DNA from: a virus
DNA length: 64,000 nt
IMG/VR virus record: IMGVR_UViG_3300022868_000014
Span: 1-64,000 of that record
Direction: 5' to 3' (one strand)
Part shown: positions 1 to 64,000 of the stretch, one piece after another
Numbering within the stretch: position 1 is the first letter of the stretch
Layout of the letters: each line of letters begins with the position of its first letter
Notes under the pieces: generated by a model
Seen by the model: only the letters and a program-made list of their open reading frames with translations
The model's database searches: none
Told to the model about the DNA's origin: nothing
Made by a program: the position numbers and the translations under genes

Positions 1-117
1 TAAATTCATAGACAGGAACGATAAGCTCTATGATAGGGATCGCACAGATGATTCTGATGATGAATAAAACCCCTTAATTAGAGGCTAAAATGAGCGAAAT
101 TAACCCTTTTTTCTTGT

Positions 118-143
118 CATTATATACTAGAATGAAAGTTCTA
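118..143 (+). promoter_or_regulatory. Repeated TATA-like + hairpin element, copy 1 (candidate phage promoter)
   Basis: CATTATATACTAGAATGAAAGTTCTA; 25/26 identical to 12067..12092; TAGAA(T/C)-GAAA-GTTCTA stem-loop; intergenic, upstream of a gene run. Confidence 0.55.
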
Positions 144-215
144 ACAGACGTAACTCACCTCTTATGGTGGGTATCGAATTCGAGATTCTTTTTAACTAAT
201 AGCTAGGAGGTTATT

Positions 216-614
216 ATGTTTTATTTCGCTATGTTTTTAATCATGCTCGAAATTGGAATGCTAATGATGTATGACCACTTCGAAACCGTATTGGAACTTA
301 GTAAGGTAAGAAAACTTGAAGTAGTATCATGTGGCCGCGTTAAAGCCGGCGAACAGTATGTTAACCGTGTAGAGAATCTTGTGGGATTCTTTGCAGCCAC
401 GACTGTAGCTGGTATAATAATGCTACAGATAGGCTCAATTATTTTCATGCTGTTTGTGCCATCCTTATGGGTAGCACTCGTTTTATTATGGATCCTAGGA
501 ATGATAGTATACGCCATCCGCAAGATCAGGGCAAGGCGTCTACCCTTCTGGGCTCACCTCTTAAATGCAGCTGTCAGTGTAGTTATTATACTGAAGTTTG
601 TACCCTTTAACTAA
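216..614 (+). CDS. Hypothetical multi-pass membrane protein
   Basis: AGGAGG SD; several long hydrophobic segments. Confidence 0.7.
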   Translation: MFYFAMFLIMLEIGMLMMYDHFETVLELSKVRKLEVVSCGRVKAGEQYVNRVENLVGFFAATTVAGIIMLQIGSIIFMLFVPSLWVALVLLWILGMIVYAIRKIRARRLPFWAHLLNAAVSVVIILKFVPFN

Positions 615-623
615 GGAGGTACC

Positions 624-809
624 ATGACCTACACATGGGTTAAGACCATCCGTGGTAAAGTAGTTGATGCACGTGACGTTGAGGCTGATAGTCGTAAGGA
701 AGCTGTTAAAGGCTACCCGGGCTATGAGCCTATTAGTGTAAACTGGCAGCTTATGGATGCCCATAAGGCCGCCTCCAAATATGGCTGGATATTAGCCAAG
801 GAGAATTAA
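624..809 (+). CDS. Hypothetical protein
   Basis: AAGGAGG SD; 61 aa ORF. Confidence 0.6.
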   Translation: MTYTWVKTIRGKVVDARDVEADSRKEAVKGYPGYEPISVNWQLMDAHKAASKYGWILAKEN

Positions 810-986
810 ATGGCAAAAGAAAGTAAAGATGAGTATACTGTGTACCCTTCAGAGGACACGTATAGACCGTTGGAATTCCGTAAAGAATCGAATGGAGGCT
901 GCGATGAAGTCCCGCATTCTAAAGTGCGTCGTCGTAAAGACGACTTCTTCGAAAGGGAGTTTGACCGAGTATGGTCAGGTGTATAG
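810..986 (+). CDS. Hypothetical protein (58 aa, not in ORF track)
   Basis: AAGGAG SD, ATG directly after the previous TAA; MAKESKDEYTVYP...WSGV*. The overlapping 829..1140 ORF may really start at ATG 994. Confidence 0.45.
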   Translation: MAKESKDEYTVYPSEDTYRPLEFRKESNGGCDEVPHSKVRRRKDDFFEREFDRVWSGV

Positions 987-993
987 TAAGTAT

Positions 994-1140
994 ATGGATA
1001 CTGATGCTAATATAAAGATGCTGGAGGACAAGCTGGCAGTGCTCATCCAAGCGGGTGTAGACGGCAAGGCTGATCCCTTAGATGATCTGCGTATAAGTAA
1101 TATCCGTGTGTTGATAAAAATATTAAATATCACAAGGTGA
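994..1140 (+). CDS. Hypothetical protein (3' part of track ORF 829..1140)
   Basis: In-frame ATG after the end of 810..986; start uncertain. Confidence 0.4.
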   Translation: MDTDANIKMLEDKLAVLIQAGVDGKADPLDDLRISNIRVLIKILNITR

Positions 1141-1207
1141 GCACCAAGCCAAGGTAATTCTCACACAATAAGATTAATGTTATATGCGGAGGTGCGTATG
1201 ATAACAG

Positions 1208-1234
1208 GCCGGGTAACGCCCGGCTTTTTCTTTT
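1208..1234 (+). terminator. Rho-independent terminator
   Basis: GCCGGG-TAACG-CCCGGC followed by TTTTTCTTTT. Confidence 0.8.
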
Positions 1235-1389
1235 CCCCTAATCAATAACTAAGGAGTGTCATATCATGAAGCGATACTAAATAAGCTTCGGGAGAAATCC
1301 GACGTTCAGGCCTCACGTAACGAGGCCTATTCTCCAGAGGACATAATTGTGTTTTCTGTAGAGTATCAACAATTAAACGGAGTACATGG

Positions 1390-1533
1390 ATGAAGATAAT
1401 ATGTGCATGGTGTGGGAAGCTAATAAGAGAGGACATTTACTCTTCTGATTTAGATTCCCACGGAATATGTCCGGATTGTTACGAAAAGATGAAAGAAGAA
1501 CTTAAAACATTAAAGGAGGACAGTGATGAGTGA
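1390..1533 (+). CDS. Small zinc-finger protein (47 aa, not in ORF track)
   Basis: MKIICAWCGK...SHGICPDC: two CxxC pairs; GGAG upstream. Confidence 0.65.
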   Translation: MKIICAWCGKLIREDIYSSDLDSHGICPDCYEKMKEELKTLKEDSDE

Positions 1534-1825
1534 TACTAAATTATTTGGGAAGATTATTATTAGTCTTATAGTAATAATATTTGTATTAATTATCTTCACA
1601 TTTATCAGTGAGGACGCTGATGAAGAGGATCCCCTACAATTCAGAATAGTCACTATCAATGGCTATACCTATTATTTCCAGGGACGTGACGGCACACACG
1701 GTGCATACATGGCCCCAACACCGGAAACCCTTGCAAAGTGCCTGAGAGGGCCCTTAAAAGGCAAGGAACGTAAGTTTACTGAACAAGAACGTAACGCAAT
1801 TAGAACCATAACTGGAGGACAGTAA
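1526..1825 (+). CDS. Membrane-anchored hypothetical protein, paralog of 2538..2879
   Basis: N-terminal TM; GYTY...HG..MAPTP.T...CLR shared with the 2538 ORF. Confidence 0.7.
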   Translation: MSDTKLFGKIIISLIVIIFVLIIFTFISEDADEEDPLQFRIVTINGYTYYFQGRDGTHGAYMAPTPETLAKCLRGPLKGKERKFTEQERNAIRTITGGQ

Positions 1826-2203
1826 ATGTTTAAAAGATTCCGATTTATGCACCTCGAACCCGAGGTAAGAGGGATAGAATTCGAATCATATTTTATGCAG
1901 GAAGTGGCACCAGTGCTGGAACTGGGCGGTTGCACTGTAGAAGATATGCGAGGTACTACGATGGATCTAATCCATGGAGTGGATGTAGTAATACACCACC
2001 CTACTGTAGGCTCTATTAAAATAGATCTGTGTTATGATGCACAGACTAAACTGTGGGACAGAGAGGATGTCTCAAGAGATAAACCCGGCAGATTTCAGAC
2101 AGAAGGCCTCATAAGTAACAGAGTGGTGGAATGCTTCCGTAAGGAGGAGATGACACTAGAGATAATGCTGGAAACAGCTGAACGCATTTGGAACTATGTA
2201 TAA
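1826..2203 (+). CDS. Hypothetical protein, weakly PD-(D/E)xK-like
   Basis: GGAGG SD; D...GVD...IKIDL pattern, weak. Confidence 0.55.
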   Translation: MFKRFRFMHLEPEVRGIEFESYFMQEVAPVLELGGCTVEDMRGTTMDLIHGVDVVIHHPTVGSIKIDLCYDAQTKLWDREDVSRDKPGRFQTEGLISNRVVECFRKEEMTLEIMLETAERIWNYV

Positions 2204-2429
2204 GCTACAGCAATCCCTCTCTTATATGCCCCCAGAGGATAAGAGTAGAAAGCCGGTAAGATCACTAAAGCAGCAAAGGGCTATCTTCTTAGCCCTTAGG
2301 TTAAAAGCTGCTGAGGATGATTATAAGTATTACATTGAACCCTGTAGCTGTAGACCCGTAACGGTAAGAGGCAGCTCGGAGGACGGATTAACCTTCTGGT
2401 CCTGCCCCGCCTGCGGGAAGTTCGAGTAA
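2196..2429 (+). CDS. Small Cys-containing protein
   Basis: CSC...CPACG at C-terminus; overlaps previous stop. Confidence 0.5.
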   Translation: MYKLQQSLSYMPPEDKSRKPVRSLKQQRAIFLALRLKAAEDDYKYYIEPCSCRPVTVRGSSEDGLTFWSCPACGKFE

Positions 2430-2537
2430 AGAGCAACAGACACCCTTAATGACCTTGAGGAATGCTCACATTGTAAATCAGAATTCAACCTATGGTTATA
2501 GGTATGAACATGTATAAACAACTAACAAGAGGAGACT

Positions 2538-2879
2538 ATGCAAGAGTTATTGAGGAGAATCCTAACACCCCTAGTCGGGGCATCGGTCGGCGCATTTGTA
2601 GTTATCACATTGATTGTAATAACTGTGTTTGCATTCGCAGGAGACAGCAGTAGCGATAAACAGGTAGCAGTAAGAGAAGTTGCTACTGTTGAAATCGTTA
2701 AGGTCGAAGGTGGTTACACCTATTTTAAATATAGGGAAGGCGCACATGGTTTCATGGCCCCTACACCTAATACAATTGAAAGGTGCCTCCGTGAGGTGCT
2801 GAAGGATAGGAGCTATAAGGTCATCGATGCAGATGATCGTAAACTTATAGATGAGATAGTGGCCAAGACAAGGCACTGA
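2538..2879 (+). CDS. Membrane-anchored hypothetical protein, paralog of 1526..1825
   Basis: GAGGAG SD; N-terminal TM; shared motif. Confidence 0.7.
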   Translation: MQELLRRILTPLVGASVGAFVVITLIVITVFAFAGDSSSDKQVAVREVATVEIVKVEGGYTYFKYREGAHGFMAPTPNTIERCLREVLKDRSYKVIDADDRKLIDEIVAKTRH

Positions 2880-2886
2880 CAGTAAC

Positions 2887-2929
2887 AAAAAAGGTTGGGG
2901 GCCGTCATGGCCCCCGCCTGTTTTTCTTT
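2887..2929 (+). terminator. Rho-independent terminator
   Basis: GGGGGCC-GTCAT-GGCCCCC stem with downstream T tract and upstream A tract. Confidence 0.7.
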
Positions 2930-3076
2930 ACGCTAACAGCCAAACAAGGCATTTAACATAGGAGTGCTAACATGCTGTAAAAGCATGTGTGCCTCCCCTG
3001 AAGGGGGGAGGGGGTGACAACGCACCCTCTCAACTCTCTCCCTTTATGTATATAAAGAACAAGAACAAGGAGCATT

Positions 3077-3505
3077 ATGAAAACTAAACAAAAGAAAGAA
3101 ACCAATAGCAGGTCGAGCTTCACTATTATAATGGTGATAATAATAATATTACTTTGGGTTCTACTTGACGTAGGCATTGGAGCCCTTCTACGTTCAGCAA
3201 GGGATAGGAGGATAAGTCGCCTCCCGGTTGAGACCATAGTAAACCCGCTACCGGTAGTACCTCCTTATAGGACTAAAGAGGATAAGGAGCACACCAACAC
3301 CTATGCAATAGTAGCTAAAAACTACCGCATTGTACAGTATAAAAACAGATACAGGGTGGACTCACTCTTAGACAATGGTAAGTGGCATACTGGGTTATTT
3401 GAATGGGATACCATGGCCAAGGCACGTGACTTACGAGACGCACGTATTAAGTCAGATATACAGGATATAGAAGAAGCAGACGCAGTTTGGGTACAAGTAG
3501 AATAA
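3077..3505 (+). CDS. Membrane-anchored hypothetical protein, first gene of the array transcription unit
   Basis: AAGGAGCATTATGAAA start context, repeated before 3514; one TM segment. Confidence 0.7.
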   Translation: MKTKQKKETNSRSSFTIIMVIIIILLWVLLDVGIGALLRSARDRRISRLPVETIVNPLPVVPPYRTKEDKEHTNTYAIVAKNYRIVQYKNRYRVDSLLDNGKWHTGLFEWDTMAKARDLRDARIKSDIQDIEEADAVWVQVE

Positions 3506-3513
3506 GGAGCATT

Positions 3514-3780
3514 ATGAAAGACAGCAAGATAATAGAATGGATGGGCAGATCATACGAGATGGTACCGGAGGAAGCGAATCAGAACTGTAAAGGTTGTATC
3601 TTCTGGGAAGAGCATATAAATTGTGATGCTATAGAGGACCAATGGATAGACATGGGTCTAATAGAAACTACATGTGCAGAGCTTAGAGTTATCTTCAAAC
3701 GGATAGACCCACTGTATGCTGATCTACAGAAGGCCAAGGAGCTAGCAGATGAAGAACAAAAACAAACTACTACAGTATAA
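3514..3780 (+). CDS. Array unit 1: small Cys-rich protein with DPLY tag
   Basis: CKGC..C..C; DPLYADLQKAKELAD; ATG 3514 has SD. Confidence 0.85.
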   Translation: MKDSKIIEWMGRSYEMVPEEANQNCKGCIFWEEHINCDAIEDQWIDMGLIETTCAELRVIFKRIDPLYADLQKAKELADEEQKQTTTV

Positions 3781-4027
3781 AGGTAAGCACTATAAGCTTG
3801 TACTGCGTAATCATCTTCATTTTTATAACTGTAAGGCCTGTGCGCAGTACAATAAATGCAGTGAGTGTAATGAGATAATATTAGTGTCTACTGAGTTGTG
3901 GGGTCGTAGTTGTCAACCGCTGAAATCAGAAGGGACAACTGACTGCGTTGGTCACTTTAAAGAGGCGGACCCACTCTACCAGGACCTATTAAAAGTAAAG
4001 GAGTTAACAGATGGAAGAAAAGTATGA
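3749..4027 (+). CDS. Array unit 2
   Basis: Cys-rich; DPLYQDLLKVKELTD. Confidence 0.85.
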   Translation: MKNKNKLLQYKGKHYKLVLRNHLHFYNCKACAQYNKCSECNEIILVSTELWGRSCQPLKSEGTTDCVGHFKEADPLYQDLLKVKELTDGRKV

Positions 4028-4289
4028 ATTAGATACGCACATCTGTATTGACAAGGTACAGTATGTATTCTTAAAGGATGGCAGGGTATTCATGACAAGG
4101 GAGCCTGCAAATGCTGAGGAAAACGCATGCTCTGTTTGTAAATTAAATAAAACTGACTTGTGTTCCCATCTTCACCACCCTGTTACTATGCAGCCTTGCC
4201 ATACAAAGGGTAACACATTTCTATGGATAGAGACTGACCCACTGTACGCTGACCTATTAAAAGTAAAGGAGTTAAGTAATGAAAGATAG
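4011..4289 (+). CDS. Array unit 3
   Basis: CSVC..C..C; DPLYADLLKVKELSN. Confidence 0.85.
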   Translation: MEEKYELDTHICIDKVQYVFLKDGRVFMTREPANAEENACSVCKLNKTDLCSHLHHPVTMQPCHTKGNTFLWIETDPLYADLLKVKELSNER

Positions 4290-4548
4290 CATCAAACACG
4301 AAGGTGTCATCTACTATAAGGTGACCACAAAAGGTAAGCGTAGTGAGCGCTGTGATGAGATAACAGATTGCGCTGATTGTGATTACGACCTACTGTGTGA
4401 GCACCTTTCAACCACTGGGGGAATATTCCCCCAGTGTGAACAAGGCTTCTGCTATAAAGATATGGACCCACTCTACCAGGACCTACTAAAAGTAAAGGAG
4501 CTAAGCGATGAAGCAGATATTAAAAGACAAGAAGGGGATATACTATGA
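4279..4548 (+). CDS. Array unit 4
   Basis: CADC..C..C; DPLYQDLLKVKELSD. Confidence 0.85.
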   Translation: MKDSIKHEGVIYYKVTTKGKRSERCDEITDCADCDYDLLCEHLSTTGGIFPQCEQGFCYKDMDPLYQDLLKVKELSDEADIKRQEGDIL

Positions 4549-4837
4549 GTTGGTAGCGGACCCTGATGCACGTAACTGTGAGAACTTCTGTGATGCTTAT
4601 GAGGAGTGTAGGGATATGAGTAATGATTTCCCCAACCCATGGAAAGACATATGCTGTAAAGCAGATGAGGAGCAAGGGTTACCACACAAAGATGCAGCAT
4701 ACGAGGATGGTATGAACCTGTTCAAAGAGTTCGACTCACTGTACGCTGACCTACTAAAAGTAAAGGAGCTAACAGATGGAACCAAAGATGGAACCAAAGA
4801 TAGGAACAAGAGTAAAGATAGGAAAAAAGATGTATGA
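4508..4837 (+). CDS. Array unit 5
   Basis: Cys-rich; DSLYADLLKVKELTD. Confidence 0.85.
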   Translation: MKQILKDKKGIYYELVADPDARNCENFCDAYEECRDMSNDFPNPWKDICCKADEEQGLPHKDAAYEDGMNLFKEFDSLYADLLKVKELTDGTKDGTKDRNKSKDRKKDV

Positions 4838-5075
4838 TGTCCTTGAGGAAGAGGTGGATAATAGTTGCCAAGGTTGCCACTTCCATGAGCATTGGGATGA
4901 GTACTATGATAGAATGACAGCCCTGGGCCTTGATGGTAATTGTTTCGTTTCTAAGCGTTATAAAATGGAATGCGAGAGTAATAAGGTTATATTCCAAGGC
5001 ATTGACCCACTATACCAGGACCTGCTAACACTCAAGGAGCTAACAGATGAAACCACTACCAACAGTAACACCTGA
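4776..5075 (+). CDS. Array unit 6
   Basis: 12-nt duplicated start (MEPKMEPK); CQGC; DPLYQDLLTLKELTD. Confidence 0.85.
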   Translation: MEPKMEPKIGTRVKIGKKMYDVLEEEVDNSCQGCHFHEHWDEYYDRMTALGLDGNCFVSKRYKMECESNKVIFQGIDPLYQDLLTLKELTDETTTNSNT

Positions 5076-5352
5076 GCTTATTGATGAAGTAATCAAATGC
5101 TGCTATGCCGAGGACTGGGGCGAAGACGATTCGGATAAGTGCGACACCTGCCCTCTAAGAGGAGGTTTGCTTGAAGCGGCATGCACCATAGTTATAAACT
5201 TTAGCCATTATAGTGAAGCAGCTGAGGAAGCAGCAGAGGCAGGCGACACTACGTTGCTTAGGCAGGAGATTATAGAAGATAAGTGTGACGCACTATACCA
5301 GGACCTACTAAAAGTTAAGGAGTTAACAGATGAGCAAGAAAGAAATAATTAA
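5047..5352 (+). CDS. Array unit 7
   Basis: TPELI..CDTCP; IIEDKCDALYQDLLKVKELTD. Confidence 0.85.
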   Translation: MKPLPTVTPELIDEVIKCCYAEDWGEDDSDKCDTCPLRGGLLEAACTIVINFSHYSEAAEEAAEAGDTTLLRQEIIEDKCDALYQDLLKVKELTDEQERNN

Positions 5353-5650
5353 AGAAGACAGCGACGGCATTGTTCATCACTTGGTAGGGGTAAGGATGAA
5401 CGAAGGACTATGTGATGACTGTTCAGTGCAGGAACAGTGCGATAGGGATAGAGGCTGTGAATGGTATGATCCTTGTAGTAGGAACGATTCCAAGGATGAG
5501 GAGGGGGATGTATTCTTCGGTGAGGACTTTGATACGATACCTATAATGACTGAGTATTGGCAGGAAATAGACCCACTATACGAGGATCTACTTAAAGTAA
5601 AGGAGCTAGCAGATGCAGGACAAGGAACATATAACGAAAAAGAACGGTAA
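5330..5650 (+). CDS. Array unit 8
   Basis: CDDC; DPLYEDLLKVKELAD. Confidence 0.85.
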   Translation: MSKKEIIKEDSDGIVHHLVGVRMNEGLCDDCSVQEQCDRDRGCEWYDPCSRNDSKDEEGDVFFGEDFDTIPIMTEYWQEIDPLYEDLLKVKELADAGQGTYNEKER

Positions 5651-6014
5651 GCTTTTGACACCAGATGAGCTGAGGAAGGCAACGTTCGCATGTTACTTCA
5701 GGAGAGTATCAGATGGTAGTTATCTTAATAAACTTAAGATGACTGATGGTCTTCCGTGCTATCATTGCCCTATGAGTGAAAGGAACCGTGCAATGGACAG
5801 GTGCCACCTTGGAGCGAGGCAGTATATAAACGATGGTAAGGTACCAATGCCTCCTAGGCATGGCGGAAGACCACAAGAATGGAAGGTATACCTGGATAAG
5901 CTGAGTAAAGTAGTGATAGAGAACTACTATGACCCACTACACGTAGATCTACTTAAAGTAAAGGAGCTAACAGATGGCAAAAACACCAAGAGAATGGGTA
6001 GAGGGCGGGTTTAA
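5613..6014 (+). CDS. Array unit 9
   Basis: CYHCP; DPLHVDLLKVKELTD. Confidence 0.85.
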   Translation: MQDKEHITKKNGKLLTPDELRKATFACYFRRVSDGSYLNKLKMTDGLPCYHCPMSERNRAMDRCHLGARQYINDGKVPMPPRHGGRPQEWKVYLDKLSKVVIENYYDPLHVDLLKVKELTDGKNTKRMGRGRV

Positions 6015-6345
6015 TATACCCGGCGATGCTATGAGAGCCGCCTTGGATGCATGTGCCGCTACCCGTAGGGAGTGTCGTACGTGTGAACTAGCCCACCATG
6101 TCGGCTCGGGGATGGGATGCCCATTGGCAGCCGTGGCCCGTTATAACAAGAAACTTAAAGATATACACGAATGGCTAGACGGTAGGGAAGGGTTTAGGGA
6201 AAACAATAACAGGCCTACTGCAGAAGCTAAAGCTAGATGGCTTGCTGCTGCAATGAAGGAACTTGAACTGTATGACCCACTGTATGCTGATCTATTAAAA
6301 GTTAAGGAGCTAAGTAATGCTAAGAAGGACAATAAAGGAAACTAA
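5974..6345 (+). CDS. Array unit 10
   Basis: CRTC; DPLYADLLKVKELSN. Confidence 0.85.
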   Translation: MAKTPREWVEGGFNIPGDAMRAALDACAATRRECRTCELAHHVGSGMGCPLAAVARYNKKLKDIHEWLDGREGFRENNNRPTAEAKARWLAAAMKELELYDPLYADLLKVKELSNAKKDNKGN

Positions 6346-6664
6346 AGAGGTAACGACTACAAGAGTAGTAGATGTACCCGACATGGTTCAGTATAAGGGT
6401 GAATACTATAAAGTACTACCTGAACCGGCTGAAGCCAGTTGCGGGGGCTGTGTATGGGAAGCCGATGATAATGTAGGCTGTGATGACCTATGTACGGACA
6501 TGATAGACAAGGGCCAGCTACCCCATGATTGTACAACCTTGGAGATTATCTTTGAGAAAGTAGACTCACTATACCAGGATCTATTAAAAGTTAAGGAGAT
6601 AACAGATGATAAGAGCAAGAATAAAAAAGGCGGTGTATGTCAACAGAGCCCTTCAAAAGGATAA
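6317..6664 (+). CDS. Array unit 11
   Basis: CGGC; DSLYQDLLKVKEITD. Confidence 0.85.
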   Translation: MLRRTIKETKEVTTTRVVDVPDMVQYKGEYYKVLPEPAEASCGGCVWEADDNVGCDDLCTDMIDKGQLPHDCTTLEIIFEKVDSLYQDLLKVKEITDDKSKNKKGGVCQQSPSKG

Positions 6665-6884
6665 ATGGTATGAAGTAGTGGGGCTGGGAGGAGAGGCCCA
6701 CCTGGATAATGTTGGGCTTACTGCTTTCTATATAAAAGTACCCAGCCAAAGTGATATGCTATGCCGTACCAACGGTTGTGCCCACTTGGGTGGAGGCACA
6801 TGGGAACTGGAGAAGGTAGACCCATTATATAAGGACCTATTAAAAGTAAAGGAGATAACCAGCAATGAACGAAAAAAAGAATAA
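6606..6884 (+). CDS. Array unit 12
   Basis: C....CAHLGGG.W; DPLYKDLLKVKEITS. Confidence 0.85.
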   Translation: MIRARIKKAVYVNRALQKDKWYEVVGLGGEAHLDNVGLTAFYIKVPSQSDMLCRTNGCAHLGGGTWELEKVDPLYKDLLKVKEITSNERKKE

Positions 6885-7191
6885 GGTGTTCCATATTAAA
6901 GGCACAGCGTACAGGGTTGTATCATACCCTATAAAGGACGCACTTGCGTATTGTGATAAGTGTGTCTTCGTAGATAAGCGGGACCACGGTGAATCTATGT
7001 GTAAGGTTGCGTTAGAGGCCGCCGAGAAACAACTAGGATCAAAGGGTCCTGGAGATATTACAAGAGGCTGCACGCACAATGACGAGGACAATAAGACCTA
7101 TGTGTATGAGCAGGTAGATGAACTATACCAGGACCTGCTAAAGGTCAAGGAGCTAAGTGGTGAAAAAGAAGATAATAAAGTTCAAAAATGA
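6865..7191 (+). CDS. Array unit 13
   Basis: CDKCVF; DELYQDLLKVKELSG. Confidence 0.85.
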   Translation: MNEKKNKVFHIKGTAYRVVSYPIKDALAYCDKCVFVDKRDHGESMCKVALEAAEKQLGSKGPGDITRGCTHNDEDNKTYVYEQVDELYQDLLKVKELSGEKEDNKVQK

Positions 7192-7480
7192 CTACTATGA
7201 GATCATAAAGGTGAGATATACCGGTGTAGGCTGTGCATGCGAAGCATGTGCCTTTGAATGGTGGGGAGTACCGAATAATTGTAAACATATACGTTCCCTG
7301 ACTACGGAAAGGCTTTGTGGTAGGCAATGGGTAGCTGAGAAGGCCGAAGACGATATCATACACGCATACCACAAGATTGACCCACTGTATCGTGATCTAT
7401 TAAAGGTAAAGGAGCTAAGTGATGAAAAAGAAGATAATAAAGTGGGGCGAAAGAAGAATAACCGTAGAGCCCGAGCATGA
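7160..7480 (+). CDS. Array unit 14 (GTG start at the repeat-defined position)
   Basis: CEACAF; DPLYRDLLKVKELSD. Confidence 0.85.
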   Translation: MKKKIIKFKNDYYEIIKVRYTGVGCACEACAFEWWGVPNNCKHIRSLTTERLCGRQWVAEKAEDDIIHAYHKIDPLYRDLLKVKELSDEKEDNKVGRKKNNRRARA

Positions 7481-7694
7481 TGGTTACGACTGTTGTTGTG
7501 AGGGTTGTGTGTTAAGTAACGAAAAGACTGCATGCACAATAACACAGCTCCAATGGATAAGAGAGGGCCAGCTAGCTAAGACATGCAGTGTTAATAAAGT
7601 AATATACTGCGAGGACACATTATACACAGACCTATTAAAGGTAAAGGAGCTTACAGATGAAGAAACAAGAAAAAGCAACATACCCTTACACTGA
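7422..7694 (+). CDS. Array unit 15
   Basis: CEGC; DTLYTDLLKVKELTD. Confidence 0.85.
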   Translation: MKKKIIKWGERRITVEPEHDGYDCCCEGCVLSNEKTACTITQLQWIREGQLAKTCSVNKVIYCEDTLYTDLLKVKELTDEETRKSNIPLH

Positions 7695-7962
7695 CCTTGA
7701 CATAATCGAGGAGTATAATGGTAAACACTATCAAATGGTAATAGTGAAGATTACACCAGGACGATCAGGCCAGGCATGTAGCATGTGCTGCTGGAGTGAG
7801 TCAGGTGTTTGCACTTGGCCACACGTCGAACACCTTAAAAGGTTACAGGGGTGCACCTATATAGGTACCGCGCCTCATAGTACTGCTAGGGTCTATAAAG
7901 AGATAGATCCACTATACCATGACCTATTAAAAGTAAAGGAGCTAACAGATGAACTGGACTAA
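7657..7962 (+). CDS. Array unit 16
   Basis: CSMC; DPLYHDLLKVKELTD. Confidence 0.85.
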   Translation: MKKQEKATYPYTDLDIIEEYNGKHYQMVIVKITPGRSGQACSMCCWSESGVCTWPHVEHLKRLQGCTYIGTAPHSTARVYKEIDPLYHDLLKVKELTDELD

Positions 7963-8269
7963 AGAATACATAGATGCAAGTATTGAGGCCTGTTTAGAGG
8001 GAGCTGACTGCAGTATATGCCCAGCACATATTAAGATGGTAGATCTTTTCGCTGAGACAGGGTTCGTAAACTCCTATTGCCCCATACATGAAGCACAAAG
8101 GCGAGCAGGAAAGGATTATCCTGCAGGGTGGGACAAGGACATGAACGCTCAAAGGCGTAATATAAAACATATTGAAAAGACTAAGGAGTTTTGCTATAAG
8201 CATTTAATGGACCCATTATATGAGGACCTATTAAAAGTAAAGGAGATGGAGGATGGAAAGGATAATTAA
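7949..8269 (+). CDS. Array unit 17
   Basis: CSICP; DPLYEDLLKVKEMED. Confidence 0.85.
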   Translation: MNWTKEYIDASIEACLEGADCSICPAHIKMVDLFAETGFVNSYCPIHEAQRRAGKDYPAGWDKDMNAQRRNIKHIEKTKEFCYKHLMDPLYEDLLKVKEMEDGKDN

Positions 8270-8531
8270 ATGGAAAGGCACACGCTATAGAGTATTACCT
8301 GAAGAACTTGCTTGTTCCTGTCGAGGATGTGAACTAGAGAACCAGGAAGAATGCCCTGATGCGGAATACCAAGATAATCACAGAGATCTTTGCTTCCCTG
8401 GAACAACTGACGGGGCAGGGGCAGGGGAAGGAGACTGTGACGCAGTATTAAAGGAAATAGACCCGCTATACCAGGACCTATTAAAAGTAAAGGAGCTAAG
8501 CGATGAAGAGGAAAATAAACTGGACGCCTGA
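8253..8531 (+). CDS. Array unit 18
   Basis: CRGC; DPLYQDLLKVKELSD. Confidence 0.85.
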   Translation: MERIIKWKGTRYRVLPEELACSCRGCELENQEECPDAEYQDNHRDLCFPGTTDGAGAGEGDCDAVLKEIDPLYQDLLKVKELSDEEENKLDA

Positions 8532-8814
8532 CCTGGTTAGAAAGTCTATAACGTTCTGTATAGACCAGCCTACGTGTAAGGGTTGCCCATCATACTCAGA
8601 AGAGCTGAAATCTGAGGAGGAGTGGCCTTGCGGTGGACTGGACTTCCGTAGCATGAGGATCAGCAATAAAACAGGCAAAAGGACAGCTGCAAGTATAAAG
8701 CAGTGTATAAAGGATAACATTGAAGTGCTATGCGATGGGTTATACGTAGACCTATTGAAAGCAAAGGAGCTAACAGATGGCGAATGTAAGAAGACCAACA
8801 AAAAAGGAAGCTAA
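8503..8814 (+). CDS. Array unit 19
   Basis: NWTPDL..CKGCP; CDGLYVDLLKAKELTD. Confidence 0.85.
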   Translation: MKRKINWTPDLVRKSITFCIDQPTCKGCPSYSEELKSEEEWPCGGLDFRSMRISNKTGKRTAASIKQCIKDNIEVLCDGLYVDLLKAKELTDGECKKTNKKGS

Positions 8815-9058
8815 GGCCCTCCATGAAATAGACGGCATGTATTATAAACTGAAACATGATGTCGAAGGGGACTGCGATGCTTGCGACCTTATTAGACACC
8901 CTCCAAACTGTGATGAAATGCAAAGAAGCTGTGCCGCCACTAAGATGGTAGACATACTATGCTATGAACACGTCTATAAGAGGGTGGACCCACTCTACCA
9001 GGACCTACTAAAACTAAAGGAGCTAACAGATGCATCTACCAAGTCCAGCAATGACTAA
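8777..9058 (+). CDS. Array unit 20
   Basis: CDAC; DPLYQDLLKLKELTD. Confidence 0.85.
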   Translation: MANVRRPTKKEAKALHEIDGMYYKLKHDVEGDCDACDLIRHPPNCDEMQRSCAATKMVDILCYEHVYKRVDPLYQDLLKLKELTDASTKSSND

Positions 9059-9467
9059 GAGCATCAAGCAACTTGGTGTTCGCCTATTTAGAATAGAATA
9101 CTACGATGGCACGGTTATTACTGTGCGCCGTAAGAGCAAGCTAGATAGAGGAAACGACAGAGTATGTGAATATTGTTGTATACCGGACTATGCCCCTAAG
9201 GAGAAGGACGCAGCAGTTTTTGGTACTATTAAATACCACTGCCCGGCATACAATAAACATTACCCAGCGTCTAAGTATCTATGCGATGCAGGTCAACCAC
9301 CTGATGATACCTACCTTGAACTAGTGGACCCACTATACGCAGACTTATTACATGTAAAGGAGAGTAAAGATGGCGATACAACCAATAACGATGAAACTGA
9401 GGGATATAAGAGAGTACAAAGATATACACCTCCAGCTAATAGAAGATCCGGACGGTTGGGTTCTTAA
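9030..9467 (+). CDS. Array unit 21
   Basis: CEYC; DPLYADLLHVKESKD. Confidence 0.85.
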   Translation: MHLPSPAMTKSIKQLGVRLFRIEYYDGTVITVRRKSKLDRGNDRVCEYCCIPDYAPKEKDAAVFGTIKYHCPAYNKHYPASKYLCDAGQPPDDTYLELVDPLYADLLHVKESKDGDTTNNDETEGYKRVQRYTPPANRRSGRLGS

Positions 9468-9471
9468 ATGA
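9370..9471 (+). pseudogene. 5' fragment of interrupted array unit 22
   Basis: Starts at the repeat-defined ATG but stops after 32 codons without a tag. Confidence 0.55.
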
Positions 9472-9605
9472 TCACACAAAAGAACTTCTCAAATTAATAA
9501 AAGCACGGAAAGATAACATCGACAAATGTAAAGCATGTGGGGCTAGATTATGGATTTATGATGGTCCTATATTATGTCTTGAATGTCAGGAGGAGGTAAC
9601 GGAAG

Positions 9606-9824
9606 GTGGAATATAAAGTAGTCAAAGATAAATGTCTGCATGTTACAGTGCAGAATAAAGAAGCAAGAGATACTGAAGATTATATAATTGACAGCAACGA
9701 TAATGTTAAAATTAAAGTCGAAGGTAATAATCTGTATATAGAAGGATTAGATGGGAATTGGTATGTTACAGATAATAACCCAGAACACGCAATCGTAAAC
9801 GGATTTATAGAGGAAGTAAAATGA
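9606..9824 (+). CDS. Hypothetical protein (no tag; inside the inserted block)
   Basis: GTG start with GGAGG upstream; AT-rich. Confidence 0.55.
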   Translation: MEYKVVKDKCLHVTVQNKEARDTEDYIIDSNDNVKIKVEGNNLYIEGLDGNWYVTDNNPEHAIVNGFIEEVK

Positions 9825-10249
9825 ATAAAATAAAACAAGTTATTGTAATGAGGAAGGATCTCAAGATGAGGAAAGGTAAGATGGTGGCCCAGGGTGCACA
9901 CGCTTCTCTAAAAGTATTCTTCGACAAGATGGAAGAAACAGAAGTATGTGAATCCTTAGAAGACGAAAACGGTCAAAGCGAATTTCCTGGGTATGTATTC
10001 ACGGTATCAGAAGCCGAACAGGAATGGATTAAAGGCAAGTTCACTAAGATATGTGTTAGTACAGATTCGGAAGAAGAACTTTTTGAAATAAAAAGAAAGG
10101 CTGAAGAGGTTGGTCTGACCGTCGCACTAATTATTGATTCGGGATTAACTGAATTTAATGGTGTTCTAACACCTACCTGCCTAGCTATTGGACCAGATTA
10201 TGCAGATAAAATAGATCCGATTACTAGCGATCTTAAATTGCTCTGGTGA
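9821..10249 (+). CDS. pth2: Peptidyl-tRNA hydrolase, Pth2 family
   Basis: KQVIVMRKDLKMRKGKMVAQGAHA, KICV, IDSGLTEF, TCLAIGP, C-terminal LKLL. Confidence 0.92.
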   Translation: MNKIKQVIVMRKDLKMRKGKMVAQGAHASLKVFFDKMEETEVCESLEDENGQSEFPGYVFTVSEAEQEWIKGKFTKICVSTDSEEELFEIKRKAEEVGLTVALIIDSGLTEFNGVLTPTCLAIGPDYADKIDPITSDLKLLW

Positions 10250-10394
10250 GTTAAATCGGGAACTCTAATAAATTTGCATTTTAACTCAGACTCGATTCTT
10301 TGTTGTCTGGAAGCAGTATTCGACTGGGCAGTACTTATGTTGATAGGAGACCCACTATGTGCAGACCTATTAAAGGTTAAGGAGCTAACCAATG
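10250..10394 (+). pseudogene. 3' remnant of array unit 22 with degenerate tag
   Basis: No convincing start; ...GDPLCADLLKVKELTN (Y->C). Confidence 0.55.
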
Positions 10395-10733
10395 AAAAAG
10401 AAGATAATAAATTGGACACCTGAACTAATCAGGAAGGTTATGTTCCATTGTCACTTTAAGAACGTGGATGGAACATGGTTAAACCCTACCGAGAAGCGTG
10501 ATGTTTCAGCATGCGGTGGGTGCCCTGTCTACACTAGAGAGGAGCTCTGTGATGTCAGAGTATCCTCATATTTAAAGGAAGGGGCCACCTCTGCGCTGGG
10601 CCAGGATGACGATGAGGAATGGAAGGAGGTCTTGGATGAGGGGGTGGAGCGTATGATGAAGACTTTCCTGGATCCAGTATACATGGACCTGCTTAAAGTA
10701 AAGGAGATAAGCAATGGAACCATTGAAGAGTAA
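10392..10733 (+). CDS. Array unit 23
   Basis: NWTPELI..CGGCP; DPVYMDLLKVKEISN. Confidence 0.85.
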   Translation: MKKKIINWTPELIRKVMFHCHFKNVDGTWLNPTEKRDVSACGGCPVYTREELCDVRVSSYLKEGATSALGQDDDEEWKEVLDEGVERMMKTFLDPVYMDLLKVKEISNGTIEE

Positions 10734-11019
10734 ATATATAAACCCACAAGACCTTAAAGAAGGTTTAGAGAGATGCGTACTTCGCAGCAAAGAACCCGGT
10801 GAAGAGTGTAGCGAATGCCCTCTGTTCGAACCTGGTGATAGGTGTGTCAACTGGTGTAAATGCATAAGGGTTGATGAACACAAACTGCCTGAGGGCTCTT
10901 GGGTAAGCTTTATAATAAAGCATAAGGATGAAATACTCCGGAACGCAATAGAGCAGTACTCGGATCCATTATATGCAGATCTACTTAAAGTAAAGGAGCT
11001 AAGCGATGAGCAGTCTTAA
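10714..11019 (+). CDS. Array unit 24
   Basis: CSECP; DPLYADLLKVKELSD. Confidence 0.85.
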   Translation: MEPLKSKYINPQDLKEGLERCVLRSKEPGEECSECPLFEPGDRCVNWCKCIRVDEHKLPEGSWVSFIIKHKDEILRNAIEQYSDPLYADLLKVKELSDEQS

Positions 11020-11200
11020 ATCAACTTGTAAGAGGTGCCGTAAGCTGATGCGTACTTGTGATGGTGAATGGGACTTTACGAAGGGTAACAGCCCCTTGAA
11101 GTGCAAAACGTACATACCACGCTATGTCAGTGACCCACTATACAGAGACTTATTAACATTAAAGGAGATATGCGATGGAGGAGACAATAAGACTAATTGA
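11006..11200 (+). CDS. Array unit 25
   Basis: CKRC; DPLYRDLLTLKEICD. Confidence 0.85.
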   Translation: MSSLKSTCKRCRKLMRTCDGEWDFTKGNSPLKCKTYIPRYVSDPLYRDLLTLKEICDGGDNKTN

Positions 11201-11495
11201 ATACTCTGCTGAGGTTGTTAAGCCTAATAAGGTATACCTTATAAGAGCACAAGGAGGGCGGTCATATATGTTTAAAAAGGTATCAATTAAAGCTAAGGAG
11301 CACATTTGCCATACCTGTGCATTAAGCAAGCCTCCTCTATCCGCGGGGAATGTCGCATGCCCTCGGTTTAAGAACAACCATAGAGTATGCGGATACGGTA
11401 GTCATACACACCTACAGCTTATAGATCCTCTATACCAGGACCTACTACACGTTAAGGAGCTGAGCGATGAAGAAACAAATACAACTAACACCTAA
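11175..11495 (+). CDS. Array unit 26
   Basis: CHTC; DPLYQDLLHVKELSD. Confidence 0.85.
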   Translation: MEETIRLIEYSAEVVKPNKVYLIRAQGGRSYMFKKVSIKAKEHICHTCALSKPPLSAGNVACPRFKNNHRVCGYGSHTHLQLIDPLYQDLLHVKELSDEETNTTNT

Positions 11496-11805
11496 GATGA
11501 TTAGGGATACAGTATACCACTGTCTTGCTGATGGGGGCTGTAAGGGCTGTGGTAGTGGGTGTCCCATATATAATGGAGGCATAACACCTACTTGCACATC
11601 GGTTATATGTTTTACAGACTACCCCGCATGGTCCGCTGATGCCTTAGTGAAAGCTAAGAACAAGGAGCAATTAATAAAAGAGATCATAGAAGACAAGTGT
11701 GACGGTTTATACGTAGACCTACTTAAACTAAAGGAGCTAACAGATGACGAAAACATTGTCAGGAGTTACAATAAGACGGACCGAGACGATCCGCAAGATC
11801 GGTAG
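11467..11805 (+). CDS. Array unit 27
   Basis: CKGC..GCP; IIEDKCDGLYVDLLKLKELTD. Confidence 0.85.
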   Translation: MKKQIQLTPKMIRDTVYHCLADGGCKGCGSGCPIYNGGITPTCTSVICFTDYPAWSADALVKAKNKEQLIKEIIEDKCDGLYVDLLKLKELTDDENIVRSYNKTDRDDPQDR

Positions 11806-12052
11806 CCTGCTACGAAAGGCATCAAGGGATGCCAAGGAAAGGCAGGGCAACCATGCACCCAGCCCTAGAGGGGCATTTAAAGGTAAAGCAGCTGAGGACA
11901 TAGCTGAAGAGCTCGGAATCAGTGCCTCATCTGGGGAACGCATAGTGAGAGTACTCAAGAGTGGTAGGAAGGGTCTTATCAGAAGTATGAGCTCTGGGGA
12001 TATAACTGCAAATATTGCGGTTCAGGAGCTACTCAAAAAGCAGGTTAAATGA
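11744..12052 (+). CDS. Basic helix-turn-helix protein closing the array
   Basis: AEDIAEELGISASSGERI HTH-like; starts at the last repeat ATG; no tag. Confidence 0.65.
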   Translation: MTKTLSGVTIRRTETIRKIGSLLRKASRDAKERQGNHAPSPRGAFKGKAAEDIAEELGISASSGERIVRVLKSGRKGLIRSMSSGDITANIAVQELLKKQVK

Positions 12053-12066
12053 ACGCATAATTATGG

Positions 12067-12092
12067 CATTATATACTAGAACGAAAGTTCTA
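12067..12092 (+). promoter_or_regulatory. Repeated TATA-like + hairpin element, copy 2
   Basis: CATTATATACTAGAACGAAAGTTCTA; perfect TAGAAC/GTTCTA stem, GAAA loop. Confidence 0.55.
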
Positions 12093-12241
12093 CTAGCTAT
12101 ATTTTTAGCACATAACGGAGAGGGTATACATAAAGCCACACATATCAGGGCCGCTGCAGAGCGCTGATTGGTATGTTTATTGTATGACCTCAGAGTGAGT
12201 AACAATGAACAACTAACAGAGCCTTATGGAGGAGGCACAAG

Positions 12242-12268
12242 AAATCAGATCTAAATCAGATCTAAATC
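12242..12268. repeat. 11-bp tandem repeat AAATCAGATCT x~2.5
   Basis: Direct reading; intergenic. Confidence 0.8.
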
Positions 12269-12304
12269 CGAATGAAACAACAATGAAATAATGAGGTAAT
12301 TAGT

Positions 12305-13528
12305 ATGAGTAAAAAACAAAACAAGAGAAGTAGTATCGCCGCGAAAACCCACACTGGTAACACTAGTCACTACACCCCGACAAAGCATGATATCTCCAAG
12401 GAGTTTATAGACTCCTTGCGCATCGATCTCTATGTAGATAACTCGGGTGGACCTGGAAGATACACAACAAAGAACTCGGATGTATCTGTGACTACAGAAT
12501 GCACCTGTATGCATGTGGCCAAGAAGGGTATCGTATGTATTGTGTATGAGCTCATCGGGAAGACATTCACGTCTTTGAGGGGCTTCCTGGGTCTCGCAGA
12601 GAACGTTACCCTGCTTAATGAGGATAGCAGCACATCTGCTCAGGACCTCAAAGGTAAGGTCCCCTCTTCAACCAAGATCTTCACATACACCGATATGAAG
12701 ACTCTGTGTACGAAAGAGGGCATAGCCAAGGTTGCTAACATGAAGCAGTTTATGACTGACTATCCTTATGGTAAGGGTATGATTCATTTCTGTGCGGGAC
12801 ATGATAAGCGCCACCTTGAGGAACACGGCATGATCGAGAACGAGGTGCTTATAGATTTTGTTAAGCACGCTCGGGGTCTAGGCTTCAATGTTCACCTTAA
12901 AGCACTAGAAGGCGTTACTGGTTCGAAAACAACAACAGGCGGCTGGACATTCGTAACATGGGGTTTACCAGCTACAGTAAATGTACCGGGTTGGCACAAT
13001 ATTAAGTCAGCTGATGGGTTGGCTTTGTATAATGATATCGTGCGTCCCAGTAATAGCCACAATATAAAAAGAGCTAAGGAAAATGCATCGGAGGCTGTAG
13101 CGTTAATTAGGTTCAACGCTCTTTATACTGTTTTCCAGAAAGCATATGACGATGGCTGTTCTTATAGAGAGGCTGTACAAATTACAGCGCATGCAGCTAG
13201 ATGTACAGTCGGGAGTGTGAGTGGCGAACAGTGTAGGGTATTTAATCATGCCAGTGACGAGGCATTACGTGCAGCATTGAGTGGAGAGGGAGTTCGTGGA
13301 GCCACCGTCCTCCTCAAAAAAGGCCGTTCAACGAATGCAAGTCGTTTTTATAGTAGAGGCAGAGGTAAAGGAGCCGGACATTCTATGGTGAGGACCGCTA
13401 AAGGCTCAAAGATCACTGCTGCTGTTATGGGTATGAATCCCCATAAGGAACTGGCAGACACTGTAACCAAAAAGGCTACAGAGCTCATCCAGTTGGCTGA
13501 GGAGCTGAAGGCATCAGCTGCTGAGTAG
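12305..13528 (+). CDS. Hypothetical protein (407 aa)
   Basis: GAGGT SD; long ORF; no motif recognised. Confidence 0.75.
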   Translation: MSKKQNKRSSIAAKTHTGNTSHYTPTKHDISKEFIDSLRIDLYVDNSGGPGRYTTKNSDVSVTTECTCMHVAKKGIVCIVYELIGKTFTSLRGFLGLAENVTLLNEDSSTSAQDLKGKVPSSTKIFTYTDMKTLCTKEGIAKVANMKQFMTDYPYGKGMIHFCAGHDKRHLEEHGMIENEVLIDFVKHARGLGFNVHLKALEGVTGSKTTTGGWTFVTWGLPATVNVPGWHNIKSADGLALYNDIVRPSNSHNIKRAKENASEAVALIRFNALYTVFQKAYDDGCSYREAVQITAHAARCTVGSVSGEQCRVFNHASDEALRAALSGEGVRGATVLLKKGRSTNASRFYSRGRGKGAGHSMVRTAKGSKITAAVMGMNPHKELADTVTKKATELIQLAEELKASAAE

Positions 13529-13533
13529 GTGAT

Positions 13534-13561
13534 ATAACAGCCGGTCCTTCGGGGCCGGCTT
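13534..13561 (+). terminator. UUCG-loop hairpin, terminator-like, copy 1
   Basis: ATAACAGCCGGTCCTTCGGGGCCGGCTT; identical to 14996..15023; short T tract. Confidence 0.65.
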
Positions 13562-13581
13562 ACTAGCTAAAGGAGGCCGGT

Positions 13582-13929
13582 GTGCAGAAGAAGAAATACT
13601 TAATAGGGGATGCTGCCAGGCTGGCCGTGTTAGCTGTACAGTTGGACGATGACTGGAAGATGATGGATGGGAGGGGAGTATCCTTTGGAAAACGCCCCCC
13701 TGTTTCACGTTGGAACGTCAGGATCTTTATAAGCAAGAAGAATGGCGCTGAGGATCCCAGCACATGTCTACATGAGTGCGGTTACTGCGGCGCTGTTTAT
13801 GAGGGCTTTAGACCCCCCTCGATAATAGCATCCCTGAAACGTTCAGTATATAGGTGCACTATATGTGCGGAATGTGACGGTATAATGTGGTCACATAAAA
13901 TGAGGGGTGTAATATTAGACCAGGATTAA
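13582..13929 (+). CDS. Zinc-ribbon protein
   Basis: AAGGAGG SD, GTG start; CGYCG...CAEC. Confidence 0.65.
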   Translation: MQKKKYLIGDAARLAVLAVQLDDDWKMMDGRGVSFGKRPPVSRWNVRIFISKKNGAEDPSTCLHECGYCGAVYEGFRPPSIIASLKRSVYRCTICAECDGIMWSHKMRGVILDQD

Positions 13930-13944
13930 CTAAAGGAGAATGAT

Positions 13945-14466
13945 ATGGGTAGAGGTAGAAGAAATGAAGCACAGAAGGCAGCCATGAAGGAGGATTATAA
14001 GATCCTACACAAAGCAGCCCAGAGTGCTATCGATGGCCTGGGTACTGTAAAACAGATGGCCGAGATGTACGGAAAGCCACCCGGAAGGGTGACGGCTATG
14101 AAGCAGGTACTAACAGACCCTTATAGCTCCTCAGCATTAATGATAGCAGTCACAGCTGGGCTGTACGCGTTAGATTCGGCTTTACATGATATTCGTATCG
14201 AAAGAATAAGGCAGGAAGGTAAAGTAGCTATGCATGAAAGGGAACTGGCTGATATAGAGAAAACCACTTATGCAAGAGCCTACAATGATGGCCTTATGCG
14301 TTACGAAGGTGATCCTGTAGAGTTAGGGGATTTGACAGATTCGTTATATGTTTATTTGGAGGGCTTCGATATTGAGGCTAAGGTGGCCCCCTTAACATTC
14401 AAGGATGTTATCAAGTTCCGTAAAGACGTTAATAACCTCATAGACCACGTGGCCACAAAGGGATGA
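13945..14466 (+). CDS. Hypothetical protein, possible HTH
   Basis: AAGGAG SD; VKQMAEMYGKPPGRV. Confidence 0.7.
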   Translation: MGRGRRNEAQKAAMKEDYKILHKAAQSAIDGLGTVKQMAEMYGKPPGRVTAMKQVLTDPYSSSALMIAVTAGLYALDSALHDIRIERIRQEGKVAMHERELADIEKTTYARAYNDGLMRYEGDPVELGDLTDSLYVYLEGFDIEAKVAPLTFKDVIKFRKDVNNLIDHVATKG

Positions 14467-14507
14467 GGCACTATTATCATTAATTAAGCCACAATAAAAG
14501 GAGCCTT

Positions 14508-14993
14508 ATGGATACTATAAGAGTAAATGAATATGTACAACGAACTAGAAGGGTATACCAAACGGTTTCCCGTCCTGTAAAGGTCGTTAAGGATCGCAAG
14601 GTAATTGCACTCCTTGAGAAGTCTATACCCAAGACAATGGAACGTAACTATGCTGAGATAAATAACTTTAGGGTTGCACTTGTAAAGAACGCTAAGTCCA
14701 GGGATGGCTATTGTGCATATACGCAGTATAGAGTGTATGAGCCTAAGGAGTACAAGAGTACTGATAAAGGATGGAATAGGCCCGCTGATAGGATCCCGTT
14801 GGACTGTTTCCTCCCGGGTAAGACAAGTAACTGGCATAAGCATGATGATTGCCCGACACTTTATGCATTCTACCGACAGTTTTACAGGTTGGCACTTAAG
14901 GAAGGGTCCCTGTATACAATAAAGAAGGAACTGCCCAAAAAGCTACTTGACCAGGTTATGATTAAGGCATTGGACATGAAGCTTGCCAGATAA
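14508..14993 (+). CDS. Hypothetical basic protein
   Basis: AAGGAG SD. Confidence 0.7.
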   Translation: MDTIRVNEYVQRTRRVYQTVSRPVKVVKDRKVIALLEKSIPKTMERNYAEINNFRVALVKNAKSRDGYCAYTQYRVYEPKEYKSTDKGWNRPADRIPLDCFLPGKTSNWHKHDDCPTLYAFYRQFYRLALKEGSLYTIKKELPKKLLDQVMIKALDMKLAR

Positions 14994-14995
14994 CA

Positions 14996-15041
14996 ATAAC
15001 AGCCGGTCCTTCGGGGCCGGCTTAACCCTCTCCTTTTTTTT
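14996..15041 (+). terminator. UUCG-loop hairpin, copy 2, with downstream T tract
   Basis: 28 nt identical to 13534..13561. Confidence 0.7.
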
Positions 15042-15100
15042 TCGCTATTAGCTGGTTTTAGTACTATATTAAGGTATTAAATTTATTAGGAGAATATGAA

Positions 15101-15367
15101 ATGGGTGATGAAGAACTGAATATTGATATTGAGGAACGCTATAAGCTATGCACCAAGTGCCTTGAGAAGGAGTACAAACCTGGTGGATCCCATTGCCTTA
15201 TGGTTATCAAGAAGAGGATTGAACTAGCCGACGGAACTACTAAGTGGCTTAACCCTTTCTACATTGAGAAGCATGCTCGCCTTGTACAACCACTCAAGGA
15301 TGATGTATGCACAAACTGTAAATTCAAGGAAGAACATGAAATGAGGGAGTTTGTAAGCAACCTATGA
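15101..15367 (+). CDS. Small Cys-containing protein
   Basis: CTKC...C...CTNC. Confidence 0.65.
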   Translation: MGDEELNIDIEERYKLCTKCLEKEYKPGGSHCLMVIKKRIELADGTTKWLNPFYIEKHARLVQPLKDDVCTNCKFKEEHEMREFVSNL

Positions 15368-16467
15368 GCACACTAGCAGATAAATTAAAGAAGGCAGCAA
15401 TGGATGTAAATATCGAAAAGGGTGATATATTATTAGGTGGTCGTTTTAAGAACCAACGTGAAGTAGTTAAAGAAATAGGCATAGATGAACTAGGCCAACC
15501 CACAGTAAACGGTAAGAAGCTATTGAGCTTTAGAATTGAAAAGGATCTACCTAAGGATAAACAAAGCAGGAAAACAAGAGATATGAATAAAGAAGCAGTT
15601 TGGCCTTTTTCTTCGGATAAAGATACGACGGGATGGTTAGCCGAGAGAGCTACGCTGGTTAACCGGGCTGACAAAGGAGACAAAGAAGCTATAGCGGAGC
15701 TGGATAGACTTGATTGGGAAACAGGGGCTCCTAGTTATGATAAAGGAGGCAAGACCTCACATGATGGTCTCTATAACAGTTTACTTAAATCTGTAAAGTC
15801 TGACCCAAGATTTACGGTGGAGAAAAAAGCAATGAATATTAAACAGAAAGGATACCTAGAGGGATACACACAGAAGGAAGCCGTATGCCAACGCCTCACC
15901 GAGGAAGAACGCAACGACCCTTCTGTACGTAGTCGTATGGACCGCGAGAAGGAGCTTATTGAAGAAGACTTCGCCGAAGCACGTAAGCAGCGTGACCTAA
16001 GGCTAGCCTCTAAAGAACCCCTACATAAGGGTGCTGCAGAGGATGATAAGCCAAACATGTGGGCCAATATGACACCAGAGCAACAGAAGTACCACAATGA
16101 ACTGTTGATGGAAAGAATAGGGCTACAGAATGATCCACGTAACAGAGCTGCCAATATTGTGGCAGGGCAATCTAATGTTCCTAAGTTAGATCCTAATGAA
16201 ATTAAAGACCGTGTAGATGCTAATAGTGTTAACTACCAATCTACAGAGAATCATAACCAGACAGCGAACCGCTTATGGGGTGAGGGCTTTAATAGTGCGC
16301 CACATATGAGGGATGATTCAGTAATGCCACAGTTCGCTAAGCAACTAGGTACTATGGGACCAATGAAGAGTCTGGCAGGCAAACTCAAAGGCGGCATTAA
16401 GTCAATGTCAGGGCCAGCTAAGCCAACTAAATTATCAGAAAAGCTAAACACAGCTAAAGGAGAATAA
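15364..16467 (+). CDS. Putative virion protein with several KxA-delimited modules
   Basis: LKKAA, NKEAV, EKKAM, internal GYLEGYTQKEA, HKGAA. Confidence 0.65.
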   Translation: MSTLADKLKKAAMDVNIEKGDILLGGRFKNQREVVKEIGIDELGQPTVNGKKLLSFRIEKDLPKDKQSRKTRDMNKEAVWPFSSDKDTTGWLAERATLVNRADKGDKEAIAELDRLDWETGAPSYDKGGKTSHDGLYNSLLKSVKSDPRFTVEKKAMNIKQKGYLEGYTQKEAVCQRLTEEERNDPSVRSRMDREKELIEEDFAEARKQRDLRLASKEPLHKGAAEDDKPNMWANMTPEQQKYHNELLMERIGLQNDPRNRAANIVAGQSNVPKLDPNEIKDRVDANSVNYQSTENHNQTANRLWGEGFNSAPHMRDDSVMPQFAKQLGTMGPMKSLAGKLKGGIKSMSGPAKPTKLSEKLNTAKGE

Positions 16468-16468
16468 T

Positions 16469-16936
16469 ATGAATAATAGTTATTACAAAGGGTATACAAT
16501 CGGTTACCTTACAAAGAAAGCAGCGATCGGTGGAGCCATGTCGGCACCACCAGCAGTAGCACCACCACCTCCAGCACCCGCTGCGCAGATGGCACCACCG
16601 GATATGGCAGCACCACAAGGTTTACCCGCGGTACCAACGGGGCTTAATGGGGAAGGAACCCCAGCAGGACCAGGGGCACCCGGAGTACCAGCACCAGGAG
16701 CAGGAGCACCAGGAATACCAAATGAATTAGGTGCAGGACCTGTAGATCCTATGGTACAGGCCAGAGAAGGCATCGAACAGCAGGTTGCACAGAACGAGCA
16801 AGAAACTGAAATGATGGCTCTGGATAACCAGTTACAAGGGTCGACCTTGAAGAAAGACAAAGAACAAGATAAAGCCGATGCGCTACAGGCTCAGATTGCT
16901 GAACGTGCCCAAGGCGTAACAGCTCAACCACGGTAG
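16469..16936 (+). CDS. Putative virion protein, GYxxGYxxKxA leader, Pro/Ala-rich
   Basis: MNNSYYKGYTIGYLTKKAA. Confidence 0.75.
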   Translation: MNNSYYKGYTIGYLTKKAAIGGAMSAPPAVAPPPPAPAAQMAPPDMAAPQGLPAVPTGLNGEGTPAGPGAPGVPAPGAGAPGIPNELGAGPVDPMVQAREGIEQQVAQNEQETEMMALDNQLQGSTLKKDKEQDKADALQAQIAERAQGVTAQPR

Positions 16937-16945
16937 GAGTATACT

Positions 16946-17260
16946 ATGAACAACAGCTATTTAAACGGATATATGATTGGATATCTTGAGAAGGAAGCAG
17001 GCGGTGAATATAGAACAAAGCCTAATAATGATGACACTATACAAACAGCCCACACAGCACCACCTAACCCGGCAGTACCGGAACCTAAGATTGACCAGGC
17101 AGCAGCCAAGGCATCAGTAAAGGCAGCTAACCCACCGGAACCTAAGATTGACCAGGCAGCAGCCAAGGCATCAGTAAAGGCAGCTAACCCGCCTAAGTTA
17201 GTGCCAGGATTCCAGAAGGACTGGGAATTCATTAAGAAGAACCCTCAATATAGTAAGTAG
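16946..17260 (+). CDS. Putative virion protein, GYxxGYxxKxA leader
   Basis: MNNSYLNGYMIGYLEKEAG; 19-aa duplication. Confidence 0.75.
   Translation: MNNSYLNGYMIGYLEKEAGGEYRTKPNNDDTIQTAHTAPPNPAVPEPKIDQAAAKASVKAANPPEPKIDQAAAKASVKAANPPKLVPGFQKDWEFIKKNPQYSK
17077..17190 (+). repeat. 57-bp tandem duplication (PEPKIDQAAAKASVKAANP x2)
   Basis: Direct reading. Confidence 0.9.
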
Positions 17261-17266
17261 GTAATA

Positions 17267-17632
17267 ATGAGCTATTCACGTTGGGGCAACAGTTGTTGGT
17301 ACACCTATTGGTCATCAATGGGTGAGACCGACGCGACCAAACATATCAAAGACAAACAACAGTTTGATATCTCCGGCATGACCTCCTTTACCTATAGGGA
17401 GCTTAAGGATGATATTGATGGCTGCATCCAACAAGTTAGGCAGCTAGTCTGTGATAAAGGCGACAGCGATGCACGTCAGGACATGTTTATCCCTAACAAT
17501 GTTACTGAAGATGAACTGAAGGAACTTAAAGGGTACATGGAGGAGTTCATAAAGGATATAGATACAGATGAGGACTTCATTGACCCGTTGTACGAAGATT
17601 TAAAAGAAGTAAAGAAAAGTCTAACGCGTTAG
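17267..17632 (+). CDS. Hypothetical protein with orphan DPLY tag
   Basis: MSYSRW..S.WY.YW N-terminus; C-terminal IDPLYEDLKEVKK. Confidence 0.75.
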   Translation: MSYSRWGNSCWYTYWSSMGETDATKHIKDKQQFDISGMTSFTYRELKDDIDGCIQQVRQLVCDKGDSDARQDMFIPNNVTEDELKELKGYMEEFIKDIDTDEDFIDPLYEDLKEVKKSLTR

Positions 17633-17648
17633 ACAATAGGAGACAATT

Positions 17649-17879
17649 ATGTCAATTAAACCTAGTGAAATCAATGTTAAGTTCTTAGGCTGTGAATTCA
17701 CCATTAAGAACATGAGTTACAAGGTTGCGTTACTCCTTGCTGCTGCTATACTTATAGTCGCTCTCAGCATATCCTTCAGTTTTGTTAAAGGCTGGAGTAC
17801 TATTAGTGCTGAGTTCGAGAAGAAAACCAAACAAATGGAAAAAGAGATTATAGAGGATAGCGCTGGAGGTAGCCACTAA
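17649..17879 (+). CDS. Small membrane protein
   Basis: AGGAG SD; one TM. Confidence 0.65.
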   Translation: MSIKPSEINVKFLGCEFTIKNMSYKVALLLAAAILIVALSISFSFVKGWSTISAEFEKKTKQMEKEIIEDSAGGSH

Positions 17880-18148
17880 TGATGGATATTGCAACAGTAA
17901 TAGCTGAAAATGAAGAGCACCTTATTAGCATGGACATGGAGATGTCTGATACCCTTATTAATAAGTTGTTAGCTTATTCGAAACATAACATGCCTGTTGA
18001 ACGCATGCTAGAACTAAGAGTAGAATGGGCAGTACAGGATATACTAAAAGAATATATGGAAGCACTAGAAGATGCAACACCAGAGGAGAGAGCAAAAGCT
18101 CTGGTACACTTAAAAGAGGATTTTGATGATGATGGAAAGAAACTGTGA
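17879..18148 (+). CDS. Hypothetical acidic protein
   Basis: GGAGG SD; overlaps previous stop. Confidence 0.65.
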   Translation: MMDIATVIAENEEHLISMDMEMSDTLINKLLAYSKHNMPVERMLELRVEWAVQDILKEYMEALEDATPEERAKALVHLKEDFDDDGKKL

Positions 18149-18734
18149 ACATAGCTGCCAGTATAAGGCAGAGTGCAAAGGATTAAACGATAGAGCAGCC
18201 ACAAGACGTAGAAAACCCTCTGTTATGAGGTGTTGTTCTTCACTGGCTAGCAAAGAATTCATACAAAAAGTAACTGAAAAAGGTCAGAACATACTTGAAG
18301 TAGGCTACGGTAAGAACCGGGGCCTTGTTAAGAATGCGCACCGCAAAGGACTTGTATGGTATGGTATAGAGCCATCACGCAGATGGGCCGCTAACGAAGA
18401 GAACCACAAGTATGCAGGGACTGCAGATAACATTCCATTCGACGAGCAGTACTTTGATAACGTTACAGCTATACAGAGCATGGAGCACTGGGAATCATAT
18501 CAGGACAGCGTAGAAGATGGCATCAATGAGATACACCGTGTTCTAAAGCCTGGAGGTACCTTCTTTGCAATGATGCCTATGGGTGACCATGGAAGTCAGG
18601 TATTTATGGAAAGTGATGTAGAGGCCCTTAAGAAGCTATTTAAACGCAAAATGTGGAAGAGCATTCGATTTGTAAGATGGGGACCAGAGGCCTGCGACGC
18701 ATGGCAACTGGCAATAACAGTAGTAAAGAGGTAA
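18123..18734 (+). CDS. Class I SAM-dependent methyltransferase
   Basis: ILEVGYG motif I, GIEPS, IPFDEQYFD, EIHRVLKPGG; exact start uncertain. Confidence 0.85.
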   Translation: MMMMERNCEHSCQYKAECKGLNDRAATRRRKPSVMRCCSSLASKEFIQKVTEKGQNILEVGYGKNRGLVKNAHRKGLVWYGIEPSRRWAANEENHKYAGTADNIPFDEQYFDNVTAIQSMEHWESYQDSVEDGINEIHRVLKPGGTFFAMMPMGDHGSQVFMESDVEALKKLFKRKMWKSIRFVRWGPEACDAWQLAITVVKR

Positions 18735-18761
18735 AGTAATATACACATTAAAGGAGCTATA

Positions 18762-19904
18762 ATGAATGATAAAACACATATGACAGGATACCTGCAAGGG
18801 TACCTGAGCAAAAAAGCAGTAATTGGAGCAAGCACTACGCCACCGCCTAAGGTACTGTCTTCTCTTCCAGCTACAGGTGGGAACAATAATCCAGGATTCC
18901 AACCTCCTCCAGCGTTAGAAACACCAGCAGCCCCAGAGATCAAAATGCCAAGCACCATGAATCAGTTTCAGAATAATAAAGCAATGAATGCCGGTGGTAA
19001 GGTGCAGAATTCTAATTTTAATGCAGACTATAATGCATGGAAGAACACAGACACCCGTAGCCCTATACGTAGCTTTTTCAATGAGAAGCAGGACAAGTCC
19101 AGGGGTGAATGGGACAGGCAGAACGCAGCACAGCAACAACAAATTACACAGGATGGTGGACCAGGTGGTAATACAAGTAAAGCACTGAACCAGCTAAATC
19201 CAGTTACAGCTGAGAGTGAGCAGAATCAATTCCAAATGGAAGCAGGTAGTCTGGCCAACAACGCTAGAACGTCAGCGGATAAAAGAAATGCACAGAATGC
19301 AGCCTTTGCAGCACAACGTAAGCAGAGCCGTTCAGACCAATCAGCTCCAGCTGGTTCAATAGCAAGTACTTATAAACCATCAGCAGCCGTAGCCGAAGAA
19401 AGCATGACTCCTACACAACGTTATGCCAGTCGTCAAGCTATGCCTAACCTGCAAGATCGTAGGGATAAACGCCCAGCTAACCAAAGATATACAGAAGGCG
19501 GCGGACAGAATTCTGAATGGGTCAAACCTACTGGGCAATACTCAGCAGGGGTTAAAGTAGGGCCAGAGGCTGTAGCAGCGATGAGAGCAAAGAGGGAAGC
19601 TGTAAACCCTAATAACGCAACAGCTAAACTAGGAGCCGGTCACCATGCTAATAGAGTACAACAGTATATGGCTAACCAACCAGGTAGATCAGAGGCTGTA
19701 ATGAATGCTTTACAAGGTATGAGAACTGGTGATAAACTAAGTGCACCTGAAGAAGAGATGGTAGCTAACATGCGCGGTAAGAACAATTCCAGAAGCAAAC
19801 GTAACATTAGTACATTTGTTAAGAGAAACCAAGCAGGCAACACCGGCACAAACTGGGCTGAACTAGCTGCTGCTAACAAGATGAAAAAGAACAAGAGAGT
19901 ATAA
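18762..19904 (+). CDS. Putative virion protein, GYxxGYxxKxA leader, low complexity
   Basis: MTGYLQGYLSKKAV. Confidence 0.75.
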   Translation: MNDKTHMTGYLQGYLSKKAVIGASTTPPPKVLSSLPATGGNNNPGFQPPPALETPAAPEIKMPSTMNQFQNNKAMNAGGKVQNSNFNADYNAWKNTDTRSPIRSFFNEKQDKSRGEWDRQNAAQQQQITQDGGPGGNTSKALNQLNPVTAESEQNQFQMEAGSLANNARTSADKRNAQNAAFAAQRKQSRSDQSAPAGSIASTYKPSAAVAEESMTPTQRYASRQAMPNLQDRRDKRPANQRYTEGGGQNSEWVKPTGQYSAGVKVGPEAVAAMRAKREAVNPNNATAKLGAGHHANRVQQYMANQPGRSEAVMNALQGMRTGDKLSAPEEEMVANMRGKNNSRSKRNISTFVKRNQAGNTGTNWAELAAANKMKKNKRV

Positions 19905-21643
19905 TGGGGAGTTTATCAGAACATTTACATAAACAAGCAGAACTGACACCAGAAGAAACAGCTGCCAAGATTAAGAGTGCAGGTAAATGGGCCAAAGGCT
20001 TAAAGTACGGCGCTAAGGCTGCTGACCTGCCTTTTAAAATGTTACCCAAGGTAATATCGCAGGAGCAGGGTAAGAAGGGTATAGGATTCCTTGAGAAGAT
20101 CTATAACCCTACTATCGGTAAACTTAAGCTTAATGAACGCCTTGGCTCCTTAGTACCTAATATGAAGTGGAAAGGAGGCGGCATAACTAAAGCAGAGGGC
20201 GGTGATGTCTTATTCCAGAACGGCCCAATACGCTTTCGTGTAAAACCAGAACCAGCAATGTACACAGCAATGATGTTCTTGTTAGCCCACAAGGCCTTCA
20301 AAGGACCTGCACGTAATGTAGGAGGGGCTCTTGGCATGAAGGCAAGAGGTAACATAGCCAGATTACCTTTTGCGGGGGCTAATGGTACTAATCTGTTCCA
20401 AAAAATAGAAAAAGCCGACAGGCTTGGCAGGAGACTAACACCAACACTAGGTTTAGCGGCATTACCAGCTGCAGCCACATGGCGTGCTGGAAAGGTATTC
20501 ACTGATGAAAGAGACCCAGAGCAAGCCCCATTTCGCAATGAAGCACCTGAGGCGGCTGAGGCTCGTGGGTTTAAACAACAGGAAGACTACCTTAATCAGA
20601 AACGCACAGCAGATGAACTTAAAGGTGAGAGAACCCAAGACCAGACAATGATTAACAGGATGGCTAAGATGAATCCAAGGCGTGCTTCAATTATATCAGG
20701 TCTACTGGGCAGTGCAGCCGGATTAGCTATACCTGAGAAGAATAACTTCCTTTGGAGTATAGGCGGTGGACTTGCTGGAGCATCTCTGCCTTATGCAGTG
20801 AAATATCTGGCACAAAGATTAGAAGCATTAAATAAAAAAGCAGGTCTCACAGAGGATCTAGGCGGCTACGGTGATAAGCTCTTAGATGTATGGGATTCCG
20901 GTAAGATCCAGAAGCAATTAACACCTGAGGCACTTAAAGGACACGCAGGAACAGCCTGGAAAGGATTGAAGGCTGGTGGTCGTATTGCTGGTAACTATGT
21001 TAAGAAACACCCTTATGAAGTTGGTGGCATAGCAGCTAGTGCATTAGGCACAGGAGCACTTGTTAAAGGCTTCTCAGGAAAAGATAATCGTGCAGCTTGG
21101 TTAACAGGGGGTGGCGCACTACAGGGTATAGCTGCTATATTATATATGAAGTCCCTGAAGCGTAAAGGTAAGCAGCTGCCTAATATAACTATGAAGGAAA
21201 TAAAAGACAGAGAGGCCGGTAAACCAAGACGCTATAATGGAGAGCATGAGTTACTTGATGTAGCTACAGAGGCATTACCACTAGCCATACAGAAGCTTAT
21301 GCCAGGTTCTACTAAGCAGTTTACTAGGGATGAGATTAATCAAATGCTGCACATGGTTACAGCTAATAGGAATAATCCTGAGAAGATTAAGGAAATTCTA
21401 GGAACACAGTTACAGGGAACAGGTATTAATCCGAAGGATATAAAGGATATTATGGGTGCTAGTGATTTAGATCTGCACTCTATTCTAGGATTAGGAGCTA
21501 AGCTATCAGACGAATTCGAGGGTTACAAGAAGAACCCACCCAAGACAAAAAGCAAGAAGACATTATTAAGGCAAATGTACTATAAAGGTACACCGAACGA
21601 GCGGGCTAACATACTTAAAACATATCCGCAGTTCAGGCCATAA
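19904..21643 (+). CDS. Putative virion protein with glycine-zipper hydrophobic segments
   Basis: LHKQAE, LNKKAG; SGLLGSAAGLA, IGGGLAGA. Confidence 0.7.
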   Translation: MGSLSEHLHKQAELTPEETAAKIKSAGKWAKGLKYGAKAADLPFKMLPKVISQEQGKKGIGFLEKIYNPTIGKLKLNERLGSLVPNMKWKGGGITKAEGGDVLFQNGPIRFRVKPEPAMYTAMMFLLAHKAFKGPARNVGGALGMKARGNIARLPFAGANGTNLFQKIEKADRLGRRLTPTLGLAALPAAATWRAGKVFTDERDPEQAPFRNEAPEAAEARGFKQQEDYLNQKRTADELKGERTQDQTMINRMAKMNPRRASIISGLLGSAAGLAIPEKNNFLWSIGGGLAGASLPYAVKYLAQRLEALNKKAGLTEDLGGYGDKLLDVWDSGKIQKQLTPEALKGHAGTAWKGLKAGGRIAGNYVKKHPYEVGGIAASALGTGALVKGFSGKDNRAAWLTGGGALQGIAAILYMKSLKRKGKQLPNITMKEIKDREAGKPRRYNGEHELLDVATEALPLAIQKLMPGSTKQFTRDEINQMLHMVTANRNNPEKIKEILGTQLQGTGINPKDIKDIMGASDLDLHSILGLGAKLSDEFEGYKKNPPKTKSKKTLLRQMYYKGTPNERANILKTYPQFRP

Positions 21644-21659
21644 ACAATAGGAGTTTAAA

Positions 21660-22853
21660 ATGAATAGATTAGAAGGTATTTTAGGATCATTCCAGAAGAT
21701 AGCAAGTGAGCTACCCCCTGTTGAGATCTCCCCGCGTATGCAGAACATCTTACAGAAGGCAGCTATCTGTCCTCAGATGATGGGATTAGGCATGGAAGAA
21801 GTTGGCGTCATAGACGAGGAAAAGATTAAAGGCGGCGCTGCTGACGGTAAAGAACCGGAAGAGATAGCCGATGAGCAGGGTTTAGAGGTAGATGAAGTAG
21901 AGGGAGCCATTGATCAAGGGCAGGCTATTGAGATGGAACACACCGATGATGCTAATATGGCCGGCGAAATAGCTACAGACCATGTTGAAGAGACCACACC
22001 TGATTACTATGATGAACTGGGTGGTATGGAAGAACAACTCAAAATGGAAAAGGAAAAAGGACTAGGTGATCCATCCCCTGAGGATAAAGAGATCATATTC
22101 CGTTTCCTACAGACACAGCAGGACCTTGATGATGCTACACTGCATAAGCTTTATATGGCTTTAGGCGTAGATCCACACGAAGGTGAAGAAGCAGTCTATT
22201 CTGCAATGAGCAACGAGTTAGGTGATGACCCAGCCGCAGCAGCAGAAGCAGCACAGAACGCCCAAGAGAAAGAAGTAGAGATCGAAGATGGGGAACTCGA
22301 ACAGGATGATGACGAAGTTGTCACTGAAGAGAACCAAGCTAAACCTGAAGAAGAACCTAAGAAGGAGTACGTTAAAATGGCTTCAGACAACAAACCAATG
22401 ATGACGGCTACAATAGCTGATATGTTTGCATTTATTACTAAACAAGCAGAAGCAGTCCCTGTAGCAGAACGAAAAGGACCAGACGATGATGATAACCAAG
22501 AAACTGAAGAAGTTCCTACACAGATTGCTAAGAACTCCCCTGATAACTCAGACGCCAAAGGAGTCTCCGCCATATCGGACGAGACTGGGGACCGTAAGGA
22601 AGACGAGGACGAAGAGGATGGTGAAAAGAACGAGAAAGTAGCAGAAGACAATACACCTCCATCCGCAGGGCCAACGTTCGCAGGTAGCCAGAAGGATAAA
22701 CTGACCGCTATTAAAGAGCTTGGTGTTAAGTTCGGTAAGGTTAAAGCACAAGGATCAGCTCCAGCATCAGCTAAGCAGATACAGCCTGAGTCCTCTACAG
22801 AGAAGATAGCGCATATTAAACAGCTGTCAGGTAAACTAGGATTAATTAAATAG
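21660..22853 (+). CDS. Acidic putative head protein with DUF5661-like motif
   Basis: G.AIEMEHTDD...A.EIA.DH.EE..PDYY.EL..ME; many KxA sites. Confidence 0.7.
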   Translation: MNRLEGILGSFQKIASELPPVEISPRMQNILQKAAICPQMMGLGMEEVGVIDEEKIKGGAADGKEPEEIADEQGLEVDEVEGAIDQGQAIEMEHTDDANMAGEIATDHVEETTPDYYDELGGMEEQLKMEKEKGLGDPSPEDKEIIFRFLQTQQDLDDATLHKLYMALGVDPHEGEEAVYSAMSNELGDDPAAAAEAAQNAQEKEVEIEDGELEQDDDEVVTEENQAKPEEEPKKEYVKMASDNKPMMTATIADMFAFITKQAEAVPVAERKGPDDDDNQETEEVPTQIAKNSPDNSDAKGVSAISDETGDRKEDEDEEDGEKNEKVAEDNTPPSAGPTFAGSQKDKLTAIKELGVKFGKVKAQGSAPASAKQIQPESSTEKIAHIKQLSGKLGLIK

Positions 22854-22861
22854 GAGTCATT

Positions 22862-23359
22862 ATGACAAACGAATACATTTACGGCTACGAGAGTGGCTAC
22901 GAAGAAGCAAGTGTTATCCAGAAGGAAGCAGTAGAGAAAGAAGCAATAGACCTTAAGGATATACTAAGAGCGGTAGCACCTGTACCTACAATGATGGCTG
23001 ATACTGCTCTCGGAGATCTCCGTCCATACATGCCTAAGAAGTATGAACCATCTAGTTTCCATGATAAGATTCTAAAAGAGGATAGGACTTATATCAGCAA
23101 CGAGGAAGAACAGAAAAAGAATAACATACTCGAGAATCTCCCCGCAACAACCACAGCAGGTGCAGGTGTAGGTGCAGGCTTGGGCTATTTAGCAGGCGGA
23201 AAGGGTAATAAAACCCTATCTACTGCAATAGGGGCAGGAACAGGCGCATTAGCAGGGACAGCAATACCTTATCTTATTGATAGGCTCTACAAACTAAAAA
23301 ATGAGGGTGCATTCAATCTTAGATTACCCTCACAGGCTATGAGTCCACTAGGGCGTTAA
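22862..23359 (+). CDS. Glycine-zipper protein with GYxxGY leader
   Basis: YGYESGY...QKEAVEKEA; GAGVGAGLGYLAGG, AIGAGTGALAG. Confidence 0.75.
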   Translation: MTNEYIYGYESGYEEASVIQKEAVEKEAIDLKDILRAVAPVPTMMADTALGDLRPYMPKKYEPSSFHDKILKEDRTYISNEEEQKKNNILENLPATTTAGAGVGAGLGYLAGGKGNKTLSTAIGAGTGALAGTAIPYLIDRLYKLKNEGAFNLRLPSQAMSPLGR

Positions 23360-23386
23360 ACTGGCATTGAATATGCTTTAAATTTA

Positions 23387-23421
23387 GAAGGCTGGTCTGG
23401 TTAACAGTCCAGTCTTTTTTT
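23387..23421 (+). terminator. Rho-independent terminator
   Basis: AGGCTGG...CCAGTCT stem followed by T run. Confidence 0.65.
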
Positions 23422-23559
23422 ATGGAGAATCATTATGGATATGGTAGGATGCGCACTAGGGGCAGCTGTAGTATTATTCATAATAGGTATGGTATGGTTC
23501 TGTATAAAAGAAATGTGTAAGAAAGGAGGCCCGGGCCCTAGATAGACCCAGGCATAAGA

Positions 23560-23838
23560 TTAGTATTCTTCATTTTCCCTAAGGCCATCCTCAAAGGCCA
23601 CACCTTCTACCATAGGGGTAAAGCTATCATCTTCCGGGCATAAAATACCGGGGAGGATATCATCTTCAATCATCTGGTTCACCAGTTCGGTTACTATAGC
23701 CAGTATTCTTTCAGTGTTATCAGGGTTGATATGAGGGGGTAGCTCTACTACCCCTAAGTTTAAATGCATCATATCAGTCTTTACGTCGAAGTCTAAACTA
23801 GGCTCCTTCCACTGAATTGCTTCCGGGTTATCACTCAT
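23560..23838 (-). CDS. Hypothetical acidic protein
   Basis: AGGAGG SD; last gene of the minus-strand run. Confidence 0.65.
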   Translation of the reverse strand: MSDNPEAIQWKEPSLDFDVKTDMMHLNLGVVELPPHINPDNTERILAIVTELVNQMIEDDILPGILCPEDDSFTPMVEGVAFEDGLRENEEY

Positions 23839-24164
23839 GTTAATAGAGCCTCCTTTTTTTTGCTCTTAGCTGGTTTCTTCTTAGAAGCCGTGGCCTTTAC
23901 ATAAGCCTCTTTGAGCTCTTCAGGAGCAACATCCAGTTCACCTGTCAGTATATACTTAAGGCGTTTATACTCATCAGCGGATATTGTGATAGCACCTTCT
24001 TTAGACGGATCATGGGGATCAAGGATAAATATCATAGCTGGTTTACCCTGCCATGCCTCATTGAGTTCTGAGATACGCATGATCTGGATTACGAATTCCG
24101 CCTTATCAAGCGGCTTGACTGTTACATAGTCACCGGGTTCTAGTTTGTGTTGCATTACTGTCAT
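23835..24164 (-). CDS. Hypothetical protein
   Basis: AGGAG SD. Confidence 0.65.
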   Translation of the reverse strand: MTVMQHKLEPGDYVTVKPLDKAEFVIQIMRISELNEAWQGKPAMIFILDPHDPSKEGAITISADEYKRLKYILTGELDVAPEELKEAYVKATASKKKPAKSKKKEALLT

Positions 24165-24173
24165 GGTTATCTC

Positions 24174-24482
24174 CTATATACGGGTTACTTGTTCATTGAT
24201 AGTTGCGAGATTCGCTGATATGTGATCTAACGAGTCCCTGATCTTCTCCAGGTCAGAGTAGGGCTCAGACTCCGGGCCGCACTCGTCCATAGGGGTGGCC
24301 CCTAATGCACGGTCTACATGGCGGTTTGTGGTCTCTCTTACTTCCATGGACACCATGTGCAAGCTATGGGCCTGATCTACTAGAGCCGTTAGCTGGGTCT
24401 CCTCTAGTGATACTTCTGCACAACACTCCTCGGTGAGTCCCTCTTTCGCGAGGAGATCTTTACTTGGGCATATCTTCTTCAT
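24174..24482 (-). CDS. Hypothetical protein
   Basis: GGAGG SD; ATGA overlap. Confidence 0.65.
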   Translation of the reverse strand: MKKICPSKDLLAKEGLTEECCAEVSLEETQLTALVDQAHSLHMVSMEVRETTNRHVDRALGATPMDECGPESEPYSDLEKIRDSLDHISANLATINEQVTRI

Positions 24483-24892
24483 ACTGCTACCTCCAAAGGT
24501 ACGTTGATTGTTTTAGATCTAGCGGCTTTACACTTGATCATCGTCTCTGGATACACATGCAGTGGTGTTAACGAGAAACCCTCCTCCGTGTCTCTATAAG
24601 TGTACACCTCTGCGTCTAATACTTCTATGGCTACACGTACTTCAATGCGTGCGCCCTTACTTGCCTGCCAACCTGGTAATAGGATAATAGTATCCACGTT
24701 ACCATTGAGAATCATACATAGGTCCCTTTTAAGGTAATAACTCCAGGCCTGTTCACCTTCATCCATATCTGATGGGTTAATAAGCTTCCTAAGCAGACCG
24801 GACCTAACCAGTATGCCTCCTACTCTACGAAACTCCGGATGATTGTACTCTTCAATATCAGTCATCGGACCACTTAAATACCCTATATTCAT
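24479..24892 (-). CDS. DUF4406 / nucleoside 2-deoxyribosyltransferase-like protein
   Basis: YLSGPMT..YNHPEF, INPS, W..YL..DL, LLPGW..SKGA..E. Confidence 0.8.
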   Translation of the reverse strand: MNIGYLSGPMTDIEEYNHPEFRRVGGILVRSGLLRKLINPSDMDEGEQAWSYYLKRDLCMILNGNVDTIILLPGWQASKGARIEVRVAIEVLDAEVYTYRDTEEGFSLTPLHVYPETMIKCKAARSKTINVPLEVAV

Positions 24893-24901
24893 AGTCTCCT
24901 C

Positions 24902-25162
24902 CTATTGCTTTACGCCGTTAATCCAAAAATCTACTGTAAAGGAACCTGTTCCCCACTTAAACATAGTACTATCAAATGGTCCTATATAAAGACTATCTAT
25001 AATACCATCAAAATAATATGCATTAAGTATAAACAAATCCTTCTGTGCGTCTACTGTTAACATTAATCCTCTCCAAATAAAGCACCAAGTATACAGAAGG
25101 GTAGTACTACCCATAAACATATAACCCCAGTGCCTATGACTATTAAACCGGCGCATAACCAC
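24902..25162 (-). CDS. Hypothetical protein
   Basis: Fills the gap in the minus-strand run; start uncertain. Confidence 0.4.
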   Translation of the reverse strand: MVMRRFNSHRHWGYMFMGSTTLLYTWCFIWRGLMLTVDAQKDLFILNAYYFDGIIDSLYIGPFDSTMFKWGTGSFTVDFWINGVKQ

Positions 25163-25196
25163 ATAATAGCCTCTTTTAGTAATTTTGCAAGAATGT

Positions 25197-25559
25197 TCAT
25201 CTTTCTAATGCCTCCGAGAAGTCTTCTAGTTTCTTTTTATTCTCCTGCATCTTCTCATAGACATTAGCACAGATCTGCATAGCAGCATCACTGGGGCTTA
25301 TGGAAGTACCTGTCTCCATCCATCTCAATACAGCATGACTTACAATGTCCTCAAGCATAATGCACTTAGCTAGGTCAGCCATCTCAACTGGTTCAGGTAG
25401 GTCAGCCATTCTAGCTACTATGTTATGGTAACTACAACCAGACTTATGCTGCTGTAGCAACCATATACCAGTACCTGTCATAACCTCATGACGGAAGCCG
25501 GCCTCCTTATAGCGACCGGTCTTCTCATCCTTTGTGTAATACATTTCAGCTTCCATCAT
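25197..25559 (-). CDS. Hypothetical protein
   Basis: AAGGAGG SD. Confidence 0.7.
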   Translation of the reverse strand: MMEAEMYYTKDEKTGRYKEAGFRHEVMTGTGIWLLQQHKSGCSYHNIVARMADLPEPVEMADLAKCIMLEDIVSHAVLRWMETGTSISPSDAAMQICANVYEKMQENKKKLEDFSEALER

Positions 25560-25568
25560 TATCCTCCT

Positions 25569-26636
25569 TTATAATAAGCCTTGTGCTTCGAAGTCGTCAA
25601 CCGGGCCCATATCCTGCATGAATGAACTACCTATGTTATTCATATTGTTAATCATGCTCTCCATAGTATCAGCTTCCTCACGGCCTTCATGTACAATCTG
25701 TGCTGCTCCAAGGGCCATAGCATAACACATAAGAGCCTGGAAGTTCATAAAATCCTTTTCTGTACATTTTTCTCTATAACTGTTTTTGTAATCACAGTGG
25801 AACTCTATGTGGCAGTCCCGGCAGAGAGTTATACCGTTATCTACATCATATCTTTGCTCTTTAAAATACTTAGCACCGTTTTTATGATGTGCTTGCCTAT
25901 TCTTAATGCTTGAGCATACTGCACATCGTGTATCCCGCCTTATAACTGCTGCTCTCCATTTTCGATAAGAAGGTGTTCTTCTAAAGTCGTCAGAGGCAGC
26001 AGTTGATTTTTTGGTAATAGGAGCAACTAAGGCGCGCTCAAGATCCCATCCTCGTTTTAAACGATCCTTAACTAGGTGGTATGATGTATTATAATAACGA
26101 CACCATTGGGTCATTGTCCGGGTTTTACCGTTCAAGGTTTTCATATTGTTTGTACTCCTGTTGTTCGCCTGTTCTCTTTGTGTAGCCCAGTGGCAATTAG
26201 ATTTAAAATAGCCTAAGTCATTATCCCGTCTATTCAGGATAAAAGGACCCTCCTCCGGGTGATCCTTAGGACGCAAGCCCATGTCCTCAAAGAAGCCTTC
26301 AAAGGTGTCCCAATGAGGGCAGACTGTTATGTCTCTTCCTCCGTATCTTTTATAAGATTTATGCTTAGGATTCGTGCATCTTGCTTTCATATTACGCCAC
26401 GCTATATACTCATAGGTGTTATACATGCCGTGTTTTGTAAAAACAGTAGCGAGTGGGCACGAATTAGAACAGAACTCTCTGTTCCCCAAAACATTACTAG
26501 GAAGTGTAACAGTTTTACCGCAGTCACAGAGGCAGGTCCAAAGGGCTTTTCTATGCTTATTTGTACCTGCATGCCCAAGGACAGTTAATGTACCTATGCG
26601 CTCTCCCTCTCTATTCGTCATATTGTGTGCTGTCAT
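25569..26636 (-). CDS. HNH endonuclease with two HNH-type modules
   Basis: W.C.CDCG; W..MK.RC.NP..YGGR.I.VC..W..F..DMG.RP..DN..GY...NC.WAT..EQ.NN; second module RD..C.VC..AHH..NGITLC..CH..FH. Confidence 0.85.
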   Translation of the reverse strand: MTAHNMTNREGERIGTLTVLGHAGTNKHRKALWTCLCDCGKTVTLPSNVLGNREFCSNSCPLATVFTKHGMYNTYEYIAWRNMKARCTNPKHKSYKRYGGRDITVCPHWDTFEGFFEDMGLRPKDHPEEGPFILNRRDNDLGYFKSNCHWATQREQANNRSTNNMKTLNGKTRTMTQWCRYYNTSYHLVKDRLKRGWDLERALVAPITKKSTAASDDFRRTPSYRKWRAAVIRRDTRCAVCSSIKNRQAHHKNGAKYFKEQRYDVDNGITLCRDCHIEFHCDYKNSYREKCTEKDFMNFQALMCYAMALGAAQIVHEGREEADTMESMINNMNNIGSSFMQDMGPVDDFEAQGLL

Positions 26637-26731
26637 ATTAAAATACCTTGTTAATTATGTACTACCCCCTACAATACTGCGTTGTGTAACCATTTTCAAG
26701 TATTGACTACTTTGCCTCCAGTCTTGTTTAC

Positions 26732-27082
26732 TCATTTGTAGACCTCCCGTTCAAGCCTCTTGACCTCTTCACGTAGATGGATAGGCTCTTTGTCTAACGC
26801 GTTAGACTTTTCCCCGTCGAAGTGCAGGGATATCTCCTCTTCATCCGCATACTCATAGGTCTTCTTAAAGATCGACTCTTTAATAGGATATAGTTCTCCT
26901 TCGACTCCCATTACTAAATACTCACCTGCTTCAGCATGCACAGCACCATTAGGCGTCATAACCTCAAAGGCCTCGTGGATAGGTGATGCAAAGATAGTTA
27001 CAGGTTTCTTGCGATAGACCCTAAAGGATACTGGTGCATCCTCCGGAATTGGGTCCTCTTCATCAAATCCAAATTTTAACAT
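26732..27082 (-). CDS. Conserved phage protein (PGDYG-like)
   Basis: YRKKPV.I.A ... G.YLV.GVEGELYP.K..IF.KTYE. Confidence 0.7.
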   Translation of the reverse strand: MLKFGFDEEDPIPEDAPVSFRVYRKKPVTIFASPIHEAFEVMTPNGAVHAEAGEYLVMGVEGELYPIKESIFKKTYEYADEEEISLHFDGEKSNALDKEPIHLREEVKRLEREVYK

Positions 27083-27091
27083 GGTTACCTC

Positions 27092-27487
27092 CTATGTTAA
27101 ATAAGCTTGTTCTTCATCGTCTGTTGTTGATGAACTATCATTGCTCCAAGACTCCTCACTCTCTTCGTGCCCTGGGCCAATATACTTCTGCATGAATGAA
27201 GCTATAAGGGCCTGTATATCCTCATTAGACCGGTATGGTCCAGCGGCCGATCCTTTAGCAGCATCATCATCCAGTTTATCAACGAGGTCATCCATACGAC
27301 TTTTAACTTCACGATTATACTCAGCACACAGAATAGACTCAAATAAGGCAAATTCTGTGGTCGGAACATCTATCCTACCTGAACGGAAGTTTACCGTAAC
27401 CTCTACAGCATCCTTCTCAATAACAGTAATTTCATCTGTGTTGATGATTACACCAAAGCCATCGGTGTTTGTTGATTTTATAAACAT
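27092..27487 (-). CDS. Hypothetical protein
   Basis: AGGAG SD; IINTDEITVIEK. Confidence 0.65.
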   Translation of the reverse strand: MFIKSTNTDGFGVIINTDEITVIEKDAVEVTVNFRSGRIDVPTTEFALFESILCAEYNREVKSRMDDLVDKLDDDAAKGSAAGPYRSNEDIQALIASFMQKYIGPGHEESEESWSNDSSSTTDDEEQAYLT

Positions 27488-28128
27488 TATGTAATAGCTC
27501 CTTGAAGTTTCCGTGCGAGCCCCTGCTTCCGTGCAGTAGATATTGTCGTTGCATAATTGGAGTAAGCATTTCTTATCTCCTGAGGCGTCATGGTATGTTT
27601 ATAGGTGGTACCTGTATCCGTAGTTGCAGTTGTAGCAGACGCGTCACTCAGATAATTATCTGTGACACTATTAGACGTAATAGTAGTGCTCCAAGTACTA
27701 TCACCTGTACCAGACGAGCCAATCTCATAAGGCTGTTGAGAGTACTTATAGTCACCACTAAGATCGTACTCTTCTTGTGTGTCCTTTCCCGCTTCCTCTT
27801 CCTTAAGTAGGCCACTAAACGTCTCCATCTTCTGTTCCCAATAACCATCGTAGTCCTGGCTTAAATAACTAATAAGCTCATTATAGGTGATTTCGTTGAT
27901 TTCTATATCTGCTGTGCCTTCAATGTTACTGGATAGAAAGAAGTTTCCATCCTTTTCTTTCTGCTCAATCGAAGAGACATCCTCCGGTCTAAGCGCGTGT
28001 TTCTTTCCTCCTGAATCTTCAAAGTGTATCATATCACTCCTCCTTTTAACTGTAGTGAATTCATTTTTACCGTCTAACCCAAACCAATATTTTTCTTGGT
28101 ACATGTGTGGACTTACTATTCCTATCAT
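27487..28128 (-). CDS. Hypothetical protein, Thr/Ser-rich C-terminus
   Basis: ATG at 28128 has AGGAGG SD (track start 28146). Confidence 0.65.
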   Translation of the reverse strand: MIGIVSPHMYQEKYWFGLDGKNEFTTVKRRSDMIHFEDSGGKKHALRPEDVSSIEQKEKDGNFFLSSNIEGTADIEINEITYNELISYLSQDYDGYWEQKMETFSGLLKEEEAGKDTQEEYDLSGDYKYSQQPYEIGSSGTGDSTWSTTITSNSVTDNYLSDASATTATTDTGTTYKHTMTPQEIRNAYSNYATTISTARKQGLARKLQGAIT

Positions 28129-28146
28129 ATTAATTCCTCCTAACAC

Positions 28147-28174
28147 AACATATAGTGTTTTCCTGAAAAGTCAA
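28147..28174 (-). promoter_or_regulatory. Sigma70-like promoter for the minus-strand run
   Basis: TTGACT-N16-TATGTT on the minus strand. Confidence 0.45.
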
Positions 28175-28233
28175 GCGATCTTTAACAGTTACTGCCTATT
28201 TGTACTATGCAGGCGCGTGTATTATATTAAGGA

Positions 28234-28869
28234 ATGAATAACATTATGAGGGACACCTCAATTGAAGACACACTACAAAGAGGACAAAACAAAATGCAAA
28301 AGACTAGTGCAGACAAAAAGACAGATATTTACCTTAAAGCGTACTACGGTGGTTACATAAGCAAAGAAGCTGGCTTTATGCAGGACATATATAAAGGATG
28401 GCAGGGTATGAAACCTCAACATAAGAAATGGATCGGCGCAGGCGTCGGTGGCATAGGAGCAGGTCTAGCCGGTGCGATAGGCGGTAAGATGATGGGTGCA
28501 AAGAATACACCTTTAATAGCCTTACTAACAGCATTGGCCGGTGGTTACGGTGGATGGCAGGCAGGTAGTGGTAAGAATGATTATATCAGCAAGTTACTGG
28601 CCTACCTAAGCGGGTCTAAACCAAAACCAGTAGCCCCATCCGGGAAAAACCCTTTAACCACACCGGGGCCTAACAATACACCTGCACCTGGGCCTATACC
28701 CAGAGATACTAGTATTCCTTTGGCAAAGCTACCTAAGGCTAAACCTGCAGACACCAGTATTCCAGCTCCTACCCCCAAAGAACTGACGGATAAGACTATT
28801 AATCAGGACAATGACGCGGCGTACACAAAGGAATACGACATAGGTAAAAAAGTTAATGGCATTGACTGA
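28234..28869 (+). CDS. Glycine-zipper protein with YxxGYxxKxA leader
   Basis: YLKAYYGGYISKEAG; GAGVGGIGAGLAGAIGG; start may be the downstream ATG. Confidence 0.7.
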   Translation: MNNIMRDTSIEDTLQRGQNKMQKTSADKKTDIYLKAYYGGYISKEAGFMQDIYKGWQGMKPQHKKWIGAGVGGIGAGLAGAIGGKMMGAKNTPLIALLTALAGGYGGWQAGSGKNDYISKLLAYLSGSKPKPVAPSGKNPLTTPGPNNTPAPGPIPRDTSIPLAKLPKAKPADTSIPAPTPKELTDKTINQDNDAAYTKEYDIGKKVNGID

Positions 28870-30115
28870 GCAACAACTTAAGGCCCTTACTAAATTACTA
28901 GGTTATTCAGCAGGAGGCGCCGGCGTTGGTGGTCTTCTTGAATACCTTATAAGAGGGCGCGCAGGCGCAACAGGTATCCTCGGTGGAGCAGCCGCGGGTG
29001 CTGGTGGATATCTAGCCACCGATAAAGGTGCTAGAGACCAACTCGGTAAATTCTACAACTACATGACGTCCACCACTGACGATAAGCTTGCTACTATGAA
29101 GGATAAAGGTGGAGCACCTCCTACAGTACCTACTAAAGCCCCTAAAGAAGTGAGCCGCTTCGACCAGTATATGGATTACATGGTTAAAGGCATGGAAGGT
29201 AAAGGATACACACCCGAACGTATTAAGAATGAAATAGCAGATTATTATGATCAATACCAGAAGGTACCACCCTCCCTGGATCATTTAGATGCATCCATTA
29301 AAGGAACAACATTAGATTCAATGCCCGGCACAGGTGGTGGTATTTCCAATTCTTTTCTCTTAGGTGTATCAGAGGATCTAGGTTTAGGAAGAATCAACCC
29401 AGATAGTCCTGAACAGAAGCAAGACATCACGGATAAGATCATGAACTGGGGTTTCTGGGGATCATTAGGAACACAATTAGGAGCCTCTCGTATTAAAGGA
29501 GGCGCCGGCGTAAGTGGCGTAGCTAGTAAGGTAGGGGGCGTAGCCAACAAGCTTACTCTCGGGTTACTCCTAGCCGAGCAGGCTAAGAAGTTCGCATTAG
29601 CAAGATTTTCAGAGGAACATGGAGCTGCTAGAGATAAGTCTAAAGGTAGAGAACGCTCTTTCGCCATACAAGGAGGCCTCCCAGGTAATGAGGCCTATGA
29701 ACAACGCCAACTAGGCAGATCAACTTCAGCGTTGGTAAGAGGACTAGGTGCAGCAGCCGTGGGGACTAAGTCCCCTGAAACGGCTGCCTGGATATGGCCC
29801 GGAGATTATATGGCAGATGCAGCCAGAACTACTAACTATTTAGACCCTACTAGAATGGGGTATAACCTAGTAACAGGCCAAGCAGGTAAAGATACCAAAT
29901 CAAAGGCTATCGCAACCTTAGTAAGAGATGCAGGTAGTTGGTGGGGTGGCCTAGCTACCAAAGGTAAACCAAGCATGCCACGTACCTTAGATATCAACAG
30001 AGAAGGCACAGCGCCTATCTCCGATCAAGATGTCCATAACTACATGAGTAGTCTTCCAGATGACAGTCCAATTAGGGCTAGCATCAACAGACAATATAAA
30101 TTACAACAGAAGTAA
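28856..30115 (+). CDS. Glycine-zipper putative virion protein
   Basis: GGAGVGGLL, GILGGAAAGAGGY. Confidence 0.7.
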   Translation: MALTEQQLKALTKLLGYSAGGAGVGGLLEYLIRGRAGATGILGGAAAGAGGYLATDKGARDQLGKFYNYMTSTTDDKLATMKDKGGAPPTVPTKAPKEVSRFDQYMDYMVKGMEGKGYTPERIKNEIADYYDQYQKVPPSLDHLDASIKGTTLDSMPGTGGGISNSFLLGVSEDLGLGRINPDSPEQKQDITDKIMNWGFWGSLGTQLGASRIKGGAGVSGVASKVGGVANKLTLGLLLAEQAKKFALARFSEEHGAARDKSKGRERSFAIQGGLPGNEAYEQRQLGRSTSALVRGLGAAAVGTKSPETAAWIWPGDYMADAARTTNYLDPTRMGYNLVTGQAGKDTKSKAIATLVRDAGSWWGGLATKGKPSMPRTLDINREGTAPISDQDVHNYMSSLPDDSPIRASINRQYKLQQK

Positions 30116-30128
30116 TTAGTTTCGTCGT

Positions 30129-30156
30129 TTGACTTATCCCCGACCCCTGCTATATT
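30129..30156 (+). promoter_or_regulatory. Sigma70-like promoter
   Basis: TTGACT-N16-TATATT with TGn extended -10. Confidence 0.55.
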
Positions 30157-30196
30157 GTAATTGTAAAACAACATATTGTGATAGGAGGAATTCATT

Positions 30197-30757
30197 ATGT
30201 TAAGACCAATCGGAATAACAGGAAAGATTGCAGCAGGCAAGGACACATTCGCGGACATGCTTATTGCACACGACTGCAAAATGTTTACTAAGTACTCATT
30301 GGCAGCACCCATGAAGAAGATGGCTACCGAAGTCTTCGGCTTCACACAGGAGCAGGTAACAGACCACACCCTTAAGGAGACTACAGACGAGTTTTGGGAT
30401 ATCACTCCTAGACGCTTCCTGCAGATCATGGGCACGGATATGTTCCGCGACGTATTCAGAGAGGATGTATGGCTTAAGATGGCTGAGAAGCACATGAGAG
30501 AGCACGAGGACAAGCATGTAGTTATCTCAGACATAAGATTTCTAAATGAAGCAGAGTTCATCCGGGATCTTGGAGGAATAGTAATCAGAATAGATCGCCC
30601 GGGCCAACCTGAAGCTGAGAATGCTATCAAACATTCCAGTGAGGCAGGCATACCAGACGAACTCATTAACCATGTAGTAGCAAACGATTCAACAATCTGT
30701 AGCCTTAATTGGCAGGTTAACACATTTTGGGTACCGCAGATACTGGAGGAGGACTAA
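30197..30757 (+). CDS. Deoxynucleoside monophosphate kinase (T4 gp1-like)
   Basis: P-loop GITGKIAAGKDT; TPRRFLQIMGTD.FR; VVISDIRFLNE; HSSE. Confidence 0.9.
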   Translation: MLRPIGITGKIAAGKDTFADMLIAHDCKMFTKYSLAAPMKKMATEVFGFTQEQVTDHTLKETTDEFWDITPRRFLQIMGTDMFRDVFREDVWLKMAEKHMREHEDKHVVISDIRFLNEAEFIRDLGGIVIRIDRPGQPEAENAIKHSSEAGIPDELINHVVANDSTICSLNWQVNTFWVPQILEED

Positions 30758-30758
30758 T

Positions 30759-31355
30759 ATGAAAGAAGTACCATTACCATTTAGAAGCGGATTCTATCTA
30801 ACAGCACACAGTTTGGTCACACAGGAGGGTGGGTGCATGCCTATGCTAGGACGCACGCGTGATAAGTGTATGTATGTATTAACAGCAGAGCCTGTTGATG
30901 GCGAATACATACTACTTGAGGACGATGTAGCTATGATGAAGAACGAAGAGATACCCAATGCACTTAAGGAAGGTAGCATGGGTTACTATACTATGGCACA
31001 AGTCGATCTTATTCCGTATCATATATTTAATCAGTGGGAGAAGCGTGATTACATGTTATTCGCGGTAAGAGTCAATGACCTGGTTTATGATACTAAGACA
31101 AAGAAGACCTTAATATCCACGGACCGTAAGCTATACTACATGGATAGCCACTTTACAGGCGATGTAGCAGTACCACCACCGGCTCCTTCTAGAGGAGAAC
31201 GTTCGGACGATATTGCGCTGGGTGTGGAACTTAAGATAGTCTCAAGCTCCATCCTTATGCAGCAAAAGCGTAATGAGGTAGCCAACGGGGTTGAGTGCAC
31301 ATACGATACCAAACGTGCTAATAAGATAATGAAAGCAGCAAAACGAGGTAAATAA
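30759..31355 (+). CDS. Hypothetical protein
   Basis: GGAGG SD. Confidence 0.7.
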   Translation: MKEVPLPFRSGFYLTAHSLVTQEGGCMPMLGRTRDKCMYVLTAEPVDGEYILLEDDVAMMKNEEIPNALKEGSMGYYTMAQVDLIPYHIFNQWEKRDYMLFAVRVNDLVYDTKTKKTLISTDRKLYYMDSHFTGDVAVPPPAPSRGERSDDIALGVELKIVSSSILMQQKRNEVANGVECTYDTKRANKIMKAAKRGK

Positions 31356-32110
31356 TGGCCAATGACAGAGCATTAGTAGAAGAGAAGGAAGCGGAGTCAT
31401 ATGAATACATTGATAAGGTCAAGGAGACCATACTACCGCACACTAGCCGTACTGGAGGCATTGAAGGAGTCAAAGACCCTTACCCTGCTATCAAGTACCG
31501 TAAGTTTGAAGGCGAGCGACTGGTACAGGAATCAGAGCTTACTAACATTAAACACCCGGAACTAGTAGAAGAAGAACCAAGTATTGGGTTTGTAGCACCA
31601 TCTCTAGGCGGTGACCCTATTCAGGACCCCTCATTGCCTGTGCCACCCACAAGAGCCGGCATTAAGCAGCCTGACTCAATCTCATCAGTGCACCCAGTGG
31701 CTACTACTCCGATTGATCCTAACTTAGAGATGATGAGGATGATGAAGGAGATGGTTATGCAACAACGTGTAGCACCTCCCCAGAACGAACCACCTAAGTC
31801 ATCCAGTATACCTACTGATGGTATCATAACAGATACCAAAGGCGAATATACATCGGTTACATTTACCGGTCCCTTTGGTGAAGTATCCGCTCCTTTCCAG
31901 AAAGTAGTAGATGGTGAGCTTTGTGTAGCACTGGTACAAGATACTAACAGTGCTTTCAATTATAACCCACCTATTGCTGATGATGTAAGCATCCTAATGG
32001 AGTGGCAGGAGAAGAGCAGTAAACGGACTCAACCTGTTATTAATGCGGGACTCTCATTTAAACTGTCTAAGACCGAGAAGGTCATAGTCTTATTAAAGGA
32101 CGGTAGTTGA
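31355..32110 (+). CDS. Hypothetical protein, Pro-rich middle
   Basis: GAGGT SD. Confidence 0.7.
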   Translation: MANDRALVEEKEAESYEYIDKVKETILPHTSRTGGIEGVKDPYPAIKYRKFEGERLVQESELTNIKHPELVEEEPSIGFVAPSLGGDPIQDPSLPVPPTRAGIKQPDSISSVHPVATTPIDPNLEMMRMMKEMVMQQRVAPPQNEPPKSSSIPTDGIITDTKGEYTSVTFTGPFGEVSAPFQKVVDGELCVALVQDTNSAFNYNPPIADDVSILMEWQEKSSKRTQPVINAGLSFKLSKTEKVIVLLKDGS

Positions 32111-32140
32111 ATACAACCGAGTATTAAACTATAGTACTGT

Positions 32141-32338
32141 ATGGAAAAAATAAGTAAACAACGTATTATCTGTTCAATCTCTGGTTGTTCGCACGAGGCG
32201 GAAGAGGACTCAAGTCCCCCACTGTGCAATGCGCACTCCCATGAGAAAACTGCATCAAGTGGCTCGGACTTCGGTCTTAAAGCTGCCGCGGAGATGAGTG
32301 AACAATTATGGAGACACAACAAAGATGTACTCAACTAA
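32141..32338 (+). CDS. Small Cys/His protein
   Basis: CSISGC...CNAH; EKTAS; upstream TTGAAT-N17-TATAGT. Confidence 0.55.
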   Translation: MEKISKQRIICSISGCSHEAEEDSSPPLCNAHSHEKTASSGSDFGLKAAAEMSEQLWRHNKDVLN

Positions 32339-34196
32339 ATTCCCGTTGAACAGCAGGATCATTGACTTCCCTGACCCGTTCATGAGCTTCTCGAACATTA
32401 TCTACCCATCCACAGTACAGGAAGTATTCTATTGGGCAGACAGGCTATGGTTACGTAATGGGATCTATTCTCAGGCCATTAAAAAATGTGTTCGTTACTT
32501 CCTTAACGACATAGACCTGACAGGGGACGACCTAAGCCATGACACACGTAAGAAATACCAAACCTTCCTAATGGAACAGATGAATATACTGGACCAGCTT
32601 GGGCAGGTAGGTGATGATGTAATCGCCTATGGTAACAGCTTCACATCAGTATCAGTACCGTTAAGGCGGTCCTTGGTATGTCCTAATAAAGATTGTGGAC
32701 TATCCCGACCTCTTGAAACACTGAAGTTAGATGAAGACTACAAGTGGAAAGATTATAGCTTTGTAGGGGACTGTCCTCAGTGTAAAATGAAAGCACAAAC
32801 CTTTAGACGCATTGATGCCAGCGGTGTCAGTAAGCATTCAAAAATTAAAATCATTAGATGGGCACCTCAGTATGTTTCTATTAAACATTGCTCTATCACT
32901 GGTGAATCCGATTACTACTATGAGATCCCGGCGGAAGAGAAAAGACGTATCAAGGACGGTGACCCTGTGTTTATACGTTCTATGCCGTGGGAACTTATAG
33001 AGTCTGTTAAGAACGACAGGCCATTTAAGTTTAATAAGGAAACATTTTATCATCTAAAATGTAATACTGCAGCAAATCTTGTCCCTATGTTGAAGGGTTG
33101 GGGCTTACCTCTGTTTATGTCTAACTTCTCACAAGTTGTTCACCTCCAAATACTTGAGAGATTTAATGAGGCGATTGCGATGGATTACATCGTACCATTC
33201 AGAGTTCTGACTCCTCCGACAACTGGGGGCGCTTCAAAAACAGATCCTATGTTATCTAATAACATGGGTAACTTTATGGGAGCTGTAAGACGTATGGTCA
33301 AACAGCATCGCCAGGACCCGACTTCTTGGCATACATTACCATTCCCTCTAGAATATCAGGCAATCGGTGGAGAAGCTAAATCACTGGTACCTGTTGAACT
33401 TATTGACAGAGCACAAGACGTACTGTTAACTAGTATGGGTGTTCCACAAGAGTTCTATCGTGGGTCTATCACTATGGGAGGCAGTGGTCCTCCAATCTCT
33501 CTTCGTATGTTCGAAAAGACTTGGACGCATTATACCACTATGCTTGACGACTGGTTAGGTTGGTTTCTAGTCCAGTGCGGTCGTATCATGGGATGGGAAG
33601 GTAACATTACCGGAAAACTTGAACGTACTAGTATTGTTGAAGACGAAATGGGTAAACAAGTTAAGCTTAATCTAGCTAGCGCTAAAGTCATCTCTAACCG
33701 TACAGCCCTTAAAGCATTCGGTATTGATATGGACCGTGAACGCGAACAGATCATCGAAGAAGACCGTATTATGAACGAGTTAATGCGCGAAGAACAGAAG
33801 AAGGATGAACAGACTATGATGCTCACGGAGCAGATGGCTACTATTCCTCCAGACGCAGCAGCTCAGAATATGGGTATGCCTCCGGGCGCAGAAGGTGGAG
33901 CACCACCTGCAGGCGGACCAGTAGGCGCAGCACCTATGCCTCCAGCAGGAGCAGCTCCTATGGGCGGTGGTACACCTTCTATGGATGATATGATGGCACA
34001 AGCTGAGCAGACAGCTCAGCAGATTATGTCTATGGACCCAACAACTAGACGTAATGAGCTCACTAATCTCAAGAAGAGCAATCCTACATTACACGCTCAA
34101 GTTAAGCAAATGATATCAGACATGGAGCAGGGTGTTAAATCAAACGCCCTAGCCCAAGCTAAGCAACAAGCGTCACAAGGCGGCGGTGCTATGTAA
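32298..34196 (+). CDS. Probable portal protein with zinc-ribbon insertion
   Basis: Size and position before head genes; G.D...YGN.F, GWG.P, EAIA.D.I.P.R patterns typical of large-phage portals; CPNKDC/CPQC insertion; start may be ATG 32325. Confidence 0.6.
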   Translation: MNNYGDTTKMYSTKFPLNSRIIDFPDPFMSFSNIIYPSTVQEVFYWADRLWLRNGIYSQAIKKCVRYFLNDIDLTGDDLSHDTRKKYQTFLMEQMNILDQLGQVGDDVIAYGNSFTSVSVPLRRSLVCPNKDCGLSRPLETLKLDEDYKWKDYSFVGDCPQCKMKAQTFRRIDASGVSKHSKIKIIRWAPQYVSIKHCSITGESDYYYEIPAEEKRRIKDGDPVFIRSMPWELIESVKNDRPFKFNKETFYHLKCNTAANLVPMLKGWGLPLFMSNFSQVVHLQILERFNEAIAMDYIVPFRVLTPPTTGGASKTDPMLSNNMGNFMGAVRRMVKQHRQDPTSWHTLPFPLEYQAIGGEAKSLVPVELIDRAQDVLLTSMGVPQEFYRGSITMGGSGPPISLRMFEKTWTHYTTMLDDWLGWFLVQCGRIMGWEGNITGKLERTSIVEDEMGKQVKLNLASAKVISNRTALKAFGIDMDREREQIIEEDRIMNELMREEQKKDEQTMMLTEQMATIPPDAAAQNMGMPPGAEGGAPPAGGPVGAAPMPPAGAAPMGGGTPSMDDMMAQAEQTAQQIMSMDPTTRRNELTNLKKSNPTLHAQVKQMISDMEQGVKSNALAQAKQQASQGGGAM

Positions 34197-34261
34197 TCAC
34201 GGAATGGCCAATAGTGCTTTCTGAGGTTATATTAATAGTATAAATATGTAGGAGTAAAACT

Positions 34262-35086
34262 ATGAACAGCATTCAATTTGTTGAATATATGAATAAACAG
34301 GCAGGACCTGGTTACACAGATGACACTATAAAAGCCGCTAAGGGTATATATGGTGATGATAAACCGGGTGCATTGGATGCCCTCAAAGGCAGAGCAAAGG
34401 CTCAGTGGCAGATGCAGCGCGCTGCTCCATCGGCCGCCCAGGCCAGAGAACAGGGAAACCTTATATCATCTTCTGATGCAGGTCTTTCTATGGACCAGCT
34501 CAAAGCAAAACGTGAACGCGTAGCCCGTGTTGATAAACCCTTCAGAGCTCAATCCAAAGTTTCACTTACAACCCCCGCCCAGTCACGATACACATCAGGC
34601 GTTGCTAGTCGTATGGGCAAGCACCTAGGAAAAGAAGACAGCACGTTTGATAAGTTTCTAGGATGGGCAACAGGGTCTCAGAATAGGAAAGCAACGGAAA
34701 TGGATGCCCTATTAAAAGATATCAAAGCCAACCCTGACGGAGAAGCAGCCCGGCAGGCAGGGTTTACACCCGGCTCCCTCTGGAATCCCAGTACGTGGGG
34801 TTCAAGTGCTATTAATAGAGGAATTGTAGATAAGTCAGTAGCCGCCAATATACCAGCCGCTGTAAAGCAACAGCAGCAAGAAGCTTTAGCAGCCTTCTGG
34901 GCTAAGAATAAAGAGTGGTTAATTGCAGCAGGTATCGGCGTAGGTGGATTAGGTCTATTACTCACAACCCTCATGATGTCAGGCGGGCAACAACAAGCCC
35001 AACAACAGCAGCAACAACCACAAGCACCCTCACCGTGGTGGGCTAATAAAAACTTTAGAGGCTATAACTTCAGAGGTAGAGCATAA
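34262..35086 (+). CDS. Putative virion protein, KxA leader, C-terminal TM
   Basis: MNSIQFVEYMNKQAG; IAAGIGVGGLGLLL. Confidence 0.7.
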   Translation: MNSIQFVEYMNKQAGPGYTDDTIKAAKGIYGDDKPGALDALKGRAKAQWQMQRAAPSAAQAREQGNLISSSDAGLSMDQLKAKRERVARVDKPFRAQSKVSLTTPAQSRYTSGVASRMGKHLGKEDSTFDKFLGWATGSQNRKATEMDALLKDIKANPDGEAARQAGFTPGSLWNPSTWGSSAINRGIVDKSVAANIPAAVKQQQQEALAAFWAKNKEWLIAAGIGVGGLGLLLTTLMMSGGQQQAQQQQQQPQAPSPWWANKNFRGYNFRGRA

Positions 35087-35925
35087 TGGATGATAGGTTA
35101 GCAAAAGAAGCATTTGTGGATGATATGTTGGACCAAGTCGGTAAATTCGACTTAGCATCTATTCCTAAGACATGGCGCAAGATGACTGGGAATCCACTAG
35201 GGTCCGCACTTGCCACAGGAGCAGCTGTTGCTTTGCCTGCTTACTTCATGGCTAGACCAATGGCTAGAGGGCTCACAAATTTAAAAGGTAGACTACTAAG
35301 GCAGTCACCTGAACAGATCCAAGCTGAATTAGCTAAGGTAAACAATGCAGGAGACTTCAGAGGTCGCCTAGCTACTATCTTAGGTTTACTAGCAGCAGGT
35401 GGGTCTTTAGCACACAATTATGTACCTAAGTCAGTGCAGCCAGACAGTGGAGGGCTTAAGAGCCTTCTAACCTGGGATCACAAGTGGCCTGACGATGGTA
35501 CGATGTCTCCAGACGAGTTTAATAAGAGGAAGGACGCTATCCCAAAGATACCGCCTAACTATCTTCAGAAGCAACAGATGGCTAAAGAAGCAGGCTACAA
35601 TGCAGCTTATATGAATCCTTTACACGACCATCCTGGTATTCCTGTTGATTACTCGCTTGACCTTATATGGGGAGACAAGTATCTTAATGGTAAAGAGAAG
35701 ATCAATGCCAGCAAACCATTTGAGAATGCTGGGGAAGGTAAATCAGGTATGATCTCCACAGGGGATCTCGCACGAGGCGCACTACGGGCCGGGTTCGGAG
35801 CAGGCGCAGGTTATCTTCTAGCCAATACAATGGGTAAAGTATTAAGTGCACCACAGGCAGTCACCCAAACACTGTCAGCAACAGGTGCCTTAGCAGGTAT
35901 GTTAAAGAATACAGGAGTAATTTAA
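35086..35925 (+). CDS. Glycine-zipper putative virion protein
   Basis: LAKEAF, MAKEAG; GFGAGAGYLLA. Confidence 0.7.
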   Translation: MDDRLAKEAFVDDMLDQVGKFDLASIPKTWRKMTGNPLGSALATGAAVALPAYFMARPMARGLTNLKGRLLRQSPEQIQAELAKVNNAGDFRGRLATILGLLAAGGSLAHNYVPKSVQPDSGGLKSLLTWDHKWPDDGTMSPDEFNKRKDAIPKIPPNYLQKQQMAKEAGYNAAYMNPLHDHPGIPVDYSLDLIWGDKYLNGKEKINASKPFENAGEGKSGMISTGDLARGALRAGFGAGAGYLLANTMGKVLSAPQAVTQTLSATGALAGMLKNTGVI

Positions 35926-36261
35926 ATGTCAAAACCAATAGAACAATATTGTAACTATATGCATAAAGAGGCGGTTAATCCATTAGCAGCCTTATATATA
36001 GCTTATACATCTGGAGAAGCACTCTCAGGACAGGCTATGTCCATGGGGCTCGCTCTAGCTGCACTAGCAGGAGGAACCGGAGGTTATGTCGCGTCTAAAC
36101 TCACCTCTCCAGGTAAGAGAGATGTTAAGAACGTACAAAAAGCTTTCCTTCGGGATAAATTGCAGAGTGAACTGTCGAGGTCTAATCGCGAGGAACAGCT
36201 CTCTCAGTTAAAAGAACAGAGTTTACCTGGGGCTCCCAAACCTAAGAGTTTACATATATGA
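35926..36261 (+). CDS. Glycine-zipper putative virion protein
   Basis: YCNYMHKEAV; ALAGGTGGY. Confidence 0.7.
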   Translation: MSKPIEQYCNYMHKEAVNPLAALYIAYTSGEALSGQAMSMGLALAALAGGTGGYVASKLTSPGKRDVKNVQKAFLRDKLQSELSRSNREEQLSQLKEQSLPGAPKPKSLHI

Positions 36262-36593
36262 GTGACACAATTAAGGAGGTAGAAGAACCCACATCTATCA
36301 AGATAACAGGGGACTTCGAGGGAATACCATATAGAGGTGTTCCAATCAATCTGAAGAAGACGGATAAGCCCGAAGACTTCATGAAGTTGAACACGGTATT
36401 ATACGTCAAACGGTTTGAGCTGTCTGATGAGAAACAGCTTAAAGAATATGAAGAAGTATGTCAAAAAATACAGGATGGCCACGCACAACAATCCTATGAG
36501 AAAATGGAGTACATACCTGATGAAAAGCATTGGGTAGCTTTAGTACGATGGATAGACTACTGGTACAGTCCACTGGGAGAACCTGAAAAATGA
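36258..36593 (+). CDS. Hypothetical protein
   Basis: ATGA-coupled on both sides. Confidence 0.7.
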   Translation: MSDTIKEVEEPTSIKITGDFEGIPYRGVPINLKKTDKPEDFMKLNTVLYVKRFELSDEKQLKEYEEVCQKIQDGHAQQSYEKMEYIPDEKHWVALVRWIDYWYSPLGEPEK

Positions 36594-37678
36594 TAAAGAA
36601 ACAAGCCGAGTCCACATCAGAGATGACTCCCGGTACACTCGCGAATCTCGCACTGAATCCGTGGGCATCAGTACTGCCGGGTTCTAAATACTTTATACCC
36701 GAGTTTATTGAGAATATGAAGGCTAAGTATAGGGATAACCCTCCAATACCCTTTACAGGTAATGCATCTTTTGATAAGAATCTGTTTCATGGTATGGCAA
36801 CAGGTGGTACAGCTATGGCTCTAGCAGCATTGGCTCGGTACATCATGCATACATCGCAGGATAAAGAGCTAGACAAAACACTTAGAACAGACTCACGTGA
36901 GGCGACCGTAGGCGCTACTAATCCTATATTCTCACCAGACCCCTACTTAGATGATTTAGCAGAAGAGCAGGCCCAGCAGGGCATAGGCATCGATAAGTCT
37001 GCGGAAGAAGCTGTCAAAGAAGAACCCAAGCCTGATACAGGCGGCGTCGATATCAGCCCATGGCTCAAAGCTATAGTTCCTTTATCCATGATGATAGGCG
37101 GCGGTATGATAGGATATCAAGGTGTTGATAAAATATTAGAGCGTAATCGTAAAAGTGAACTAGACACTGACATTGATGAGCTTAGTAATAAATTAGATAA
37201 GGCCAACTATACTAAATTAATGAGAGCACGGGGCCTAGATCCAGATGAGCTACCACCTCCTGTACCACCTGGACAAGAGATGAGCGCAGACGGGCAGGTA
37301 TCTCCTATACCTAAACAAGCCCTTGAGGATTCAGCTAAAAATGCAATTAAATCTATGGCAGCATTAGTTATGCTAAGTGTTGCAGCGAGTAGTGGTGTAC
37401 TTACGAAACGATATTTCGACGGAGAAGATCCACAGAGAGCAGAGTACAGCGAAATGCAGCAGGCTCTTAAAGAGTTAAAGATGAGAGAACAGCGTAAAAC
37501 TCCTATATCAATAGCTCCAATAGCACCAGCGCTCGAACAGAACCTTAACAAACACCTGGGTAGCCCACAATCAGCAGTAAGCCATAGTTTACCGTCCAAA
37601 ATCGAAGAGACCCCTGTAGACATGCCTGTCTCAGGTCTCAACAAAGATAAGTCGGACAGAACAATGGCATTACTATGA
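36590..37678 (+). CDS. Putative virion membrane-associated protein
   Basis: MIKKQA, DKSAE, PKQAL; three hydrophobic segments. Confidence 0.7.
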   Translation: MIKKQAESTSEMTPGTLANLALNPWASVLPGSKYFIPEFIENMKAKYRDNPPIPFTGNASFDKNLFHGMATGGTAMALAALARYIMHTSQDKELDKTLRTDSREATVGATNPIFSPDPYLDDLAEEQAQQGIGIDKSAEEAVKEEPKPDTGGVDISPWLKAIVPLSMMIGGGMIGYQGVDKILERNRKSELDTDIDELSNKLDKANYTKLMRARGLDPDELPPPVPPGQEMSADGQVSPIPKQALEDSAKNAIKSMAALVMLSVAASSGVLTKRYFDGEDPQRAEYSEMQQALKELKMREQRKTPISIAPIAPALEQNLNKHLGSPQSAVSHSLPSKIEETPVDMPVSGLNKDKSDRTMALL

Positions 37679-40600
37679 CCCAAACATTTTTATCGGAATT
37701 AAAGAAGCAACCTACGTACAGGTATGACATTTTAGATTTTGATGGCATAAGAAACGCCACAATGGATAATGTCAAAGCTGCTGTATCGCAACGTTTCCCT
37801 TTAGAGAATGATGATTATACTCTAGCTGTAGATGAAGTGGATTACGATGGCCCGGATAGTTATTCCCTAAAGGAGCAGAAAGAAGCAATCCTAAAAGGTA
37901 GAAGCCTAGGTCGTAGACTTAAGGGTAGATGGACACTTACCGATAAACTCACAGGCAAACCAGTAAGCCAGACTAAGAAAGTTACTTTACTTAATGTTCC
38001 TTATATTACTCCACGTGGTACTTATATCCGTAATGGCCATGAGATGACTATTGGACACGTGCTGCGCCTAAACCCGGGTGTTTACTCGCGGGTAAAGGCT
38101 AATGGATTATATGAGGCCCATGTTAATGTAGAACAAGGTACAGGTTCCCAGTTTAAGATGGAGATCGACCCAGAGACTGGTGTATTTAATATTCGTAAGG
38201 GTAATGTCAATGCAAGGCTTTATCCTATTCTCAGATCCATGGGTATCCCTGATAAGAAAATAGAGGAGATGTGGGGCACTGAATTGCTCAATACCAACAG
38301 GCTGGCAAGTTCCGGAACTATGGTAACACGTAATCTTCAAAAGCTACTACCCAAGGAAGCCTCTGACGGCACGAAAGCCAATTACGTGACTCTGAGTCCG
38401 GATGATGCTAAAGCGCTCTTAGAATCGTTTGGAACGATGCGACTAGACCCTGTATCCACAGAAGCCACTCTTGGCAAGCCTTATGACAGAGTATCACCTG
38501 ATATGCTGTTAGGTACATCGGATAAACTATTAAGATTAGCTAAAGGCACATCAAAGGCAGATAATAGGGATAGCATGCAGTTTCAGAAAGTATATGGACC
38601 TGCTGAGATTTTTGCAGAACGTATTGTCAAAGATGGTGGCCGACTAGGCCGTGCCCTCTTATGGAAGGCTACAAACAAAAAGAACCTGGACTTTATGTCA
38701 TCTGGTGCACTTAATGCACATGTTGACGGAGTCTTTAATGAATCAAAATTAGCACAGTACATTGACGGGTCAAGCCCTTTTGATGCTATTGACTCAGCTA
38801 CACGTATTACACGTCTAGGCGAGGGAGGCTTGAGCAGCCAACGTTTAGCATCTGATGAGATGAGATTGGTACAGAACTCCTTTAAAGGATACATAGACCC
38901 GATCAGATCACCAGAGTCTCTCGCCGTGGGACTACAAATGTTCATGACACAGAATACACGTAAAGGACATGATGGCCTACTATATACACAGTTATTCAAC
39001 CCACGCACAGGTAAGAAAGAATGGGTAGACTCTAAGACAGCAGCAACAGCCAATATAGCTACTTCGGAGTACATGGATACTAAAGACCCTTATATCCCTC
39101 TAGTGGGTGGAGAGCGTGGTGTACATATAGCACCCCGTAAAGATGTGGACTACTATCTTAGTGATGATAATAACATGTTCTCATTGGGTTCTAACATGGT
39201 ACCATTCAAGGGCGGTGTTAAAGGTATGAGATTATTGATGGGGTGCCTGGCTCCTGATACTAATATTATAATTAAAAAAGCTGATAATAGTATATTTTAT
39301 GGTCATATAGAGAATTACGAATGGCACCAAGGAGACCAAGCGCACTCAGTTGATCAGACTACTGGAAAGACAACCTGGAGAGGGGTTGAGCGATTGGTGC
39401 CTAATTATAATAAAATAGATATGTTAGAAGTTAAATTAAAAAGTGGTAGAAAACTAACTACAACTGTTAATCATAAATGGGTGACTATGAGTGAACAAGG
39501 AACTTTAGAAAAGATCACAGCTCAGAATCTAGTTATGGGTACACCCATCCCCAGAGAAGGTTGGTTAGACTTCCCCATGGAAGAAGGCATCACATCTGTG
39601 ACCATAGGGAAGGGGGCCAAGCATAATAGTTTTTCGGGCTTTGAGATGGAGCTCACAGAGGGCGTGGGATACATGCTGGGTTTATATACTGCAGAGGGCT
39701 GGTTACAAGGAGATAGGGGCCATGGATATGGTACAACAAGCTGGGCAGTTGATAGACCGGAATTGCAGAAGAGATTATGTGCTGTATTAGATGACTTGGA
39801 TCTTAAGTATAAAATAAGACGCAATGGTGCCGACCCTCATAAGAAGGTAGTGGTCAATCACTCAGGGTTTGCACGTTGGTTACATGCTAATTTGGAAACG
39901 GGTTCTTACAAGAAGAAGGTTGCGGGACTGATCCTGCAGGCCCCCTTAGGGTGTAGGGAAGGTTTTATAGCTGGATTTTTTGACGGAGATGGTACTGTGA
40001 TGGATAGAAGAGGCTACGCCAGGCTAATTACAGGTGTGAGAAGTTATGACCTTATAGAGGGTTTGTCGAACCTATTCAGCACACTACAGATTGATACAGT
40101 GGTTAGAGAAACCACAGCCCTCGATAAACCTATCTACTTACTCGAAGTAAGGTCCCAGCATTTACATAAAGTCCCGGTGCTTACTCATAACGAAAAAGCT
40201 AAGAGGATGTCTACGCTGAAACTGTGGTCCGGTAAAAAGAATATAGATTACATACCTATGTATAAAGATCTTCATGCCAGCGTACTACAGCGATCTACCC
40301 GTAAGGAGCACTTTAGACATCGCGCATATGTTAATCAACATACGAAACAATCATTACAAGAGCGCATATCCTCCGAGGAATGCATCTGGTTAGATAGTGA
40401 GATAAGGTGGGATAGCGTGGTTGGTATAAAGGACGTAGACCCTGTAGCCATTACATATGATCTGGATCTCAATGACCACACATTCTCAGTAGGTCAAGGT
40501 ATATTTGTACATAATAGTAAATACGCTACACAGGCTTTACCCTTAGTTAATAGAGAAGCAGCACTAACACGTAGCGCAGATGGTACAGGTACCGGTTCTG

Positions 40601-43600
40601 TAGAAAGATTAGCAGGTAAATACACAGGAGCGGTCCAGGCACCTAAAGCAGGTGTCGTAAAACAAGTACGTAAAGATAAAATAATCGTTGAATATATAGA
40701 CGGGGAACAAGCAGAGCATGAGCTTTATGATAACTTCCCGGCCAACCAGAAGGGTTACCTAAGGAGCCATGCTGAAGTTAAAGCTGGTGATACGTTTAAG
40801 AAAGGTCAAGCACTAGCCTCAAGCAACTACACAGCTAATGATGGTGTGTTCGCGGGTGGTTTGAATCTTCGTACAGCTTTCATGAACTTTAAAGGCTCTA
40901 ACTATGAGGATGCTATCGTAATATCAGAGGCAGCAGCTAAGAGATTAACATCCGAGTATATGTACAATACAAAGCTACCTAAAGAAAAACATCTATCCAC
41001 AGATACCAAACGATATGTTAACATGTTCCCGGGCAAGTATACGGCAGATCAATTTGATAAGATGGATCCTAACGGTATGATTAAAACGGGTTCAGTTGTT
41101 GACAAAGGTGATCCACTTATACTAGGTATCAGAGAGAACCAGCCATCCCCCGGTACCGCGGGTCGTCGTACATTTACAGATGTCTCCGAGAAGTGGGAAC
41201 ATGATTACCCGGGAGTTATAACAGATGTAGTTACAGGTCGCGAGAATCACACAGTCTTCTCCAGAGCCAATGTACCTATGAAGGTAGGCGATAAGATGTG
41301 TTACTCTGAGGATACAGATCTGCTAACCTCAAAGGGGTGGAAGAATATTACGACTGTAACACTGGCTGATGAATTGGCCACCCTAGATCCTGATACAAAA
41401 AACATACAATACATCAACCCTTCAGCATTGCATAGCTACGACCACTCTGGTAGTATGCATGTAGTAGAAACAACACAGGTCAGCCTGTGTGTTACTGAGG
41501 AGCATAAACATTATGCAGCCCTTAGAAAGGGTAAAGAAGCAAGGTGGGAATATGGTCTTCATAAGGCCTCTGATTTATATGGTAAAAAGTACAGGCTGGA
41601 AAAAACGGGTAAGTGGAAAGGCATACACCAGGATACGTTCAAATTACCACCCGTTGTTATGGGTGTAGGTAGAACCATGAAACTTGTTGAGGGGCCTGAG
41701 GTTTCGATAGAGGCTTATCTGACTATAATGGGCATCTACCTATCCGACGGCAATTCAGTGTGGCAGCCTAGTAGTGGTTCTTATGGTTTTGATATAAGCC
41801 AAACAAAAGGTAATAATAAATATATACTGCAAAAGGCCTTTACCAGATTAGGTGTGAAGTGGTGTGAAGGGTCTCATTCTGAAAAAATAAGAGTGTATAG
41901 TAAGCACTGGGCTTCTTATCTCAAACAATTTGGAAAAGCACCCGAAAAGTACATACCTGATAACATACTGACCCTGTCACCTGATCTTTTGGCCATTTTT
42001 TATGAGTGGTTCATGTTCGGCGACGGGCACAGAACCCAAGCAGGACACGGAATAACTACAGTCTCCAGCCGTCTCGCAGGGGATTGGCAAAGATTATGTC
42101 TTCATATGGGAATGTCCGCCACTGTAAGACTTACAGATAAAGGTGGACCACGCATTATATGCGGACGAAATTGTTTTGCTAAACCATCCTACACGGTAAG
42201 CACATACCGATATAAAAACCAACCCACGATCAACCACGGGCATGCCAAGACACAGAAGGGTCAGACGGAATACTGGGATGAAAACTATTCAGGAAAGGTC
42301 TATTGCCCTGAGATGCCTTTTAATCACATAGTCTATACGAGACGTAATGGTAAAACAGTGTGGTCCGGTAATTCAAATAGATATGGTTCAAAGGGAGTAG
42401 TAGCAGAGGTTGTACCTGATAACCAAATGCCTTTAGATAAGAAGGGTAAACCATTCGAAATATTAATGAGTCCTCTAAGCGTCGTTTCCCGTACTAATCC
42501 GGCCCAGTTAATTGAAGTTGCCTATGGTAAGATAGCCCAGAAAAGAGGTAAAGCCATAGATCTACCGGCCTTTATGACTGAAGATGCGGCGGAGAAGGCG
42601 ATGGCTGATCTAAAAGAAAACGGACTATCAGATACAGATGATCTGCTTGATCCTGAAACTGGTAAGACTATTCCTAAGGTATTTAACGGGATGGCTTACT
42701 ATTATAAATTAAAACATACAGCTGAATCTAAAGAGTCAGGCCGTGGTACAGCTGGATATACAATGGATAACGTCCCAGCGTCAGGTGGCTATGAAGGTAG
42801 CAAACGGCTTGGTGGCTTAGAAACCTCAGCTTTAATAGGTCACTCTGTTATGGAAGTCCTTAAAGATGCTAAGATAGTTAAAGGGCAGGCCAACGATGAG
42901 TTCTGGCGTGCATTTAAATTTGGTAAGACTCCTACTATGCCTGGTACACCTTTAGTACATAGCAAGTTCTTTGAACACCTAAAGGGTGCTGGTATTAATG
43001 TACGTAAAGGCAAAAGCAGTATTGATATCTTCGGTATGAACAATGATGATGTAGGCCGTCTCAGCCAGGGTCGACAGGTTAAGTCAGCTGATACATTTGA
43101 GACTAACACATACAGACCAATTGATGGTGGCTTGTTCGGTAAAGATGTATTTGGACCGGACGGTAACCAGTGGGGTTATATCCCATTAGATGAACCTATC
43201 CCTAATCCTGTAATGGCTGATAGCTTACGCAGATCCTTAGATATGACATTAAAAGATTTCGAAGCAGTAGCAGAGGGCCGTAAAGAGTTGAATGGTGATA
43301 CAGGGGGTAACGCATTAAAGAAAGCCCTAGGTAAGATCGACCTTACCAGAGAGGTCAAGTATGCCATGGAAGATATAAAGCGTAGCACGGGTACGCGTAG
43401 GGACAATGCGATTAAGAAGTATAGAGCATTAGCCAGCATCAAACTGCAGAAGATGCACCCTAAAGACTTCATGCTTGATAGAATACCAGTCCTACCACCT
43501 AAGTACAGACCTATTACATCTGTAGATGGTATGACAATGGTTGCTGATGCTAACTACCTCTATAAAGCACTGATAGATGCTAACAAAGATTTTAAAGACG

Positions 43601-44412
43601 CCAGAGAACAACTACCTGATGATATGCTGGGAGATGCTAGAGCTCAGATCTATAGAGGCTTTAAAGCAATAACAGGATTACACGACCCAGATGGAATTAA
43701 GCTACAGCAGAAGAATGTAGGTGGATTACTTAAGTGGGTATTCGGTAAGAGTTCCCCTAAGTATGGTGCCTTCCAACGCCGTGTTGTAGGATCTGCTGTT
43801 GACATGGTGGGCAGAGGAACAGTCACACCTAACCCAGCATTAAAGCTTAATCAGATCGGACTCCCAGAGGAACAGGCTTGGAACATCTATGAACCATTTG
43901 TTGTTAAAGCACTCATACAGGGTGGATATAAAGCAACAGACGCAGTTAAGATGACAGCTGAGAAACACCCAGCGGCTTATTCTCTACTACAAAAGGCAGT
44001 TGAGGAACGTCCTGTAATTCTGAACAGAGCACCTTCACTCCATAAGTTTAGCTTAATGGGTTTCTGGCCAGTACTGACAAAGGGTAGCACTATACAGGTT
44101 AGTCCTAGTATTGTAGGACCATTCAATATGGATTTTGATGGAGATGCAGCAAACTTCCACGTACCTGTATCACGTAAGGCGGCACAAGAAGTTGCGAGCA
44201 AGATGATGCCCGAACAGAACCTTTTGGATATAAAAGACTTTAAAGCTCATTATAAACCAATGAGGGAATATTTGCAGGGCCTTAACATAGCAACAAGACA
44301 AAAACCAGGTCCACCTGTTAAAGTTTTTAAGAGTAAGGCAGACGCCAAAGAAGCTTACAGGAAAGGCGAGATAGACGTAGATGATCCTATTCGTATAGTG
44401 GACAAAAGCTAA
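37675..44412 (+). CDS. DNA-directed RNA polymerase: beta subunit fused to the N-terminal catalytic half of beta', with two inteins
   Basis: beta motifs GTYIRNG.E, LGEGGL, SPES..VGL, RLLMG|SKYATQA, NYEDAIVISE, GDKM|SNRYGSKGVV, YYYKL.H, KRLGGLE; beta' motifs IPVLPP.YRP, PVILNRAPSLH, FNMDFDGD (44125..44145). Confidence 0.93.
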   Translation: MTQTFLSELKKQPTYRYDILDFDGIRNATMDNVKAAVSQRFPLENDDYTLAVDEVDYDGPDSYSLKEQKEAILKGRSLGRRLKGRWTLTDKLTGKPVSQTKKVTLLNVPYITPRGTYIRNGHEMTIGHVLRLNPGVYSRVKANGLYEAHVNVEQGTGSQFKMEIDPETGVFNIRKGNVNARLYPILRSMGIPDKKIEEMWGTELLNTNRLASSGTMVTRNLQKLLPKEASDGTKANYVTLSPDDAKALLESFGTMRLDPVSTEATLGKPYDRVSPDMLLGTSDKLLRLAKGTSKADNRDSMQFQKVYGPAEIFAERIVKDGGRLGRALLWKATNKKNLDFMSSGALNAHVDGVFNESKLAQYIDGSSPFDAIDSATRITRLGEGGLSSQRLASDEMRLVQNSFKGYIDPIRSPESLAVGLQMFMTQNTRKGHDGLLYTQLFNPRTGKKEWVDSKTAATANIATSEYMDTKDPYIPLVGGERGVHIAPRKDVDYYLSDDNNMFSLGSNMVPFKGGVKGMRLLMGCLAPDTNIIIKKADNSIFYGHIENYEWHQGDQAHSVDQTTGKTTWRGVERLVPNYNKIDMLEVKLKSGRKLTTTVNHKWVTMSEQGTLEKITAQNLVMGTPIPREGWLDFPMEEGITSVTIGKGAKHNSFSGFEMELTEGVGYMLGLYTAEGWLQGDRGHGYGTTSWAVDRPELQKRLCAVLDDLDLKYKIRRNGADPHKKVVVNHSGFARWLHANLETGSYKKKVAGLILQAPLGCREGFIAGFFDGDGTVMDRRGYARLITGVRSYDLIEGLSNLFSTLQIDTVVRETTALDKPIYLLEVRSQHLHKVPVLTHNEKAKRMSTLKLWSGKKNIDYIPMYKDLHASVLQRSTRKEHFRHRAYVNQHTKQSLQERISSEECIWLDSEIRWDSVVGIKDVDPVAITYDLDLNDHTFSVGQGIFVHNSKYATQALPLVNREAALTRSADGTGTGSVERLAGKYTGAVQAPKAGVVKQVRKDKIIVEYIDGEQAEHELYDNFPANQKGYLRSHAEVKAGDTFKKGQALASSNYTANDGVFAGGLNLRTAFMNFKGSNYEDAIVISEAAAKRLTSEYMYNTKLPKEKHLSTDTKRYVNMFPGKYTADQFDKMDPNGMIKTGSVVDKGDPLILGIRENQPSPGTAGRRTFTDVSEKWEHDYPGVITDVVTGRENHTVFSRANVPMKVGDKMCYSEDTDLLTSKGWKNITTVTLADELATLDPDTKNIQYINPSALHSYDHSGSMHVVETTQVSLCVTEEHKHYAALRKGKEARWEYGLHKASDLYGKKYRLEKTGKWKGIHQDTFKLPPVVMGVGRTMKLVEGPEVSIEAYLTIMGIYLSDGNSVWQPSSGSYGFDISQTKGNNKYILQKAFTRLGVKWCEGSHSEKIRVYSKHWASYLKQFGKAPEKYIPDNILTLSPDLLAIFYEWFMFGDGHRTQAGHGITTVSSRLAGDWQRLCLHMGMSATVRLTDKGGPRIICGRNCFAKPSYTVSTYRYKNQPTINHGHAKTQKGQTEYWDENYSGKVYCPEMPFNHIVYTRRNGKTVWSGNSNRYGSKGVVAEVVPDNQMPLDKKGKPFEILMSPLSVVSRTNPAQLIEVAYGKIAQKRGKAIDLPAFMTEDAAEKAMADLKENGLSDTDDLLDPETGKTIPKVFNGMAYYYKLKHTAESKESGRGTAGYTMDNVPASGGYEGSKRLGGLETSALIGHSVMEVLKDAKIVKGQANDEFWRAFKFGKTPTMPGTPLVHSKFFEHLKGAGINVRKGKSSIDIFGMNNDDVGRLSQGRQVKSADTFETNTYRPIDGGLFGKDVFGPDGNQWGYIPLDEPIPNPVMADSLRRSLDMTLKDFEAVAEGRKELNGDTGGNALKKALGKIDLTREVKYAMEDIKRSTGTRRDNAIKKYRALASIKLQKMHPKDFMLDRIPVLPPKYRPITSVDGMTMVADANYLYKALIDANKDFKDAREQLPDDMLGDARAQIYRGFKAITGLHDPDGIKLQQKNVGGLLKWVFGKSSPKYGAFQRRVVGSAVDMVGRGTVTPNPALKLNQIGLPEEQAWNIYEPFVVKALIQGGYKATDAVKMTAEKHPAAYSLLQKAVEERPVILNRAPSLHKFSLMGFWPVLTKGSTIQVSPSIVGPFNMDFDGDAANFHVPVSRKAAQEVASKMMPEQNLLDIKDFKAHYKPMREYLQGLNIATRQKPGPPVKVFKSKADAKEAYRKGEIDVDDPIRIVDKS
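39244..40515 (+). mobile_element. Intein 1 (424 aa) with LAGLIDADG endonuclease
   Basis: CLAPDT...IFVHN|S; MLGLYTAEG, FIAGFFDGDG; removal restores RLLMG-SKYATQA. Confidence 0.92.
41299..42372 (+). mobile_element. Intein 2 (358 aa) with LAGLIDADG endonuclease
   Basis: CYSEDT...VWSGN|S; IMGIYLSDG, FMFGDG; removal restores GDKM-SNRYGSKG. Confidence 0.92.
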
Positions 44413-44487
44413 ATACCCACGTATATTTAAGGATGTATCTAAAAAGTCTAACGCGTTAGACATTTCAAATATAAACAGGAGAATACA

Positions 44488-45225
44488 ATGATTGATAGAA
44501 AACTGCTTAAAGGAGCGCGAGAAAGCCTCAAAAAAGAAGCCTTCGTACCCCTCACACCAGAAGCACAAGCGGCAGCAGCCGGCGGAGCACCTCCAATGGA
44601 CCCAGCTATGATGGGCGGAGCACCTCCAATGGACCCAGCTATGATGGGTGGAGCACCTCCAATGCCACCAATGGACCCAGCAGCTATGGGCGGAGCCCCT
44701 CCAATGGATCCAGCTATGATGGGCGGAATGCCTCCAATAGACCCAGCAACAGGAATGCCAATAGACCCAGCAACAGGAATGCCGATGGACCCAGCTATGC
44801 TGGGCGGAGCACCTCCAATGCCCCCGGAAGAAGAAGGTGACGATGTCGTTAAAGTAAGTATGGATGATCTTAAAGCACTGATGGAAGAAGTAGCAGGCGC
44901 CAAAGCAGGCGACGCTGAAAAACCACGTCGTGCAACCAATGCAGAGATCATGGACAAATTAACAGAGTTGGAAACGTCACTTTCGGCCCTCGTGGGCGGA
45001 GAACCGACTCCAGCTGATACAGGTATGATGCCTCCTGAATTAGAGGGCGCACCAATGCCTCCAGGATCCCCTGAAGAAATCTCAGCATTACTACAGAGCA
45101 CAGGAATGGGAATGCCCCCAGAAGGAGCAGCTCCACCTATGCCTCCAGGAATGCCTGTACAAGCAGCAGCCAAGTCTAACACTATTGCTAGCCTAGTTAG
45201 CTCTTTAAAGGAGAAACAGAGATGA
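44488..45225 (+). CDS. Pro/Met-rich low-complexity putative virion protein
   Basis: LKKEAF; GGAPPMDPAMM and IDPATGMP repeats. Confidence 0.75.
   Translation: MIDRKLLKGARESLKKEAFVPLTPEAQAAAAGGAPPMDPAMMGGAPPMDPAMMGGAPPMPPMDPAAMGGAPPMDPAMMGGMPPIDPATGMPIDPATGMPMDPAMLGGAPPMPPEEEGDDVVKVSMDDLKALMEEVAGAKAGDAEKPRRATNAEIMDKLTELETSLSALVGGEPTPADTGMMPPELEGAPMPPGSPEEISALLQSTGMGMPPEGAAPPMPPGMPVQAAAKSNTIASLVSSLKEKQR
44581..44820 (+). repeat. Imperfect 33-bp/24-bp coding tandem repeats
   Basis: GGCGGAGCACCTCCAATGGACCCAGCTATGATG and variants. Confidence 0.85.
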
Positions 45226-46019
45226 GCCAGAAACTTAGAGATGAATTACATAAACTAGCCAATATACAAGTGACCAAGCTACAGAAAGAAGCAGCTGAAG
45301 GGGACGCCCCAGCACCAGTAGGTGCTGCTCCTGTAACACGTGAGCTTAGCAAGGGTGAGATTATTAAGTTTATGCTTCTCTATGGTGGCGGAGGTGCAGC
45401 ACTCGGCGCAGGTCTAGGCGCTGTAACAGGTGGTATGGATAATGTCGGCGCGATAGCAGGCGGCGGCATCGCAGGCCTAGCAGGCGGATCTTTACTTGGA
45501 GTAATGGCTTTGAACGCTCGTAGAATCAGAGAACACTCTGCAGCGCGCGAACAAGGAGCAGGGACAGAGCTTATGAATAGAAGCTGGAACTTAGGGGAAG
45601 GTGGTTTACTAGAAAGCACTCCAAGTGCGGCAGCATTAGGAGCCGGAACAGGCGTAGCTGCCCAAATGTTAAGTAGTGGATCTTTAAACAAGGTGCCCGG
45701 GGCTGTAACCAAGATACCTGGGGCCTTAAAAAAGGTACCTAAACTCTTCAAGATGCCTAACTTTAAAAAATTCAAGATGCCTAGTTTCTCTAAACCCAAT
45801 CTTAAACCTGGTAATCTACAAATGGGTGCTAACGCCGGTAAGTACGTGAAAGGTGGCAGTAAAGGTAGCATTAATGGTGCTAGTATCTATAAAAACCTCC
45901 AGGGAGGAGCGAAGAAGGCCGCTTTGTTTGCACTAATGGGTATAGGTGCACAAATCGGCATCAATGAGTACAGAGGCCAGGCAAGGCATAAACGTCTTTC
46001 AAAACTACCCCCTGAATAA
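45222..46019 (+). CDS. Glycine-zipper putative virion protein
   Basis: LQKEAA; GGGGAALGAGLGA, GAIAGGGIAGLAGG. Confidence 0.75.
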   Translation: MSQKLRDELHKLANIQVTKLQKEAAEGDAPAPVGAAPVTRELSKGEIIKFMLLYGGGGAALGAGLGAVTGGMDNVGAIAGGGIAGLAGGSLLGVMALNARRIREHSAAREQGAGTELMNRSWNLGEGGLLESTPSAAALGAGTGVAAQMLSSGSLNKVPGAVTKIPGALKKVPKLFKMPNFKKFKMPSFSKPNLKPGNLQMGANAGKYVKGGSKGSINGASIYKNLQGGAKKAALFALMGIGAQIGINEYRGQARHKRLSKLPPE

Positions 46020-46021
46020 AC

Positions 46022-49000
46022 ATGATCACGACAGTAGGCAAAGAACTAGTTAAAGATGCTTTACCTGCTGCTTATCGTTCTTATGCCGAAGAGGCTATAG
46101 ATGGTAAGCGGATCGGTGATCTTATGACTGATCTTGCTAAGAAAGATCCAGGTAAGTATAACGACACCCTCCAAAAACTTAATAACATAGGTCGTAATGT
46201 AGCAACTACATATGGCCGTGAAGCTAGTATTAGTCTCAAAGATTTAACAGTCCCTGCCTCCATCAGGAATAAGAAGCAAGAACTCAAGCAAAGAATACAC
46301 CTTATAACAAATAGCACAGGCCTTACATCTGAGCAGAAGCTTGATGAGATTACGAAGGTAACCAATAAAGCCTCCAAGAACTTATCCGAAACAGTATATA
46401 GGGATCTCTTGGCCCGTAACAACTCTATGGCCAGACAAATAGAAAGTGGCTCCAGAGGGAATAAGACACAGCTTATGCAGACTGTCTTCGGTGATATGCT
46501 TATGGCAGATTCTACAGGCAAGACAATACCATTCCCAGGACTGGACTCCTATGGTAGTGGTGTATCTCCTTTACCTTATTGGCTTGGTGCTCAATCCTCC
46601 AGAAAGGGCATGTGCCTCGCAGGAAGCACATTGGTTAGAATGGCTGATTTCTCCGTTAAAGCTATAAAAGACATAACCAAAGGTGAGAGGGTAATAGGAG
46701 CCGATACTGAAGGAAATACTTTTCCGGTAGAGGTTATCGACACTTTTGATAATGGGGAACGAAAAGTTAATGATTACACGTTCAGGGTAGGAAGGATGGA
46801 TAATCTTGTAACACTAACAGCTACAGAAAACCATAAAGTCCTCTCTGTCATTAAGAATGGACAGGCAACACCTCATCTAAGAATCCCTTCTAAGCTACCT
46901 CTCAGCCAGGCATGGCGTTGTTTTGGCATGACACCGGCCGGCACCTATCAATGTAAGGCAGAAACCTCACAGCCGTATGCTCGTTTATTGGGCTTATTAT
47001 TAGGCGATGGACATTTAAGCGAGAAATATAGTGTTACGTTATCTTCAATAGATGTTGATCTAATAGAGAAGCTTAACAAGGATCTAAACAATGTTCAGCT
47101 TAAACATATAAAGAGGAATAGAACGTCCGGAGAGCCCTCCTTAGAGTACGTAGTAATTGGAAAAGGGATTAGAGACCAAGCAAAACACAGAAACCCTATA
47201 AAAAGATGGCTTGATACCTTTGGATTACTGGGCACACATTCCCATACTAAGTTTATACCAGAGGAGAGTAAGAGATGGTCAAATGCTGATATAGCTAATT
47301 TGATACATGGGTTATATGAGTCGGACGGTTGGTGCCGCAAAGGTAGTAATACATCTAACTTACCAGGTGTAGGCTGGTCGATGTCTTCAGAAATATTATT
47401 GAACCAACTAAAAGAACTGTTACAAACCAGGTTTGGCATCTACACAACAACTGTAAGCCCTGTTAAACTTTCAAAGACCAGATCCTTTAATAAGAGTGGA
47501 AAAGAGATAATACACAGACTTGATATGTACACCCTTAGAGTAACTAATGAGTCTTCTATTTATAAATTTAATAAACTACTGGCGTATGGAAGAAAATCAG
47601 ATGAATTTAGAGAACTACTTAGTAAGCATACCCCTAATAACAGGGACGATAGTCTTGTTTTCGGGTATACAGGTAAATCAGACTCCTATAAAATAAATAC
47701 GTATGATTTATCAGTGAACCACCCTGATCATCTATTTGTACTAGCTAATGGAATGGTAGTATCTAACTCCGATACACAATTCAGTACAGCTGAGTCAGGC
47801 TATTTAAGCAAACAATTAACAAACGTAGCCCATCGTAATATAGTAACTATGCCCGACTGCGGAGTTACACAAGGCCTTAAAGTAGAAGGTGACGACTCTG
47901 ACAATGTAGGCAGTATACTACTGCAGCCTGTCGGTACCCTTAAAGCCGGTACAATTATACAAGCAGAACACTTACCCCTTATGACCGACAAGAAAGTAAC
48001 AGTACGTAGCCCTTTAACATGTGAAGCACCAGAAGGCGTATGCCAACAGTGCACAGGTGTAAGAGAGAAAGGTACCTTACCTGATATAGGCGAGGCTGTG
48101 GGCATCAATGCTGTACGTTCCTTTGTAGAGGCACTAACACAATCCGGTCTTGGTTCGAAGCACATAGGCGGAGTAGGCGGTAAAGACGAAGAGGAAGTAG
48201 GTCTAACAGGTTTCAAAGAAGTAAATCAATTTGTACAAGTCCCTAAAGAGTTTGTAGGTGGTGCAATATTATCAGAAGCTGATGGTAAGGTGGCAAAGAT
48301 ACAAGACGCCCCTCAGGGTGGTAAATACATCATGGTCAGCGGTAAGCAGTATCATATTCCACGAGAACTCCACACAGCAGTAAAGATAGGCGATAATGTA
48401 GAAGCAGGTGATGTCCTTAGCAACGGAGTACCCAACCCTTCAGAGATTGTAAAGTATAAAGGTATAGGCAGTGGCAGACGTTACTTCATGGAACAGTATC
48501 ATAAAATATTAAAGAAGAATGGAGCAGGTACTAACAGGCGCAATCTGGAACTCTTTGCCCGTAGTTTCATATCCAAAATTAAGATAAATGATCCCGAGGG
48601 TTACAATGGCCATATGGTAGGTGACGTTGTGGATTATGATTATTTAGCATCCAGATGGCAACCTAGAGAGGGTTCTAAGTTGAAATCAGTCACAAGTGCA
48701 AGTAATTTATATCTAGAGAAACCCTATTTACATTATAGTATAGGGACACGAATTACGCCGAAGGTATCTAAGGAACTGAGGAGTAACGGAGTAGGACTGG
48801 TTGCAACGCATCCTAAACCACCTCCCTTTGAACCGTTTGTCGTTCGTGCTCAGGATTTTACACAACATGATAAGGATTGGATGACTCGCTTAGGCGGAGA
48901 AAATCTCAAACGTTCAACATTAGGGGCCGCTGCACGCGGGGGCACTAGCGAACGTAAGAGTACATCATACTACCCAGCAATAACAAATATTGGAGATTAA
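46022..49000 (+). CDS. RNA polymerase beta' C-terminal half, with one intein
   Basis: TTVG; SGSRGN..QL.Q; bridge helix RKGM|SDTQFSTAESGYL; RSPLTC....VCQQC.G; GEAVGI; trigger loop TQ.....HIGGV. Confidence 0.92.
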   Translation: MITTVGKELVKDALPAAYRSYAEEAIDGKRIGDLMTDLAKKDPGKYNDTLQKLNNIGRNVATTYGREASISLKDLTVPASIRNKKQELKQRIHLITNSTGLTSEQKLDEITKVTNKASKNLSETVYRDLLARNNSMARQIESGSRGNKTQLMQTVFGDMLMADSTGKTIPFPGLDSYGSGVSPLPYWLGAQSSRKGMCLAGSTLVRMADFSVKAIKDITKGERVIGADTEGNTFPVEVIDTFDNGERKVNDYTFRVGRMDNLVTLTATENHKVLSVIKNGQATPHLRIPSKLPLSQAWRCFGMTPAGTYQCKAETSQPYARLLGLLLGDGHLSEKYSVTLSSIDVDLIEKLNKDLNNVQLKHIKRNRTSGEPSLEYVVIGKGIRDQAKHRNPIKRWLDTFGLLGTHSHTKFIPEESKRWSNADIANLIHGLYESDGWCRKGSNTSNLPGVGWSMSSEILLNQLKELLQTRFGIYTTTVSPVKLSKTRSFNKSGKEIIHRLDMYTLRVTNESSIYKFNKLLAYGRKSDEFRELLSKHTPNNRDDSLVFGYTGKSDSYKINTYDLSVNHPDHLFVLANGMVVSNSDTQFSTAESGYLSKQLTNVAHRNIVTMPDCGVTQGLKVEGDDSDNVGSILLQPVGTLKAGTIIQAEHLPLMTDKKVTVRSPLTCEAPEGVCQQCTGVREKGTLPDIGEAVGINAVRSFVEALTQSGLGSKHIGGVGGKDEEEVGLTGFKEVNQFVQVPKEFVGGAILSEADGKVAKIQDAPQGGKYIMVSGKQYHIPRELHTAVKIGDNVEAGDVLSNGVPNPSEIVKYKGIGSGRRYFMEQYHKILKKNGAGTNRRNLELFARSFISKIKINDPEGYNGHMVGDVVDYDYLASRWQPREGSKLKSVTSASNLYLEKPYLHYSIGTRITPKVSKELRSNGVGLVATHPKPPPFEPFVVRAQDFTQHDKDWMTRLGGENLKRSTLGAAARGGTSERKSTSYYPAITNIGD
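46613..47767 (+). mobile_element. Intein 3 (385 aa) with LAGLIDADG endonuclease
   Basis: CLAGST...MVVSN|S; LLGLLLGDG, LIHGLYESDG; sits in the bridge helix. Confidence 0.92.
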
Positions 49001-49001
49001 A

Positions 49002-49274
49002 ATGACAGACAGTAAAAGACACGGATACCTAGCAGGCTACTTGGCGAAGGAAGCAGTAGATCCTTTAACAGGCCTTTACCAGGCTTATACTAAAGGAGGC
49101 GTTAAAGCAAAACCAGCCCTGGGTAAAGCTATGACCCCGTCACAGAGTGCACATTTCGAGGCGGATAAGCCCATAGCTAAGAAGCTGGGCCCTGTTGATT
49201 TGGAAACACTTAAGGGAAGTTTTAAACCCGTAAGAGCAACAGGAAAAGGATGTTCTAAAAAACATGGCTCCTAA
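49002..49274 (+). CDS. Small protein with GYxxGYxxKxA leader
   Basis: MTDSKRHGYLAGYLAKEAV; ATG 49002 has GGAG SD. Confidence 0.7.
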   Translation: MTDSKRHGYLAGYLAKEAVDPLTGLYQAYTKGGVKAKPALGKAMTPSQSAHFEADKPIAKKLGPVDLETLKGSFKPVRATGKGCSKKHGS

Positions 49275-49373
49275 TAAAGTCTTGAGATGGTACATGAATA
49301 AACTAGGCCTATAAACAACATTGATGCCTAGATATAAGTAAAGTAAGTACAACATTAACACAAGGAAATTACC

Positions 49374-51440
49374 ATGGCAGGTTCAAATTTCGAAGTTCAA
49401 CTAGGGCAGCTGGCCGACTCGCAAATTGCGCAGGACGCCCCAGCATTAACCCCTTATAAGGTCGGCTTTCAGCTCATCGATAAAGATGATGATGAGACTC
49501 GAGGAGTCGGTGTATCAGTATTCCAATTGAATGATCAATGGATTTACATCCCAATCTTTTATCTCAATGGACGGATCAAAGGACTCGATCTCATGTTCTT
49601 ACCGAACAGAGGACAGTTTGTTCCAACCAAAGAAACTTGGATCTCATATCTCAAAGGACAGCAACCGCTGGAATTAGGAGAATCAGGAGAACAGGAAGAA
49701 GAAGAAAGCGCTAAGACAATGCAGGGTAAACCTGGTTCAGTCAATCTCACAGAAACTGATCCTTTCCTTAAAGGTGCAGCACTCTTAGAGAAGGACGCGT
49801 GGGAGAACATGCAGACACCTGTTAAATTCGACCGAGACGTATTTGACCTGAAAGAATGGGTACCTAGGCTGGGTAAAGAAGCATCTTTCCAGTTTACAGC
49901 CACCATGATTAAACACCCTGAATTCGCTAACGCAATTCTCAAGTATTATTCTGCGGATGATTTACGCGGATTAGCTAAGACAGCTGACGAAGTAGGAGTA
50001 GATGAGTTGGACATACCTGCCGCCGACGGATCTTCTCAAGGTCAGACTGTACTTAAAGTAATCACACCTGATTCCCCAGACGCATCTGAATTAGAAGATG
50101 CAGAGAAAGAAGTGTTAATGCGTGACCGGGTCTTCTTTGTAGACAACCGTAAGGAAACATCCACTGTATTTAAAGGTGAAGTAGATCATACGAAACTAAG
50201 CACTCCTACGTGCACAGGTCTCTATGATGTTCTTATGGCTGATGGTACATTTGATCGTTTCTATGTTTTGTTTCCAAACAAGATGGAAAATAAACCGGAC
50301 AACAGTGTACTGAATACACGTGATGCTAAATTCTTATTGGTTCCTTTGAACCATAAAGATAAGTATCTCGCAGGCAAAGGATGTATCCAAGCTAAGCAGC
50401 TAACTATCACCAATGATGAAGATACAACTCTTCTTAAATCACTTGGTAGGGATCTCAAACGTATCATCAGAGAACGCTCCAATGATGCAGTGATTGTAGA
50501 CCCTTATGCTAATAGCTACCAGGTTTACTTCAATGGACCTAAGACAGCCTATGGCAATAAGATTAAAATCAGCCTAGGACTTGGAACAGCAGCTTGTATG
50601 GATCTTGGTCGTAAAGTAGATTGCATGCAGTTCACTGATAAACCTGGTAAACTCTTCATTGGTGCGGATACATTATATGTTCCTAACAATGCTAAAGTTA
50701 TTGACAGAGCAGATTACAAACTTAATCAGAAGTATGGTTTCGGTAATCCTAATACTCTAGTTAACAGCCTGATCAATAAGGTACAGCTCACTCCTGTTAA
50801 AGTATACAGCGATGGAGCATCTATTACACTTAGTAATGCTGACGTATCTGACGGCCCTATCAATAAGACAGCAGCCATGATTAAGTTAGTTAGAGATTAC
50901 GGTATCGCAGCACCTACTGCTAAGAAAATGGTTAAGGAAGCAGCTTCTCAACATAGACCAAACTCTATGCGGTATCTTGTTAAACTGGCCAAAGACCCGT
51001 TCATCAATACAGCTGAGAACTCTATAGGAGCAGCAGCTGCACCTAATGATGTAGAAGAAGTAACAGCCCCTCAAGATGGGCTTGATGATATAGACACAGC
51101 AGTTAAGGCATCCGAGAACGGTGTCAAAGAAGTTATGGACGTATCCGTACTCCGTACATTGGCAATGAACAGTAAAGCAATCGACATGGTTGAGGATTAC
51201 CTCCCTGACCTACTTCGTGGTCTCGACCGCGTAGGTAGACTGTTGTTCCTGTTCTACTGGCACAATGATGACTTCCAGGACCGTTATGGTACTGATGAGC
51301 TGACTGAGTTAGAAGAAAGCCTTCGTGATGTATTCCAGTCCTTAAGTGACTTGGTATTGTTCCTCAGTAAAAAGACTGTGGCACCTGATACATCCACCGA
51401 AGCCTTAGCAGGAGATCTTTCAGAAGATCTAGGTGCATGA
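49374..51440 (+). CDS. Putative head/structural protein (688 aa)
   Basis: In the morphogenesis cluster; many KxA sites. Confidence 0.7.
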   Translation: MAGSNFEVQLGQLADSQIAQDAPALTPYKVGFQLIDKDDDETRGVGVSVFQLNDQWIYIPIFYLNGRIKGLDLMFLPNRGQFVPTKETWISYLKGQQPLELGESGEQEEEESAKTMQGKPGSVNLTETDPFLKGAALLEKDAWENMQTPVKFDRDVFDLKEWVPRLGKEASFQFTATMIKHPEFANAILKYYSADDLRGLAKTADEVGVDELDIPAADGSSQGQTVLKVITPDSPDASELEDAEKEVLMRDRVFFVDNRKETSTVFKGEVDHTKLSTPTCTGLYDVLMADGTFDRFYVLFPNKMENKPDNSVLNTRDAKFLLVPLNHKDKYLAGKGCIQAKQLTITNDEDTTLLKSLGRDLKRIIRERSNDAVIVDPYANSYQVYFNGPKTAYGNKIKISLGLGTAACMDLGRKVDCMQFTDKPGKLFIGADTLYVPNNAKVIDRADYKLNQKYGFGNPNTLVNSLINKVQLTPVKVYSDGASITLSNADVSDGPINKTAAMIKLVRDYGIAAPTAKKMVKEAASQHRPNSMRYLVKLAKDPFINTAENSIGAAAAPNDVEEVTAPQDGLDDIDTAVKASENGVKEVMDVSVLRTLAMNSKAIDMVEDYLPDLLRGLDRVGRLLFLFYWHNDDFQDRYGTDELTELEESLRDVFQSLSDLVLFLSKKTVAPDTSTEALAGDLSEDLGA

Positions 51441-52297
51441 GTAAACAATCAGATCAGAGTTGCGTTCTCGATAATGCGCCTGATTGGCGTTGGAAGCGAG
51501 CACTGTATGAGCGGAAGAACGAGAAGGAAAGTAATAAAGACTTCGTCGCCTACGCTGATGCAACAGTTAAACTGGCTAAGCGATTCTTAGAGGTATGGGA
51601 AGACGACCGATTCCAAGGTGCCCCAGCAAGAGAGCTTATGCCCGCAATGGCATTCTTATACGACCTACATCAGGAGAATTCTCCGGGTTGTACGAAGCAT
51701 GCACTTGAAGCAGCTCTAGTGGCGAAAGCAAAGCCACAGTTCATACAATCAAATATTCATAAGAAACTGACACCTTTCATGATCAGAACTTATGAGCTTT
51801 TGTTTTATGATGTGAGAACTAAATTAGATTCACCCTTTTGGGTAGAGAAGTACATATTCGCACCGGCAGCCACACATAAGAAGGATGACTATCTGAACTC
51901 AGATTTGATCTGGAAAGTTGTGGGGTGGTCCGGAGGACCAGAGCGTCTACTTATGGATTGCATAAGAGGCCATACATATAAAGGCAAGACTGCCGACTGG
52001 ATTATAGACCATGTGGTAAGCCAGAACGCGAGGGAAACTTTGAAATACGTGCACACTAGTGGTAAATTACCAAAAGAGCTTACTATACCTACGCAGCAAC
52101 GCACATTGAGTGTTTGGGAAGATAGAACATACAAGCTTGATGAGCTCGCTGCTCAAGATGACGACGGGTTAATACCTGATAGTTTAGCTACATTTCATGG
52201 TAGAATCAAACTGAAAGATGCAGAAGCAGTAGTAAAGAAGATAGAGAAGTTAGACGCGAACATACATAAATATGAAGATGGAGATTTAGACAAATGA
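51437..52297 (+). CDS. Hypothetical protein
   Basis: ATGA-coupled; PDWRW motif. Confidence 0.7.
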   Translation: MSKQSDQSCVLDNAPDWRWKRALYERKNEKESNKDFVAYADATVKLAKRFLEVWEDDRFQGAPARELMPAMAFLYDLHQENSPGCTKHALEAALVAKAKPQFIQSNIHKKLTPFMIRTYELLFYDVRTKLDSPFWVEKYIFAPAATHKKDDYLNSDLIWKVVGWSGGPERLLMDCIRGHTYKGKTADWIIDHVVSQNARETLKYVHTSGKLPKELTIPTQQRTLSVWEDRTYKLDELAAQDDDGLIPDSLATFHGRIKLKDAEAVVKKIEKLDANIHKYEDGDLDK

Positions 52298-53919
52298 TCG
52301 ACAAACTATCCGCCAGTCAAGAGCGTCGAATCATGCGAGGCATCGAGAAAGCAGTAGCTTCAACGAGGTCTGGTAGTTCACCCAATGATGCGCTTATAAA
52401 GATGGCAACTGAGTTGGAATTCACGCCGGAAATCACTAAGCGTGCATGTGAAGCCTTTAATAAATCCAAAACTGTACACGTACTATCTAGTCGTAAGTCG
52501 AGTGACCGGGCGGAATCATTCGAGCACGCAGACCCTAAAGAAGTCGTTAAGGCTATCTTTGGTGGAACAGAAAAGGCAGCTTCAATTACACTACCCAAAC
52601 AAGATTTCTCTGAAATAGGTCTTAAGCTGGAAATGTCCTTCGAGAAGGCAGCAGCTGAGAAACCTGTAGAAGAACCCATCGACAGAGATGCTATGCTTAA
52701 AACAGCTAGTGATGTCGAATATCGTAGAGATATGAATAAACGCATGGAAGTACTTGATAACTTTGATCGTCAGAAGAGCACAGTTAATCAGTTACGCCTA
52801 TCTACACAGGACTCCCTGATGAAAGCGGCTGAGCATATGCGTTATACTAAAGATAAAGAATTACAGAAGATTGCTCATGTTATAGTCAATCGTTTCGGTG
52901 ACCAAGGCGCTAAGATGCTCCAGGTTATCGGTGCTAAGATTCAACGTGACCTTCCCCTAGAGAAGACAGCCAATGGTGCTGTACTTCCTTTCAACTCCCC
53001 TTATCCTGAGATTGATCAAGCTATCAGACATGCCCGCGAGTACGCCGACGAGAAGGCTGAGCTCACGAAGCTGGCAGAAGATGCTAGAGATTTTTTTTTT
53101 GAAAAAGACGCTGCTCCCTTAGATACAAAAAGTATATTAGAGAGCGGTAAATTCATGGGAGCAACTGCCCCAGGTTTCGCAGCAGGCGCAGTAAAAGGCG
53201 GTGTTAAGAAAGGCTTAGACACTATCTCCGACGAAGTCCAGAAATGGTCTGACATTACAAGCGCCAATCCAGATCCTAAAATGTTAAAAGTAATGGACCC
53301 GGCATTTATGGGCAACATTGATAGTATCGACAATATGCAGGGCTGGGTAGCTATTGCATCTGATCAGTCTATTAAGAACTATCCTATAGAAGACATAACA
53401 GAAGCCTATAACAATATTATTAATGTCTCACCTATGATGCGCGATAAAGCAATGCAACCAGCTTTAAAATCTATGGTTAAACGTCAACTGGCCCAGAAAC
53501 AATTAATGGACCCAGCTGAAATCTCTCAATTAGTTGACCTGGAGAAATCCTATACAGCTAGTGAGAAGACTCGTAGAGAACTTGACGAAGCTCAGAACAT
53601 GGCAACAGTTGGCGGAGACACTGGACCATCTGCAGATCTCTTGGATGTTCTACGCATGGGTGGTAAAGACAAGGACGGCGAGGCTAAAGAGAAGAAGATG
53701 CCTATAATTACACAGCTTGCTGAGCTCCTTGATAAACATAATGCCGAGAAAGGAAGATCCCCTCAAGAGCCTGCTAATGATCAAGGCTATAACGAGGAGA
53801 CAACCGACAAAGCAGGCCCCGGTGATAGTAGACAAGGTAGTTCAGGTTCAGAAAGTCTTTCAAGATATCTAGGTCAACGTAAACCTAAGAAGGATACAAA
53901 CGCTAGATTAGGATTTTAA
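52294..53919 (+). CDS. Putative head/core protein (541 aa)
   Basis: Dense KxA sites: EKAAS, EKAAA, LKTAS, QKIAH, EKTAN, TKLAE. Confidence 0.7.
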   Translation: MIDKLSASQERRIMRGIEKAVASTRSGSSPNDALIKMATELEFTPEITKRACEAFNKSKTVHVLSSRKSSDRAESFEHADPKEVVKAIFGGTEKAASITLPKQDFSEIGLKLEMSFEKAAAEKPVEEPIDRDAMLKTASDVEYRRDMNKRMEVLDNFDRQKSTVNQLRLSTQDSLMKAAEHMRYTKDKELQKIAHVIVNRFGDQGAKMLQVIGAKIQRDLPLEKTANGAVLPFNSPYPEIDQAIRHAREYADEKAELTKLAEDARDFFFEKDAAPLDTKSILESGKFMGATAPGFAAGAVKGGVKKGLDTISDEVQKWSDITSANPDPKMLKVMDPAFMGNIDSIDNMQGWVAIASDQSIKNYPIEDITEAYNNIINVSPMMRDKAMQPALKSMVKRQLAQKQLMDPAEISQLVDLEKSYTASEKTRRELDEAQNMATVGGDTGPSADLLDVLRMGGKDKDGEAKEKKMPIITQLAELLDKHNAEKGRSPQEPANDQGYNEETTDKAGPGDSRQGSSGSESLSRYLGQRKPKKDTNARLGF

Positions 53920-53920
53920 T

Positions 53921-56542
53921 ATGATACCCAAGATTATACATCCAGACGCATTTGATTTCGGAATGCCCACAGTGGCATTGATTGATACATATTCTAAAGG
54001 CTTCCGTATGGAGACCCTACAGAAACGTGCAGCAGAGTTCGACACTGACCTAAATGAAATTGAACGTAAACCCGGGTATACATACCTGCATCTTATAACT
54101 ACAGGTGCCCAAGAGACTTATGGTTTTAATAATAATGGAGATGGCTTCCCCCGTGAAAGTTACATGTTTACTCCTTTCTTGAATAAGTCAGCTGCTCCCT
54201 ATAGAACAGGGGGCGGTATGTTGGAATATCATAACCCTACATTTATGGAATTTGGTAAGGTATATAAAAATCACTGCTTTCCGGGGAGGACCCTGGTTCA
54301 GAGTGGTGAGGGCTCTTATAAGCCAATTGAGTCCTATGCTCAGGGGGATGCTGTCAATACTAGAAAAGGCCCTCGTGCAGTGAGTCATATTTTTAAAAGA
54401 CCTTATAAAGGAGCAGGAGTGAGCGTAGACTGCTCAGATCTCAGATCCTTCAAATGTACAGTAGATCATCCTGTTTTTGTATTACGAGCAGTTGATACAT
54501 GTTGTAAGCACAAGTATACAATATTAAATAAACAAAAATATCAAGGGCACAGTACACATTGTAGAGAGTGGGCTTCTAAGAATAAAAAAGAAATTACATC
54601 CCTTATAACCGAGGTACCCGCATATAGCCTGCAGAAAGGTGATTGGTTGGTATCCCACGCTGTTAGCGGAGGCACAACTTCTTTACCGACTTACATGGCC
54701 CGTTTAATAGGTTGGACGGCCGCTGAGGGCTATCTAGCTAAGAATGGCTGTCACATACAATATACAATAAGCCAGAAAGATCAGTATGCTATAGATGATA
54801 TATGTGACTGCATAAAGAAAGCAGGCTACAATGTCACGCTTACACCTACTAAATACGGGTGCATAGCAATAAATACAGGCTCCAAATTGCTACATCATGA
54901 GCTTTCACAATATATAAAAGGCACATACTCTGATAAAACACTGACAGCCGAGTTATTCAAACTGGATAATGAATCCAAATTACATTTACTGGGAGCATAT
55001 GTTGATGGTGACGGGTGTTACACCAAGCCCGAAGGTCCCACGCCAGGCTATCTTCGTATAAGAAGCTCCTCACCCTCCATGCTCAGGATGTTATCCGACC
55101 TAGTTAGCTCCTTAGGCATAGCGGCAAACACCTTATGGGACAACAACTCGTCTACTATGATATCCCCTACCAACGGTAAGACTTATAAATCAAATGGCAG
55201 TGGCTACGTTAGCGTGGCCTCGTCTGATAATCTTGATATGACTGATTATAGTAATAAATATGTAAGGGTAAGCATTGGACGGAGACGTTCCGCCTTCGTT
55301 ACAGTTATGTTGGATGATATGCGTTTACATAAAATAAAAGACGTAAGCCCTTGTGAACTGGATGAGTTGGTATATAATCTCGAGGTGGAGGATGCACCTG
55401 AATATTTTGTAGAGGGTTTACTGGTTCATAACTGTAATAGACATAAGAACGGTACACCTTCCGGTTATATCGTAAAGGCGGCTTATAATAATGATATGAA
55501 CCGAGGGGAACTTATTGTAGGTGTCGAAAATGATAAATGGGATAAAGAACTGCAGAAAGTTGCAAATGAGAAGCCCATCTTTTTTTCAATGGCGGCGGAT
55601 GTTAAGTACGACATTTGTACAGCCTGTGGGAATAAGGCCTCTAAATTATCTGATTATTGTGATCACCTGAAGAATGATATGCTTACTATTACTAAAGAAG
55701 GGCACCAGATAGGTGCTATAAATGATAAACCTTTATTTCACGATATCAGCGGTGTATTCAAACCTGCAGATAAGATCGCATTTGCTCTCCGTAAGGTAGC
55801 ATCTGATCGTGTCCTGTCTTCAGCTGAGTTAGCTGACCTTCACGGGTTAGCCCCACGTGTTGATATAATGAGAAAGTATGCCGGCGTCAAATCCTCAAAT
55901 CGTATAGCGCTTTTAAGTAAGCTTGCTGCGATAGAGAAGGAGATACTGACTGCTACATCTGATTCACCCATGAACTCTCTAACTGTTCCCTTCCGTTCTG
56001 ACGACGGTAAAGTGAAGGAGCTAGAGAACTCTACGGTGAGTGCAATGAAGAACCAAGATCCCGGTGCTCTATTTGGGTCACTTAAGGATAAGATGGTTGT
56101 TCTGCCAATGGAATCTTTTTATAAGGTTACCACAGGGGACAACTTTGACAAGGTAGCCAGTCTTCTACCAGGTGCTAAGAACGCTCTTAACGGCGTATTC
56201 GGACGCATGCTTAATGATCCATGTATTGAATCATTACTGGAAGATGGAAGCTATGAACCCTCCGGCTCGTACGGAGGCCAGGAACTTGAAAGTGAAGTCA
56301 GTCGCCTTATTGGGTCCCACTCCTTGGCGGCAAGTCCTATAAACGATCGCGTGATACGTAATTCAATCAGCGGTTGTACTGGACTTGATGGTGGGATGCT
56401 GAAATGTGCCTCAGAAATACATGATGCCGCGGCTGATTTCCTTGCCAGGGAGTATGCGAGATACGTTATCTCGTTCGTTGATGGTTTACCCGAAGACAAG
56501 TTGAACTTGACAGTAGGTCAAACTATCGCTAATAGTATATAA
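53921..56542 (+). CDS. Probable prohead maturation protease with zinc ribbon and intein
   Basis: N.NGDGF; VYKNH (His); FSM...V.YD.C.ACGN.A..YCDH; F.DIS.V..PAD; lies upstream of scaffold and capsid. Confidence 0.8.
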   Translation: MIPKIIHPDAFDFGMPTVALIDTYSKGFRMETLQKRAAEFDTDLNEIERKPGYTYLHLITTGAQETYGFNNNGDGFPRESYMFTPFLNKSAAPYRTGGGMLEYHNPTFMEFGKVYKNHCFPGRTLVQSGEGSYKPIESYAQGDAVNTRKGPRAVSHIFKRPYKGAGVSVDCSDLRSFKCTVDHPVFVLRAVDTCCKHKYTILNKQKYQGHSTHCREWASKNKKEITSLITEVPAYSLQKGDWLVSHAVSGGTTSLPTYMARLIGWTAAEGYLAKNGCHIQYTISQKDQYAIDDICDCIKKAGYNVTLTPTKYGCIAINTGSKLLHHELSQYIKGTYSDKTLTAELFKLDNESKLHLLGAYVDGDGCYTKPEGPTPGYLRIRSSSPSMLRMLSDLVSSLGIAANTLWDNNSSTMISPTNGKTYKSNGSGYVSVASSDNLDMTDYSNKYVRVSIGRRRSAFVTVMLDDMRLHKIKDVSPCELDELVYNLEVEDAPEYFVEGLLVHNCNRHKNGTPSGYIVKAAYNNDMNRGELIVGVENDKWDKELQKVANEKPIFFSMAADVKYDICTACGNKASKLSDYCDHLKNDMLTITKEGHQIGAINDKPLFHDISGVFKPADKIAFALRKVASDRVLSSAELADLHGLAPRVDIMRKYAGVKSSNRIALLSKLAAIEKEILTATSDSPMNSLTVPFRSDDGKVKELENSTVSAMKNQDPGALFGSLKDKMVVLPMESFYKVTTGDNFDKVASLLPGAKNALNGVFGRMLNDPCIESLLEDGSYEPSGSYGGQELESEVSRLIGSHSLAASPINDRVIRNSISGCTGLDGGMLKCASEIHDAAADFLAREYARYVISFVDGLPEDKLNLTVGQTIANSI
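54275..55432 (+). mobile_element. Intein 4 (386 aa) with LAGLIDADG endonuclease
   Basis: CFPGRT...LLVHN|C; TVDHP; LIGWTAAEG, LLGAYVDGDG. Confidence 0.92.
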
Positions 56543-56575
56543 TAGGAATAGACATAACTCAACACAGGAATAGTT

Positions 56576-57727
56576 ATGAAGAATTATGGTGATGTAGTAA
56601 CAATGATGGGCGACTTTCTACATTCAGTAGAAGAAGAAAAGTCCATGGCTAAAACAGCAGCTGACGCAGCAGCAGAAGCAGTTGTTGAAAAAACAGCCGA
56701 AGCTCCGACTCCAGGACCCAACGATAACGCCAAGACTGAGCCAGAAGGCAAGACTAGCGAAAACGTAGCCGACACCCCAGCGGGACAAGGCGCAGCGGGC
56801 AAAGAGAAGCAGCAAGATATGGAAGCCGGTATCGCAGGCGTTGAAGCAGACTCTCCTGAAGCCACCAATAATGATGGTGACGGTGAAGAACCTACAGACG
56901 ACCAGGGACCAAAATCTCTTGATGCCAGTGAAACAGTGACAGAAAATATAACTGTTGAAACCACTCCGGAAAAAGTAGCGCGTGCAGAACGCCTTGGTAA
57001 TGCAATTCTTAGTAGGGTCGCAGACCTTCAGAAGAACGCAACCGAAGCAACCCCAGAGGCAACCCCTGAAGCAAAGCCAAAACAGGAAGCTAGTATTCTT
57101 GAAAAATTGGCTTCCGAGAACCCGGAAATGGCAGCCCACATCTCTCAGTCATATCATGACTTTGCGACTGGTTGGCTAGAAGGTTTTAACCAACGTCAAG
57201 ATGACCTCCAGGAATGTATGGAAAGCGGTATCTTCAAGTCAGCTGCGGAAGCAGATGCAATGCTTGATGCTGTAGCAGCAGAAGATCCTGGCGCGATTGC
57301 ACCTCCAGGTATGGAAGCTCCAATGGGAGAAGCTCCTATGGAAGAAGCTCCTGTAGAAGGCGGTGATTTGGGAATGGGTGCACCTGAAGAAGGTGGCGAA
57401 ATGGACCCAGAAACAGCAGCGCAGTTAGATCAACTCGCGGACGAAATGGAAGCAGCTGGTGTTTCTCCAGAGGATTTAGTCCAAGCGGCTAAGCAATTGG
57501 AAGAACTGACAGCAGCAGGCGTTAGTCCTGATGAGATCATCCAAGCAGCTGGCGAAGTAGAAGGCGAAGGCGGTGGAATGGGAGAAGCTCCCTTAGAAGA
57601 AGCACCGATGGCTGAAGAAGCCCCGATGGAAGCAGCTCCAGAAGTTCTTCCTGAAGAAGCTGAAAAACTCGCAGCAGAACGTAAAGAGCACATCAAAGAT
57701 TATATCCGCGGTCTACAACAAGACTAA
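56576..57727 (+). CDS. Acidic scaffold-like protein
   Basis: Glu/Ala/Pro-rich; repeated KxA sites; between protease and capsid. Confidence 0.65.
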   Translation: MKNYGDVVTMMGDFLHSVEEEKSMAKTAADAAAEAVVEKTAEAPTPGPNDNAKTEPEGKTSENVADTPAGQGAAGKEKQQDMEAGIAGVEADSPEATNNDGDGEEPTDDQGPKSLDASETVTENITVETTPEKVARAERLGNAILSRVADLQKNATEATPEATPEAKPKQEASILEKLASENPEMAAHISQSYHDFATGWLEGFNQRQDDLQECMESGIFKSAAEADAMLDAVAAEDPGAIAPPGMEAPMGEAPMEEAPVEGGDLGMGAPEEGGEMDPETAAQLDQLADEMEAAGVSPEDLVQAAKQLEELTAAGVSPDEIIQAAGEVEGEGGGMGEAPLEEAPMAEEAPMEAAPEVLPEEAEKLAAERKEHIKDYIRGLQQD

Positions 57728-57738
57728 GGAGGTATACT

Positions 57739-58080
57739 ATGAATGAAGCACTTTATAATGAAGTAGTAGATTACATTGATCTCACTGATACAGTTATTAG
57801 TGAGTTAAAGGATCAACCTAAGTTTTCTGAAGAAGCTTTAACAAAGGCAGCTTCTGCATTAGCAGACGCGTCTATGATTAAGGCCGAAGAACAGGATGAA
57901 TTGGTTGAATTATTTCGCACAGACCCTGATAAGGCTCTTGAAAGTATTGCGAAGGTTGCAGCAAGCCTACCTAAGGCACCAAGTGATTACTCACTAGGTG
58001 AACAGGCCGGCGAAGCACGACCATCAAGATTCACTAAAGAATCCGACCGGGTTTTATACGAGAAACTGGGGCTAGTATAA
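57739..58080 (+). CDS. Small head assembly/scaffold-like protein
   Basis: AAGGAGG SD; TKAAS, AKVAA. Confidence 0.65.
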   Translation: MNEALYNEVVDYIDLTDTVISELKDQPKFSEEALTKAASALADASMIKAEEQDELVELFRTDPDKALESIAKVAASLPKAPSDYSLGEQAGEARPSRFTKESDRVLYEKLGLV

Positions 58081-58130
58081 TACTGGTTCCACAAGACAGT
58101 GTTAAGTAACACTTAACAGGAGAATATTTA

Positions 58131-58727
58131 ATGGGTACATTAACTCCAGCTCAAATGTTCGATACATCGTTGAATGTCATTAAAGGACCTTCATTGATGC
58201 ATAGACTCGACTTTAGAGCTGCACCAGCTGTAGGAGAAACCATCTACGCGGGTTCTGTTTGCTCTATCAACGCTGCAGGCACATTAGTTGCCGGCTGTGG
58301 TGTTGGAGCTGCAATGAATAGGCCTATGCCTATGTTTGCAATTCAGAACATCGACGATTTTGATACTAACTCTGATGTTGGTAATATCAGCGGAGGCGTG
58401 ATGAGCGCAATCGTTGCGACGGGTGGTTTCGAAATTGAAACTACAGAGTATGATGCTACTGGAACTTACAATCCTAATGATCTTCTTACCGCAGACGGCG
58501 TCAATACTGGCGATGTCAAACGTATGGGCGAAAACCCTTACGGTGGTCAAGTAGCAGTAGGATGTGTCAGCGAGGGTGTAAGCACCAACGCAGACGGTAA
58601 ATCAGTAGTTCGTTTTTGGACAGTTTACTTGCCAGGCGGCGCAGCAGGACATGACGAAAGTAGCACTAGTGAATCTAGTACTAGCGAATCTAGTGCCAGC
58701 ACAGCAGCCATGAGCACAAGTAGTTAA
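58131..58727 (+). CDS. Probable capsid decoration/cement protein
   Basis: Beta-rich; EIETTEY...Y.PND.LT; immediately upstream of the capsid gene; Ser-rich tail. Confidence 0.6.
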   Translation: MGTLTPAQMFDTSLNVIKGPSLMHRLDFRAAPAVGETIYAGSVCSINAAGTLVAGCGVGAAMNRPMPMFAIQNIDDFDTNSDVGNISGGVMSAIVATGGFEIETTEYDATGTYNPNDLLTADGVNTGDVKRMGENPYGGQVAVGCVSEGVSTNADGKSVVRFWTVYLPGGAAGHDESSTSESSTSESSASTAAMSTSS

Positions 58728-58741
58728 CACAGGAGATAGTT

Positions 58742-59701
58742 ATGAGAATGGATCCCGATGTTCGTTTGCTGAACGAAACCATTGTTAATGGACTTACCTC
58801 CACTGACGATGTGTTGCGCAAGCAAGCTAAAGAAGGTGTTGATGATTGGCTTCGTATTAAGATGCGTGAAGATGGCTTCGCCCGTAGGATTCTTCCTCCG
58901 GTCCCAGTTACACCCGCAGACCTTGATCGCCAGGTCGACACACCGAAACCTGTTATTGTAAAGGACCAGGAACCTAATTCCGCTGGAGCATATACTGTTC
59001 CCTTCGGAACTACTCCTATGGACCATTACATCATGGGCCCAAGATACCGCGTCATGTTTGACCGTATCCTGAGTCGTAGATATAACAGCGATGTTAACAA
59101 CCTCTTAACTTATGACATGGACATCCGTCAGATCCTTAATGACTTTCTTTTGAAAGACATTATGGCTGAAGAAGACAGAAAGTTCATGGCTGTAGTTGAC
59201 TCTATCGTAGGCGTAGCCAACACTGTTGACGCGACTCTCGAAAGTTGTCAGAATATTACAGTAGGTCCGTTGACTCGTCAATCGTTGGCACATTCCCGTA
59301 AGGGCCTGCCATCAACCAACCGTCACTTGAATGCATCAGTTGCACTCGTGAATAACATCACTATTTGGGATGTTGTTGCATTAGGCAGAGATGACATTGG
59401 TGGTGACCTTGCTGAAGAACTACTGGTTAACGGTTTCGCCGAACGCCAGATCATGGGACTCAAATGGGCCATTACTATCAAGACTGACTTGGTAAGCGAT
59501 GACGAATTGTACATGTTCGCAGAGCCTAAGTACACTGGGGACTTCTTTGTTCTCGATGACGTTACGATCAGTACTAAGCATGAGGATTATTTTATCGAGT
59601 TCTTTGCGTATGAGTGCATAGGAGCTACTATCCAGAATACGGCTAGTTGTGCCAAAGTTTCCTTCGTGGGAAGTCAGGTCGATTGGCGGACTGGGGTGTA
59701 A
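58742..59701 (+). CDS. Probable major capsid protein (HK97 fold)
   Basis: 319 aa; REDGFARRILPP, EED.KF, F..YE..G; last gene of the head cluster, followed by a strong terminator. Confidence 0.8.
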   Translation: MRMDPDVRLLNETIVNGLTSTDDVLRKQAKEGVDDWLRIKMREDGFARRILPPVPVTPADLDRQVDTPKPVIVKDQEPNSAGAYTVPFGTTPMDHYIMGPRYRVMFDRILSRRYNSDVNNLLTYDMDIRQILNDFLLKDIMAEEDRKFMAVVDSIVGVANTVDATLESCQNITVGPLTRQSLAHSRKGLPSTNRHLNASVALVNNITIWDVVALGRDDIGGDLAEELLVNGFAERQIMGLKWAITIKTDLVSDDELYMFAEPKYTGDFFVLDDVTISTKHEDYFIEFFAYECIGATIQNTASCAKVSFVGSQVDWRTGV

Positions 59702-59736
59702 GCACCTATTCATAAGTAAGTTATGATATATTTAAA

Positions 59737-59768
59737 ACCTCCGGTCTAAGGGCCGGGGGTTTTTTTTC
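59737..59768 (+). terminator. Rho-independent terminator after the capsid gene
   Basis: ACCTCCGGTC/GGCCGGGGGT stem followed by T run. Confidence 0.85.
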
Positions 59769-59780
59769 GCCCATAGCCAC

Positions 59781-59808
59781 TTGACATATCTGAAAAGCAC
59801 GTTATATT
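59781..59808 (+). promoter_or_regulatory. Sigma70-like promoter
   Basis: TTGACA-N16-TATATT just before the HNH ATG (near-leaderless). Confidence 0.6.
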
Positions 59809-59814
59809 GGTAGT

Positions 59815-60579
59815 ATGGCGAAAAGAAATACATATAATGATAAGCAACAGCGCAGTAAGAAATATGGGCGGTTGCAGCCTCTTAAGAGCATACTTAAGGG
59901 TAAAAACATTTACTGGGAATGTGAGTGTGATTGTGGTCAGATGGTTACTAAACGTAAAAACCATCTGATATCCGGAGCAACCACCAGCTGTGGGTGCTTC
60001 AATAAAGAAGCATTAATTAAAAGACATGGTGATGCTAATAAAGATTTCGTTGGAACAGTATTTGGTAGACTAACAGTATTAGAGAGGGCTGAGAATGCCC
60101 CTGATGATGCAACGAGATGGCACTGTCGTTGTGTGTGTGGGGAAAAAACTGTTGTTCTAAAGAACAGTTTGTTGAGGGGTAATACGAGATCGTGTGGGTG
60201 TCTGTCTGTTGAGAAGTCCTCAGAACGCATTAAAAAACTTATTGCTAATTATAAGGGGGCGAAGCATCCCAGGTGGAACCCCGCCCTAACGGACGAAGAC
60301 CGTACAGCACGTAGGCACATCCCAGGCTATAAGGAGTTCGTAAAAGAAGCAATGGTCAGGGATGATTACACATGCCAGGTATGCACCAAGCATGGAGGTG
60401 ATCTAGCAGTCCACCACCTGAACTCTTACTCTCAGCACCCGGAGGAGCGCACAGAGCTCTCTAATGGTACCACCCTATGCGCAGGATGCCATTCGGCCTT
60501 TCATGCGCTCCATGGCTACGCGGAGGCCTCTAAAGAGGACTTCCAGGGATGGATCAAAACTAACGCCATTTGTAAATAA
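59815..60579 (+). CDS. HNH endonuclease
   Basis: Two GRL...W.C.C.CG...SCGC repeats; RDDYTCQVC..HHL..NG.TLC..CH..FH. Confidence 0.88.
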   Translation: MAKRNTYNDKQQRSKKYGRLQPLKSILKGKNIYWECECDCGQMVTKRKNHLISGATTSCGCFNKEALIKRHGDANKDFVGTVFGRLTVLERAENAPDDATRWHCRCVCGEKTVVLKNSLLRGNTRSCGCLSVEKSSERIKKLIANYKGAKHPRWNPALTDEDRTARRHIPGYKEFVKEAMVRDDYTCQVCTKHGGDLAVHHLNSYSQHPEERTELSNGTTLCAGCHSAFHALHGYAEASKEDFQGWIKTNAICK

Positions 60580-60607
60580 CAATATGTTGTGTATAGTAAT
60601 TATGTAA

Positions 60608-60683
60608 GAGGCGGTCGTCTATCGGTAGGACACCTGGTTTTCATCCAGGCAAGCGCTGGGTTCGATTCCCCGTCGCCTTACCA
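60608..60683 (+). tRNA. tRNA-Glu(TTC)
   Basis: CCTGG-TT-TTC-AT-CCAGG; TTCGATT; encoded CCA. Confidence 0.9.
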
Positions 60684-60687
60684 ATGA

Positions 60688-60763
60688 TGCGGGATGGACA
60701 AGCGGTTAAGTCGTTGGTCTCATAATCCAAAGATCGGTGGTTCGAATCCACCTCCCGCAACCA
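60688..60763 (+). tRNA. tRNA-Met(CAT), initiator-like body
   Basis: TGCGGGA/TCCCGCA; CT-CAT-AA loop; encoded CCA. Confidence 0.88.
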
Positions 60764-60783
60764 ATTAAATAGGAGGACTTAGT

Positions 60784-60972
60784 ATGAGTAAGGCATACAT
60801 CGAAGAGTATTCGGTAGAGACAGCAAGAGCACTTATGTCTAGTAATTGTGATAGATGCGGTTGGAAGGGGAAAGGCGACTGCGATGAGACTATAGGCTCA
60901 ATAGCCTGCCTCGATGTTGCAGAGAGATGTGGTTATAAGATTATAGGATTAGATGCATTAAAGGAGGACTAG
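60784..60972 (+). CDS. Small Cys-rich protein
   Basis: AGGAGG SD; CDRC..C..C. Confidence 0.65.
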   Translation: MSKAYIEEYSVETARALMSSNCDRCGWKGKGDCDETIGSIACLDVAERCGYKIIGLDALKED

Positions 60973-61054
60973 TATGCCGGAAGCTATTATAGTAGGATCA
61001 GTCATTGTATTTTTTGGATTAATATTCAACGCAGTAATGAGATAAGGAGTATTT

Positions 61055-61351
61055 ATGACTAGAAGACCCGACTTAAAAGATTTAACAGTGTTGGTAAGGA
61101 AGACCTGCCCCAAGTGTGAGGGTACCGGCTTTTATGGACCAGCAGGCGCGTTGTGCTCCTGCCCTAACTGCAGGGGAGTAGCGGGTTGCAGGGTGGATGA
61201 AGAGGTACCCCTGTTAGAGCTTATATGTATGATTGAGCAGTATAAACAGGATAATGCCTTAGAGCTTTCTGATGGCCTTAGGGAACTCTTTGATGCTAAA
61301 GCAGCACGCTTGAACCCAGGGCGTAAAAGGCCTTACAACGGAGAACTATAA
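61055..61351 (+). CDS. DnaJ-type zinc-finger-like small protein
   Basis: CPKCEGTG...CPNCRG. Confidence 0.7.
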   Translation: MTRRPDLKDLTVLVRKTCPKCEGTGFYGPAGALCSCPNCRGVAGCRVDEEVPLLELICMIEQYKQDNALELSDGLRELFDAKAARLNPGRKRPYNGEL

Positions 61352-61554
61352 TGCCTAAGCCTAAGATAAAGACAAGAGAGGATGAACAGATTGAAAAGTT
61401 CGTTGAGCACTTAGCAGCAGAGGACATTGTTATTATGGACCCAGAGGTGTGGACGAATATAATTATGAGGGATATAATGAAGGAAGAGGACCAGAAGTTC
61501 ATAGACGCAACAAATGCAATACTGGAGGGTAGTACTAAAGATGACATTGACTAA
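61351..61554 (+). CDS. Small protein containing a major-capsid-like segment
   Basis: DIMKEEDQKF vs capsid DIMAEEDRKF; DEQIEKFV.HL.AED shared with next ORF. Confidence 0.7.
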   Translation: MPKPKIKTREDEQIEKFVEHLAAEDIVIMDPEVWTNIIMRDIMKEEDQKFIDATNAILEGSTKDDID

Positions 61555-61945
61555 AGATGAAATAGACCTAATAGCAACGTCCTTATGCGAAGAGGAGGCT
61601 AATAAGCCAGTCGATGAACAGATTGAGAAGTTCGTTAAGCACCTTGAAGCTGAGGATAAGAAGCGATACGAGGTTAAGTTTGATAGCAAGGTGACAGCCA
61701 GATACAGTGCTGATAGCATGGTGACAGCCAGATACAGTGCTGAGGATAAGAAGCGATACGAGGTTAAGTTTGATAGCAAGGTGACAGCCAGATACAGTGC
61801 TGATAGCATGGTGACAGCCAGATACAGTGCTGATGTTGAGATGATCCAAACCTATGACATGGATATAAGAAAGATACTGGAAGACCAGATACTTAAAGAT
61901 ATGGATATACCAAAGGAGCTGATGCATGGCAGGCAAAACAGATAA
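61541..61945 (+). CDS. Small protein containing a repeated major-capsid-like segment
   Basis: TYDMDIRKILED..LKD vs capsid TYDMDIRQILND..LKD; ATG 61541 has GGAGG SD (track start 61514). Confidence 0.75.
   Translation: MTLTKDEIDLIATSLCEEEANKPVDEQIEKFVKHLEAEDKKRYEVKFDSKVTARYSADSMVTARYSAEDKKRYEVKFDSKVTARYSADSMVTARYSADVEMIQTYDMDIRKILEDQILKDMDIPKELMHGRQNR
61649..61833 (+). repeat. 90-bp perfect tandem duplication with nested 30-bp subrepeat
   Basis: AEDKKRYEVKFDSKVTARYSADSMVTARYS x2. Confidence 0.92.
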
Positions 61946-62105
61946 ACGTAGACCGGCAAGGATAACAGAGAAAGAGTGGTCTGATAACTGGGCTTTAGCA
62001 TTTAAAACTGCAAAGAAGAACCATGGTAAGTGGACAGCAGTACACCCTAAGTGGCGGAACAAACAATCAGACATAACTAATTTACCGGAGATTGAAGATG
62101 AGTAA
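61926..62105 (+). CDS. Hypothetical protein (59 aa, not in ORF track)
   Basis: AAGGAG SD; MAGKTDKRRP...EWSDNW. Confidence 0.55.
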   Translation: MAGKTDKRRPARITEKEWSDNWALAFKTAKKNHGKWTAVHPKWRNKQSDITNLPEIEDE

Positions 62106-62307
62106 GCGGACAATAAAGCTTAAAGGCACGGACAAGGAACTTAAACTTACTAAGGTATCTATGGTAAAATTTGAGCATAGTAAGAGCGAGTTTATATACT
62201 TGGAGAAGATTAAAGGCACCGAGGATGAGTGGCGCCTTACATACACGGAGAAGACTATACCAGAGATCAAAGAGTTAACAGCCATGGAGATTATAAGAGA
62301 TGAGTAA
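62098..62307 (+). CDS. Hypothetical protein
   Basis: Coupled to both neighbours. Confidence 0.6.
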   Translation: MSKRTIKLKGTDKELKLTKVSMVKFEHSKSEFIYLEKIKGTEDEWRLTYTEKTIPEIKELTAMEIIRDE

Positions 62308-63019
62308 CACACTTAGAGACGGTACAATGACTGAAGACATACGCCTTGACCGTATAGAAGAATTTGATGAACGCAGTAAGGAGTACCCTTTAATGCTTGC
62401 ACCCAGCAAGAAAGCCAGATCATATACATGGCGCTGCAATGCCCACCTCGACCAGGGCACAGAAGGGAGTTGTGTCGGCCACGGCATTGCCCATGAGCTG
62501 GCAGCCAGACCGGCAGAGGTGGTAGGCATGACACATACGTATGCTAAGGAAACTATCTACTGGGCAGCACAGCGCATTGATAGATGGCCAGGCGGGGCAT
62601 ACCCGGGCGCGAAGAACGACGGGCGCTTCTATGAAGGCACCGCTGTACTAGCAGGAGTAAAGATAGCTCATAAGCTTGGTTGGTTCGATAGCTACAGATG
62701 GGCCTTTGGCATAGACGACCTTATTATGGGAGTTGGCCATAACGGCCCAGCTGTGATGGGACTTAAATGGTACGAAGGAATGATAAACCCAGATACTAAT
62801 AACTTTATACAGCCAACAGGAAAGACCATAGGAGGCCATTGCTTGCTCTGTAACGCAATAAACGTTAAAGAGTCATACTTCACCCTACATAATAGCTGGG
62901 GTGCTCAGTGGGGCTTTAAAGGGGAATGTAAGATAACATTTGATGATATGGATAAGTTATTGAAGCAACGAGGAGAAGCAGTCTTCTTCCAAAAGAGGCA
63001 TAGAAATGCTCAACCATAA
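62300..63019 (+). CDS. Papain-like cysteine peptidase (C1 family)
   Basis: DQG.EGSCVG (Gln, Cys), GGHC (His), NSWG..WG..G (Asn). Confidence 0.88.
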   Translation: MSNTLRDGTMTEDIRLDRIEEFDERSKEYPLMLAPSKKARSYTWRCNAHLDQGTEGSCVGHGIAHELAARPAEVVGMTHTYAKETIYWAAQRIDRWPGGAYPGAKNDGRFYEGTAVLAGVKIAHKLGWFDSYRWAFGIDDLIMGVGHNGPAVMGLKWYEGMINPDTNNFIQPTGKTIGGHCLLCNAINVKESYFTLHNSWGAQWGFKGECKITFDDMDKLLKQRGEAVFFQKRHRNAQP

Positions 63020-63194
63020 GATGGGTGGTAGTTACCTTTCATGTAATAAGTGCCACAGCTATATATGTAAGGTTAATATATTAGGCATTAAGCAGCTGAC
63101 AAAGATGGAGGTTAAGCGCCACTATTGTGGTGACTGTATACTTAAACGACTAGAGAAGTACGCAGATAAGAAGGGGTGTAAGTATGTATTTTAG
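63006..63194 (+). CDS. Small zinc-finger protein
   Basis: CNKC...CGDC. Confidence 0.5.
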   Translation: MLNHKMGGSYLSCNKCHSYICKVNILGIKQLTKMEVKRHYCGDCILKRLEKYADKKGCKYVF

Positions 63195-63269
63195 CGGGTG
63201 TAGCTCAATTGATAGAGCATTACGTTGCCAACGTAAATGTCATCGGTTTGAACCCGGTCTCCCGCACCA
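63194..63269 (+). tRNA. tRNA-Gly(GCC), atypical
   Basis: TTACG-TT-GCC-AA-CGTAA; T loop TTTGAAC; one acceptor mismatch; encoded CCA. Confidence 0.8.
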
Positions 63270-63300
63270 TATGGTTGACGGTAGCAATATGGTATCTTAT

Positions 63301-63378
63301 GGTGGACGTAGCCAAGTGGCCTAAGGCGTGCGGATGTGGCCCGCATTATCGAGAGTTCGAATCTCTCCGTCCACACCA
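63301..63378 (+). tRNA. tRNA-His(GTG) with encoded G-1
   Basis: TGCGG-AT-GTG-GC-CCGCA; encoded CCA. Confidence 0.88.
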
Positions 63379-63441
63379 GTATCCGGAAATTTCCGGATAG
63401 ATTCCGGTTAGAGACAATTTAAGCGACATAGTGTCGCGAAT

Positions 63442-63518
63442 GGGATGTTAGCTCAATTGGTTAGAGTATCTGATTGTCTATCAGAAAGTTGCGGATTCGA
63501 GTTCCGCACATCCCGCCA
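63442..63518 (+). tRNA. tRNA-Asp(GTC)
   Basis: TCTGA-TT-GTC-TA-TCAGA; G73; encoded CCA. Confidence 0.88.
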
Positions 63519-63527
63519 GTAAGATGA

Positions 63528-63603
63528 AGTCGTATAGCTCAGTCGGTAGAGCGCGATCCTGATATGGTCGATGTCCTAGGTTCAAATCCTAGTGCGACTA
63601 CCA
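63528..63603 (+). tRNA. tRNA-Ile(GAT)
   Basis: CGATC-CT-GAT-AT-GGTCG; encoded CCA. Confidence 0.88.
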
Positions 63604-63611
63604 GTAAGTAA

Positions 63612-63687
63612 TCGGAAGTAGTTCAGTTGGAAGAACAGTGTCCTGTTAAGGCACATGTCCCTGGTTCGAGCCCAGGCTTCCGAGCCA
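63612..63687 (+). tRNA. tRNA-Asn(GTT)
   Basis: GTGTC-CT-GTT-AA-GGCAC; U1-A72; G73; encoded CCA. Confidence 0.9.
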
Positions 63688-63689
63688 AT

Positions 63690-63763
63690 AGGCCTATCGT
63701 CCAATGGCAGGACAGCGGTTTTTGATACCGCTAATCTAGGTTCGAATCCTAGTGGGCCTACCA
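63690..63763 (+). tRNA. tRNA-Gln(TTG)
   Basis: GCGGT-TT-TTG-AT-ACCGC; encoded CCA. Confidence 0.88.
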
Positions 63764-63782
63764 ATAACAACAGGAGAACAAT

Positions 63783-64000
63783 ATGAGTAGTAGAGCAGCA
63801 CACAACAGAGAATGTATGGAGAAGCTGGGCGAGGACTTTGACCATGTCAACGCCTGGATCGATGGATGCGCAGCAGTAAAGAACTTGGAGGGTGTATCAT
63901 GCCTGGACATAAATCACAGGATACACAGGCACCACAAGGAAGGCGTGGAGTACATACGGCAGGAACACGGTGACCGTGCAGCGGAAGCCGCCGAACTCCA
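63783..64000 (+). CDS. Hypothetical His-rich protein, truncated by the window end
   Basis: AGGAG SD; V.AWID...HRIHRHH.EG. Confidence 0.6.
   Translation, partial: MSSRAAHNRECMEKLGEDFDHVNAWIDGCAAVKNLEGVSCLDINHRIHRHHKEGVEYIRQEHGDRAAEAAEL

Follow-up and report, generated by a model that had tools for sequence, protein, structure and literature searches.

Assembly of beta and beta' in cellular RNA polymerases depends on an alpha dimer, and the canonical core is alpha2-beta-beta'-omega. In Helicobacter and Wolbachia the rpoBC gene joins the C-terminus of beta head to tail to the N-terminus of beta'; these are cellular enzymes with an intact beta', and they use alpha2 and omega. In cyanobacteria and plastids beta' itself is made as two chains, RpoC1 (gamma) and RpoC2, the first of which holds the Mg-binding DFDGD barrel, while beta remains a chain of its own and both alpha and omega occur. 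The jumbo-phage polymerases of the phiKZ/AR9 type are phage-encoded and have no alpha, and one of their sets is carried in the virion (PMC7598289, PMC7824862). Their beta and beta' are each found in two to three unfused pieces, with two sets per genome and no sigma, and they are too divergent to show up in PDB sequence searches. The mReC phages (PMC7481178), the Kleczkowskaviridae rhizobiophages and Cobetia phage Carin-5 also encode bacterial-type polymerases, but with separate and uncut beta and beta' in the replication module instead of the head module; in Carin-5 a sigma gene adjoins the polymerase genes and the zinc ribbon of beta' is retained.

Two sets of cultured phages carry a different arrangement. 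Salmonella phage Arash (OQ632216; PMC10585845) encodes gp206 (1525 aa), in which beta is fused to the N-terminal part of beta' (beta'N), and gp216 (606 aa), the C-terminal part (beta'C), both after the portal gene in the head module, together with a sigma-like gene, gp10. The Arash paper labels these proteins "beta" and "beta'" and mentions neither fusion nor split (PMC10585845). Vibrio phages D69, D148 and D181 (OZ195729 and others) have the same portal-linked pair (1527 and 609 aa) and a sigma-like gene; D148 and D181 differ in having a free-standing homing endonuclease gene between the two chains. The Vibrio polymerase chains are annotated only as hypothetical, and we found no paper on these proteins. 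Our search of the literature covered few subscription journals and is therefore weak evidence of absence; it returned no explicit description of this architecture.

We analysed a window of 64,000 nucleotides, the first 64 kb of the 96 kb contig IMGVR_UViG_3300022868_000014, which is about 52% complete and amounts to about half of a phage genome of about 185 kb. Judged from its sequence, the contig is read as encoding a functional bacterial-type two-barrel RNA polymerase of two polypeptides, referred to here as chain A and chain B. Our full reading, to which we assign a probability of roughly 80%, is a two-chain polymerase of the Arash/D69 clade that most likely arose by fission of a fusion, probably works with a sigma partner and is probably packaged. 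The features of the window are listed below, and a slash marks each intein junction.

32298..34196, plus strand: portal protein (phrog_2739; 28% identity to Arash portal gp204, E 2e-70)
37675..44412, plus strand: chain A precursor, beta fused to the N-terminal part of beta' (2245 aa; 1463 aa when spliced)
39244..40515, plus strand: intein 1, LAGLIDADG type, 424 aa (chain A aa 524-947; junction RLLMG/C...VHN/S)
41299..42372, plus strand: intein 2, LAGLIDADG type, 358 aa (chain A aa 1209-1566; junction GDKM/C...SGN/S)
42991..43140, plus strand: fusion junction, end of beta to start of beta' through about 25 residues
43513..43647, plus strand: beta' clamp helices, predicted docking site for a sigma-like protein
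44125..44145, plus strand: catalytic Mg-binding motif NMDFDGD
44488..45225, plus strand: Pro/Met/Ala-rich repeat protein between chains A and B
45222..46019, plus strand: Gly/Ala-rich ORF of 265 aa between the chains, stopping 2 nt before the start of chain B
46022..49000, plus strand: chain B precursor, the rest of beta' from TTVG (992 aa; 607 aa when spliced)
46613..47767, plus strand: intein 3, LAGLIDADG type, 385 aa (chain B aa 198-582; junction SRKGM/C...VSN/S)
58742..59701, plus strand: major capsid protein (phrog_2522; matches Arash gp226, E 5e-28)
62300..63019, plus strand: peptidase, possible prohead protease (phrog_16701, E 1e-54)

Both polymerase genes lie within the head module, 3' of the portal gene, and abut or overlap the adjoining genes. 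The initial annotation had described the enzyme as embedded among head genes, and the portal, the major capsid protein and the PHROG peptidase were all located around it, although a Pfam search of the peptidase returned no match. A scan for promoters and terminators over positions 31600-51500 gave counts near chance, with no distinct operon boundary. The two ORFs between chains A and B had no match in Pfam or PHROG and are not claimed as subunits. The Pro/Met/Ala-rich protein is kept between the polymerase genes, with 14 ORFs clustered from 19 split loci (the window's included), and is absent from Arash and D69; the Gly/Ala-rich ORF has no family match and no relatives across related loci.

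In Pfam, the chain A ORF matched Rpb2_6, Rpb2_3, Rpb1_1 and Rpb1_2 together with Intein_splicing and LAGLIDADG_3, and the chain B ORF matched Rpb1_4 and Rpb1_5 together with Hint and LAGLIDADG_3. These matches, the intein junctions and the motifs bear out the anatomy first proposed, namely a fusion of beta with beta'N, a separate beta'C and three inteins; the spliced lengths of 1463 and 607 aa were reproduced exactly. Residues 120-1337 of E. coli RpoB align with residues 101-994 of spliced chain A, and RpoC 37-540 with residues 1019-1449, at about 26-27% identity over the aligned stretches. The N-terminal zinc ribbon of beta' is deleted at the fusion junction, as it is throughout the sampled fused and split forms, whereas E. 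coli and Carin-5 keep it. Chain A extends to a hairpin about 85 residues past NMDFDGD, and chain B begins with MITTVG and contains the bridge helix, a Cys cluster (PDCGV, CEAPEGVCQQC) and an altered trigger loop, in which the His is kept and the Met and Arg are changed. Both catalytic barrels (GDK...KG and NMDFDGD) are thus present along with the bridge helix and trigger loop. The catalytic parts are those of the canonical core, but alpha, omega and the beta' zinc ribbon were not found in the phage.

All three inteins sit in conserved active-centre motifs and would have to splice out first, splicing being assumed here. Intein 1 interrupts beta at RLLMG/SKYATQ and has Cys1, a TxxH block, a terminal HN and a +1 Ser; intein 2 interrupts the catalytic barrel motif of beta (GDKM/SNRYGSKG) and intein 3 the bridge helix (SRKGM/SDTQF), and both of these lack the penultimate His. 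At least eight intein insertion sites occur in this one enzyme across the family, which makes it a useful set for studies of intein homing. Many fully fused relatives carry an intein directly after DFDGD; a link between inteins and the cut in beta' was rejected, as this common intein sits about 85 residues upstream of the cut.

The fusion-plus-split combination had been called distinct, and that claim did not survive comparison. After splicing, chains A and B can be aligned over their full lengths with Arash gp206/gp216 and with the D69 pair; chain A has 30.6% identity to gp206 over 1526 columns and chain B 27.5% to gp216. Arash differs in having no inteins, an identity of only 27-31%, and nine small genes between the chains, several of them on the opposite strand. 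Among metagenomic proteins, chain A has 1027 matches at E<=1e-10; all 120 homologues listed among them combine PF00562 and PF00623 in one protein, 119 of these 120 end within 4 aa of the end of this chain A, and none includes beta'C. In IMG/VR, beta and beta'N are on one ORF in 48 of 48 loci, and beta'C is a separate ORF, 1-6.7 kb downstream, in all 20 loci with at least 38% identity whose sequence reached it. The gap between chain A and beta'C is 1.6 kb in this contig and 0.6-6.7 kb, on the same strand, in 18 related split loci. The clade to which the enzyme belongs is large and consists of phages of about 160-200 kb, with Arash and D69 among them. Since the layout is already present in Arash, three Vibrio phages and upwards of 1000 metagenomic proteins, the enzyme is a typical member of a little-studied family and not unique. 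The clade differs from the phiKZ type in its single polymerase locus per genome, intact fused beta and sigma-like gene.

Several candidates for membership were set aside. The mReC phages are not this clade, as their supplement lists separate beta and beta' proteins; of six metagenome ids tried, five are absent from that supplement and the sixth occurs there only on other contigs. Cellular rpoBC accounts for the matches to "Acinetobacter phage MD-2021a" and to "phage" records of Staphylococcus, Listeria and Enterococcus, as was seen directly in the MD-2021a and Staphylococcus records; some of these served as outgroups. Rhizobium phages, Vibrio phage 1.031.O, phage IME392 and Carin-5 were ruled out as having other architectures.

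As to the position of the cut, the initial annotation compared it with the cyanobacterial one, and this holds roughly: cyanobacterial gamma chains rank first among the Foldseek matches of the beta'N model, but beta' is cut in the phage 50-60 residues upstream of the RpoC1/RpoC2 boundary. The end of chain A falls near residue 562 of the 624-626 in gamma, and residues 47-53 of chain B match RpoC2 36-43. For the fusion junction, an AlphaFold model of a 679-aa piece shows order from about residue 200. At the cut, PIRIV, the final strand of chain A, and ITTVG, the opening strand of chain B, would form the two arms of one hairpin; this hairpin is continuous in fused relatives, and the chains therefore probably dock there non-covalently. 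The string LVKDA near the start of chain B was considered as a leader or cleavage tag and rejected, being part of the conserved beta' fold.

Fully fused relatives are a new finding, missed by the initial annotation. In 18 IMG/VR loci at 29-36% identity (e.g. L032, L033, L038, L047 and L052), beta'C is in the same ORF, giving a single chain of about 2020 aa (inteins not counted) and an uncut beta'; they share the clade, the beta-beta' junction, the loss of the zinc ribbon and the position after the portal gene. No cultured representative was found in the GenBank phage set searched. We ran a phylogeny with cellular and phage polymerases, as the initial annotation had proposed, rooted with three cellular sequences and one phage outgroup (FastTree, and IQ-TREE as a fast search with SH-aLRT). 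The split forms are monophyletic (FastTree 0.987; SH-aLRT 100), with this polymerase grouping with Arash and D69; the fused form L052 branches first (0.985 / 99.5), the branching among the fused forms has support of 0.22 / 0.5, and Carin-5, with its separate beta and beta', is sister to the entire fused and split clade. Because the split forms are one clade and the fused forms fall outside it, the two-chain form is likely to go back to one fission event in an ancestral single-chain beta-beta' fusion.

This gene family is rich in inteins, and a split intein might rejoin chains A and B after translation into a single beta-beta' chain. The alignment with fused relatives speaks so clearly against such rejoining that we rejected it as highly improbable: the fused proteins run uninterrupted through the cut point, and their continuous extein can be aligned position by position with the last residues of chain A (...PIRIVDKS) and the opening ones of chain B (MITTVG), with no extra intein-like residues and no Cys, Ser or Thr +1 context at the boundary; moreover, mass spectrometry identified two separate proteins in Arash (PMC10585845). 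An origin of the split in misassembly, a frameshift or pseudogene decay found no support and has a negligible probability, given the near-constant end point among the homologues listed, at least one intervening gene between the chains in every split locus, intact catalytic motifs and the detection of both Arash products (PMC10585845).

The statement that no alpha, omega or sigma gene is recognisable stands for the window, where none was matched; a sigma-70-type gene had been missed outside it, since the contig has one at 91596-92357, some 43 kb away from the polymerase genes. PF01000, PF01193 and PF01192 had no match in this contig, Arash, D69 and two complete 195-200 kb genomes, a search by Pfam profiles only in five genomes (four complete) with controls matched in 14 of 14 genomes; a divergent alpha or omega analogue, or use of the host alpha, may be compatible with an absence of this kind. 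Each of the five genomes has one PF00623 locus and also encodes a Sigma70_r3 protein (239-257 aa). A model of beta'N with the sigma-like protein places the interface on the clamp helices with an ipSAE of 0.67, versus 0.13 for the best control; among 80 solved complexes 58 attain that mark, as do 2 among 110 mismatched pairs. Complexes of sigma with beta' are already solved, so that the docking score may reflect likeness rather than binding. The model runs have at least 42% of contacts in common, and the partner pLDDT is at least 67.

On these grounds it is fairly probable that the conserved sigma-70-like protein, about 250 aa long, binds to the clamp helices of beta' and determines which promoters are used. 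It is considerably less probable that this protein redirects the host polymerase, as T4 gp55 and SPO1 gp28 do, and that the phage enzyme is sigma-free like the phiKZ type. Many phages without a polymerase of their own encode sigma factors (PMC7824862), the two loci are far apart in this contig and the phage enzyme lacks the beta' zinc ribbon, all of which would suit redirection; the presence of the sigma-like gene in all five clade genomes searched, the placement of its product on the phage's own clamp helices in a pair that resembles solved complexes, and the finding of gp10 in Arash virions alongside the polymerase point to the phage enzyme as its partner. In Arash virion mass spectrometry gp206 had 3516 spectra, the most of all proteins, with 100% coverage, gp216 had 1210 and the sigma gp10 467 (PMC10585845). 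With the gene order after the portal, this proteome leads us to infer, by analogy and with somewhat more confidence than doubt, that capsids would carry the enzyme and release it along with the DNA, for early transcription that does not depend on the host. A real but non-virion polymerase, made during infection for middle or late transcription, with the Arash signal as carry-over, is unlikely but deserves weight: the Arash preparation held 116 proteins, among them ribonucleotide reductases, primase, helicases and RNA ligases, and its authors allow for carry-over of abundant proteins (PMC10585845), while the leader GYxxGYLxK[KE]A of several neighbouring ORFs is on neither polymerase chain. Carry-over fits less well with the spectra per residue that we computed for Arash, where gp206 (2.3) and gp216 (2.0) exceed the portal (1.5; capsid protein 4.3), or with the portal lying directly upstream of the polymerase in most related loci, deeply diverged fused forms included. 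Each genome has only the single locus, and an enzyme expressed with the head genes would presumably be made too late to serve the ongoing infection if it were not packaged.

The clade suggests that a covalent beta-beta' fusion may replace the assembly platform of the alpha dimer and that beta' can later be re-cut at a surface hairpin with its function kept. More tentatively, and at somewhat less than even odds, widespread phages of about 160-200 kb would pack into their capsids and inject an alpha-free bacterial-type holoenzyme, consisting of a one- or two-chain beta-beta' and its own sigma. If true, this would be a further route of host-independent early transcription beside the N4 vRNAP, the split polymerases of the phiKZ type and crAss gp66. 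With enzyme and sigma packaged, common environmental phages would start infection independently of the host polymerase, and rifampicin would probably fail to block that start, since the pocket positions that correspond to H526 and S531 are altered. These questions bear on phage takeover strategies and are directly testable in the cultured members Arash and D69. The clade as a whole is a natural experiment on how the subunit boundaries of the central transcription enzyme evolve.

The two-chain layout of the RNA polymerase (RNAP) was confirmed by the ORFs, by Pfam matches and by alignment with E. coli, and the initial annotation had described its anatomy correctly: beta is fused to the N-terminal part of beta′ (chain A), beta′C is separate (chain B), and both precursors carry inteins, whose junctions were located by script. 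The gene order of the window agrees with that of Salmonella phage Arash, and the RNAP genes abut or overlap the adjoining genes.

Features of the window and its contig (a slash marks an intein junction; gp numbers are Arash counterparts)
32298–34196: portal (gp204)
37675–44412, + strand: ORF 1, chain A precursor, 2245 aa (gp206)
39244–40515: intein 1, RLLMG/C...VHN/S, ORF 1 residues 524–947
41299–42372: intein 2, GDKM/C...SGN/S, ORF 1 residues 1209–1566
46022–49000, + strand: ORF 2, chain B precursor, 992 aa (gp216)
46613–47767: intein 3, SRKGM/C...VSN/S, ORF 2 residues 198–582
49374–51440: structural protein, gp218-like
53921–56542: structural protein with a fourth intein (Intein_splicing, LAGLIDADG_3, Vint), gp222-like
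58742–59701: major capsid protein (gp226)
62300–63019: peptidase (PHROG match)
91596–92357 of the contig, beyond the window: sigma-like protein, 253 aa (Sigma70_r3, 2e-8, above cut-off; C-terminal HTH)

ORF 1 matches Rpb2_6 (5.5e-41), Rpb1_2 (3.9e-26), Rpb1_1, Rpb2_3, Intein_splicing and LAGLIDADG_3, while ORF 2 matches Rpb1_5 (1.6e-15), Rpb1_4, Hint and LAGLIDADG_3. With inteins excised the chains measure 1463 and 607 aa, exactly the lengths first estimated. In spliced numbering, E. coli RpoB 120–1337 aligns to chain A residues 101–994 and RpoC 37–540 to residues 1019–1449, and beta therefore passes into beta′ via about 25 residues; RpoC 637–1282 aligns to chain B residues 68–487. The NMDFDGD motif lies at 44125–44145, and the bridge helix, Cys cluster and trigger loop are all located in chain B. 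The N-terminal zinc ribbon of beta′ is deleted in the aligned fused and split forms. Moreover, beta Rif cluster I (37675–38900) differs from E. coli at H526->S, S531->T, S522->D and L521->F, and judging from these pocket residues the enzyme may be naturally insensitive, or less sensitive, to rifampicin. A survey of the window, L019, L022, L024, L025, L029, L036 and other related IMG/VR loci showed that inteins are concentrated in the RNAP genes of this clade, which form a hot spot: eight or more different insertion sites were seen, each within one of the most conserved motifs, including one right behind the catalytic DFDGD as well as trigger-loop mini-inteins. The numbers per locus reach five inteins in L024 and four in L019.

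The layout had been proposed to be distinct, a claim that fails because the family is large, with cultured and published members. Full-length alignments pair spliced chain A with Arash gp206 (30.6% across 1526 columns) and with protein 261 of Vibrio phage D69; the partners of spliced chain B are Arash gp216 and protein 264 of D69. In both phages, which are cultured and free of inteins, the chain A gene comes after the portal. When 5.8 billion proteins were searched with a stretch across the fusion junction, 1027 matches were obtained at E<=1e-10. Each of the 120 matches listed combines PF00562 with PF00623 in a single protein, and their contigs reach about 205 kb; 119 of the 120 end within 4 residues of the end of chain A, and beta′C was found in none of them. 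Among these listed homologues 85 exceed 1650 aa, the majority with intein or homing-endonuclease Pfam domains. The fused-and-split architecture is apparently undescribed in the searchable literature.

Two things are new here: relatives in which the fusion is complete, and the direction in which the layout changed. In an IMG/VR scan we found 48 related loci, all with beta and beta′N in one ORF. Beta′C is a separate ORF 1–6.7 kb downstream in all 20 loci of at least 38% identity with DNA available through beta′C, and lies within the same ORF in 18 loci of 29–36% identity, giving about 2020 aa without inteins. The fused proteins align continuously across the chain A stop (...PIRIVDKS) and chain B start (MITTVG...); at this cut point the E. 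coli hairpin (beta′ about 547–572) is about 18 residues longer. In trees built from 2011 columns after trimming, with three cellular sequences as the root, Cobetia phage Carin-5, whose beta and beta′ are separate, is sister of the whole clade, the fused L052 branches first (FastTree 0.985, SH-aLRT 99.5), and the split forms including Arash, D69 and the window make one clade (FastTree 0.987, SH-aLRT 100); both trees left the order of the other fused forms without resolution. On these sequences, the simplest history would be separate genes, then full fusion, then one fission inside beta′. The fully fused form occurs in none of the GenBank phages of the collection. Several GenBank "phage" records (CAKLQH020000005, OR844998 and others) are host chromosomal DNA with rpoBC and ribosomal protein genes.

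The split had been likened to that between cyanobacterial RpoC1 and RpoC2, and the region is indeed similar, but the boundary is not the same: the end of chain A falls close to gamma-subunit residue 562 (of 624–626 aa) and RpoC2 residues 36–43 correspond to chain B residues 47–53, so the phage cut lies 50–60 residues upstream. The C-terminal 679 residues of chain A were modelled with AlphaFold (mean pLDDT 71.6; 85–92 across most of beta′N). The model ends in a helix and then a strand, and Foldseek matched it best to gamma chains of cyanobacteria and beta′ chains of plastids (E about 3e-31). PDB sequence searches did not retrieve phiKZ or AR9 chains. In mReC phages, Kleczkowskaviridae, Vibrio phage 1.031.O and Carin-5, beta and beta′ are separate, uncut and outside the head module.

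As first noted, no alpha, omega or sigma was matched in the window. The window covers the opening 64 kb of its IMG/VR record (96,452 bp; CheckV completeness 52%), and the subunit search took in the contig together with Arash, D69 and two complete genomes from metagenomes (194.6 kb, with repeats at its termini; 199.9 kb). Alpha (PF01000, PF01193) and omega (PF01192) were unmatched in all five, while the controls matched in 14 of 14 genomes. All five have one PF00623 locus and a sigma-like protein of 239–257 aa, that of the contig being homologous to Arash sigma gp10. A complex model of beta′N (465 aa) and the sigma-like protein, with alignments given for both chains, reached an ipSAE of 0.67 (best control 0.13), a mark that 58 of the 80 solved complexes and 2 of the 110 mismatched pairs attained; no less than 42% of the contacts recur between runs, and the partner has a pLDDT of 67 or more. 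Modelled contacts join chain A residues 1947–1991 (2245-aa ORF numbering), the clamp helices, to sigma residues 40–47, 67–79 and 110–115. The model supports binding of the sigma-like protein to the clamp helices, although the pass may reflect likeness, since sigma–beta′ complexes have been solved.

The RNAP does lie between portal and peptidase, as had been proposed together with virion packaging. Its position after the portal is kept in most loci, fused ones too, which argues for expression with head genes. The sole direct packaging data for the clade are the virion mass spectra of Arash (PMC10585845), in which chain A gp206 had the most spectra (3516, 100% coverage), followed here by the capsid protein (1333), chain B gp216 (1210), the portal (877) and sigma gp10 (467). 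By our own arithmetic from published spectra and protein lengths, these equal 2.3, 4.3, 2.0, 1.5 and 2.0 per residue, respectively, and the near-equal values of gp206 and gp216 are consistent with a 1:1 complex. That preparation contained 116 detected proteins, replication enzymes among them, and its authors admit possible carry-over (PMC10585845). Overall, we lean towards packaging of the RNAP in virions, with a probability of about 0.6.

Other features of the module were also observed. The 44488–45225 protein consists of GGAPPMDPAMM-like repeats without a family match; its conservation at this place, between the genes of chains A and B, is seen in 14 clustered ORFs out of 19 related split loci, counting the window's own, and it is absent in Arash and D69. 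A leader, M-x(5-7)-GYxxGYLxK[KE]A, is common to the otherwise unrelated ORFs 16469–16936, 16946–17260, 18762–19904 and 49002–49274, is internal in ORF 15364–16467 and is on neither RNAP chain, with weaker xK[KEQ]A motifs near the N-termini of the ORFs at 34262, 35926, 36590, 44488 and 45222; the leader may serve as a signal for capsid targeting or for a protease. Directly behind the major capsid gene lies a free-standing gene for an HNH homing endonuclease (59815–60579).

For this phage family, it would be worth testing in Arash or D69 the fission history, the lack of matches to alpha and omega, and the link with sigma.
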